Origin: Candidatus Heimdallarchaeota archaeon
Lineage (GTDB): Archaea > Asgardarchaeota > Heimdallarchaeia > Heimdallarchaeales > Heimdallarchaeaceae
Assembly: GCA_030668825.1 (NCBI GenBank)
Contig: DAOVET010000015.1
Span: forward strand, 135 to 24,134
Length of the DNA: 24,000 bases
Direction of reading: 5' to 3'
In this document: positions 1-24,000 of the stretch, one piece after another
Layout of the letters: the number at the start of each line of letters is the position of its first letter
How positions within the stretch are numbered: position 1 is the stretch's first letter
Program-made: the position numbers and the translations under genes
The notes under the pieces: model-generated
Databases searched by the model: none
Told to the model about the DNA's origin: nothing
Seen by the model: the letters and a program-made list of their open reading frames with translations, nothing else

Positions 1-134
1 TATTAGCCTAAATGACATGAACACTATCGTAGCTTTTATAAACAAAATTCAAAGTTCTACGTCGTTACAACTGCTAACTACATCTAGAAAAAATGATTGT
101 TCTTCTGAAAGCCTTTGTTATATCAGTTTTTGGA

Positions 135-1166
135 CTACAGACTGCCATAGTACAGCAGATTTTCCCTAATCTCCTTTTCGCTAAAACCTGCACTAATTCC
201 GACAATAATTCTGATTATATCCATTGTCTCAGCGAGCTTCAATTCAAAGAAACCAATTAATGCATCCATTTGCAGAACTGTTCCATAACGGAATGTCTTT
301 TTCCAGTAATTTAATAAGTATCTCTCAACTGCAAATTCCAAATCATGTAATGGAACTTCTTTAACACCAATATATTTAGAAAAGACTGTTCGATAAGGAG
401 CATAGTTATATGTTTCTAGAACTTCTTGAATACTTGTTGCCTTCAATCCCTTTACAGTGAATTTATTGCGTTGGATGAATCTATATGCAGGTACGTTTAG
501 AGCTATACAGCGGCATAAAGCTAAGATGTTTTTCATATTAACATATGTTTCATAATGCTTTGATACTTTAGGTAGCATACTATAGATATGTTGATCTATT
601 GCAGATTCTAGGGGAGTAAATCTTCCAGTTGCTTTAAATTCTTCATTTGCTAATTTGAGGTCTTCTCGCAGAGTCTGATTATCTTGGTTAACAATTATTT
701 CTTCAATTGACTTATTAAGTAATTTCGAATAATAATCGATTGAATAATCAGCAACTGGAACCAAACGGGATAAAATCTCTTCCTGCTTCATTTCTCTATT
801 TATGCCTTGAAATATTATACGAAGATTTTCAACGTGATATCTCTCACTGTAATTTCTAATTTTCTTCTTAACTGAGGATCCTGACTGTTTGTAGAATTTA
901 GTCAATAATTCAGAATAAGAATTTTTAAGATTTCTAGCTACATCAGAAATCTGTGTTTCAAAATTAAGGTCTCCAATAATGCTGTTATAGGCTGTTTGAG
1001 TAAAGGCAGCTCTTAATTCTTTAAGATTCTTAGAAGATAAAAGCAAGCTTATTTGTGATTTGGTTAAGAAGTTACTAACAGCCCCATGCGCTCTACCTAG
1101 TAAATAACTGATATCTCCAAGTGACATTTTAACTACCTTTTTGCCTGACAAAATTGATTGAAACAA
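135..1166 (-). CDS. atpC: A/V-type ATP synthase subunit C (AC39 / V0-d family)
   Basis: 343-aa helical ORF directly downstream of and overlapping the subunit I gene. The C-terminal ...ALIGFFELKLAETMDIIRIIVGISAGFSEKEIRENLL resembles the conserved AtpC/AC39 C-terminus. An internal ATG at 1127 (MSLGDISYLL...) lies 1 nt after the atpI stop and may be the true start. Confidence 0.75.
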   Translation of the reverse strand: MFQSILSGKKVVKMSLGDISYLLGRAHGAVSNFLTKSQISLLLSSKNLKELRAAFTQTAYNSIIGDLNFETQISDVARNLKNSYSELLTKFYKQSGSSVKKKIRNYSERYHVENLRIIFQGINREMKQEEILSRLVPVADYSIDYYSKLLNKSIEEIIVNQDNQTLREDLKLANEEFKATGRFTPLESAIDQHIYSMLPKVSKHYETYVNMKNILALCRCIALNVPAYRFIQRNKFTVKGLKATSIQEVLETYNYAPYRTVFSKYIGVKEVPLHDLEFAVERYLLNYWKKTFRYGTVLQMDALIGFFELKLAETMDIIRIIVGISAGFSEKEIRENLLYYGSL

Positions 1167-4100
1167 GTTTTTCTTTTAAGGGAAGGAATTCTTTACCATC
1201 CCCAGAATAGAACTTAGAGAACCATTCAACCCAGTGAAGCCTTAGTGTGTTAAGGAATGATAATAATCCTTCTATTGGTAATATTATGAATACTGCCAAT
1301 AGAATTCCTACGACCCACCATATCCAAGAGATACTAAGAGCTGAAACATAATGCCCATGTATTAATCCTCCTGCAAAGTGTGACAAATCAATATGCGCTA
1401 CGTCTAGGAATACCCCTGAAAATGTTGATACGCCTGCTACTAAATCCACCCCAGTTAAAGTAAATGGTAATCCACTTAAGATTGCATGAACAAGCAAGAG
1501 TGCCATAATTCGGCTGAATGAAAGTGTGTTTGATATTAGTGCAATAATGTGGTCAATTGCATCCATAATTCCATCAGACTTAGCATGAAGATACTCTAAA
1601 ACAAACAATACTGGGACTAGTCCGACCAGATATACAAACGCAGATGGTAACTGTTTAAGTGTAAAATGAAATGCCTGCCAATATATTCCGTTCACTCCTA
1701 CAATGATATTGTAAAGCATGGTAAAAATACCTACATAAATTATAGATAATGAAAGAGGAGCGCCCCAAGATGCAAATCCGTGACCATATCTCACGTTTTG
1801 ATAAACTTTCAATAATATTCCTAATTGAATCATGAGAAATCCTAACATTAGAGCAACAATTAAGATTAATTTTGTTTCATGTAGTGGATTGATTATAGGA
1901 ATCCAGTTAATTCCTGCTTTGTGCATCAATTCAGGTATGAAATGTTCATCTCCTAGTAATGATCCAAAGAAGAACCCAAATATCGTTGCAGATAAACCGC
2001 AGAAAAGAAGTAGTTCCGCACCAGAATAAAGATATCCTGTAATCGATTCATCTGGCTCAATTTTATTCTTCTTTTTCTTATATAGCAAGAATCCAGCTAA
2101 TAATGACAATAAAATTCCATGTCCAATATCTGCAAACATGATACCAAATAAAAATGGAAATGTAAACCTAACAATTGAATAAGGATCAACTTGTTTAGTG
2201 TTTGGTTGACCAATACCGCCTACAATTCCTCTTACTGCCCCAAATACTTTTCCTTGTTTTGTTATGGCGGGATTGACTAATGGAACATCTGGATTTTCAG
2301 TAATTTCCATCTCGAATGGTAAATCTTTCTTACTCTCATTCAGTTGATCTAAAACTGTTTTAGATGTCCAGCTCCATAGAACAATCTTTCCTTCGGATAT
2401 TTGGCATAATTCAATGGTGTTTAATCGATTACTTTCAACATTAATTAGCTCTTCACAAGCAATCAATTTGTATTTAACTTGATCTTTAATTTCTTGAAGT
2501 TCTTCTTCACTTTCCTTCAATTCTTTCTCAATTTCTTTCAAAGTGTCTTTCAATGAAACCTTTCTTTCAACCAGAGACAAATCGTAGTCTATTGCTTGGA
2601 AAGAATATTCATTTAAAACACGCAGAATGGAGTTTTCATACTCTTTTAAAGATAAAATTAAGATATTCTTCTCATTTGAGCTTGAACTTGTAGGTTCAGA
2701 ATCCCAGAATATAAGATTATTGTCTGTGACTTCTTTCAAAAAGAATTTCACAGATTTTAGGTTGGATTTAGGAATAACTCCCAAGTAAGTTACAGTTTGG
2801 AAACCATCTTGAAGCAAAACTGCATCAATGCCTTTTTCTTTGAGACCTTCTTCAAAAGGAAGAGATAATTTTACTTGATCCCGTTTCTTCAGGATTGCTT
2901 CGTGAGAATCAAAAGCCTTAATGATTTTCTCCTCATTTTCACGCAAGAAATTTTCTAAGAATGCCTTTGAGTGCCCATAATCATCAACAATATGATATTT
3001 CTCTGTATTCTGTTCCTTTGTATCCTTCATTTTGAGCATATTTAACAATCGATTAACTCTAGATTGATATTGACTCAGTTCTTGTCTCAAACTATTGACC
3101 TTCTCTAGCGTATTTTCATCTAATGATCCAATTTTTACTGGATGGATTGCGTTAAGAGAGTAAATATGAGAAATGAATTGACGAGATGAATCTTCTGGAC
3201 TCTCTAATCTCACAAATAATGCTTTTTTTGCAAAAAGGAATCCTTCTCCACCCCCTCCAGAATGAGGGGGGTGAGGAATATAGCTGTCTATTTTGCTTTC
3301 TTCCTTATCAAATAGCTTTTTAATTAGTAATTCTTGCTCGATATCTCTTTCTTTTTTACGAGATAGCGGAACATCTTCCAGTATTACTATGGTACTATCT
3401 ATTTGTAAAGAATCAATATTTTCAACAAGAACGGAGTAATTTTTAGATGCAACCCATCCCCATAAGGTAAAGTTTTTTGATGTAGTACGACCTCTTTCTT
3501 CCAATGTTAGAGTTTTGTGGGTTGCTTTGATGAGCGTTAGATGATACCTAGTTTTTTCTGCTAGTCCAGTTGATAACTGTCTAATGTCACCTTCTATTTT
3601 TTCAATATCTTGACTTACTTCAGAATGAAGTTTTTCTATTCTTGTTGTCTCTCTTATTTTTTCTATGGATTTTAGAAGTTCAAGATCAAATTCTGTTTCA
3701 TTGAAATAATTTTCTCTGAGAATCTCTCCTATTTGTTCTTTATAGTCAATCAAAGAAATACATATCATTACATTTTTCTCACTATTGTCTGTAGGAGAAC
3801 TCCAGAAAAACATCTGACCAGCTGTAACTTCACTTATGTAAAAACGAATAATTTCTTTATATTCACTAGGAATCTCCCCTAAAACAGTGAAAGTTCTTGA
3901 GCTTGAAGATAATAGGTCGATTGAAAATTCATCATCCAAATTGCTTTGGAATTGTTTCAAAGATGAGAGAATTCTGTTCTCTTTCTTCAGTTTTTGTAAT
4001 TCACTGGATTTTTCTATTATCTGATTTTCGTATTTTTCTAGAAAAACATCTAAACCCTTAATAATTTCATCATGATTTTTAATAAAGACTAAATCATCTT

Positions 4101-4332
4101 CTTTTAATGATGGAAGATCTTCCAATTGAATATTTAGAGCTTTGCTCAATCCCACTATTCTTTCCCATCTGTCCTCCATAATGTCTTTAGTTGATTGTAT
4201 TCTTGCTTGCTCTTTAGGACTTTGAGGGTCAACGATTATTTGTTCAAAGATATTAAGAGAAGATATCTTTGTCAATAGTGTATTTGTATTTTTGACTGGT
4301 ATCTGAACTTTTACTAGTTTAAACTTTGCCAT
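1129..4332 (-). CDS. atpI: A/V-type ATP synthase subunit I (a-subunit), unusually long, with a tandemly duplicated N-terminal cytoplasmic domain
   Basis: The C-terminal third is polytopic membrane sequence carrying the a-subunit signature ...ISNTLSFSRIMALLLVHAILS (conserved Arg) and FPFLFGIMFADIGHG. GGTGG lies 8-9 nt upstream of the ATG. At 1067 aa it is far longer than the ~650-700 aa typical of archaeal AtpI, because the soluble N-domain occurs twice (see findings). Confidence 0.85.
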   Translation of the reverse strand: MAKFKLVKVQIPVKNTNTLLTKISSLNIFEQIIVDPQSPKEQARIQSTKDIMEDRWERIVGLSKALNIQLEDLPSLKEDDLVFIKNHDEIIKGLDVFLEKYENQIIEKSSELQKLKKENRILSSLKQFQSNLDDEFSIDLLSSSSRTFTVLGEIPSEYKEIIRFYISEVTAGQMFFWSSPTDNSEKNVMICISLIDYKEQIGEILRENYFNETEFDLELLKSIEKIRETTRIEKLHSEVSQDIEKIEGDIRQLSTGLAEKTRYHLTLIKATHKTLTLEERGRTTSKNFTLWGWVASKNYSVLVENIDSLQIDSTIVILEDVPLSRKKERDIEQELLIKKLFDKEESKIDSYIPHPPHSGGGGEGFLFAKKALFVRLESPEDSSRQFISHIYSLNAIHPVKIGSLDENTLEKVNSLRQELSQYQSRVNRLLNMLKMKDTKEQNTEKYHIVDDYGHSKAFLENFLRENEEKIIKAFDSHEAILKKRDQVKLSLPFEEGLKEKGIDAVLLQDGFQTVTYLGVIPKSNLKSVKFFLKEVTDNNLIFWDSEPTSSSSNEKNILILSLKEYENSILRVLNEYSFQAIDYDLSLVERKVSLKDTLKEIEKELKESEEELQEIKDQVKYKLIACEELINVESNRLNTIELCQISEGKIVLWSWTSKTVLDQLNESKKDLPFEMEITENPDVPLVNPAITKQGKVFGAVRGIVGGIGQPNTKQVDPYSIVRFTFPFLFGIMFADIGHGILLSLLAGFLLYKKKKNKIEPDESITGYLYSGAELLLFCGLSATIFGFFFGSLLGDEHFIPELMHKAGINWIPIINPLHETKLILIVALMLGFLMIQLGILLKVYQNVRYGHGFASWGAPLSLSIIYVGIFTMLYNIIVGVNGIYWQAFHFTLKQLPSAFVYLVGLVPVLFVLEYLHAKSDGIMDAIDHIIALISNTLSFSRIMALLLVHAILSGLPFTLTGVDLVAGVSTFSGVFLDVAHIDLSHFAGGLIHGHYVSALSISWIWWVVGILLAVFIILPIEGLLSFLNTLRLHWVEWFSKFYSGDGKEFLPLKEKLVSINFVRQKGS

Positions 4333-4552
4333 TCATAAGCCACCGATACTCTAACTAATCACGATAGGAGATTTTGGGGAGATTTTAAAATCTTCCTCTC
4401 TGGCAGAATGGTCTATTAAAAAAATAGAATCAAACTTATTATCTGATAAGAGAGAACGAATAAACCAAGTTACTTTTCCATAGCCTGAAATAGCAAACTT
4501 CTTTCTAGTTATTATAAGCCTAGTAAAATAAAAAAAAGGAAAAAGAAATGGT

Positions 4553-4953
4553 TTATTTCTTTCTAAATCTTCGCAATACTTCCAATGCTGCTAATCCTAG
4601 GAAGGACAGAAACACTAATGCTGTAATACCTGTTTCAGATGGGAAATTAGTCACTAATACTGTATATCCCACATCCTCGCCATAACCAATTGCTACATCT
4701 AAATCATAGATGTATGGTTCAAGTGAATCATCGTAGCCAACTACTGAATCAGGGATTGTGACTGTAGCTGAAACACCAAGTCCACCAAGAATTTGATCAA
4801 CAATGATTTCACGTGGACACGCGTGACTTATAGCTTTGCGTAGATATTTTGCTGCTAAAGGAGTACCAAGAGGAGTTAGTTCACCAGTTTTCCAATCATT
4901 AGATTGTTTTTTATTAATTTGCGAGGAATAATGTTTATTGTAATTATTGACAT
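4553..4953 (-). pseudogene. Frameshift-interrupted small ORF encoding a hypothetical protein with a C-terminal transmembrane anchor
   Basis: A roughly 130-codon open frame (...GELTPLGTPLAAKYLRKAISHACPREIIVDQILGGLGVSATVTIPDS...FPSETGITALVFLSFLGLAALEVLRRFRKK*) has no ATG/GTG/TTG start near its 5' end; the only in-frame GTGs lie close to the 3' end. An ATG at 4953 (MSIITINIIPRKLIK...) is in another frame and joins it if one extra A is added to the A6 run (T6 on + strand, 4907-4912). Absent from the supplied ORF track for this reason. Confidence 0.35.
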
Positions 4954-5192
4954 GCTATGATTTGACAAAGTCGAAGTTCAAACATTAAAGGTGAATCTGT
5001 CGGATCCAGTAATAACCAGTAAACTAATTGTCTACTTCAAAGACTTGTATTCTAGTAAAAGATCAAGAAAAAATTATTGATCAATTTCTAACTTCTGAAA
5101 AAGAAGAGAAAAAGCTGCTAAGAGAAGATATTCTGATGAAATTTAGTAAACAATAGATTAAAATTCCAAAGATTTCCTCCCTAAATGAAAAA

Positions 5193-5579
5193 TTAAGGCC
5201 CCGATAATACTTCTATTGCTTCTGGAACATATCTTTTAATTACTTGCATAGCTAAACCTACATTATGCAAATCTCTACTAGCACCAATCAAAATATATTC
5301 ATCAGCACTTGCTAGTATTGTAAATCCTTCTTCACCACGAATTAAAACTTGTTCCAAATCTCCATGTGCTAGATTTCCACTTACCATTTTTCCAGTTGAT
5401 AATATTGCAGAAGAAACCGCACTCAAGAGATCTGGATCTGTCCCCTTTTCAGAGAAGAAAGCAATTTTTATTCCTTCTGCATTAACAACTGCTAAAGCTT
5501 CTAAATCACACCCTAACGAGATTTGTTTTAATATTCTTACCAATTGTTTTTTTTGTGATACTGATAAATCAATAGACAT
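5193..5579 (-). CDS. Roadblock/LC7 (MglB-like) domain protein
   Basis: 128 aa. The pattern LEALAVVNAEGIKIAFFSEKGTDPDLLSAVSSAILSTGKMVSGNLAHGDLEQVLIRGEEGFTILASADEYILIGASRD fits the Robl/LC7 alpha-beta-alpha fold consensus. Confidence 0.75.
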   Translation of the reverse strand: MSIDLSVSQKKQLVRILKQISLGCDLEALAVVNAEGIKIAFFSEKGTDPDLLSAVSSAILSTGKMVSGNLAHGDLEQVLIRGEEGFTILASADEYILIGASRDLHNVGLAMQVIKRYVPEAIEVLSGP

Positions 5580-5766
5580 TTTTTGACACCTATTTCCTCT
5601 ACTTATTTTTTACTATACTATTGCTATTAAAGTTATCCAAAGTGCGCAGAGAGAAGAGTTCGAATAACAACATAATAATTACATTATGATTTATTGGAAA
5701 GAATTACCTATGAGAAAAATTGGTTTGGGATAAACATTTTTATTATGGAAGAAAATCAACTTTAAC

Positions 5767-6996
5767 ATGAAATTATTGTTTGTTGTAATGGATGGTCTGG
5801 GTGATCGTCCTATTTCAGAGCTTGGAGGACAAACTCCTCTTGAATATGCGAAGACTCCAAATATGGATAAACTGGCATCACTTGGGATGAATGGACTATT
5901 ACATGTAATAGCACCAGGGGTTACTCCAGGAAGTGATACGGCCCATCTAGCACTGTTTGGTGTAGATCCTTATGAATACTATACAGGGAGAGGTCCATTT
6001 GAGGCTGCTGGAATCGGATTAGTTGTGAAGGAGGGTGATATCGCTTTCAGAACAAACTTTGCAACAATAAACCCAGAAGGTGTAATTATTGATAGACGAG
6101 CTGGAAGAATTAGAGAAGGAACTGATCAACTTGCTAAACTCTTTGAAGGTTTGGAAATTGATGGCATCGAAATTCTATTGGAAGCAGGGACAGAACACAG
6201 GGCTGCTTTGGTTTTAAGAGGTGATGGATTGTCCGACCAAGTCTCAGAAAATGATCCTCATGTTGAAAGAAAAGAACCTTTAGAATTCAAACCCCTTGAT
6301 GAGTCACCCGAAGCAGAAAAAACTGCAAGGGTTCTAACTTCTTTTGTTATGAAGGCAAGAACAATACTAAATAATGCAGAACTCAATAAAAAGAGGGTAG
6401 AAGAAGATTTACTTCCTGCAAACTATTTACTAATTCGAGGAGCAGGTAAAGTTCCAAAATTACCCAACTTTGAGGAGGAGTACTGCTTGGAAACTGCTTG
6501 TGTAGCCGGTGGAGGTTTATACAAAGGTATTGGTCGAATGTTAGGTATGCATATAATTGATGATTCTCGAATGTCTGGGGGGACAACTACAGATTTATTA
6601 GCAAAATTTGAGATTGCTCATAACGCTCTAAATGATTATGATTTTGTTTTTACTCATGTTAAAGGAACTGATAATTATTCGCATGATGGGAAGTATAAAG
6701 AAAAATCTGAATTCATTGAAAGAGTTGATAAGGAGTTGTTTAGGTTTTTACCAGAGAACTACGAAGGAGATCTTGTTGTAATGATAACTGGTGATCATAG
6801 TACCCCCTGTAGTTTTAAAGATCATTCTGCAGATCCAGTACCAATTTTAATCTATTCACCAGATTGTAGAAGAGATAAGGTAGAGAAGTTTGGCGAAAGC
6901 TATGCAGTAGATGGAAGCTTGGGTCATATATTAGGAAAGCACATTATGGGTATTGCATTAAATGAGATGAGATTGGTGCGCAAATTTGGGGCTTGA
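5767..6996 (+). CDS. apgM: 2,3-bisphosphoglycerate-independent phosphoglycerate mutase, archaeal type
   Basis: 409 aa. The N-terminus [15 protein letters not shown]...[15 protein letters not shown] and the C-terminal ITGDHSTPC...HSADPVP metal-site motifs are characteristic of the archaeal ApgM / alkaline-phosphatase superfamily mutase. Confidence 0.9.
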
Positions 6997-7969
6997 AACA
7001 GAAACACAAACGACCTTTTATCAAAGGTCTTTACCGTATTTGCAGTTATTTATTGCTATTATTTTTGTTTCATTCTCAGCAATCATTGTCGTATACCTAA
7101 TTAAACTAGGAGTTCCTCCTGCTGTTACAGCTATGTATAGAACTTTTTTTGCAGGGATTGGCGCTTTAATACTCTCTCTTTACAAGAAAAGAATAAAATG
7201 GATTGGTGAAAAAACTACAATTAAAAGATATCATTGGATAGTTCTTTCTGGATTATTACTTGCAGTACACTTTGCTACTTGGTTTATTTCCTTAGAATAC
7301 GTTAACGTAGCTATATCTACAACTTTAGTAGATGCAGTTCCAATTTTCCTTGCCATTTTTGGTTTTATATTTTTCAAGGAAAAAATAAATGCGATAGGAA
7401 TCGTAGGTATAGGTATTGCTTTTACAGGTGGTGCGCTCCTTGCATTTTCTTCTCCAGTAGCTGAAAATAGAAATTTGCTTTTAGGAATTATGTTCTCTCT
7501 TATTGGAGCTTTAACTGTAACATTTTATTTTCTAATAGGTAAGAAAATTCTCCAGGATTCACCTTTGTGGCCATATTTTGCTCTAGTAAACCTTGCATCT
7601 GCAATCTTTCTCTTATTTTATAATTTACTTGAAGGATATGAATTGTTTAGATATTCTGCAATTGTTTATCTTCTCTTTATTGTGTCTGCACTGGGGCCCT
7701 CTTTAATTGGTCACGCTACTTACAATTATACTTTAAAAAGACTACCTGCTTTTGTTGTAGGAGTAGCAATTTTGGGAGAACCAATTGGTGCCACTATACT
7801 TGGTGTTTTAATCTTCCCCCTAACTCAAACACCAGAATTAATAACTATCCTATTTGCATTAATTATTCTTACAGGAATCGTATTAACGTCAGTTTCTCAA
7901 TATATAAGTATTAAAAAATTTAGAAGAAAAAAGAAAAAAGAAGATGAATCAGATTCTATTCTCTCTTAG
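6986..7969 (+). CDS. EamA/DMT-family permease (about 10 TM)
   Basis: 327 aa of hydrophobic segments arranged as two similar halves, typical of drug/metabolite transporters. TTG start overlaps the apgM stop. Lys-rich cytoplasmic tail. Confidence 0.8.
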   Translation: MGLETETQTTFYQRSLPYLQLFIAIIFVSFSAIIVVYLIKLGVPPAVTAMYRTFFAGIGALILSLYKKRIKWIGEKTTIKRYHWIVLSGLLLAVHFATWFISLEYVNVAISTTLVDAVPIFLAIFGFIFFKEKINAIGIVGIGIAFTGGALLAFSSPVAENRNLLLGIMFSLIGALTVTFYFLIGKKILQDSPLWPYFALVNLASAIFLLFYNLLEGYELFRYSAIVYLLFIVSALGPSLIGHATYNYTLKRLPAFVVGVAILGEPIGATILGVLIFPLTQTPELITILFALIILTGIVLTSVSQYISIKKFRRKKKKEDESDSILS

Positions 7970-9154
7970 TAGCTCATCTAATCTATTCATTGCAATGTCT
8001 ATTTCTTCAAGAGTTGGTAAGTAGACCATTCTGAAACCATCATTTCCAAAAGGACCAAATCCCGATCCAAATACTGTTAGAATGTGCTTCTTTCTAAGAT
8101 AGTCAAAAACAAATTCCTTATCATTTTTCCATTTGAACTGGTCCATTGATATCATCGAAAAGATATAAAATGCTGCTTCTGGTTTATTTACAACAATTCC
8201 ATCCATTTCTGAAAGTCTATTGTAAATTAAATCTCTTCTTTCTTTTAGGATTTTAATAGTTTCTGGAAGATAAGAGCTCTGATCTTGTCTTAGAGCTTCA
8301 GCTCCTGCTTTTTGTAAAGGTGTTGAAGCACATAATCTAAGTCTAGTTAATTTATTTAACCCATCCCATGGTTCTTCTATTTTTCCCAAGGGATCATGAA
8401 TATATGCATACGCTAAACGCCATCCTGGTGCAAGGAAAACTTTACTGAAGCCATTATAAGCTATCACTGGAACATCTTTTGCCACTTCAGCTGTTGCAGT
8501 ATGTTTCAGACCTTCATCCAGAACAAGTAAATCATATGTTTCATCTGAAACAATACATGCATCGTATTCTCCAACTATGTCTACTATCTCTTTCAGCACT
8601 TTTTCAGGATATACTGAACCTGTGGGATTATTTGGTGTATTAAGAAATACTAATTTTGTTCTGTCGTTCATTAAAGATCGTATGTGATCTGGATCCGGAT
8701 AATAGTTATCTTCAACTGCTGTCTTGTAATATTGCATATCATTTCCAAATATAGTACCGTTACCAGAGTAACTGGGATAATGAATCCCAGGAATTAGTAT
8801 TCTATCTCCAGGATTAGTGAATGACATCAAAGTCATTTGAATACCTTCAGATACCCCAGCTGTTGCTATTACTTTATCAGCAGTAACCCCAACGTCATAT
8901 TTTCTGTTTTCATAGTCAGCAATTGCTTCTCTAAATTCTAGAATTCCCCGAGAATCTGCATAATAGTTATAATTTTCCTCTTCGACATAACGAAGCGGTT
9001 CTGTCAAAATTTTAGGGGTTTTAAAACCATATTTTATTGGATCCCCAATATTAAGCTTAATGATTTTATGCCCTTTAGCTTCAACTTCATCTGCTGCAGC
9101 AATTACATCTCTAATTGCATAACTAAAACCTGCTGTACGGTCTGATATTTTCAT
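7949..9154 (-). CDS. PLP-dependent class I/II aminotransferase (aspartate/alanine aminotransferase-like)
   Basis: 401 aa with LNIGDP, NPNNPTG (here NTPNNPTGSVY) and the Schiff-base lysine context YNGFSKVFLAPGWRLAY. Confidence 0.9.
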   Translation of the reverse strand: MKISDRTAGFSYAIRDVIAAADEVEAKGHKIIKLNIGDPIKYGFKTPKILTEPLRYVEEENYNYYADSRGILEFREAIADYENRKYDVGVTADKVIATAGVSEGIQMTLMSFTNPGDRILIPGIHYPSYSGNGTIFGNDMQYYKTAVEDNYYPDPDHIRSLMNDRTKLVFLNTPNNPTGSVYPEKVLKEIVDIVGEYDACIVSDETYDLLVLDEGLKHTATAEVAKDVPVIAYNGFSKVFLAPGWRLAYAYIHDPLGKIEEPWDGLNKLTRLRLCASTPLQKAGAEALRQDQSSYLPETIKILKERRDLIYNRLSEMDGIVVNKPEAAFYIFSMISMDQFKWKNDKEFVFDYLRKKHILTVFGSGFGPFGNDGFRMVYLPTLEEIDIAMNRLDELLRENRI

Positions 9155-9316
9155 TTTTGATATCCTCTATGATTCTGATAAATCTTTGAAAAAATAAAAT
9201 TATTGGTTTGAACTTATCGAATAGAAACATTAGAAATGATTCAATCTAGTTAAGCACTATTTCCCAGATATTACATCTATAAATAAAACAGAGTTATCAA
9301 TTTCTACTAAATACTG

Positions 9317-10726
9317 GTGTTATGTTTGCCGGCAATATCTAGTTGTAGCTTTTGTAGTAGTCCAGCACAATACTATTGTAAGTCATGTAAGAGAAAACTT
9401 TGTACTGAACATATTCATATATCAAATACAGTATACTTTTGCTCAACTTGTGAAACTGAGAGCCTTGATTCAAAATGTCATAAATGTGGTTCAGCTACAG
9501 AATTTTCCAGAAATGAGCCTACTAATAGCTGTGAATGGTGTAGATCAATAGATGTGGAAGATGGACTTCTTTATCATCAACAACTTCCACATTTGATATT
9601 TTCTTCATTTACTCTGTTGAACAAGAAGCTTGCACAAGTGTGGGATCTTACTCAGAAATATCTTGAAATTGTTAAGAACGTCTTTGAAATGAGAAAAGCG
9701 AAAATTATGCTTTTTGGTGATGTGGAAGATGAAATTACTTTACTTAGAAGCAAAATTTCAATATTCATTGATCAACTTGTCAAATTTGAAAATGATACTT
9801 TTGCAATGGTTGATGAGAAACTACGTGCAATCGGATATATGCGATTTACAAACGTGGATAACATAGAAAGAGGGGAAGAAATTCTTAATTTGCTTCAAAA
9901 TAGATTGGATTTACTTGATACAACCATAAAGTCAAAGTTTAATGAGATGGATGAAGATTTTCAAACCCTTAATCAAAAAGTAGATTTTCTTGGTTTTCAA
10001 TTTCGTTTGTTAAGTAAGATTTATCATCTCCTACCTGAAGACAAAGAAGAACATCTAATTTCTATTCTTCCACGGATTTGGCTAAAGAAGAACACTAAAT
10101 TACCAAAGAAATATCTTGTTGTTCTGACTAGTAAGAATTTATACTTGCTCCGAGAAAAGGGTTTGTTTAATGTTAGATTAAAAACAAAAGAAACCATAAG
10201 CTTGTCGTATATTATAAACAAGCAATATATTTCCAGATTATTATCTCGCAACATGTTTCGCTTCAAAACCAGATTAGATTCATATTCATTTCTTGGAAGA
10301 AAGAAGAGCCTTGAACAATTTATGATTTATTTTGAAATCATCGAAAATTACATAGATTATTCAATTCATAAATCCTCAATAATTGAAGACCTCAAGTACT
10401 ATTCACTCACTATTAATGAATTAAAAACCAACATACAAAGAAATGTAAGTCACCTTCGTGCTTATTTGCTTAATAAACGTGAATTGAAACGCGAATTATA
10501 CTGGAGAGAAGGACAAGATGCGAGATTCAAGAAACTGTTTGAGCAACTACTAGCTGTAGAACGAAAGATACATCGATTAAATGAAACCAGAAGGTATGGT
10601 TCTCGAGGTACCAAAGGTATAGATGGATTATTAAGGAAACTAACCAGTGAACATCATAGGCTCAAACGACATTTAGATGATATTCAAAGAAAAAGTGAAG
10701 AATTTGATGACATGTGGGAACTTTGA
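9317..10726 (+). CDS. Hypothetical multi-zinc-finger / coiled-coil / PH(GRAM/GLUE)-like domain protein
   Basis: GTG start. The N-terminus has C-x2-C-x7-C-x2-C-x4-C-x2-H-x-H followed by three further CxxC pairs (aa 10-75). Aa about 90-245 and 350-469 look like coiled coil. Aa about 248-345 (KKYLVVLTSKNLYLLREKG...ISLSYI...NMFRFKTRLDSYSFLGRKKSLEQFMIYFEII) has the beta-sandwich-plus-C-helix pattern of PH-like domains. Function unknown. Confidence 0.6.
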   Translation: MLCLPAISSCSFCSSPAQYYCKSCKRKLCTEHIHISNTVYFCSTCETESLDSKCHKCGSATEFSRNEPTNSCEWCRSIDVEDGLLYHQQLPHLIFSSFTLLNKKLAQVWDLTQKYLEIVKNVFEMRKAKIMLFGDVEDEITLLRSKISIFIDQLVKFENDTFAMVDEKLRAIGYMRFTNVDNIERGEEILNLLQNRLDLLDTTIKSKFNEMDEDFQTLNQKVDFLGFQFRLLSKIYHLLPEDKEEHLISILPRIWLKKNTKLPKKYLVVLTSKNLYLLREKGLFNVRLKTKETISLSYIINKQYISRLLSRNMFRFKTRLDSYSFLGRKKSLEQFMIYFEIIENYIDYSIHKSSIIEDLKYYSLTINELKTNIQRNVSHLRAYLLNKRELKRELYWREGQDARFKKLFEQLLAVERKIHRLNETRRYGSRGTKGIDGLLRKLTSEHHRLKRHLDDIQRKSEEFDDMWEL

Positions 10727-10750
10727 GAACTTAATATGGTTCTTATCCAC

Positions 10751-11131
10751 TTAATTCTTCCATACTTTAAGAAACTCAGGCATTATCTCAAACTTTACAA
10801 TTGGGATGCTTAACCATTTAGGATCTGTAGCATCATTAGAGAATTCAATTGTTTCATCTGTTGCTGTTTTATACCTTAAGAATGACTTTGTAGGCATTTC
10901 TTCTTCAACAGTCCACAGAATTATTGGAAGTGCATTAAGTTCGTAATATCCTAAACTTGTGTTAAAAACGAAGTATATTGTCCTATCAGCTTCCTCAAAA
11001 TGACCAATATATCCCGCAATTCGGTCTGGGCCAACACTGGAAATAACTAATCTAACCAAATCTTTCAAAGATGCTAGTTTGATTCCAGCCGGTGGTTTTA
11101 GATTCTTAGTATTTTCTGCCATAGTAATCAC
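10751..11131 (-). CDS. Hypothetical protein (co-oriented, 27 nt downstream of atpK)
   Basis: 126-aa ORF with plausible coding composition and no motif I can recognise. Start is either GTG 11131 or ATG 11122. Confidence 0.5.
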   Translation of the reverse strand: MITMAENTKNLKPPAGIKLASLKDLVRLVISSVGPDRIAGYIGHFEEADRTIYFVFNTSLGYYELNALPIILWTVEEEMPTKSFLRYKTATDETIEFSNDATDPKWLSIPIVKFEIMPEFLKVWKN

Positions 11132-11158
11132 TGAAAAAAGGAAAGTAAAGAGAGGGAA

Positions 11159-11458
11159 TTAGAATACAAGTAGGATAGCTACTAGTAGACCATAAATAGC
11201 CACGGCTTCAATCAACACTATGAAGAGAAAAGCTTTTCCGAAAATTTCAGGTTTTTCCACAATAGCACCTATGGCTGCACTTCCTGCCATCGCCATTCCT
11301 ATGGCGGCTGCAGCTCCAGCTATACCAACTGCTAGAGCTGCAGCGATTGGGGTTAAATCTGGAGTTTGAGCTAAAGCTGTTTCTGAGGCAAGAATCACTA
11401 AACTTGTTATTATTGTCATAAATGCAAAATTTCTTTTAGATTTCTTTTGAAAACGCAT
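11159..11458 (-). CDS. atpK: A/V-type ATP synthase proteolipid subunit K (c-subunit)
   Basis: 99 aa. Gly/Ala-rich helix IAAALAVGIAGAAAAIGMAMAGSAAIGAIVEKPE, then a second helix FLFIVLIEAVAIYGLLVAILL with the ion-binding Glu. GGTG lies 8 nt upstream of the ATG. An extra hydrophobic N-terminal segment (MTIITSLVILASETALA) is present. Confidence 0.85.
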   Translation of the reverse strand: MRFQKKSKRNFAFMTIITSLVILASETALAQTPDLTPIAAALAVGIAGAAAAIGMAMAGSAAIGAIVEKPEIFGKAFLFIVLIEAVAIYGLLVAILLVF

Positions 11459-11580
11459 ACAATTACACCTATTTTATAAGACCAACTATCGTAGGTCAAT
11501 TTAAAAATTTCGGAAAGACAGCAAATCATGTTTTGAGTTAAAATAAATTCTGAAACAATACATATAATAACCACGAAAGC

Positions 11581-11588
11581 TTAAATAT
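11581..11588 (+). promoter_or_regulatory. Candidate archaeal TATA box (TTAAATAT) for the ESCRT-III operon
   Basis: AT-rich TATA-like octamer about 32-39 nt upstream of the 11620 ATG, preceded by a purine-rich CGAAAGC (BRE-like). Sequence pattern only. Confidence 0.3.
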
Positions 11589-11619
11589 GAATATACAATA
11601 ACTAAACGCAGTGATTTAG

Positions 11620-12234
11620 ATGTTCCGTGACTTTATGGGTTGGCTTTTGGGTACAAAGAAGAGTCCTCGTGACCACATAATTAATCTTCGATTAACTGTA
11701 AGAAGATTAGAAAGAGCACAAAGGAAACTTTCTCGAGATGAATCCAAGATGCAGTTGAAAATGAAACAAAACATCCAACGAGGAGATTTGGAATCTGCAA
11801 GATTATTTGCTACTGATATTGTACGCAACAGAAGATGGGAATTTGGTTATCAGAAACTAGTCTCGCGTATGAATGGTCTAATCTTTAAATTAGAACGAGC
11901 TGATACAGCAGCAAGCATGGCTGAAGAAATGCATGGTATTGCTTCTGCTTTACGAACAGCAAATGCTCAATTACAGATTCCAGATTTAGATAGAGTTATT
12001 CAAGATATGGAAAGTTCAATTGATGGAATCGAAGAGTCAACAGGAACAATTGAAGATGGTATTGACGATTTACTAATTGCTGATACTGATCCAGCTGAAG
12101 TCGATAGATTAATTGAACAAACAGCTGCTGAATTAGGTGTTTCCACTCAAGCTGGATTACCAACAGTTGGTGTAGTGCAAACAGATGATTTAGAGGACGA
12201 AATCCAGAAATTAAGAAGAAGAGAAGAGGATTAA
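11620..12234 (+). CDS. ESCRT-III subunit, Vps2/Vps24/Vps46 (CHMP1-3)-like, with C-terminal MIM1-type helix
   Basis: 204 aa. The basic N-terminal hairpin ...RRLERAQRKLSRDESKMQLKMKQNIQRGDLESARLFATDIVRNRR parallels CHMP2 ...ELDRERQKLE..EKKIIADIKKMAKQGQMDAVRIMAKDLVRTRR. Acidic C-terminal half. The terminal DDLEDEIQKLRRRE parallels the CHMP2 tail DLEERLKNLRRD (the MIM1 consensus as I recall it is (D/E)xxLxxRLxxL(K/R)). Confidence 0.9.
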   Translation: MFRDFMGWLLGTKKSPRDHIINLRLTVRRLERAQRKLSRDESKMQLKMKQNIQRGDLESARLFATDIVRNRRWEFGYQKLVSRMNGLIFKLERADTAASMAEEMHGIASALRTANAQLQIPDLDRVIQDMESSIDGIEESTGTIEDGIDDLLIADTDPAEVDRLIEQTAAELGVSTQAGLPTVGVVQTDDLEDEIQKLRRREED

Positions 12235-12247
12235 AAGGTGAATAAAA

Positions 12248-12901
12248 ATGGTTAAGAATTGGCTTTTTGGAAAAAAAAGAAAAGAAGATGCTGATGCATT
12301 ATCTACACTCAAAGGACAACAAAACAGATTACAAGCAGAAGCTAGAAATCTTGAAAGGCAATCAGATGAACAGAAAATCTTAGCCTCAAAAATGCTCAAA
12401 GCTGGTAACAAAGCTGGAGCAAGACAAGCTCTTAAAAGAAGAGCTGTTTTCATGAAAAGGCTGAATACAGTTCATAACACAGGGATGAATTTACAAGCTC
12501 AGATAGATAGTATTCAAACAGCTACTTCAACCGCAGAAACTGTAAAAGCTATGGAACTTGGTACTAAAGTTGTTGGGGAGAAAATCAAAAGCGTTTCTCC
12601 TGAGAGAACAGAACGTGTTATGGATTCCGTAATGGAACAGAGAGATCAAATTGAAATGATGACTGAAGCTCTATCTGATCCAAGCTTATCTGAAGGTATT
12701 CTAGATTTTGAAGATGATGCAGCTATTGATGAGCAGTTAGCTCAATTAGAAGCTGAGATGGATTTAGGTACAACAACAAGCTTACCTGATGTTAGTGGTC
12801 TTCCTTCAACTCCTGTTGGAACAGGTGACAAAGAAGAAGATACATCAGAGCTTGAAGCTGAGCTTGAGGGATTAAAGAAGAAAATGAAGGAAGATAATTA
12901 G
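12248..12901 (+). CDS. ESCRT-III subunit, Vps20/Vps32/Vps60 (Snf7/CHMP4)-like
   Basis: 217 aa. KAGNKAGARQALKRRAVFMKRLNTVHNTGMNLQAQIDSIQTATSTAETVKAMELG parallels CHMP4 KNKRAALQALKRKKRYEKQLAQIDGTLSTIEFQREALENANTNTEVLKNMGYA. Acidic C-terminus. AAGGTGA lies 7 nt upstream of the ATG. Confidence 0.9.
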   Translation: MVKNWLFGKKRKEDADALSTLKGQQNRLQAEARNLERQSDEQKILASKMLKAGNKAGARQALKRRAVFMKRLNTVHNTGMNLQAQIDSIQTATSTAETVKAMELGTKVVGEKIKSVSPERTERVMDSVMEQRDQIEMMTEALSDPSLSEGILDFEDDAAIDEQLAQLEAEMDLGTTTSLPDVSGLPSTPVGTGDKEEDTSELEAELEGLKKKMKEDN

Positions 12902-12908
12902 TTCTTCC

Positions 12909-12929
12909 TTTTTTTGTATTTTTATTTTT
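12909..12929 (+). terminator. Oligo-T tract cluster (T7, T5, T5) after the ESCRT-III pair
   Basis: CCTTTTTTTGTATTTTTATTTTTG immediately follows the 12901 stop. Oligo-T runs are typical archaeal termination signals. The sequence suggests the ESCRT-III genes and vps4-vps25 are separate transcription units. Confidence 0.35.
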
Positions 12930-12990
12930 GTAAGTTCTTAAAATCCATACTATGAAAATTATCAATGTGTTATGAAACAAAATGAAACAT

Positions 12991-12999
12991 TTTATATTA
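12991..12999 (+). promoter_or_regulatory. Candidate TATA box (TTTATATTA) upstream of vps4
   Basis: TATA-like element about 28-37 nt upstream of the candidate starts (GTG 13027 or GTG 13036). Pattern only. Confidence 0.3.
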
Positions 13000-13026
13000 G
13001 ATAAATGGAATAAATAGATAGAGGTT

Positions 13027-14178
13027 GTGAATCACGTGTCTGCTCAAGGATTAATAGATCATGCAAGAGATTTTGCAGTCAAAGCTTATTCCTTTGATAA
13101 AGAAAAAAACTACAGTGAAGCTATTCCACACTATTTAGATGCTGCTGAAGCTTTAATGAAAGCCATAAGATTTGAAAGAAACCCTCAAGTTGCTCGTTCT
13201 CTCAAGAAGAAAGCCAATATGTACATTAGTAGAGCAAGGGAACTAAGGGAACTTCTAGAGAAGAGAAAAGAAAGGAAATCCACTGCAGGAAGTGATGAGG
13301 AGGAAAAACTAGAAAATGCTATATCTGATATAATCGTTACAGAGAAACCAAATATTACTTTAAAAGATATAGCAGGTCTAGAAACCGCAAAGCAAACCTT
13401 GAGAGAAGCTATTGTTTTACCTCTGATGCGACCTGATTTATTCTCTGGAGCAAGAAAACCTTGGAAAGGTATTTTGCTTTTTGGTCCTCCTGGTTGTGGT
13501 AAAACTCTTTTAGCAAAAGCAACTGCAGCTGAAGTAGAAGCAACTTTCTTCAATGTTAGTGCATCTTCAATCATTTCAAAATGGCTTGGTGAATCAGAGA
13601 AATTGGTTAAACAGCTTTTCGAATTAGCAGATGAAAAACAACCCAGTATTATTTTTATTGATGAAGTTGATGCTTTAGCCGGCGCCAGAGGTGGAGAACA
13701 TGATGCAATGCGTAGAGTTAAAACTGAGCTCTTAACATCAATGGACGGATTATCGAGTTCCGAAACTGACAGAATAGTTACTGTAGGTGCTACTAATATG
13801 CCTGAATCTATAGACGGAGCATTCAGAAGAAGATTCGAGAGAAGAATTTACATTCCTTTACCAGATTTACCAGCTCGTTCAGCTATTTTTGTTTTCAATA
13901 CCAGGGGTGTTGAACTAGCTGAAGATGCTGATTTCGAAGTTCTAGCAGAAATTACAGAAGGTTATTCAGGTTCTGATATAGCAATGGTATGTAGAGAAGC
14001 AATCATGACTCCAATCAGAGAACTTGATATGGCTGGAGCTATTGAAGATACTTCAGTAGCTGCCCGGTCAGTAACCCAAGATGATTTTCTTGAAGCAATT
14101 GAATCAATTAACCCCTCTGTAAGTGATGATGAAATAGAAAAATACGATAACTGGAATGAAGAATTCGGCAGCGCATGA
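13027..14178 (+). CDS. vps4: Vps4-like AAA+ ATPase with N-terminal MIT domain
   Basis: 383 aa. MIT-like three-helix N-terminus (AVKAYSFDKEKNYSEAIPHYLDAAEALMKAIRFE...ANMYISRARELRE). Walker A GPPGCGKT, pore loop KWLGESEK, Walker B IIFIDEVD, second region of homology GATNMPESIDGAFRRRFERRIYIPLP. An alternative GTG start at 13036 has better spacing to GAGGT (13021-13025). Confidence 0.95.
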   Translation: MNHVSAQGLIDHARDFAVKAYSFDKEKNYSEAIPHYLDAAEALMKAIRFERNPQVARSLKKKANMYISRARELRELLEKRKERKSTAGSDEEEKLENAISDIIVTEKPNITLKDIAGLETAKQTLREAIVLPLMRPDLFSGARKPWKGILLFGPPGCGKTLLAKATAAEVEATFFNVSASSIISKWLGESEKLVKQLFELADEKQPSIIFIDEVDALAGARGGEHDAMRRVKTELLTSMDGLSSSETDRIVTVGATNMPESIDGAFRRRFERRIYIPLPDLPARSAIFVFNTRGVELAEDADFEVLAEITEGYSGSDIAMVCREAIMTPIRELDMAGAIEDTSVAARSVTQDDFLEAIESINPSVSDDEIEKYDNWNEEFGSA

Positions 14179-14951
14179 TTCTAGAGGTTAAATCCATGTC
14201 TACCACTGAGAAGAAGAAGCCCAAGAAAGAGAGATCATCTGAAATAGATTTAAAAAAATTAAAAGATGAAAAAGAGATTTCAGATGAGAAATTAAAACTA
14301 ATTGAAGCCAGTATTAAAGGTTTGGAGATTACAGCTGAAGAATTGAAAGCTACTATGCCTGTTGATGCTGTTTTTATGAAAGAAGATCTCTCTAAAGATC
14401 AAAGGGCTATGCTTGAACTAGAATTTGAGGAAGAGCTTCCAAAATGGGTGAAGAGACCTTGGATGTATATCAAACCTAAGAAAACTGATCAAATTGAATC
14501 ATGGCTCCAGAGTTGGTCTGCGATAGTATTGGACTACTCCCGTATTTTTGTGATTCACATAATTAATATCAACGATTTGAGAAGTGGTCACCCCTTCAAT
14601 AACAAAAGTTTAGGTAAGAGATTAACCCTTGCACAGGTAAGAAGTATCATTGATCATTTAGTTCAACAGGATATTGCTCGTTGGTTAGATGAAAAAACAA
14701 AAACAAGGGCTCGCATTTATTGGAAATCAAATGAAGAATGGGCAGATGCACTATTAGACTTCATGCTAGATACTGGAAGAGTGGTTGAAATACACTCACT
14801 TTACGATTTAACTCAGTTGGAACAAAATTGGGGGAATTTGCCTGCTGATGATCTTATTATTGTGTGCGAAATGCTAGTAGAACGTAAAGTTGCTCGTTGG
14901 TTAAACAAAGAAAAAACAATAATTCAGTTTGAAGCTGATAAAGTGTTTTAG
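14175..14951 (+). CDS. ESCRT-II subunit Vps25-like (tandem winged-helix), with Lys/Glu-rich N-terminal extension
   Basis: The C-terminal ~170 aa WLQSWSAIVLDYSRIF...HPFNNKSLGKRLTLAQVRSIIDHLVQQDIARWLDEKTKTRARIYWKSNEEWADALLDFMLDTGRVVEIHSLYDL...LIIVCEMLVERKVARWLNKEKTIIQF aligns by eye with human VPS25 (LAAWCSLVLSFCRLH...PLFNNVKLQRKLPVESIQIVLEELRKKGNLEWLDKSKSSFLIMWRRPEEWGKLIYQWV...VFTLYEL). The ATG overlaps the vps4 stop (ATGA). An alternative ATG at 14196 is preceded by GAGGT. Confidence 0.85.
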   Translation: MILEVKSMSTTEKKKPKKERSSEIDLKKLKDEKEISDEKLKLIEASIKGLEITAEELKATMPVDAVFMKEDLSKDQRAMLELEFEEELPKWVKRPWMYIKPKKTDQIESWLQSWSAIVLDYSRIFVIHIININDLRSGHPFNNKSLGKRLTLAQVRSIIDHLVQQDIARWLDEKTKTRARIYWKSNEEWADALLDFMLDTGRVVEIHSLYDLTQLEQNWGNLPADDLIIVCEMLVERKVARWLNKEKTIIQFEADKVF

Positions 14952-14952
14952 A

Positions 14953-14961
14953 CTTTTTTTT
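14953..14961 (+). terminator. Oligo-T tract in the 15-bp gap between convergent vps25 and the EAP30 gene
   Basis: TAGACTTTTTTTTCTG lies directly after the vps25 stop. Oligo-T termination signal pattern only. Confidence 0.3.
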
Positions 14962-14966
14962 CTGAA

Positions 14967-15704
14967 TTATAGTCCCATTAAACCTGGAAACCAGAATTTT
15001 ACTCCTTCAGAATAGCTACGGTCAACTCTAGCTATGCTATTTTCTTCAAAGAATTTTAAACATCTATCTATTCGTTCTTCAGTCCAACTTGTTCTCATGA
15101 GTAAATCTTCCTTTGTAACAAAACCAACTCTGGATGCATAATTTAGAATAACATCATGGTCTGGACTAAACTCAACAGGAACAAATTCAACAATCTTCAA
15201 TCCTGAATCTAACACTCTATATGGTGGGATTAATTGAGTATTGATTAATTTCTCCAAGGATCGATACATATCATCAATTGAAACCATCCTCCCAGGACGA
15301 GTTTTATTTAGCTGTGTGAATAGTTCTCCGATTGCCATAATTCCACCGTTTTCTGATATCATCTGTTGCCCTATTTCAAGAATTTCATTAGCTAATACAT
15401 CAAAGAAGCCCTTTCCAGTAAGTTTATCTTTGAGAGTTGGAGTTTCTTTCCAGTCAAAACGTCCAATTTCGGTGGGTAATCCTAATTCTTCTCGCAGATT
15501 TGCTAATTTATCATAATAATCTTTATTTTCAGAGATCTTATCACCGTATTTTTTCTCAAACTTTTTCAGTTGTTTTTTGACTTCACTAATATTATTTACC
15601 ATCTGTTCTAATTCTTTAATCATTAGCTCTGCCGCTTTTACTTGAAAAGCTGACTTAATTTTGATCTTTTTCTCTATATCTCTTAAACCCACTTCTATCT
15701 CCAA
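14967..15704 (-). CDS. ESCRT-II subunit Vps22/Vps36-like (EAP30 domain)
   Basis: 245 aa. N-terminal coiled-coil helix, then FFDVLANEILEIGQQMISENGGIMAIGELFTQLNKTRPGRMVSIDDMYRSLEKL...LKIVEFVPVEFSPDHDVILNYASRVGFVTKEDLLMRTSWTEERIDRCLKFFEENSIARVD...KFWFPGL. This parallels human EAP30/VPS22 ([33 protein letters not shown]...VSQDDLIRAIKKL...YLIQSVPAELNMDHTVVLQLAEKNGYVTVSEIKASLKWETERARQVLEHLLKEGLAWLD...HYWLPALF). Confidence 0.85.
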   Translation of the reverse strand: MEIEVGLRDIEKKIKIKSAFQVKAAELMIKELEQMVNNISEVKKQLKKFEKKYGDKISENKDYYDKLANLREELGLPTEIGRFDWKETPTLKDKLTGKGFFDVLANEILEIGQQMISENGGIMAIGELFTQLNKTRPGRMVSIDDMYRSLEKLINTQLIPPYRVLDSGLKIVEFVPVEFSPDHDVILNYASRVGFVTKEDLLMRTSWTEERIDRCLKFFEENSIARVDRSYSEGVKFWFPGLMGL

Positions 15705-15761
15705 CCTTGTTATTGTCTAGGACTTATTTATATCTTCTCAAATTAATTGATTAAACAATTA

Positions 15762-16076
15762 TTATACAGTGTTTGATAATTTTAAAAGCCATTTCTTTAT
15801 CTTTTCAGTTAAAGAGCTACTCTCCCTTGGTGAAAGAAAAGCTGCAAGTTTGTTTTTATATTTGTTAAAATATGAATTATAGACATTCATCATTTCTTCA
15901 TGGATTTGCTTACCTTCTTCTCCTAAATTCTTGATTTCGTATGAAATATCTTCCAATTCCTCAAGAATATAGCCCATATCTATCTTTATCTCTATCATGT
16001 TGATTAATTCAAACATTTCTTTTCTAATGTTAACAAATATCTCGTTAATAGAGCTAGTTCTTTCCAAGTAATTCAC
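15762..16076 (-). CDS. Small helical hypothetical protein between the ESCRT-I-like and ESCRT-II-like genes
   Basis: 104-aa ORF (GTG start), Glu/Lys/Asn-rich and predicted helical. Co-oriented with and 64 nt downstream of the UEV-Vps28 gene. No recognisable motif. Confidence 0.5.
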   Translation of the reverse strand: MNYLERTSSINEIFVNIRKEMFELINMIEIKIDMGYILEELEDISYEIKNLGEEGKQIHEEMMNVYNSYFNKYKNKLAAFLSPRESSSLTEKIKKWLLKLSNTV

Positions 16077-16140
16077 CTAGTAACTTATATTAAAGAATGG
16101 AAAGAAAGGAATCTAGAACGTTTCAAGTCTTTTATTTACA

Positions 16141-17589
16141 TTAAAGTTCTTTCAATACTCTTCGAAAGTCATTTAACCAACGAGCTGCTTGAAATTCTAA
16201 TTTTTCGCAATCTTCTTCTTTAATGATCTCCTGCGGCTTATATTTTCCTATAATTTCACGCCAATTATTCATATCTCCAATAACCCAATGGTCTTTTGGT
16301 ATTGAAGGAAATGTTTTCAGAATGTGAATCATTTCTTCGATGTCTGCTATTATGAGATCTGCTCTAGCTACTGATCTTAATCTAGTTAAATCAATAAGTT
16401 CAATCGCAGATGAAACGAAATCAGCTGTTTTAGATGGGATTTTCTTGAGTGTATCAAATGGAATTGAGCTGGTATCTGCAGTTTCTTTCCCTTCAACAAC
16501 CATGAGTTGTTTGATTCCCTTTTGATATCTATTATTTAGATTCTCTCGTTTCACAAAATCATCTAAATTAAATCCTACTTTTTCTAATTCTAATCTTGTT
16601 TTGAAAATTCCTCTAATAAGCGCACGAAGTTGCTTTCTATAAGCAATCTGCTCAATTTCACTTTTTTCGTAACTGCTAACTAGATTGTCTAAAGTTGCAA
16701 TTGAAGCAAACAGATCAGCTTCCAAATTCAATATTTTTTCTTCTGCTTTTGTCATGTCACCACTTGAGCTACTTTTAACTTGAGTGAGTTGTTTCTCAGC
16801 TATAAAACCTTTTTTAGCATATCTTTTATGTAATTTGAGGTAATCAATATTAGTCATGTCACCATCCTCAAATTTTTCCTGTATTATTTCTAGAGTATCT
16901 TGGACAGATAATGATTCAGCTCTCAAATCGTCTTCTAATGATATAGAAATCTCTTTAGTTCTACTTTGTACAGCTATTCCGCCTTCTTTCAATAGAGCTT
17001 CTCTTTCTTTTTCTATATCTCTGGAAACATGCTCTATTTTATCTTGATAATTGACAATTGTTTTATCGATAGATCGTCTTTCTTCCTCAATTCTTGGATC
17101 TATACTTGCGAAAGAAGCTTGAGGTATTGTCTTCACAGGAATTGTTGCTCTAGGTAATGTTGAAAATCTTTGTTCCCCTTTTGGTTTCTTAGTCTTTGTC
17201 TTGTATGGTTTAGCAGGAACATTGATGAAAAGTTGTTTTATATCAATCATAACCTGATAAATATGATACCTAATTTCCCATTCTGCAAGAAGACGCATAC
17301 TTAATGTGCCATCTTCATCCACATTAGGGTGATTTACTTTAGGAGTAATATCAACAAATGGAGGTATTTCAGGGAAACCATCCTGAATGTAAATGTTGGC
17401 AAAAATTGGTATCTCAGTACCTTCTATTGTTCCAACATAGCCTTTCCATTGTTTCAAATTACCTCTAACAGGTTCGAAATTTATTTGTTTATCGAATACT
17501 AATTGCATTTCATTTGCAAGATGGAAATCGTCTGTGGAAATTTTGTTCACCTTTCTAATTATATCTCTAAATAACTTGATACCAATCAA
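16141..17589 (-). CDS. ESCRT-I-like fusion protein: N-terminal UEV (catalytically inactive E2 fold) + Pro/Lys linker + coiled-coil stalk + C-terminal Vps28-like domains
   Basis: Aa 40-125 NLKQWKGYVGTIEGTEIPIFANIYIQDGFPEIPPFVDITPKVNHPNVDEDGTLSMRLLAEWE match the UBC core (YPFKPPKV..HPNI...G.ICLDIL), with HPN kept but the active-site Cys replaced by Ser97. Aa 285-482 (LFASIATLDNLVSSYEKSEI...; ADFVSSAIELIDLTRLRSVARADLIIADIEEMIHILKTFPSIPKDHWVIGDMNNWREIIG...CEKLEFQAARWLNDFRRVL) parallel human VPS28 (LFAVVKTMQALEKAYIKD...; IADVVSLFITVMDKLRLEIRAMDEIQPDLRELMETMHRMSHLPPDFEGRQTVSQWLQTLSG...VRQMLFDLESAYNAFNRFL). Confidence 0.8.
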   Translation of the reverse strand: MIGIKLFRDIIRKVNKISTDDFHLANEMQLVFDKQINFEPVRGNLKQWKGYVGTIEGTEIPIFANIYIQDGFPEIPPFVDITPKVNHPNVDEDGTLSMRLLAEWEIRYHIYQVMIDIKQLFINVPAKPYKTKTKKPKGEQRFSTLPRATIPVKTIPQASFASIDPRIEEERRSIDKTIVNYQDKIEHVSRDIEKEREALLKEGGIAVQSRTKEISISLEDDLRAESLSVQDTLEIIQEKFEDGDMTNIDYLKLHKRYAKKGFIAEKQLTQVKSSSSGDMTKAEEKILNLEADLFASIATLDNLVSSYEKSEIEQIAYRKQLRALIRGIFKTRLELEKVGFNLDDFVKRENLNNRYQKGIKQLMVVEGKETADTSSIPFDTLKKIPSKTADFVSSAIELIDLTRLRSVARADLIIADIEEMIHILKTFPSIPKDHWVIGDMNNWREIIGKYKPQEIIKEEDCEKLEFQAARWLNDFRRVLKEL

Positions 17590-17630
17590 AGTTTAAAAAA
17601 TGTTGCATTTGAAAAGCGAAAAATGACTAA

Positions 17631-18635
17631 TTACTCAGATAATTGTAAAACTATTTTGATTGGTTGGGCTAAATTCTTGTCTAGAACGAATACAATAGCC
17701 TTTTTAGAATCCAGCGCATCTTCAAGTAATGATTCAACCTTTAACAGTTTTCCTTGCACCATTAAGTCTGGTTTTTCTAACCCATAAGTCAACATCAATC
17801 TCATTCTGAGCTCTTTTACAGTTTCAGTTGGAAGCGCCACAAACTCGATTTGTTCTAATTTATACATCTCTCCACAGGCTGGACAGTCCTTGGTTTTTTC
17901 TAGTTCTATAATTGTAGTAGCATTATGAAGACCATCATAGAAGAGATAATTTTCCAATTTTTCACCTAGTTCCAGAATTAACTTTATTGTTTCCTGAGCC
18001 ATTATCCCCCCAATAATTGATGATAATGTAGCAACAGCTGGCAATGGTGGCTCTACATCTATTTCTTTCCTCTCCTTTTTCCTTTCTTCCCCAAATGGAG
18101 AGCATGCTTGAGCTAACTCTTCGTCTGGTACCAAAGGCTGGCATTCGAAACAAGCTGTTTCATACGGAATAATTACTTGTGCATTACCCAAGAAAGCAAA
18201 CATACCCCCCATAACAAGTGGTTTTTTTACTCGAATAGCCATCGAATTGATCCATCTTCTTCCAATAAAAGTATCTAAACAAGCCACTATAACATCTGCT
18301 TGCTCATAAACTGATACTGAAATATTCTCCATCTTTTTATGATAAAAATCAATCTCGATTTTGGGGTTTATTTCTTTCAATCTTTGTACAGCTGTTTCTG
18401 ATTTTGATTTACCAACATCCTCATCTTTGAACAATAATTGTCGATTTAGATTCGAAACTTCAATTGTATCAAAATCAATAATCGTAAGTTTACCTATTCC
18501 TGAAGAGACAAGTACAGTTGCTGCATAGCTCCCTATTGCTCCAACCCCCACTAGAACAACAGAACTATTGTCAAGTTTTAGTTGATCCCATCCTGGAATA
18601 AGTTGTTGTCTTGAGTAGCGCTCATCTCCATCCAT
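17631..18635 (-). CDS. E1-like ubiquitin-activating enzyme (ThiF/MoeB/UBA fold) with C-terminal extension
   Basis: 334 aa. YSRQ...VVLVGVGAIGSYAATVLVSSGIGKLTIIDFDTIEVSNLNRQLLF (Rossmann GxGxxG plus NLNRQ). Zn-site pairs CFEC (162-165) and CPAC (251-254). Cys178 lies in a charged crossover-like loop. About 75 extra C-terminal residues. Sits immediately downstream of the ubiquitin-like gene. Confidence 0.9.
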   Translation of the reverse strand: MDGDERYSRQQLIPGWDQLKLDNSSVVLVGVGAIGSYAATVLVSSGIGKLTIIDFDTIEVSNLNRQLLFKDEDVGKSKSETAVQRLKEINPKIEIDFYHKKMENISVSVYEQADVIVACLDTFIGRRWINSMAIRVKKPLVMGGMFAFLGNAQVIIPYETACFECQPLVPDEELAQACSPFGEERKKERKEIDVEPPLPAVATLSSIIGGIMAQETIKLILELGEKLENYLFYDGLHNATTIIELEKTKDCPACGEMYKLEQIEFVALPTETVKELRMRLMLTYGLEKPDLMVQGKLLKVESLLEDALDSKKAIVFVLDKNLAQPIKIVLQLSE

Positions 18636-18774
18636 TTAATGAACTCCTTGAATGACTCACATAGAAAGAACTGATATAAGTTTCTTTTTACTATCACACT
18701 GAAAACAACGAGAAAATCTATAAAAAGAGCTTTTTATGAAAGAAAATTAAATTAAAAGAAGTGGTTAGATAAAA

Positions 18775-19011
18775 CTAAAGTCCACCTTTAGTTCTAGCAA
18801 TAAGATAGCATTTATCGCCATCCATCATTCCTGTTTGTTTTAGTATCTCACTGTCATCAAGTTGCTTACCATGGAAAACTATAATGACGGTGTTCGCAGG
18901 AATTTTCTTCTTTTTAGCAACTTCTCTCTTTAATTGAGCAACTGTTGAATGTGGATCAACATCTAAATCTATTTTTCCTCCACCAATTGCTGTTACTACA
19001 GTTATTCTCAC
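18775..19011 (-). CDS. Ubiquitin-like modifier (beta-grasp), C-terminus ...RTKGG-L
   Basis: 78 aa (GTG start). MRITVVTAIGGGKIDLDVDPHSTVAQLKREVAKKKKIPANTVIIVFHGKQLDDSEILKQTGMMDGDKCYLIARTKGGL aligns along its full length with ubiquitin ([76 protein letters not shown]). This includes the GKQL (K48-equivalent) motif and a di-glycine followed by one extra residue. Confidence 0.85.
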   Translation of the reverse strand: MRITVVTAIGGGKIDLDVDPHSTVAQLKREVAKKKKIPANTVIIVFHGKQLDDSEILKQTGMMDGDKCYLIARTKGGL

Positions 19012-19120
19012 TTTTGTTCACACCTAAATCTTTCTAAATTTCTATTAACATATTCATTCTTAAAGCTTACCAAATTGTTCTGCGTTTTTTGAATTTGCAA
19101 AAGTTTGAAGTTTTGGGGAA

Positions 19121-19519
19121 TTAATAGGTTGTCTTCTTTTCCCTTTCTCCCTTTCTTTTTATTGTTATAGAGGAAGGAATCCCCTCTATCTCTCTTTCTA
19201 GCTTTTTGACACCTAATCTCGATATCTGTTTTCCCTCAAGAAAACCAATCTTAATCATATATAACACGTTTTTGAAAATTGTTTCTGCAGTTGGTTTTTT
19301 AGATAGATTCTCATAGAGATTGATCCAGTAATTATAAGCATCTGGGCCCAAAAAATATTCCATTAACGCCAATTTATCTTTTTCTTCTATACTTGCTGGA
19401 GATTCTTCTGCCTCTTTTAACTCTTCCATACGCTGTTTTCTTTGTTCAGCAATTTGCATTAATTCTTTTGCTTTTCTTTGCTTAATTTTCTCCAGTTCAT
19501 CATCAGTTGTCATTGGCAA
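19121..19519 (-). CDS. PDCD5/TFAR19-like dsDNA-binding-domain protein
   Basis: 132 aa. The charged N-terminal helix ELEKIKQRKAKELMQIAEQRKQR and the core LSKKPTAETIFKNVLYMIKIGFLEGKQISRLGVKKLEREI...ITIKRKG parallel PDCD5 ([39 protein letters not shown]...VKFNRRK). Start is TTG 19519 or ATG 19513. Confidence 0.7.
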   Translation of the reverse strand: MPMTTDDELEKIKQRKAKELMQIAEQRKQRMEELKEAEESPASIEEKDKLALMEYFLGPDAYNYWINLYENLSKKPTAETIFKNVLYMIKIGFLEGKQISRLGVKKLEREIEGIPSSITIKRKGEREKKTTY

Positions 19520-19580
19520 TCTTCAGCACAAAGCAAGGAATCAAGTTATTAAACTTATTTTTTTATCACTTAAAGCAGTC

Positions 19581-20275
19581 CTAAGATTTGTTTATAGGTA
19601 AATGTTTCTTAACAGTTAGGAATCTAGATAAAACATTAAATTTTTCTGCATATTTTACTCCACACTTCATTCCATTGGATCGCCGATTAACATCTAACCA
19701 ATCATCAACTTGTTGCCAATCATAAAAATCACCATAAAGTTTGGCTACTTCCTTAACTTTCTCAAAAGAGGAGGTTATATCTATGTAGATTGTTGGCAAA
19801 GGTGATACTTCCTCATGATACATGAAGATTGGAATATGAAGTGGAGGTCTATAAGGATCTAGCGGCTCTGTTATCTTTGGAATACGCGCATATGTGATTG
19901 CATCATAGAGTATTTGAGCAGTTCCTCTGTGATTCGGATGTCTTGTGTTCATTGACCATGTTACTACTGCATCTGGTTTGACCTCAGCTATCACTTTAGC
20001 CATTTTCAGTGCACTTTCTCTTGTAGCTCTCACGGATGTATCACCATATCCTAGAAAAAGAGTTTCACAACCAATTATCTTCCCAACATCTTTCCCTTGT
20101 TTTTCTCTTATTTCTTTCACTTCAGAAAAAGACATATCGTTAAAATGTGAAGCCATTTCACCACTAGCACAACTTTATCTCCCTTCTCAACATGATTAAC
20201 TAAAGTACCTATGCACCCAACTTCATCATCAGGGTGTGCTACACATGCTAAAATTGTTTTTCTTCCAGTATTCAT
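19581..20275 (-). pseudogene. PIG-L/LmbE-family N-acetylglucosaminyl deacetylase, interrupted by a 1-nt frameshift
   Basis: A 52-codon ORF from ATG 20275 encodes the family N-terminus MNTGRKTILACVAHPDDEVGCIGTLVNHVEKGDKVVLVV (AHPDDE metal motif) and then runs out of frame to a stop at 20117. The 191-aa track ORF (19581-20156) carries the rest (..LGYGDTSV...AEVKPDAVVTWSMNTRHPNHRGTAQ..) in the -1 frame. One added nucleotide between 20120 and 20174 (for example in the A3 run at 20156-20158) restores a single ORF of about 230 aa. Confidence 0.7.
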
Positions 20276-20423
20276 TGAGATATCTTACCTTTTGAGTTTT
20301 TAAATTTCTTCTTTTATTAATTTTAATTTTTATCACTTTGAATTAAGTCTCTTGCCAAAAAATACTTTAAATAATCAAAACAAAACATAACAGACAAGAA
20401 CGCTTTGTCTTGAGGCCATCTTA

Positions 20424-21044
20424 ATGTATGATGAACATAGAACTCAAAAAGTTGCTCGAATTATAGAAATCCCCATTCCTCTTGAGTTCTTCGATATGTT
20501 GCAGGATTTGGTTTCATACTATGGGAATAATGATAAAGCAGTTTTAGAGTCTATCAAGGCACATCATAAGGAAATGTTCGGCTCATTGGATGATTTTAGA
20601 ATACAGATAGCGTCAACAGTCTCCAGAGGAGTGAAAACGGTTTCTGGGATGAATACCCCTGTTACGGATGGTAGATTAGCTAGAATCATTGAGAATGGTA
20701 AGAAATTTGAACAAAAAACCCAGAAAGAAATTGAAAAAGTGGATAAATTACTTAATAAACTTGAAAATACTACTGTTTTTAAGGAATTGAAAGAAGAAAT
20801 CTCTTCAATGAAAAGTATGATTGAGAGAATACAATCTACAGGGGTAATCACACAAAAACCTAGAGGTCCCAAAGCAGATCTTTCTTCTTTGGAAATAGAA
20901 ATTGATGATTCAGTAACAGGATCAATGTCTCCACCAGAAAGACCCTTGCTTGATACAGTTCTAGATAGTATGCTTTTCTTTGATGATGAAGAATTAGCTG
21001 AAGATTCTGAAGAAGAAATCAAAAAAGAAACAGAAGAAAATTAA
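20424..21044 (+). CDS. Hypothetical protein with central coiled coil and strongly acidic C-terminus
   Basis: 206-aa ORF with normal Lys/Glu-rich composition for this genome. The antisense 152-aa ORF is Ser-rich shadow sequence. The N-terminal KVARIIEIPIPLEFFDMLQDLVSYYG..AVLESIKAHH is weakly reminiscent of a ribbon-helix-helix, which is not supportable without a profile search. Confidence 0.5.
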   Translation: MYDEHRTQKVARIIEIPIPLEFFDMLQDLVSYYGNNDKAVLESIKAHHKEMFGSLDDFRIQIASTVSRGVKTVSGMNTPVTDGRLARIIENGKKFEQKTQKEIEKVDKLLNKLENTTVFKELKEEISSMKSMIERIQSTGVITQKPRGPKADLSSLEIEIDDSVTGSMSPPERPLLDTVLDSMLFFDDEELAEDSEEEIKKETEEN

Positions 21045-21045
21045 T

Positions 21046-21582
21046 TTATTTTTTTGATTGATTGACTAATAATTGTGCAATATTAGTGAAAGCTTCCTCT
21101 ACTTGATTTCCAGTTAATGCACTTGTTCTGATGCTAAAATGGCTTTTTATTTTTGTGTGAACTGCATCATATTCTTTTTTTGAAACAGCAATTTGATTTT
21201 TTAAATCTTCTTTATTACCAATAAGAACTTTGATTACATCTTTACCACAGTTATCTACAAATTCTTTTTCCCACTTTTGAACATCTTTGAGAGTTGCAGC
21301 TCTTGTTAAATCATAAACTAATAATGCTGCCCTTGCCCCTTTATAGAATGTGTGTCGGATGAAACGAAACCTTTCTTGCCCTGCTAAATCCCAGATAGAA
21401 AGAGCAACTCTTGTTCCATCTTCTAAATCTATGTGTTTTTCAGACGGTTCCATGCCGATAGTCATAAGGTAGGAACTATCAAATCTATCGTGAACAAATC
21501 GTTGTACTAAACTTGTTTTACCAACAGCTGCGGATCCTAATAATAAGATTTTGTAGTTGTAATCTGGTTGAATTTTACTCAT
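21046..21582 (-). CDS. Ras-superfamily small GTPase (Rab/Ras-like), no C-terminal prenylation cysteines
   Basis: 178 aa. G1 GSAAVGKTS, switch I YLMTIGME, G3 WDLAGQERF, G4 GNKEDL, G5 TSALTG. The C-terminus ...LLVNQSKK lacks a CAAX or CC motif. Confidence 0.9.
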   Translation of the reverse strand: MSKIQPDYNYKILLLGSAAVGKTSLVQRFVHDRFDSSYLMTIGMEPSEKHIDLEDGTRVALSIWDLAGQERFRFIRHTFYKGARAALLVYDLTRAATLKDVQKWEKEFVDNCGKDVIKVLIGNKEDLKNQIAVSKKEYDAVHTKIKSHFSIRTSALTGNQVEEAFTNIAQLLVNQSKK

Positions 21583-21583
21583 T

Positions 21584-21895
21584 TTACTCCTCTTCTAGTA
21601 GTTTAGCTATTCTTTCCAAATCCTCTATGAGACTATCTAAATAAAACTTTTCAAAACTACCCTCAGCTCTGTCAATAGTACTTAGAGAAATACAGAGATC
21701 TTCAATGGCTTCTTTGTGTTCTTTTTCTTGTTGTGTCGGTAAATAGCTCTTTATTTTTCTTAGAACTTTTTTTGCCATTCCTGAAGTGAGTTTGCGATTA
21801 ATTGTACCTTCTTGATAAGCTTGTACTGTAGAGCGCATCCATAAAGCCACGTTATACAAATTGTCAATCTCATCGGGAGGGGAAATAGTGGTCAT
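21584..21895 (-). CDS. Hypothetical helical protein, translationally coupled upstream partner of the small GTPase
   Basis: 103-aa ORF ending 1 nt before the GTPase ATG. Helical, acidic C-terminus (LIEDLERIAKLLEEE). No recognisable family. Confidence 0.55.
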   Translation of the reverse strand: MTTISPPDEIDNLYNVALWMRSTVQAYQEGTINRKLTSGMAKKVLRKIKSYLPTQQEKEHKEAIEDLCISLSTIDRAEGSFEKFYLDSLIEDLERIAKLLEEE

Positions 21896-21961
21896 TACAG
21901 CTAAGAAAAGTTTACAAGATTAATATAATTTGTGTTGAATGGGATTAAAAGAAAATAGTAG

Positions 21962-21986
21962 AAAAAAAAAGAGGGGAAACCCCTCT
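21962..21986 (-). terminator. Stem-loop followed by a T9 run (read on - strand), downstream of the wHTH gene
   Basis: The + strand reads AAAAAAAAAGAGGGGAAACCCCTCT. On the - strand this is AGAGGGG-TTT-CCCCTCT (7-bp GC-rich stem, 3-nt loop) followed by TTTTTTTTT, about 45 nt after the 22029 stop. Confidence 0.45.
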
Positions 21987-22028
21987 CACACTCCCTATAT
22001 TTACGGAGCCTAAGACTCCAGCATAAAC

Positions 22029-22301
22029 TTAAGCTGTTTGACTAACTTGAGCTTTTTCTCCTACGAGAAACTCAAAGTTGTCACGTATTGCAGGATCCAA
22101 GTAATAGAATACACTACGCATATCTGATAAATTGGACATTTTCTTAAGGATTCCTTTCTCAAGCAACCTTCTAATACCGTAACGGACAGTCCTTTCGGGT
22201 TGGCTTACTGACCCAAGGATTTGCTTCTGAGTCATAGGGCCGCTTACATCTAAGACTTTAATTATGTCTTCTCCACCGCGTGGAAGTTTTCGTCTTTTCA
22301 T
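22029..22301 (-). CDS. Small winged helix-turn-helix transcriptional regulator
   Basis: 90 aa. IIKVLDVSGPMTQKQILGSVSQPERTVRYGIRRLLEKGILKK...VFYYL fits a wHTH pattern (recognition helix plus wing). AAGGTG lies 8 nt upstream of the ATG. Confidence 0.7.
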   Translation of the reverse strand: MKRRKLPRGGEDIIKVLDVSGPMTQKQILGSVSQPERTVRYGIRRLLEKGILKKMSNLSDMRSVFYYLDPAIRDNFEFLVGEKAQVSQTA

Positions 22302-22765
22302 TTTTTACACCTTTTTTGATGTTCAACCACTTGGAATGGTTGTCTTACTCTTTAGAGCTCGTCTAAGAGTCGAATTTTGTTAGCGATACTGTTTCCTAAC
22401 GTTAACCCTTATAAAGTTTTGGGAGGTCCAAAACGGCTTTCTTACGGGGTTTTGGACACTTTTCTATGTATCGCCTATACGTATACAACATTATCGGTTA
22501 AAAATGTGAATTTACCCGTTTCTAATGTTCTAGCAGTAATATTAACGCATTTCCACTTATATAGTTTTCTCAAAAAAGTGCAAAAAGGTGCAAAAAAAGA
22601 TAAATTTATATATCATTCTTTGGCTTTTTTGCGTTTTTCAAAAGAAAAAATGTGTGATAATCACAACTTTGTAGCAGAAAATGCTTTACTGTGTTAAATC
22701 ATTTTTTTCTAATTGCTTTTATGTAATTCAGTTAAACTTAAAACCGTCTCATCTTTCTTTAGTTT
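22302..22765. promoter_or_regulatory. Long divergent intergenic control region with several inverted and direct repeats
   Basis: Inverted repeats: CAACCA/TGGTTG (22324-22342), ACTCTT/AAGAGT (22347-22370), GTTAG/CTAAC (22379-22400). A GTTTTGG / GTCCAAAAC / GTTTTGGAC triplet (22416-22457). Direct repeat GTGCAAAAA x2 (22578-22596). TATA-like ATAAATTTATATAT (22600-22613). Palindrome TGTGAT-A-ATCACA (22653-22665). Function not established. Confidence 0.3.
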
Positions 22766-23164
22766 GTGACTGAATTTAAAAAAAGGCATCTGCTGTTGAT
22801 TTATGGTTCTGCCTATGTTATAATTGCTTTTATCTTAACTTTTCTCTTCACAGCAATTATTGGAGATTGGACATTTCGTGGTTTCATATTGAACTTCAGT
22901 ATGTGGGGGATTATTTGGATTGTTTCAATGTTTGGTTATCCAATGTTCTTTTTAGATGCAGACCCCACAACTCTTTCAATTGATCCAGCTTTTTCCGTAC
23001 TAGCTTATTTCGTAATTATAGCTGGTTTATTTATAACATATCAACTTCATGTAAAAACCATTGAGAATAAACTGAGTAAAGAACTATCTATAGGCAAGAT
23101 ACTAAATTTGTATTTTCCAATTAAGAAAAAATCAGCTACTGAAACTGGGGGTAATAAGAAATGA
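22766..23164 (+). CDS. Hypothetical integral membrane protein (about 3-4 TM)
   Basis: 132-aa ORF (GTG start) with hydrophobic segments LLLIYGSAYVIIAFILTFLFTAII, FSMWGIIWIVSMFGYPMFF and FSVLAYFVIIAGLFITY. The stop overlaps the next gene start (ATGA). Confidence 0.55.
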   Translation: MTEFKKRHLLLIYGSAYVIIAFILTFLFTAIIGDWTFRGFILNFSMWGIIWIVSMFGYPMFFLDADPTTLSIDPAFSVLAYFVIIAGLFITYQLHVKTIENKLSKELSIGKILNLYFPIKKKSATETGGNKK

Positions 23165-23757
23165 AGCACGATTATCGAATCTTCTCCAAAAACGTCTATG
23201 GTATAATATCTGCACTAATTTGGTTGCTTACAACCTTTATTTTTGCAATAGATATAATTCATTATTTCAAGCTTTATTCTCATATTAACAGTTACAAAGT
23301 GACAGCTCTAACTCATCATTATGACCTCAGTCCAGCAATGACAATAACTTTGATCCTGGCTATAAGTTTCGTTGTTGGGAGTTTAGTTTTCCTTGGAAAT
23401 CTTGTTCTCTTATCATATATAAAACTGAAAAAATACTATACATTTGCACTTCCATTAATAACAATCATTCTGGTTCTAGCGATAATCCTACCATTGACAA
23501 ATTACACACTTGATATTATGCTTGATTTTAATTTTCAAAGACCGATTACTAATTTCCATTTTTTTAGGGTTAGATTAGATTCAGGGTTTCCGAGAGTTAT
23601 TCTTGAAACATTATCCAATGATATCTATCTACACTTATATCGAAATCTACCACTTGACTATGCAATTTTCTGGTTGCAAATTATATTCCCTGTGATAGCA
23701 TCTGTTTTCCAATTCCTAGGAATTAAAAAAACTGAAAAGGATGAAAAGGAAAAGTAA
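23161..23757 (+). CDS. Hypothetical integral membrane protein (about 5 TM)
   Basis: 198-aa ORF with multiple hydrophobic helices, translationally coupled to the preceding membrane ORF. Lys/Glu-rich tail. Confidence 0.6.
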   Translation: MKHDYRIFSKNVYGIISALIWLLTTFIFAIDIIHYFKLYSHINSYKVTALTHHYDLSPAMTITLILAISFVVGSLVFLGNLVLLSYIKLKKYYTFALPLITIILVLAIILPLTNYTLDIMLDFNFQRPITNFHFFRVRLDSGFPRVILETLSNDIYLHLYRNLPLDYAIFWLQIIFPVIASVFQFLGIKKTEKDEKEK

Positions 23758-23780
23758 CAATTCCATTTTCCTTTTCTTTC

Positions 23781-24000
23781 ATGTCAGATGAAAAACTTAA
23801 TCTAATCATTTTTTTACAGAATCATGTGTCATTCAAAATAGGTTTTCTAGTTAATCCTATTGCAGGAATAGGTGGAAAGAAAGGCTGGAAAGGAACTGAT
23901 TTAATTGAAGATGCATGGGAGTATTTTGAGGGTGGGGAGAAATATTCCTTTGAAAGAGTGAAAAAAGCACTCTCTTCATTATCGTCCTCGTTACCTCTTA
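23781..24000 (+). CDS. ATP-NAD kinase-like family protein (5' partial, runs off window end)
   Basis: An open frame from ATG 23781, MSDEKLNLIIFLQNHVSFKIGFLVNPIAGIGGKKGWKGTDLIEDAWEY..., contains the LVNPIAG(M/I)GG..G.KGTD motif I associate with the archaeal predicted NAD-kinase-like family. No stop before the window end, so it is not in the ORF track. Confidence 0.5.
   Translation, partial: MSDEKLNLIIFLQNHVSFKIGFLVNPIAGIGGKKGWKGTDLIEDAWEYFEGGEKYSFERVKKALSSLSSSLPL

Follow-up and report, generated by a model that had tools for sequence, protein, structure and literature searches.

Organization of the locus

Nine neighbouring ORFs occupy positions 11620–19011 of the window, the 24-kb stretch of Heimdallarchaeaceae DNA analysed here, and encode ESCRT-IIIA, ESCRT-IIIB, Vps4, Vps25, Vps22, a 104-aa protein, a UEV-Vps23-Vps28 fusion, an E1-like enzyme and ubiquitin. 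They form two convergent gene blocks, one on each strand, and their coordinates, strands and lengths are as given in an earlier note on this DNA. Eight of the nine passed Pfam gathering thresholds, the 104-aa protein being the exception, and every domain assignment that the note had made from the raw sequence was recovered by the profile searches. The features, with a possible outlying component, are as follows.

9317–10726, + strand: possible outlying component, 469-aa protein (predicted structure, architecture)
11620–12234, + strand: ESCRT-IIIA, 204 aa (Pfam Snf7, E 5.8e-18)
12248–12901, + strand: ESCRT-IIIB, 217 aa (Pfam Snf7, E 8.3e-23)
13027–14178, + strand: Vps4 AAA+ ATPase, 383 aa (Pfam MIT 1.5e-11, AAA 2.5e-42, Vps4_C 1.6e-9)
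14175–14951, + strand: Vps25, ESCRT-II subunit, 258 aa (Pfam ESCRT-II 3.5e-21)
14952–14966, no strand: convergent intergenic gap, 15 bp (sequence)
14967–15704, - strand: Vps22, ESCRT-II subunit of the EAP30 family, 245 aa (Pfam EAP30 2e-20)
15762–16076, - strand: small conserved 104-aa protein (no Pfam family; homologues, predicted fold, position)
16141–17589, - strand: ESCRT-I fusion UEV-Vps23-Vps28, 482 aa (Pfam UQ_con 1.9e-10, UEV 1.2e-3, Vps23_core 4.6e-5, VPS28 9.3e-10)
17631–18635, - strand: E1-like ubiquitin-activating enzyme, 334 aa (Pfam ThiF 3.1e-64)
18775–19011, - strand: ubiquitin, 78 aa (Pfam ubiquitin 1.7e-14)

The flanks are archaeal, as proposed earlier: A-type ATPase subunits (C/AC39, I and the c subunit) and ApgM were recovered, along with EamA, an aminotransferase, Roadblock, PIG-L and a Ras-family GTPase. 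The 15-bp gap reported between the blocks is present, holds a T8 run (ACTTTTTTTTCTGAA) and is probably the terminator of a + strand operon. Such an operon would comprise ESCRT-IIIA, ESCRT-IIIB, Vps4 and Vps25; a - strand operon would comprise ubiquitin, the E1-like activator, a single-chain ESCRT-I, a Vps28-C-terminal-domain-like small protein and Vps22. The convergent junction is not universal, as L011 and L012 carry a ~6.7-kb insertion there. The locus is syntenic with those of Heimdallarchaeota AB_125 (L006, contig MEHH01000089) and five other MAGs (together L001–L006), with 84–100% protein identity.

ESCRT-III, Vps4 and ESCRT-II

Matches to solved structures place the two ESCRT-III paralogues on opposite sides of the eukaryotic A/B split, in agreement with the earlier proposal of one paralogue per major eukaryotic clade. 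The product of ORF 11620–12234 is assigned as ESCRT-IIIA, of Vps2/24/46 (CHMP1/2/3) type: its best PDB sequence matches were CHMP1B (2.7e-15), CHMP2A and CHMP1A, with Vps24 and CHMP3 also among the best, and it is 96–99.5% identical to the copies in L001–L006. By inspection, its C-terminus (DDLEDEIQKLRRREED) looks like a MIM1-type helix. ORF 12248–12901 is likewise assigned as ESCRT-IIIB, of Vps20/32/60 (Snf7/CHMP4) type. Its product matched the solved structures PDB 9FTL/9FTM, 'Heimdallarchaeota archaeon AB_125 ESCRT-IIIB', at E 3.6e-129, followed by yeast Snf7 (3e-9), and contains a Pro-rich stretch (LPDVSGLPSTPV) and then an acidic/basic C-terminal helix.

Vps4 consists of MIT (11–75), AAA (149–278), lid and Vps4_C (339–381) domains, and matches yeast Vps4 with 329 bits. 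Its motifs are Walker A GPPGCGKT (153–160), Walker B IIFIDE (208–213), pore loop KWLGE (185–189) and RRRF (267–270).

In Vps25, the Pfam ESCRT-II match spans residues 98–217, and the first ~95 residues are by composition a K/E-rich extension; identity to the copies in L001–L006 is 88–96%. The ATGA overlap described between vps4 and vps25 lies at 14175–14178. Not all relatives keep this overlap: in AB_125 (L006) and L016, a 17-nt gap followed by a 251-aa Vps25 takes its place, and because of this the ATG at 14196, which also gives 251 aa, may be the true vps25 start. The EAP30 match of Vps22 covers its full length, and AB_125 carries a 92% identical copy on L006 (HeimAB125_14050), which forms a homodimer (PMC9192718).

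The ESCRT-I fusion and two accompanying proteins

Pfam matches in the fusion are UQ_con (35–128), Vps23_core (221–264; 23.8 bits, under the gathering cut-off of 26.8) and VPS28 (291–479). On these matches, the protein is a UEV domain, a Vps23 stalk/steadiness box and Vps28 in a single chain. The UEV domain has HPN at 87–89 and Ser at the E2 active-site position and is devoid of cysteine, the sole Cys of the fusion being C461. The length of 482 aa is counted from TTG 17589; the start annotated in AB_125 is internal, 13–16 codons downstream. The AB_125 copy on L006 (HeimAB125_14070) is 87% identical, and its UEV domain binds ubiquitin (PMC9192718). The earlier attribution to Asgard archaea holds, and its qualifier 'Lokiarchaeota-type' does not, since the lineage is Heimdallarchaeaceae (AB_125 group) and the UEV-Vps23-Vps28 fusion, together with its co-location with ubiquitin, is described as specific to Heimdallarchaeia (10.1101/2023.07.25.550441). 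Three details that had been called non-canonical, namely the fusion, the N-terminal extension of Vps25 and a single Vps22/36-like protein, are present, and all are already published features of the lineage.

The 104-aa protein is the orthologue of HeimAB125_14060, annotated as 'hypothetical'. It has 41 homologue clusters, all of about 100 aa, and 13 representatives among 1.8 billion proteins; named homologues come nearly all from Heimdallarchaeota/Heimdallarchaeaceae MAGs, with one from a MAG labelled Thorarchaeota. The AF2 model (pLDDT 90.5) contains four helices, and the top two Foldseek PDB matches were chains A and B of 2J9W, an 'ESCRT-I-II link' entry that we take to be the Vps28 C-terminal domain (prob 0.98, TM 0.67–0.70, E 0.26). 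The gene stays between vps28 and vps22 in L007–L013, even where ESCRT-I is unfused. By fold and position, it fits the description of the separate Vps28 C-terminal domain genes of Asgard archaea, in which a small helical-bundle gene lies beside full vps28 in an ESCRT-I/II operon (Makarova et al. 2024, PMC10936438). It differs from them in being missed by Pfam VPS28 and in its weak profile similarity to Vps28 C-terminal domains (hhalign score 25.7, P 5e-4; shuffles 11.7±2.4 and 14.1±2.7). The protein is probably a stand-alone Vps28-C-terminal-domain-like module, a predicted four-helix bundle with a putative role.

In the AF2 model of the 469-aa protein (pLDDT 79), zinc ribbons at the N-terminus are followed by a coiled coil, a PH-like domain and, at the C-terminal end, a helical hairpin; the top Foldseek matches of the model all contain PH domains (E 5e-6). 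This Znr_CC_PH_SB architecture is that of a putative Asgard ESCRT-I component (PMC10936438). Two more distant relatives do not keep the gene next to the cluster: no ESCRT genes lie within 10 kb of its homologues in L014 and L015. The protein may belong to the ESCRT module, which we propose with low confidence.

Ubiquitin and its activating enzyme

Ubiquitin ends in ...KGGL (GG-L), so one residue must come off before activation. Residues 1–77 are identical to HeimAB125_14240, the ubiquitin of published binding assays; 25/76 positions are identical to human ubiquitin, and the K48-equivalent GKQL is kept. The E1-like enzyme has a ThiF fold (10–252) with motifs GVGAIG (30–35), CFEC (162–165), CPAC (251–254) and C178, and ~80 C-terminal residues with no sequence match in the PDB.

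No E2, RING E3 or JAB/deubiquitinase was found in the window, so the locus alone cannot complete ubiquitylation. ESCRT-0, Vps36 and Vps37 are also absent from the locus. The statement in the earlier note that every layer of the pathway is encoded here holds for ESCRT-I, -II and -III, Vps4, ubiquitin and E1, and overstates the ubiquitin side.

Proposed pathway and alternatives

We identify the locus with high confidence as an Asgard ubiquitin-ESCRT gene cluster of the Heimdallarchaeaceae (AB_125 group), comprising ubiquitin, ESCRT-I, -II and -III and Vps4. Protein identities, key motifs, synteny and orthology to AB_125 are seen directly in the window; what we say of function is carried over from in vitro or yeast experiments on orthologues, those with published results being 87–100% identical to the window proteins. 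In yeast two-hybrid assays, AB_125 Vps25 binds ESCRT-IIIB, and orthologues show contacts of ESCRT-I with Vps22 and of Vps4 with ESCRT-III (PMC9192718). AB_125 ESCRT-IIIB and then ESCRT-IIIA remodel membranes sequentially (PMC11804906).

In the proposed pathway, the single residue after GG would be trimmed and E1 would adenylate ubiquitin, which an E2/E3 encoded elsewhere would attach to substrates. A dimeric ESCRT-I fusion would bind the ubiquitin mark through its cysteine-less UEV domain, and its Vps28 part would touch a Vps22 homodimer carrying Vps25. Vps25 would then nucleate Snf7-like ESCRT-IIIB filaments on the membrane, and CHMP1/2/3-like ESCRT-IIIA, recruited by ESCRT-IIIB, would impose higher curvature. 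Finally, the MIT domain of Vps4 would bind the C-terminal tails of ESCRT-III, and polymer disassembly would lead to constriction and scission. The process served in the cell may be vesicle budding, sorting or division.

The same machinery could work mainly in cell division or abscission, like Cdv in Sulfolobales, rather than in ubiquitin-directed cargo sorting or vesicle budding, with ubiquitin regulating ESCRT-I turnover rather than marking cargo. TACK archaea divide by means of ESCRT-III and Vps4 (discussed in PMC10936438), the UEV-Vps23 steadiness box of Helarchaeia is a substrate of an Asgard E1/E2/E3 ubiquitylation cascade (10.1101/2023.07.25.550441), and no cargo is known. We nevertheless consider this role unlikely to be the main one. 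The locus shares with crenarchaeal CdvABC an ESCRT-III-family polymer and a MIT-AAA ATPase, but CdvA is absent, the ESCRT-III proteins are of eukaryotic A and B types, and profile searches recovered ESCRT-I, ESCRT-II and ubiquitin domains, including a ubiquitin-binding UEV domain, consistent with the earlier view of an Asgard system that goes beyond Cdv. Against the CdvC equivalog of NCBIfam, Vps4 reached 319 bits, far under the cut-off of 650, which speaks against a placement inside CdvB/CdvC that would have contradicted that view. This alternative bears on cellular function only and is compatible with the identification as a ubiquitin-ESCRT cluster.

That the ubiquitin-like protein and E1 are a sulfur-carrier/SAMP-type pair, comparable to MoaD/ThiS with MoeB and beside the ESCRT genes by chance, is very improbable. 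The E1 is indeed a single-domain enzyme of ThiF/MoeB fold with CxxC zinc motifs, and neither an E2 nor an E3 gene lies beside it. However, its best PDB matches were UBA3 (3.8e-35) and Uba1 (3e-33), ahead of ThiF/MoeB, and it scored under the MoeB, ThiF and UbaA cut-offs. The small protein matched the Pfam ubiquitin and Rad60-SLD families and not ThiS or MoaD, the UEV domain of a neighbouring gene's product binds the identical ubiquitin, and the ubiquitin, E1 and fusion genes remain adjacent in L001–L003 and L011–L013.

The assembly chimera that the earlier note had allowed for, or a joining of archaeal DNA to contaminating eukaryotic sequence, finds support in the eukaryote-like domain content and nothing else and is rejected, as the gene order with both flanks recurs in six MAG contigs that different studies assembled independently and in further contigs, G+C is even along the window (31–38%), and the ORFs are continuous and intron-less, with two overlapping genes and GTG and TTG starts in use.

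Relation to known systems

The ubiquitin-ESCRT cluster shares with the eukaryotic pathway homologous UEV, Vps23 core, Vps28, Vps22, Vps25, A- and B-type ESCRT-III, MIT-AAA Vps4, ubiquitin and E1, as well as the inferred order of action. In contrast to that pathway, it lacks ESCRT-0, Vps36/GLUE, Vps37 and Mvb12, joins Vps23 and Vps28 in one polypeptide, has its genes in putative operons, would use a Vps22 homodimer in place of the Vps22-Vps36 heterodimer, and has just two ESCRT-III paralogues and a small single-domain E1; its Vps4 has 383 aa against 437 aa in yeast Vps4 chains. Lokiarchaeial and Helarchaeial clusters contain the same general set of ESCRT-I, -II, -III, Vps4 and ubiquitin-system genes and the same split, typical of Asgard archaea, of vps25 with vps4/ESCRT-III and vps22 with vps23/28 (PMC10936438). 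There, Vps23 and Vps28 are separate genes and a free-standing steadiness-box protein is present; in the window the two are fused, and the small protein beside them is a predicted four-helix bundle rather than a hairpin.

The closest counterpart is the AB_125 locus (HeimAB125_14040, 14050, 14060, 14070; Hatano et al. 2022, PMC9192718; Souza et al. 2025, PMC11804906), which matches the window in gene order and orientation from the fusion gene to ESCRT-IIIA and on into the left flank. Both have the UEV-Vps23-Vps28 fusion, a single Vps22, an N-terminally extended Vps25 and the ESCRT-III A/B pair; the proteins are 84–98% identical, and ubiquitin is identical. The window represents a different population, with 2–16% amino-acid divergence. 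The AB_125 contig stops just upstream of the fusion gene, whereas the linkage of ubiquitin/E1 to ESCRT-I is seen directly in the window and in L001–L003. As a near residue-for-residue match to a biochemically and structurally studied locus, the cluster confirms known biology, to which the reading of the 104-aa protein and the 469-aa protein as a putative ESCRT-I component would be small additions.

Identity and layout of the ubiquitin-ESCRT cluster

The locus is real, was correctly read and is already known: it is closely orthologous to an Asgard ESCRT locus that ranks among the best studied. The nine adjacent ORFs at 11620-19011 described in an earlier note were found with their coordinates and strands, and Pfam searches recovered every family that it had assigned.

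ORFs of the cluster and the nearby 469-aa ORF: coordinates, strand, product and profile evidence
9317-10726, + strand: 469-aa ORF, ~0.9 kb from ESCRT-IIIA, past the c-subunit gene and a 126-aa ORF
11620-12234, + strand: ESCRT-IIIA; Pfam Snf7, E 5.8e-18, 65.6 bits against a cut-off of 27.3
12248-12901, + strand: ESCRT-IIIB; Pfam Snf7, E 8.3e-23, 81.3 bits
13027-14178, + strand: Vps4; Pfam MIT, AAA, AAA_lid_3 and Vps4_C
14175-14951, + strand: Vps25; Pfam ESCRT-II (PF05871), E 3.5e-21, 76.3 bits against a cut-off of 27, residues 98-217
14967-15704, - strand: Vps22 (EAP30); PF04157, E 2e-20, 73.9 bits against 26.8, profile positions 1-218 of 219
15762-16076, - strand: 104-aa ORF; no Pfam family, the only one of the nine ORFs of which this is true
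16141-17589, - strand: UEV-Vps23-Vps28 fusion; UQ_con/UEV at residues 35-128, Vps23_core at 221-264, VPS28 at 291-479
17631-18635, - strand: E1-like enzyme; Pfam ThiF, E 3.1e-64
18775-19011, - strand: ubiquitin; PF00240, E 1.7e-14, 53.8 bits against a cut-off of 25.4

Two further details of the earlier description were found in the sequence: vps4 and vps25 overlap by ATGA, and a gap of 15 bp separates the convergent blocks. The flanks are indeed archaeal, with genes for A-type ATPase subunits C/AC39, I and c, ApgM, EamA, an aminotransferase, Roadblock/LC7, a PIG-L deacetylase and a Ras-family GTPase, and G+C content is uniform across the window (31-38%). Chance cannot be the source of the cluster.

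The ubiquitin has a β-grasp domain and a C-terminal diglycine (residues 76-77) followed by L78; because the C-terminus is GG-L, it needs trimming. It is identical over all 77 residues to HeimAB125_14240, the ubiquitin used by Hatano et al. 2022 (PMC9192718). The E1-like enzyme combines a ThiF fold with a nucleotide-binding glycine motif and candidate cysteines, as in eukaryote-type E1s. Its closest PDB sequences are UBA3 (3.8e-35) and Uba1 in its active adenylation domain (3.3e-33), with ThiF and MoeB behind them, and it scores under the NCBIfam cut-offs for MoeB, ThiF and UbaA (SAMP-E1). The ~80 residues beyond its ThiF domain (255-334; 17634-17873, - strand) matched no family and no PDB sequence. 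The alternation of hydrophobic residues in this stretch hints at a possible β-grasp ubiquitin-fold domain, comparable to the one with which eukaryotic E1s recruit E2.

The earlier note had called the pathway complete. Its ESCRT assignments, ubiquitin and E1 stand, but a full ubiquitylation cascade does not: no RING E3, JAB-type deubiquitinase or catalytic E2 was found among the ORFs scanned in the 24-kb window, where the sole UQ_con match was the cysteine-less UEV domain of the fusion. In Heimdallarchaeota archaeon AB_125, the catalytic E2s are encoded by two distant genes, 07740 and 09840 (PMC9192718).

ESCRT-III and Vps4

The two ESCRT-III paralogues represent one eukaryotic clade each, as had been claimed. 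All ten PDB sequence matches of ESCRT-IIIA were CHMP1B, CHMP2A, CHMP1A, Vps24 or CHMP3, placing it with the A type (Vps2/24/46; CHMP1/2/3), nearer to CHMP1/2/3 than to Snf7/CHMP4/6. ESCRT-IIIB is of the B type (Vps20/32/60; Snf7); it matched the ESCRT-IIIB of 9FTL/9FTM (E 3.6e-129) and then yeast Snf7 (3e-9). In the phylogeny of Souza et al. 2025, the AB_125 ESCRT-IIIA, 96% identical to that of the window, falls in the A clade (CHMP1-3/IST1) with 100% bootstrap and the AB_125 ESCRT-IIIB, also with full bootstrap, in the CHMP4-7 clade; the same study solved the structure of the IIIB filament (PMC11804906). By inspection, ...DDLEDEIQKLRR in ESCRT-IIIA and LPDVSGLPSTPV...ELEAELEGLKKK in ESCRT-IIIB look like MIM-type motifs.

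Vps4 contains MIT, AAA and Vps4_C domains with an intact Walker A (GPPGCGKT), Walker B (IIFIDE), Vps4-type pore loop (KWLGE) and arginine-finger cluster (RRRF), and it aligned with yeast Vps4 at 329 bits. Against the NCBIfam CdvC equivalog NF041006 it scored 319 bits, far below the cut-off of 650, so that by profile score it is not a CdvC; the comparison is one with the NCBIfam cut-off, the top 60 PDB matches of Vps4 being filled with p97/Cdc48 and giving no rank against crenarchaeal CdvC structures.

The ESCRT-I fusion and ESCRT-II

The 482-aa fusion joins ESCRT-I elements in one chain. Its UQ_con match scored 40.9 bits in Pfam, and the Vps23_core match (PF09454, the steadiness-box hairpin) 23.8 bits, just under the cut-off of 26.8. 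VPS28 (PF03997) was matched at 39 bits against 24.5 over profile positions 2-188 of 188, thus including both the N-terminal hairpin and the C-terminal four-helix bundle. The UEV domain has an E2 fold that retains HPN and, in the E2 alignment, carries Ser at the position of the active-site Cys; indeed, residues 1-460 are free of cysteine, the single Cys of the protein being at position 461. These features agree with those of HeimAB125_14070, a UEV-Vps23-Vps28 fusion without catalytic cysteine that binds heimdallarchaeal ubiquitin and dimerises, and an AF2 model of this orthologue superimposes on the Tsg101 headpiece (PMC9192718). According to the preprint of Lu et al., the UEV-Vps28 fusion is restricted to certain Heimdallarchaeia and is co-located with ubiquitin in them (10.1101/2023.07.25.550441). 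In four loci of a more distant lineage (L007-L010), UEV-Vps23 (256 aa) and Vps28 (202 aa) are unfused and the ESCRT-III genes are relocated.

Vps25 and Vps22 both score above their Pfam cut-offs. Their AB_125 counterparts are HeimAB125_14040, a Vps25 modelled without its first ~80 residues, and HeimAB125_14050, a Vps22 that forms a homodimer (PMC9192718). The separation of vps25 from vps22 follows the typical Asgard layout, in which vps25 lies with vps4/ESCRT-III and vps22 with vps23/vps28 (Makarova et al. 2024; PMC10936438). ESCRT-0, Vps36, Vps37 and Mvb12 are absent from the cluster.

Lineage and conservation of the locus

With the fusion protein as query, a search of species-representative genomes gave matches on six contigs, each of them labelled Candidatus Heimdallarchaeota. 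Identity to the window was 94-96% on five of them and 87% on MEHH01000089 of AB_125. In a tblastn comparison of 17 window proteins, the neighbourhood was collinear in the six contigs at 84-100% identity, except for the c subunit of the ATPase (68-72% in two of them), and Vps4 was identical to that of the window on contig JADCTQ010000391 (GCA_022096915.1). An exact-sequence search with the fusion protein matched no contig. Named homologues of the 104-aa ORF and of Vps28 were mostly 'Candidatus Heimdallarchaeaceae'. The source is thus an Asgard archaeon, as proposed, but by contig matches and named homologues it belongs to the Heimdallarchaeaceae and not to the Lokiarchaeota type named in the earlier note. 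That the contig might join unrelated DNA is ruled out, because the same gene order recurs in six independent assemblies.

One short contig stood apart in part of its length. On the 2.9-kb JAGLOH010000321.1, at 2131-2905, the fusion is 95% identical to that of the window, but the small ORF only 57% and Vps22 only 81%, a pattern that may reflect either a recombination breakpoint or chimerism of the contig.

Two details of the layout vary among relatives. In AB_125 and locus L016, a 251-aa Vps25 follows vps4 after a 17-nt gap with no ATGA overlap; the overlap is a lineage-specific trait. In two loci of related Heimdallarchaeaceae (L011 and L012), the 15-bp junction of vps22 and vps25 is interrupted by ~6.7 kb. 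Each of the two predicted operons is conserved, and their abutment is not essential. Genes for an S8 peptidase, a NosD/beta-helix protein and proteins of unknown kind lie in this insertion, at about 10.1-17.1 kb of L011/L012.

A 104-aa protein, probably Vps28-C-terminal-domain-like

The ORF between the fusion gene and vps22 is an orthologue of HeimAB125_14060 (OLS31937), annotated 'hypothetical protein'. Its family, whose members are all of about 100 aa, comprises 41 clusters at 90% identity; at 50% identity, 1.8 billion proteins yielded 13 representatives of it. A 21-sequence alignment has 23 invariant columns. A 98-aa homologue still lies between vps28 and vps22 in L007-L010. Judged by sequence, the ORF is a real gene. 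Pfam and NCBIfam returned nothing meaningful for it or for its distant relatives.

AlphaFold2 predicted a confident four-helix bundle (pLDDT 90.5, pTM 0.81). In a Foldseek search of 350,542 PDB chains with this model, ranks 1 and 2 were chains A and B of 2J9W (probability 0.97-0.98; TM 0.67-0.70 over 97-99 columns), at an E value of 0.26 that is not significant alone; generic and designed helical bundles followed. The source of 2J9W is an 'ESCRT-I-II link' study, and we take the structure to be the Vps28 C-terminal domain, on which the predicted bundle can be superimposed. A first hhalign comparison of the family with full-length Asgard Vps28 gave no signal (Prob 0.2%). With distant members added to the profile (Neff 3.6) and the target cut to the last 108 Vps28 residues, the two aligned end to end over 95 columns with a weak score of 25.7 (P 5e-4). 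Controls scored 11.7±2.4 for column shuffles and 14.1±2.7 for shuffles of seven-column blocks, 1 of 200 reaching 25 in each set.

A free-standing steadiness box, as in Lokiarchaeota, was also considered for this ORF and rejected on two grounds: the model shows a bundle of four helices instead of a hairpin, and the homologues recovered include none attributed to Lokiarchaeota. From its predicted fold and gene context, we read the 104-aa protein as a stand-alone module like the Vps28 C-terminal domain, perhaps homologous to it, that would act at the ESCRT-I/II junction. This reading fits a remark of Makarova et al. that, next to a full vps28, certain Asgard genomes carry an extra gene for the Vps28 C-terminal domain (PMC10936438), possibly of this family. 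It is possible, if somewhat doubtful, that the protein is a freely encoded paralogue of the Vps28 C-terminal domain and a genuine, so far uncharacterised, subunit of the heimdallarchaeial ESCRT-I/II junction or a regulator of it. It might then be a second docking module for the Vps22 homodimer, compensating for the lack of Vps36/Vps37 asymmetry, or a competitor of the fusion's C-terminal domain that gates the hand-over from ESCRT-I to ESCRT-II. Neither HeimAB125_14060 nor OLS31937 is mentioned in the main text of Hatano et al., including among the proteins assayed for interaction (PMC9192718), or in the searched supplements of PMC9192718 and PMC10936438. The protein is a modest remaining lead: a conserved in-operon gene for which we found no experimental study.

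A candidate outlying ESCRT-I-like component

The 469-aa protein has three Cys-rich zinc-ribbon motifs with conserved Cys pairs. Its AF2 model (pLDDT 79) begins with β-hairpin zinc ribbons, followed by long helices that form a coiled coil, a PH-like domain of seven strands and a helix (residues 247-343) and a C-terminal helical hairpin, and the top Foldseek matches were all PH-domain-containing proteins (E 5e-6). By predicted structure, the elements thus occur in the order of the Znr_CC_PH_SB architecture (asCOG cog.011556), proposed by Makarova et al. as an Asgard-specific ESCRT-I component (PMC10936438). AB_125 accessions are not mentioned in the supplements of that paper. For the homologues in Ca. 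Heimdallarchaeum aukensis and another relative, both more distant Heimdallarchaeaceae, no ESCRT gene was found within 10 kb, and the left-flank neighbours are kept instead. Because adjacency to the ESCRT genes is lost in these two, extension of the module to the 469-aa protein was downgraded, and we rank it only as a possible outlier, a candidate ESCRT-I-like component beside the cluster.

Flanking genes

Just upstream of ubiquitin, a 132-aa ORF (19121-19519, - strand) is a divergent PDCD5/dsDNA_bind-like gene (NCBIfam PRK04239, E 4.4e-6, under the cut-off). In L007, a PF01984 gene that shares 40% identity with it is convergent with vps22, so that the ESCRT-I/II operon directly borders a PDCD5-like gene in two distinct layouts. 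The PIG-L deacetylase gene (19581-20156; site 20080-20300, - strand) has a 13-bp deletion relative to the syntenic contigs L001 and L003. As the deletion splits a 235-aa ORF into 52 and 191 aa, the gene is a pseudogene or reflects an assembly error.

The A-type ATPase genes are dispersed: those for I and C lie at the left end (I region 1129-4332, - strand), and that for the c/K proteolipid is on its own, 7 kb distant (11159-11458, - strand), next to the ESCRT genes. At 1067 aa, with a Pfam match only from residue 386, subunit I is unusually long; its H. aukensis homologue is similar in length (1042 aa). Within 21046-21895 (- strand), a conserved 103-aa ORF without known family comes before a Ras/Rab-like small GTPase gene (Pfam Ras 3.4e-46), and a Roadblock/LC7 gene lies separately at 5193-5579 (- strand). 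All three are conserved in L001, L003 and L011, and the GTPase and Roadblock genes are further eukaryote-signature genes of the flanks. Between ATPase subunit I and Roadblock (4333-5192, 860 bp), we found no ORF of at least 50 aa, nor did tRNA or Rfam scans return a match there or anywhere else in the window.

A proposed pathway and its standing

The locus would act in sequence. Ubiquitin would be activated by the E1 and then conjugated to its targets by E2/E3 enzymes whose genes lie elsewhere, and the mark would be read by the dimeric UEV-Vps23-Vps28 fusion. The Vps28 part of the fusion would engage a Vps22 homodimer carrying Vps25, which would nucleate ESCRT-IIIB on the membrane. ESCRT-IIIA would then join and tighten the curvature, and Vps4, binding C-terminal tails through its MIT domain, would strip the polymer. 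The process served in the cell may be vesicle budding, sorting, repair or division. Identity, motifs and orthology of the proteins are our own observations; pairwise interactions and polymer behaviour are carried over from literature on near-identical proteins. By yeast two-hybrid, Hatano et al. 2022 detected the pairs ESCRT-I/Vps22, Vps4/ESCRT-III, IIIA/IIIB and Vps25/ESCRT-IIIB, the last in Asgard systems including AB_125 (PMC9192718). The AB_125 ESCRT-III orthologues assemble polymers and remodel membranes in vitro, and Souza et al. 2025 proposed sequential remodelling by IIIB and then IIIA, followed by disassembly by Vps4, this Vps4-dependent step being a proposal only (PMC11804906).

Each detail of the system that had been flagged as non-canonical is a published trait; the fusion, the co-location with ubiquitin and the vps25/vps22 split were all described in earlier papers. 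Ubiquitin-coupled ESCRT-I, -II and -III have been established in archaeal relatives of eukaryotes since 2015-2017, and later work has examined proteins of exactly this lineage in biochemical and structural detail. As a modest addition, the window supplies one more high-quality copy, with ESCRT-I, E1 and ubiquitin physically linked on a single contig. The ubiquitin-ESCRT system is very important for eukaryogenesis in that its machinery was already in place in archaeal relatives of eukaryotes.

Follow-up and report, generated by a model that had tools for sequence, protein, structure and literature searches.

Does a single gene of this heimdallarchaeal contig really encode the modules of ESCRT-I on one polypeptide, and, if so, is that chain complete in itself and is its E2-fold domain purely a reader of ubiquitin? 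We addressed these questions in the window, by which we mean the whole 24,000-nucleotide stretch of DNA analysed here. We hold it highly probable that the gene is the Heimdallarchaeial ESCRT-I fusion UEV-Vps23-Vps28, the ortholog of HeimAB125_14070.

The fusion gene, its cluster and its published ortholog

The maximal ORF (16141..17589, minus strand) comprises 482 codons counted from a TTG, with the stop codon at 16141-16143. The first-pass annotation had taken it as a single polypeptide of 482 aa. The uninterrupted ORF does exist, but its length has to be revised. The homologs of the fusion protein are mostly 469 aa long, and at least 14 related loci have an in-frame stop 0–6 codons upstream of a conserved GTG, other start codons being absent there. 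Therefore, the GTG at 17550 (residue 14 of the 482-codon frame) is most likely the true start, and the CDS would then span 16141-17550 on the minus strand and encode 469 aa instead of 482.

We next considered an artefactual origin of the fusion, in which separate vps23 and vps28 genes had only seemingly become one, through a frameshift, an overlooked stop codon or chimeric assembly. Split forms do occur in other lineages: among proteins without the fusion, the UEV domain has its nearest relatives in UEV+Vps23_core proteins of 220–307 aa, and some Vps28 proteins stand alone and begin with a disordered stretch (P0048–P0050). However, in the survey of related genomes that had been proposed with the first-pass annotation, the fusion was intact in 28 of 30 Heimdallarchaeota loci, the remaining two being cut by contig ends. 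In these 28 independent assemblies, two of them closed chromosomes (Ca. Heimdallarchaeum aukensis and Ca. H. endolithica), tblastn gave a single unbroken segment over residues ∼13–482. The same architecture was observed in another 30 full-length database proteins, and the AB_125 protein has been expressed full-length (PMC9192718). We therefore rejected the artefact, whose chance of being correct we consider practically nil. The family has 50 database homologs and 30 genomic loci and is not a product of chance; the contigs closest to the window are 96% identical to it (L001–L003).

One 400-aa homolog without a UQ_con match (P0035) was considered as a UEV-less variant and discarded. Its sequence starts with VNHPNVEDDG, within the UEV domain, so that the gene call, made on a short contig, is either truncated or wrongly started. 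P0036, also of 400 aa, with the same Pfam matches and on a similarly short contig, was assumed to be a call of the same kind. A divergent fusion of 445 aa (P0124) also occurs.

The fusion gene resides in a cluster of ubiquitin and ESCRT genes whose arrangement is conserved in the 30 Heimdallarchaeota loci. On the minus strand, ubiquitin (18775..19011; 78 aa, ending in KGGL; Pfam ubiquitin, E=1.7e-14) and an E1-like ubiquitin-activating enzyme (ThiF, 17631..18635; Pfam ThiF, E=3.1e-64) precede the fusion gene, the E1 gene being directly upstream of it. A gene for a conserved 104-aa helical protein (15762..16076) and that for a Vps22-like ESCRT-II subunit (EAP30, 14967..15704; Pfam EAP30, E=2e-20) follow on the same strand. 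The plus strand carries genes for a Vps25-like ESCRT-II subunit (14175..14951; Pfam ESCRT-II, E=3.5e-21), Vps4 (MIT + AAA + Vps4_C, 13027..14178) and two ESCRT-III proteins of the Snf7 family (11620-12234 and 12248-12901).

HeimAB125_14070 of Ca. Heimdallarchaeota AB_125 has been described as a UEV-Vps23-Vps28 fusion (Hatano et al. 2022, PMC9192718). It aligns colinearly with the window protein at 87% identity over 97% of the length (E∼1e-267), with identities of 92.9% in the UEV domain, 66% in the linker, 78% in the stalk/steadiness-box part and 93.1% in the Vps28 part. Although the window represents a different species-level MAG lineage from AB_125, both proteins have the HPN...TLSMRL motif and the gene order Vps25, Vps22, small ORF, fusion. 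They differ at the sequence level only, and these differences are concentrated in the linker and the stalk/steadiness-box part. The fusion reading is correct but, with this 87%-identical ortholog published and assayed in 2022, known since that year and not a new discovery; the 'minimal one-chain ESCRT-I' is itself the published interpretation. HeimAB125_14070 corresponds to OLS31938.1, and the fusion is called 'UEV-Vps28' in the literature.

Domain architecture of the fusion protein

The first-pass annotation had listed a UEV domain, a linker, a coiled-coil stalk and Vps28 in this order, and had proposed structure prediction and comparison as a check. Pfam, a profile-to-PDB search, AlphaFold2 (AF2) and Foldseek agree on this domain reading, and all of the listed parts were recovered; a Vps23 steadiness-box hairpin had, however, been overlooked. 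The N-domain has the UBC fold, the C-terminal 200 aa are Vps28-like and the ORF is unbroken in the 28 full-length orthologous loci. Among the 30 orthologs, Pfam UQ_con and VPS28 matched all, and Vps23_core and UEV matched 29 each. A search of NCBIfam returned no model for the fusion protein. The AF2 models have a pLDDT of 76 at full length and of 83 for residues 161–482, and the relative arrangement of the domains in them is of low confidence (pTM 0.37 and 0.51).

The Lys/Pro-rich linker proposed earlier is present (17098..17211, minus strand, residues 127–164) and is predicted to be disordered, with pLDDT <50 for residues 132–163. It is the least conserved segment of the protein (mean pairwise identity 0.39), with the exception of a near-invariant VPAKPYKTK at the UEV/linker boundary (residues 124–132).

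The coiled coil of about 115 aa did not survive the analysis. This region is really one stalk helix (16984..17097, minus strand, residues 165–202; AF2 models) followed by the two-helix hairpin of the Vps23 core or steadiness box (16771..16938, minus strand, residues 218–273). Pfam Vps23_core (PF09454) matched residues 221–264 with E=4.6e-5 and 23.8 bits, slightly below its cut-off of 26.8, and the best match among the orthologs reached 2.7e-9. Foldseek superposed the hairpin on yeast Vps23-C (2f6m_C) with a TM-score of 0.92, an rmsd of 0.7 and 27% identity. Since the Vps23 core/steadiness box is present, the protein is Vps23+Vps28 and not UEV+Vps28.

Both Vps28 regions were found at the C-terminus, as had been claimed. 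Pfam VPS28 (PF03997) matched residues 291–479 over profile positions 2–188 of 188 (E=9.3e-10, 39 bits; cut-off 24.5 bits). The N-terminal core (16492..16749, minus strand) consists of a hairpin (residues 281–336) and short helices (342–366). The profile search against the PDB matched it to the Vps28-N structures 2f66_B, 2f6m_B, 2p22_B and 2caz_B with E-values of ∼0.006–0.01 (yeast 2f66_B, E=0.006), and Foldseek gave TM-scores of 0.71–0.77 with human and yeast Vps28-N (6vme, 2f6m_D). The C-terminal four-helix bundle (16144..16440, minus strand, residues 384–482) has its four helices at 384–481 in the AF2 model, with pLDDT 83–94. It matched the Vps28 CTD structure 2j9w both in the profile search (E=0.008) and in Foldseek (TM 0.85, rmsd 1.6–1.8 over 97 columns). 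For the helical parts, the Foldseek E-values are weak (0.04–2) despite these high TM-scores. The CTD is the most conserved module of the protein (mean pairwise identity 0.79).

The E2-fold domain and Ser97

Pfam, AF2 and Foldseek assign the E2/UBC fold to the UEV domain (17212..17550, minus strand, residues 14–126). In the AF2 model (pLDDT 75–90), it consists of a helix (19–34), four strands (38–82), a short helix (99–102) and a further helix (110–123). The UQ_con profile (PF00179) matched residues 35–128 with E=1.9e-10 and 40.9 bits, against a curated cut-off of 27 bits. This match ends at profile position 116 of 140, and the model lacks both C-terminal E2 helices, helix 110–123 running directly into the disordered linker. 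The UEV profile (PF05743) gave 19.1 bits (E=1.2e-3), under its cut-off of 27; its matches to the orthologs are at E<0.01, the best being 3e-7. Of these two profiles, that of the E2s is the closer to the N-domain, and Foldseek placed E2 structures on top with a probability of 1.00 and the UEV-like domain of VPS37A at rank 3.

The earlier reading of a UBC fold that keeps the HPN triad but has its catalytic Cys replaced by Ser was confirmed by the codons, phmmer, Pfam and Foldseek. The triad H87 P88 N89 (17323..17331, minus strand) is encoded by CAC CCT AAT, and Ser97 (17299..17301, minus strand; codon AGT) occupies the catalytic Cys position. In the phmmer alignments to UbcH10/UBE2C and Rad6, S97 is over the catalytic Cys and HPN over HPN.

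The first-pass annotation had also raised the possibility of residual transfer chemistry on Ser97. Cys-to-Ser mutants of E2s form stable oxyesters in an E1-dependent manner. In the Ser-bearing clade, the domain with HPN and Ser97 might be charged by the adjacent E1 to give a stable ubiquitin oxyester, serving as a slow E2-like intermediate or as a self-loading switch. ESCRT-I would in that case have a ubiquitin of its own bound covalently and be more than a pure reader. The invariance of HPN in 30/30 orthologs, the Ser in 27/30 and the location of the fusion gene directly downstream of E1 and near ubiquitin are in line with such a reaction; the words 'oxyester' and 'thioester' are absent from PMC9192718, and neither published study reports such a test.

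However, the three remaining orthologs have Asn, Ala or Lys as residue 97, and none of the 30 has Cys. Among the 61 closest UEV relatives, 16 different residues occupy the catalytic Cys position (most commonly S11, N8, R5, T5, H4, V4, Q4, A4, K4 and D4), while the His is kept in 56 and the Pro in 46. The missing C-terminal E2 helices, as well as the bona fide Cys-bearing E2s encoded elsewhere in the AB_125 genome, also argue against the oxyester. Moreover, HeimAB125_14070 binds ubiquitin non-covalently through its UEV domain, which recognises the hydrophobic patch of ubiquitin, and this binding is lost with Ub V45D (PMC9192718). We therefore give the oxyester only a very slim chance. The position of residue 97 varies among the orthologs and across the broader Asgard UEV family, whereas His-Pro is retained; this weakens the proposal of Ser97 chemistry, and, judged from these alignments, HP(N) seems to be a structural remnant of the fold and not a mark of chemistry.

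Non-covalent reading of ubiquitin is the function that we prefer for this domain. In SPR measurements, UEV domains from Asgard archaea, among them that of UEV-Vps28, bound ubiquitin with KD values of 0.67–7.2 µM across the tested pairs (bioRxiv 10.1101/2023.07.25.550441). Residues 1–77 of the window ubiquitin, whose gene is three genes away from that of the fusion, are identical to those of HeimAB125_14240, with which the published binding assays were performed (PMC9192718 supplement). With a UEV domain 93% identical to that of the ortholog, the window protein is predicted to be a ubiquitin binder, and we infer that it would behave like HeimAB125_14070 in general.

Candidate partners, proposed hand-over and comparison with known systems

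All the ESCRT-I domains are on one chain, as the first-pass annotation had stated in proposing a minimal one-chain ESCRT-I. The words 'one chain' may nevertheless be too strong, because the ortholog reportedly dimerises and a conserved 104-aa gene always adjoins the fusion gene. This gene belongs to the HeimAB125_14060 family (accession presumably OLS31937), which has 41 members and is confined to the same clade as the fusion. It is adjacent to and co-directional with the fusion gene and vps22, between the two, in 30/30 loci, even where the E1-Ub block has been relocated (L023, L024). The 104-aa protein had no match in Pfam and NCBIfam, and the profile search of the PDB gave nothing below E=0.3. 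With hhalign, its alignment to the C-terminal part of the fusion family had a probability of 0.2%, and we rejected the idea that it is a steadiness box standing alone. Neither HeimAB125_14060 nor OLS31936-OLS31938 is mentioned in the supplements of PMC10936438 and PMC9192718.

These observations bear on whether the fusion is a complete ESCRT-I or part of a larger assembly with the 104-aa protein, with a nearby Zn-ribbon/PH/coiled-coil protein (9317-10726), or with both, which would supply a third headpiece or stalk element as Vps37 and Mvb12 do in eukaryotes. The constant position and clade-limited distribution of the 104-aa gene are consistent with the larger assembly, and so is the count of hairpins: the eukaryotic headpiece needs three (PMC10936438), and the fusion chain provides two. 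A Znr_PH_CC_SB protein has been proposed as an additional Asgard ESCRT-I subunit (Makarova et al., PMC10936438), and in the 469-aa ORF 9317-10726, whose synteny holds in at least 15 loci, three CxxC pairs occur together with an extended helical region. On the other hand, the 104-aa family has no similarity to steadiness boxes detectable by hhalign or in the PDB search, and the published model, whose figure states that HeimAB125_14070 dimerises, fills the third position by homodimerisation (PMC9192718). We therefore regard the larger assembly as possible though rather doubtful, and the 104-aa protein as a candidate partner of the fusion protein.

For the fusion itself, the following course of events may be proposed. 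The Cys-less E2-fold domain would bind ubiquitin non-covalently via the hydrophobic patch (V45) and so capture ubiquitylated cargo. The flexible linker and the short stalk helix would join it to the consecutive hairpins of the Vps23 steadiness box and the Vps28 N-core. In the eukaryotic ESCRT-I headpiece, separate subunits contribute these hairpins; here one chain, whose ortholog is reported to dimerise, links them covalently. The highly conserved Vps28 CTD is predicted to bind ESCRT-II (a Vps22 dimer with Vps25) and would hand over to it; in AB_125, Heimdall ESCRT-I contacts Vps22 in the yeast two-hybrid assay (PMC9192718). ESCRT-II would then recruit the two ESCRT-III proteins and Vps4 encoded alongside. 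The order ESCRT-I, ESCRT-II, ESCRT-III/Vps4 is what we infer for the window.

The Heimdallarchaeial fusion is a key piece for reconstructing the origin of eukaryotic ubiquitin–ESCRT sorting from Asgard archaea. This significance has been appreciated since 2022, and biochemical work on the near-identical AB_125 protein exists. The window adds a further lineage-level ortholog and modest refinements: the conserved GTG start, an invariant HPN with a non-essential Ser97, the strongest constraint among the modules on the Vps28 CTD and the strictly co-inherited 104-aa neighbour. The latter, not discussed in the papers cited here, is the only lead of some fresh value.

Eukaryotic ESCRT-I (Vps23/Tsg101, Vps28, Vps37, Mvb12/UBAP1) has in common with the window protein the UEV domain, a helical stalk, steadiness-box hairpins and an ESCRT-II-linking Vps28 C-terminal bundle. 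In the eukaryotic complex, Vps23 and Vps28 are separate, whereas here they form one polypeptide, in a system without a Vps37 or Mvb12 homolog. The stalk differs in being a single helix of ∼38 residues, and the UEV domain is nearer to E2s than to Tsg101, as it keeps HPN and scores higher with UQ_con than with UEV. In yeast, the partner of the Vps28 CTD is the NZF zinc finger of Vps36; Asgard ESCRT-II is without Vps36, and therefore the interface must differ from that of yeast (PMC9192718).

Canonical E2s (UBE2C, Rad6, UbcH5) have the same UBC core fold and HPN, and match the N-domain best in both sequence and fold. The latter departs from them by having Ser97 instead of Cys, by the loss of the two C-terminal helices and by being embedded in an ESCRT-I scaffold. 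The split Asgard ESCRT-I, e.g. of Ca. Odinarchaeum LCB_4, shares the UEV, stalk, steadiness-box and Vps28 modules with the fusion. Its complex is reported to contain two Vps23 and one Vps28, and binding of Vps28 reportedly relieves the autoinhibition of UEV-Vps23 (PMC9192718; bioRxiv 10.1101/2023.07.25.550441). There, Vps28 is encoded by a separate gene, while in the fused form it is permanently attached. Likewise, a free-standing Vps23/Tsg101 assembles with a separate Vps28, whereas the window protein has its Vps28 fused in one ORF.

Reading frame, gene cluster and distribution

The fusion gene, which encodes a UEV-Vps23-Vps28 ESCRT-I chain, occupies 16141-17589 (-) as 482 codons without interruption in a window of ~33% G+C. 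Direct reading of the codons confirmed the coordinates and motifs reported in the first-pass annotation: HPN is encoded by CAC CCT AAT (17331-17323 (-)) and Ser97 by AGT (17301-17299 (-)). Most homologs have 469 aa; their first codon corresponds to residue 14 here, for which the window has GTG at 17550. This conserved GTG is preceded in-frame by a stop 0-6 codons upstream, without another start codon, in at least 14 related loci, and residues 1-17 had a pLDDT of ~41 in the AlphaFold2 model. Because of the homolog lengths, the upstream stops and this low pLDDT, the protein most likely has 469 aa and starts at GTG 17550. Ser97 in the 482-codon numbering used here is Ser84 in the 469-aa numbering, in agreement with the published one.

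The gene lies within a canonical Asgard ubiquitin-ESCRT cluster. On the plus strand are two Snf7-family ESCRT-III genes (11620-12901), Vps4 (13027-14178) and Vps25 (14175-14951); on the minus strand, the fusion gene is accompanied by Vps22/EAP30 (14967-15704), a 104-aa ORF of the HeimAB125_14060 family (15762-16076), a ThiF-type E1 (17631-18635) and ubiquitin (18775-19011). The encoded ubiquitin terminates in ...KGGL, with one residue beyond Gly-Gly, and would presumably have to be processed at its C-terminus to be activated; the window contained no recognisable deubiquitinase or JAMM gene. A 132-aa protein (19121-19519 (-)) is linked to the ubiquitin and E1 genes wherever the locus flanks reach far enough, even at the two loci where this block has moved (L023, L024). 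It gave a weak full-length match to the NCBIfam 'DNA-binding protein' model PRK04239 (E=4.4e-6, 26.8 bits, cut-off 98), which we take to be the archaeal PDCD5-like family. Further out, a Ras/Rab-like small GTPase (21046-21582 (-); Pfam Ras E=3.4e-46) is flanked by two unannotated ORFs, one of 206 aa (20424-21044 (+)) and one of 103 aa (21584-21895 (-)); in ~14 loci, synteny with the cluster extends to the GTPase and the 206-aa ORF. Subunits C/AC39, I and c of an A/V-type ATPase and a Roadblock/LC7 protein, the latter upstream of the ESCRT cluster, occupy 135-4332 (-), 5193-5579 (-) and 11159-11458 (-). Subunit I is unusually long (1067 aa), and its Pfam match spans residues 386-791 only.

Scanning one genome per GTDB species yielded 30 fusion loci; the nearest contigs were 96% identical. 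The loci include AB_125 and the closed chromosomes of Ca. Heimdallarchaeum aukensis and Ca. H. endolithica. Twenty-four carry the labels Candidatus Heimdallarchaeota or Heimdallarchaeum, and the remaining six are labelled as archaeal MAGs under generic names or other bins ('uncultured archaeon', 'archaeon', 'Promethearchaeati', 'Thorarchaeota'). A single unbroken tblastn segment covered the whole protein in 28 of the 30 loci, contig ends cutting the other two, and therefore a frameshift or misassembly as the origin of the fusion was ruled out.

Split forms occur outside the clade. A search of 1.84 billion cluster representatives gave proteins of 220-307 aa as the closest non-fusion relatives of the UEV domain, and five of the eight that were scanned with Pfam have a Vps23_core match beside the E2/UEV domain. 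Stand-alone Vps28 proteins with a disordered N-terminus were also found (P0048-P0050). A divergent 445-aa fusion, P0124, has UQ_con and VPS28 matches and no Vps23_core match in Pfam; its UEV domain is 33% identical and has Met at the Cys position. It may belong to a second lineage of the UEV-Vps28 fusion or have arisen independently.

Domain anatomy of the fusion protein

The first-pass annotation described a UBC-fold domain with HPN kept and Ser in place of Cys, a coiled coil of about 115 aa and both Vps28 regions. The first and last of these were supported by the searches and models. Pfam placed UQ_con (E2 fold) at residues 35-128 (E=1.9e-10, 40.9 bits, cut-off 27), the Tsg101-type UEV model matching weakly (19.1 bits), and VPS28 at residues 291-479 (E=9.3e-10, 39 bits, cut-off 24.5; model positions 2-188 of 188). 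In phmmer searches of PDB sequences, the N-domain aligned with UBE2C/UbcH10, Rad6 and UbcH5, HPN falling on HPN and Ser97 on the catalytic Cys. With the full-length AlphaFold2 model (mean pLDDT 76.4), Foldseek against the PDB returned E2 enzymes on top and the UEV-like domain of VPS37A at rank 3. The modelled N-domain comprises helix 19-34, four strands (38-82), a short helix (99-102) and helix 110-123, which leads directly into a disordered Lys/Pro linker (pLDDT <50 for 132-163). It therefore lacks the two C-terminal helices of the full E2 core, as UEV domains do.

For the C-terminal model (residues 161-482, mean pLDDT 82.6), the ESCRT-related Foldseek matches included Xenopus Vps28 CTD (C-terminal domain) 2j9w (target-normalised TM 0.85, rmsd 1.6-1.8, 97 columns), yeast Vps28-N 2f6m_D (TM 0.71), yeast Vps23-C 2f6m_C (TM 0.92, rmsd 0.7, 27% identity) and chains of the human ESCRT-I headpiece 6vme (TM 0.73-0.77). 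The Foldseek E-values of these matches are weak (0.04-2), as expected of short helical domains; Pfam agrees with the matches, as does a profile search against PDB sequences, in which yeast Vps28-N 2f66_B (E=0.006) and Xenopus Vps28-CTD 2j9w (E=0.008) aligned where expected. The coiled coil did not hold as one element: the models have a stalk helix (165-202), a loop and a two-helix hairpin (218-241 and 248-273), the latter being the Vps23 core or steadiness box (SB), where Pfam Vps23_core matched residues 221-264 just below its cut-off (E=4.6e-5, 23.8 bits, cut-off 26.8).

At the family level the module assignments are robust, with UQ_con and VPS28 detected in all 30 orthologs and Vps23_core (best 2.7e-9) and UEV (best 3e-7) in 29 each. 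Mean pairwise identity decreased in the order CTD (0.79), Vps28-N (0.69), UEV (0.67), SB (0.57), stalk (0.51) and linker (0.39). The stretch VPAKPYKTK at the UEV/linker junction (17203-17220 (-), residues 124-132) is nearly invariant across the 30 orthologs in an otherwise poorly conserved linker, particularly at V124, P125, A126, K130, T131 and K132; it may form the final element of the fold or serve as a conserved linear motif.

Published orthologs and the Ser97 position

The protein shares 97% identity with a MAG protein in NCBI from Candidatus Heimdallarchaeaceae. With HeimAB125_14070 of Candidatus Heimdallarchaeota archaeon AB_125, it shares 87% identity across 97% of its length (UEV 92.9%, linker 65.8%, stalk and SB 78%, Vps28 93.1%). 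Hatano et al. (PMC9192718), who reported HeimAB125_14070 to be a UEV-Vps23-Vps28 fusion, purified it full-length and showed by BS3 crosslinking that Heimdall ubiquitin is bound both by the full protein and by the UEV domain alone, binding being greatly reduced by Ub V45D. Yeast two-hybrid assays also detected this interaction, as well as contacts of Heimdall ESCRT-I with Vps22; the model figure states that the fusion 'also dimerises', and the supplementary UEV alignment already includes the segment 'NHPNV...DEDGTLSMRL' (PMC9192718). A preprint notes that UEV-Vps28 is co-located with ubiquitin and reports, by SPR, KD values of 0.67-7.2 uM across the tested pairs of ubiquitin and Asgard UEV domains, UEV-Vps28 included (bioRxiv 10.1101/2023.07.25.550441). 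Residues 1-77 of the window ubiquitin are identical to the HeimAB125_14240 ubiquitin of the published assays. The ORF is a new ortholog of an already published, partly characterised family; the first-pass observation is confirmed and its interpretation of the protein supported. The fresh leads are only the conserved 104-aa neighbour and the possible Ser/E1 chemistry.

The Ser/HPN question is the sole part of the finding that the published papers on the UEV-Vps28 fusion do not discuss; 'oxyester' and 'thioester' occur nowhere in PMC9192718. HPN is present in 30 of 30 fusion orthologs, and the Cys-equivalent position holds Ser in 27, the remaining three having Asn, Ala or Lys. In a set of 61 of the closest UEV relatives, this position takes 16 different residues (S11, N8, R5, T5, H4, V4, Q4, A4, K4, D4, M3 and others); Cys occurs once, in a sequence resembling a true E2. 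His, Pro and Asn of the triad are kept in 56, 46 and 29 of the 61, respectively. Because HP(N) persists whatever residue replaces Cys, the comparison fits a motif that serves the fold structurally and speaks against a conserved nucleophile. Given this pattern, the absent C-terminal E2 helices and the published non-covalent binding, we consider residual transfer chemistry at Ser97 highly improbable.

Candidate partners and the ESCRT-I headpiece

The chain carries the two headpiece hairpins, Vps23-SB and Vps28-N, in direct succession, with the Vps28 CTD after them. In the most likely mode of action, the UEV domain would bind cargo ubiquitin at the hydrophobic patch, the protein would self-associate and ESCRT-I would contact Vps22, each as shown for the ortholog; cargo might then be handed over to a Vps22 dimer and Vps25, and subsequently to ESCRT-III and Vps4. 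The conservation of the CTD is as expected if it makes an obligatory contact, presumably with ESCRT-II. In the preprint, autoinhibition of UEV-Vps23 is relieved by Vps28 binding (bioRxiv 10.1101/2023.07.25.550441); as Vps28 is covalently attached in the fused form, this relief would be constitutive.

The eukaryotic ESCRT-I headpiece has three hairpins and the fusion chain two, Vps23-SB and Vps28-N; the description as a one-chain ESCRT-I may be too strong. The published answer to the missing hairpin is dimerisation (PMC9192718). The 104-aa helical protein is a candidate for an alternative or additional ESCRT-I/II partner: in 30 of 30 loci its gene separates the fusion gene from vps22 and shares their strand, and it stays put even in the two closed genomes with a relocated E1-Ub block. 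Its family has 41 members and showed no similarity to steadiness boxes or anything else in Pfam, NCBIfam, PDB and hhalign searches. The consulted papers do not refer to it, either in their main texts or in their searchable supplements. Makarova et al. (PMC10936438) proposed a 'Znr_PH_CC_SB' protein as an extra Asgard ESCRT-I component. The 469-aa ORF at 9317-10726 (+) resembles it in architecture and is a putative member, having three N-terminal CxxC...CxxC pairs, a long helical middle and a helical C-terminus; Pfam gave at most a weak B-box match, and the ORF is syntenic, past the Snf7 genes, in at least 15 loci.

Follow-up and report, generated by a model that had tools for sequence, protein, structure and literature searches.

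Ubiquitin–ESCRT gene clusters of Asgard archaea are the best prokaryotic model for the pre-eukaryotic origin of ubiquitin-directed membrane trafficking, and that of Heimdallarchaeote AB_125 is reported in Zaremba-Niedzwiedzka 2017 and in Hatano et al. 2022. The UEV protein encoded in the AB_125 cluster (HeimAB125_14070, orthologue of the ESCRT-I fusion described below) binds the Heimdall ubiquitin via V45, the V45D substitution abolishing the binding, and the genome has two catalytic E2s at other sites (Hatano et al. 2022, PMC9192718). The E1/E2/RING cascade of Caldiarchaeum subterraneum was reconstituted in vitro, uncleaved pro-ubiquitin not being activated, and C-terminal UBL domains were identified in archaeal E1-like proteins (Hennell James et al. 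2017, PMC5654768).

The DNA analysed here, called the window, is a stretch of 24,000 nucleotides from Candidatus Heimdallarchaeota archaeon (assembly GCA_030668825.1, contig DAOVET010000015.1, positions 135 to 24,134 of the forward strand). It contains the genes for ubiquitin and an E1, separated by 139 bp, both of which are members of a ubiquitin–ESCRT cluster of a Heimdall-group Asgard archaeon (Table 1). The cluster is of the Heimdall type, comprising, by Pfam, two ESCRT-III genes, genes for Vps4, Vps25, and Vps22, and one for a fusion of a Cys-less UEV with Vps23 and Vps28. This arrangement has already been published for close relatives, and the finding is therefore correct yet ordinary for the lineage: the observation is real and correctly read, but already known, and the published picture is unaltered. 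The window is one more well-assembled example of a ubiquitin–ESCRT cluster and adds small details, namely a minimal E1 composed of an adenylation domain, a 31-residue Cys loop, and a ubiquitin-fold domain (UFD), a ubiquitin whose tail comprises 0–2 residues among close orthologues and whose K48 equivalent is not conserved, and a catalytic E2 encoded at a conserved distant locus next to 7-deazaguanine (archaeosine-type) biosynthesis genes.

The gene for a PDCD5-like protein lies immediately upstream of the ubiquitin–E1 pair throughout the lineage (synteny in 8 related loci). The 104-aa protein encoded between Vps22 and the ESCRT-I fusion had no match in a Pfam search, and neither an Rfam family nor a tRNA gene was detected in the window. 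At the left edge of the window lies a gene for a V-ATPase subunit, with a TTG start. The membership of the pair in the known Asgard ubiquitin–ESCRT cluster had been missed by the first-pass annotation.

Table 1. Features of the ubiquitin–ESCRT cluster and of its surroundings in the window
Feature	Position	Strand	Evidence
469-aa protein: N-terminal B-box-like (RING-like fold) Cys/His module, coiled coil, possible PH-like domain	9317..10726	+	
ESCRT-III (Snf7), two genes	11620-12234 and 12248-12901 (11620..12901)	+	Pfam Snf7 5.8e-18 and 8.3e-23
Vps4 AAA ATPase, MIT + AAA + Vps4_C	13027..14178	+	Pfam AAA 2.5e-42, MIT 1.5e-11, Vps4_C 1.6e-9
ESCRT-II Vps25	14175..14951	+	Pfam ESCRT-II 3.5e-21
ESCRT-II Vps22/36-like subunit (EAP30)	14967..15704	-	Pfam EAP30 2e-20
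Conserved 104-aa protein, between Vps22 and ESCRT-I fusion	15762..16076	-	101-104 aa in all related loci
ESCRT-I fusion: UEV + Vps23 core + Vps28	16141..17589	-	Pfam UQ_con 1.9e-10, VPS28 9e-10, Vps23_core 4.6e-5
E1, 334 aa, ThiF adenylation fold	17631-18635	-	
E1 C-terminal UFD, aa 256-334 (79 residues), beta-grasp fold	17634..17870	-	AF2, Foldseek, orthologue alignment
E1 adenylation (ThiF/Rossmann) domain, aa 1-255	17871..18635	-	Pfam, orthologue alignment, AF2, Foldseek
E1 crossover loop, aa 166-198, with Cys178 (codon 18102-18104)	18042..18140	-	
Ubiquitin, 78 aa, GTG start	18775..19011	-	Pfam PF00240, PDB matches, orthologue alignment
PDCD5-like 132-aa protein	19121..19519	-	NCBIfam PRK04239 4.4e-6, under curated cutoff

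By its sequence, the small protein is a true member of the ubiquitin family and not a MoaD or ThiS. It matches Pfam PF00240 with 53.8 bits (gathering threshold 25.4, E 1.7e-14) over residues 3–73 of 78, and additionally Rad60-SLD, with no ThiS match in Pfam; in the PDB it matches the Caldiarchaeum ubiquitin (2mqj/6fj7, E about 4e-15) and also eukaryotic ubiquitin. The alignment with ubiquitin claimed in the first-pass annotation was reproduced with the human protein over residues 5–78, the GKQL motif with Lys49 included, and with PDB chains over ubiquitin residues 5–77. Lys49, regarded there as the equivalent of K48, is indeed present in the window ubiquitin, but in the 12 close orthologues that a word-based search with this protein yielded the column varies between K, H, N, and Q, so neither a K48-type chain nor any other chain type can be deduced from it. 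The counterpart of the I44 patch, Val45, is almost invariant in the same alignment, and so are G76 and G77.

The gene ends with AGA ACT AAA GGT GGA CTT TAG (RTKGGL and stop), i.e., the di-glycine G76–G77 is followed by a single extra residue, Leu78. The same end is found in 7 independent public assemblies, each 99.3–99.9% identical to the window, which excludes a sequencing or stop-codon artefact and bears out the reading of the terminus given earlier. The removal of one residue, presented at that time as implying a processing protease, is needed for the GGL allele, but the tail itself is not conserved: the residues after GG differ between orthologues (none, L, S, F, Y, or YC), 5 of the 12 close orthologues are tail-less, and across 37 archaeal ubiquitin genes, to which the survey was widened by extracting ORFs from the loci examined, the tail measures 0 to 14 residues. 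Processing is thus a requirement of this allele and not a defining trait. The fixation of GGL in the 7 assemblies of this population, the lack of a processing protease among the local genes, and the in vitro binding of free ubiquitin by the AB_125 UEV (PMC9192718) would also suit a ubiquitin whose main function is to bind or regulate ESCRT-I non-covalently, conjugation being prevented by Leu78. Such a role is very unlikely given an intact and highly conserved E1 gene only 139 bp away and the tail-less GG ends of close orthologues. Furthermore, single-residue tails of eukaryotic ubiquitin precursors are routinely trimmed. In Caldiarchaeum a longer tail is trimmed (PMC5654768). Very probably, the two genes, embedded in the ESCRT cluster, provide a eukaryote-like ubiquitin system with its modifier and its activating enzyme.

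The adenylation fold, the two CxxC pairs, and Cys178 ascribed to the E1 in the first-pass annotation were all recovered, the role of Cys178 being that of a candidate. The adenylation domain, matched by Pfam ThiF over aa 10–252 (E 3e-64), carries the GxGxxG loop (G30–G35), the N-terminal RYxRQ arginine motif, and the nucleotide/Mg residues D56, N62, R65, K78, and D121. Across 59 Asgard orthologues there is no variation at these columns, with G30, G32, A33, and G35 representing the loop, or at the zinc cysteines C162/C165 and C251/C254. The AF2 model of the full-length protein has a pLDDT of 87, exceeding 90 over most of the adenylation domain. In Foldseek it matches UBA3 with a TMq of 0.78–0.82 over more than 400 columns, compared with 0.65 for ThiF/MoeB, in the first 260 columns only, and the best sequence matches rank in the order UBA3 (4e-35), Uba1 (3e-33), ThiF (9e-30), and MoeB (2e-26).

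Orthologues of this E1, the nearest NCBI-labelled of which show 74–76% identity, are named in public records 'ThiF family adenylyltransferase' or 'molybdopterin/thiamine biosynthesis adenylyltransferase', and the top NCBIfam names are likewise MoeB and ThiF, as would be expected of a MoaD/ThiS-like protein with a MoeB/ThiF-like adenylyltransferase acting as a sulfur-carrier system in molybdopterin, thiamine, or tRNA thiolation. The position of Cys178, which would correspond to that of the Cys in the crossover loops of ThiF and MoeB, points the same way. However, the scores lie far under the curated cutoffs (159 vs 449 bits for MoeB NF006444, 141 vs 275 for ThiF TIGR02356, and 127 vs 647 for MoeZ), the partner belongs to the Pfam ubiquitin family and not to ThiS, and a separate ThiS gene is found in one relative 3.3 kb from the ubiquitin–E1 pair. 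Neither a rhodanese domain nor moa or thi genes are found nearby; the E1 carries a UFD, and its genomic context is that of ESCRT. The sulfur-carrier reading, against which the first-pass annotation had wanted the pair checked, is thus extremely improbable and was rejected on the NCBIfam cutoffs, the partner family, the UFD, and the context, as was a SAMP-type one. The data support the classification of the window E1 as a eukaryote-like E1 and not as a MoeB/ThiF equivalog.

Cys178 is invariant in the 59 Asgard orthologues and aligns with the crossover Cys of a Caldarchaeales E1; its invariance and position make it a candidate for the thioester cysteine. The window E1 has no separate catalytic-Cys domain: the distance from the first CxxC to the PAVA helix is about 31 residues vs about 85 in UBA3, and the crossover loop has more in common with MoeB/ThiF than with the eukaryotic catalytic-Cys domain. 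The loop around Cys178 is modelled by AF2 at a low pLDDT of 55–65, and when compared alone with the PDB only its flanking conserved segments align, giving no residue-level equivalence with the Cys of UBA3.

The C-terminal extension, for which a ubiquitin-fold domain had been proposed in the first-pass annotation (aa 260–334), proved to have this fold when modelled. Modelled alone, aa 256–334 give a pLDDT of 91.4 (AF2), and their best Foldseek matches in the PDB are the UFDs of UBA3 (2nvu_B, 3fn1_A, 2lq7, and 1y8x_B; TMq 0.73–0.77) and of the SUMO E1 (6gum_B and 5fq2_B), the TMq over both groups being 0.72–0.77. The extension is kept full-length in more than 100 orthologues, and its residues G285, P289, and P325 are invariant in the 59 Asgard ones. 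Judging from the model, the UFD is presumed to be a docking site for an E2.

The only E2-fold protein within the window is the ESCRT-I fusion, with Pfam scores of 40.9 bits for UQ_con (gathering 27) and 39 for VPS28 (gathering 24.5); in public annotations it begins 13 codons downstream, with a length of 469 aa. Its alignment with catalytic E2s confirms that it lacks the catalytic Cys, Leu occupying the respective column and HPN being retained. The lack of Cys is explained by its being the ubiquitin-binding UEV head of ESCRT-I, as the pair lies within the known Asgard ubiquitin–ESCRT cluster. The fusion presumably reads the ubiquitin signal. Searches of the window with Pfam, and by tblastn with the Rpn11 and RING proteins of Caldarchaeales, revealed neither a UQ_con protein that has a catalytic Cys nor a RING or JAB/MPN protein, and none was found in the 10 kb past its right edge. 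The window lacks an operon of the Caldiarchaeum type, in which the RING srfp and Rpn11/JAB adjoin ubiquitin, E1, and E2. This agrees with the earlier statement that the window contains no catalytic E2, E3, or deubiquitinase, which needs one qualification: the 469-aa protein encoded upstream of the ESCRT-III genes has a weak B-box-like module (PF22586 7e-4 and PF00643 1.6e-3, both sub-gathering, besides PF23142 at 0.077). Found at the same length and adjoining ESCRT genes in two related loci, it is the sole conceivable E3-like or adaptor candidate within the window, as far as its sequence suggests.

The prediction that the E2 is encoded elsewhere was borne out in relatives. The lineage has its own E2 family, a free-standing protein of about 155 aa with the Cys retained, encoded at a separate conserved locus. 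In a relative that shares the gene order of the window, this locus and the E1 gene lie about 186 kb apart on one 701-kb contig. The complete genomes of Ca. Heimdallarchaeum aukensis and endolithica contain the E2 as well. The E2 clusters (P0207, P0201, and P0214) come from DOMB18-1, ATLA15-1, and other samples and the window is carried by the ZHAN22-2 metagenomes and by GCA_021399335.1, so the presence of the E2 rests on relatives, the MAG of the window being fragmented. In other Asgard lineages the two enzymes are neighbours: in Freyarchaeum, Loki, and Heimdall LC_2 the orthologous E1 adjoins a catalytic E2 (HPN...C), and Hodarchaeales, Loki, and Hermod have E2–RING–ubiquitin–E1 clusters of about 7 kb with an orthologous E1.

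Neither a RING E3 nor a JAB/MPN protease was found near the ubiquitin–E1 or E2 loci of the lineage. The Caldarchaeales Rpn11, the Caldarchaeales srfp, and the Freyarchaeum srfp had no tblastn match in the window or in more than 40 lineage E2 loci, and srfp matches were obtained in the Hod, Loki, Hermod, and Hel loci. With the Caldarchaeales Rpn11 no JAB was detected in any Asgard locus examined, which, as loci and not whole genomes were scanned, means only that JAB is not clustered with the ubiquitin–E1 or E2 genes. Two proteins adjoining the lineage E2 were considered as RINGs and rejected, one of 49–54 aa having no Cys and one of 202 aa having only a C-terminal zinc ribbon.

The lack of E2, E3, and deubiquitinase genes in the window and the adjacent 10 kb, together with a short, MoeB/UbaA-like crossover loop in place of a full catalytic-Cys domain, could also be taken to mean that no enzyme besides the E1 is needed to activate ubiquitin and attach it to targets or to the E1 itself, as in archaeal SAMP/UbaA sampylation (the option of fewer steps raised in the first-pass annotation), and the Caldiarchaeum E1 does auto-ubiquitylate without E2 in vitro (PMC5654768). 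Such E2-independent conjugation is nevertheless quite unlikely, since a UFD of the E2-binding type is kept in all orthologues, orthologous E1s adjoin catalytic E2s in other Asgard lineages, a Cys-bearing E2 is kept in this one, and the score with NCBIfam UbaA (NF047750) is 130 bits, the cutoff being 450.

In the preferred reading, that of a eukaryote-like ubiquitin system, ubiquitin would be made with the extra Leu78 and a hydrolase encoded elsewhere would remove it, freeing the carboxylate of Gly77. The E1, whose single adenylation domain combines the arginine-finger motif with the active site, is probably a homodimer like MoeB, ThiF, and UBA5; it would adenylate Gly77 with ATP-Mg, and its invariance and position suggest that Cys178 in the short crossover loop may then accept the ubiquitin. 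The UFD would recruit the free-standing catalytic E2 of about 155 aa from its separate locus. The Cys-less UEV head of the neighbouring fusion would recognise target-linked ubiquitin, a binding shown for the AB_125 orthologues, and ESCRT-I would be followed by ESCRT-II, ESCRT-III, and Vps4, all of them encoded alongside.

For the AB_125/Heimdallarchaeaceae lineage a more far-reaching scenario can be proposed, though it is unlikely: an ancestral E2–RING–ubiquitin–E1 cluster may have been dismantled, ubiquitin and E1 moving into the ESCRT cluster and the small RING E3 and a dedicated JAB protease being perhaps lost, leaving an E1–E2-only cascade for ESCRT sorting. The UEV might then act as an E2 partner (cf. 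Mms2–Ubc13), or the B-box-like 469-aa protein as a non-canonical E3, and a non-JAB peptidase might trim the short, variable tail.

Of the characterised enzymes, ThiF and MoeB of E. coli (1zud and 1jw9) resemble the window E1 in the adenylation fold (TMt 0.90–0.93), the zinc CxxC pairs, the short crossover loop, and, likely, homodimer formation. They differ in having no UFD, in their partners, ThiS and MoaD, and in serving sulfur transfer, and the window E1 stays under the NCBIfam cutoffs of their families. The adenylation domain is best matched, in sequence as in fold, by human UBA3 (3gzn, 3dbl, 2nvu, and 1y8x), and in fold the UFD of the window E1 comes closest to that of UBA3, to which the E2 Ubc12 binds. 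UBA3, however, is only about 25% identical, pairs with APPBP1 in a heterodimer, and contains a catalytic-Cys insertion of about 85 residues, whereas the window E1 is of a single chain type with a 31-residue loop.

With Caldiarchaeum the window shares a ubiquitin precursor that extends beyond GG and an E1 comprising an adenylation domain, CxxC pairs, a crossover Cys, and a C-terminal UBL/UFD; the Caldarchaeales orthologue aligns with the window E1 over the full length (28% identity, E 5e-53). The Caldiarchaeum genes differ in forming a contiguous set of five (Rpn11–Ub–E2–E1–srfp), of which the window has only ubiquitin and E1, and in having no ESCRT-I or ESCRT-II context. Their tail is of 9 residues and not 1, and their E1 has about 55–70 extra residues after the crossover Cys, absent from that of the window.

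AB_125 is a separate organism, and the likeness to it, assessed at the level of components, extends to ESCRT-III, Vps4, Vps25, Vps22, the Cys-less UEV–Vps23–Vps28, and the V45 patch of ubiquitin, which are common to both. The UEV motif of AB_125 is nearly identical to that of the window (TPKVNHPNVDEDGTLSMRL), and in both cases the catalytic E2s are encoded elsewhere, the lineage E2 carrying the motif FHANVF...RICVGVL of HeimAB125_07740.

The ubiquitin and E1 genes are separated by a 139-bp spacer in a window of ca. 33% G+C, and the starts and stops of both gene models match those of orthologues. Several public contigs assembled independently, from ENA ZHAN22-2 metagenomes and NCBI MAG GCA_021399335.1, share 99.3-99.9% identity with the window, and all encode the same GGL end, so the ubiquitin C-terminus is no artefact of assembly or of a miscalled stop codon; the first-pass annotation had raised the possibility of a miscall. 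On sequence grounds the 78-aa protein is a ubiquitin: it scores 53.8 bits with Pfam ubiquitin PF00240 (gathering score 25.4), its top single-domain PDB matches are Caldiarchaeum ubiquitin (2mqj, 6fj7, 6fnn; E ca. 4e-15) followed by eukaryotic ubiquitin, and over its full length it shares 33% identity with human ubiquitin. Val45, which corresponds to the I44 patch, hardly varies among orthologues. Lys49, singled out earlier as the K48 equivalent, is indeed present in the GKQL motif, but 12 close orthologues have K, H, N or Q at this position, which hence provides no evidence for K48-type chains.

Features of the window in and around the ubiquitin-E1 locus
Feature	Position	Strand	Remarks
Stretch of 860 bp	4333-5192		between the V/A-ATPase subunit I gene and the Roadblock/LC7 gene; no ORF >45 aa, no Rfam or tRNA match
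469-aa protein	9317-10726	+	N-terminal Cys/His module
ESCRT-III (Snf7), two genes	11620-12901		
Vps4	13027-14178		
Vps25	14175-14951		
Vps22/36-like	14967-15704		
104-aa ORF	15762-16076	-	between Vps22 and the UEV-Vps28 fusion
UQ_con + Vps23_core + Vps28 fusion, 482 aa	16141-17589	-	
E1, 334 aa	17631-18635	-	ThiF adenylation domain and C-terminal beta-grasp domain
Ubiquitin, 78 aa	18775-19011	-	GTG start; ends ...RTKGGL, then TAG
PDCD5-like protein, 132 aa	19121-19519	-	
PIG-L family deacetylase gene	19581-20275	-	split into 52-aa and 191-aa pieces overlapping out of frame

The tail following the di-glycine is lacking in 5 of the 12 close orthologues and is L, S, F, Y or YC in the others, while among 37 archaeal ubiquitin genes in the compared loci its length ranges from 0 to 14 residues; judging from these alignments, it is not a conserved functional feature. 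The Caldiarchaeum E1 did not activate the uncleaved ubiquitin precursor (PMC5654768), and since one residue, Leu78, follows the di-glycine here, trimming would be needed before activation. The earlier claim of obligatory processing thus holds for this allele and does not extend to a conserved tail.

The E1 matches Pfam ThiF over aa 10-252 (E 3e-64) and, among solved structures, is closer in sequence to UBA3 (4e-35) and Uba1 (3e-33) than to ThiF (9e-30) and MoeB (2e-26). A sulfur-carrier system, in which the enzyme would be a MoeB/ThiF-type activator, is unlikely: NCBIfam names MoeB and ThiF first, yet every model falls far under its curated cutoff (MoeB 159 vs 449 bits, UbaA 130 vs 450). In the AlphaFold2 model, built from an alignment of 59 Asgard orthologues of 44-96% identity (pLDDT 87, pTM 0.81), UBA3 ranks first by Foldseek, with TMq 0.78-0.82 across more than 400 columns, while ThiF and MoeB are confined to columns 1-260 (TMq 0.65). 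The enzyme is a minimal, eukaryote-like E1. Invariant in the 59 orthologues are the GxGxxG loop, the adenylation residues, C162/C165, C251/C254 and C178, and, in the C-terminal extension, G285, P289 and P325. Cys178, the putative catalytic cysteine, aligns with the crossover cysteine of a Caldarchaeales E1. It lies in a short MoeB-like crossover loop, modelled with low confidence, and not in a separate cysteine domain, since only ca. 31 residues separate the first CxxC from the next helix, compared with ca. 85 in UBA3 and with 55-70 more than in the window's E1 in that Caldarchaeales enzyme. More than 100 full-length orthologues were found, labelled Heimdallarchaeota, Heimdallarchaeaceae, Kariarchaeaceae, Thor, Loki or Freya. 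A 1958-bp Logan contig (P0098) encodes a 417-aa protein joining ubiquitin (PF00240) to a ThiF E1 domain 48% identical to the window's E1, which is either natural or an artefact of read-through or assembly.

The suggestion that the E1 C-terminal extension is a ubiquitin-fold domain (UFD) is borne out at the level of fold. Residues 256-334 folded alone reach pLDDT 91, and their closest PDB matches are E2-binding UFDs, those of UBA3 (2nvu_B, 3fn1_A, 2lq7, 1y8x_B; TMq 0.73-0.77) and of the SUMO E1 (6gum_B, 5fq2_B); both outrank ubiquitin itself. Residues 315-372 of a Caldarchaeales E1 (locus L094, 5675 onward) match the window's ubiquitin directly in BLASTP (35% identity, E 3.7e-5), so that a trace of the ubiquitin-like character of this E1 domain is visible in the sequence itself.

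Pfam matches place the pair inside an Asgard ESCRT cluster, flanked by Ras-like GTPase, Roadblock and V/A-ATPase genes, and Ca. Heimdallarchaeum aukensis and MAG CSMAG_1225 share this gene order. The E2-like head of the fusion protein lacks the catalytic Cys, as annotated earlier; it retains HPN and has Leu at the Cys position, and is therefore a UEV, a Cys-less E2 variant. The true start of the fusion is ambiguous, as the mechanical ORF begins at TTG and public calls on identical sequence begin 13 codons later (469 aa). Ubiquitin acting as a non-conjugated ligand, e.g. of this neighbouring UEV, is an unlikely reading of a locus in which it is paired with an E1.

Several neighbours deserve mention. 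The 104-aa ORF is conserved, at 101-104 aa, throughout the related loci; it matches no family and may be an as yet unrecognised ESCRT-I or ESCRT-II accessory subunit. The 469-aa protein, constant in length and adjoining ESCRT genes in relatives, starts with C10xxC13x7C21xxC24x4C29xxH32xH34 (sub-threshold B-box matches PF22586, 7e-4, and PF00643, 1.6e-3), continues with further CxxC pairs, a coiled coil and a weak match to a PH-like domain, and is a possible ESCRT adaptor or E3-like protein. The PDCD5-like gene (NCBIfam PRK04239, 4e-6, under cutoff) lies directly upstream of ubiquitin-E1 throughout the lineage (L001-L007, L105). Ca. Heimdallarchaeum aukensis has an unbroken PIG-L gene (235 aa; L007, 14783-15490), and two loci of the window's own population (L001, L003) have ca. 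100 bp in place of 19671-20295; the gene seems to be undergoing decay or deletion in this population.

The gene order is RING-Ub-E2-E1 in Freyarchaeum, E2-E1 in a Loki MAG, and Ub-E1 with E2 4 kb upstream in Heimdall LC_2, and all three E2s carry HPN...C. A profile built from them retrieved more than 1000 Asgard E2s, several labelled Heimdallarchaeaceae. Hodarchaeales, Loki and Hermod pack a small RING protein together with E2, ubiquitin and E1 into ca. 7 kb (L064-L077, L085, L089; about 6000-12300 each), and Caldarchaeales have the order Rpn11-Ub-E2-E1-RING. In the window's lineage the E2 (153-156 aa) keeps the Cys, with HAN often replacing HPN, and occupies a separate conserved locus adjoining QueC, PTPS, GCHY-1, radical-SAM genes and RadA, always beside 7-deazaguanine (archaeosine-type) biosynthesis genes. 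In this free-standing E2 (L026 6001-6462, L097 8001-8468, L011 8001-8471) the AB_125-type lineage has HAN (FHANVF...RICVGVL), and Heimdallarchaeum retains FHPNF. Contig JAUVXV010000001.1 (701,036 bp) has the E2 at ca. 144 kb and the orthologous Ub-E1-ESCRT cluster at ca. 331 kb; this E2 also occurs in AB_125 and in Ca. Heimdallarchaeum aukensis and endolithica, both with complete genomes. By tblastn over all compared loci, E1, ubiquitin and RING never lie within 6 kb of it. The lineage has split the ancestral operon genes between the ESCRT cluster and the remote E2 locus. The prediction that the missing components are encoded elsewhere is thus upheld for the E2 in relatives; JAB/Rpn11 and RING homologues were found neither in the window, nor within 10 kb past its right edge, nor near the lineage's E2, which leaves them unlocated in the surveyed loci and implies no absence from the genome. 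E2-independent, sampylation-like conjugation, for which a window devoid of catalytic E2 leaves room, is unlikely beside these E2s and a UFD of the E2-binding type.

Alongside the observed folds, conservation, neighbourhoods and E2s of relatives, the chemistry of these exact proteins is one we infer, and E2-dependent conjugation is very probable as a whole. Leu78 would be trimmed off, a probably homodimeric E1 would adenylate Gly77 and hand ubiquitin to Cys178 as a thioester, the UFD would mediate transfer to the remote E2, and ubiquitin conjugated onto targets would be read by the adjacent ESCRT-I UEV; published work shows the UEV-ubiquitin interaction for orthologues.

The first-pass interpretation, incomplete though largely right, concerns a system that is already known. 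Hatano et al. (2022) described such a cluster in Heimdallarchaeote AB_125, whose UEV-Vps23-Vps28 fusion (HeimAB125_14070) binds Heimdall ubiquitin via V45 and which encodes two Cys-bearing E2s outside the cluster (PMC9192718). The UEV motif of HeimAB125_14070 is almost identical to that of the window's fusion, and the E2 HeimAB125_07740 shares FHANVF...RICVGVL with the lineage's E2. The homologous E1/E2/RING cascade of Caldiarchaeum was reconstituted by Hennell James et al. (2017), who showed that Rpn11 processes its pro-ubiquitin, used UBA3 as the template for a model of its E1, and described UBL domains at the C-termini of archaeal E1-like proteins (PMC5654768). In view of these two reports, the system had been described before, and the finding reads it correctly.
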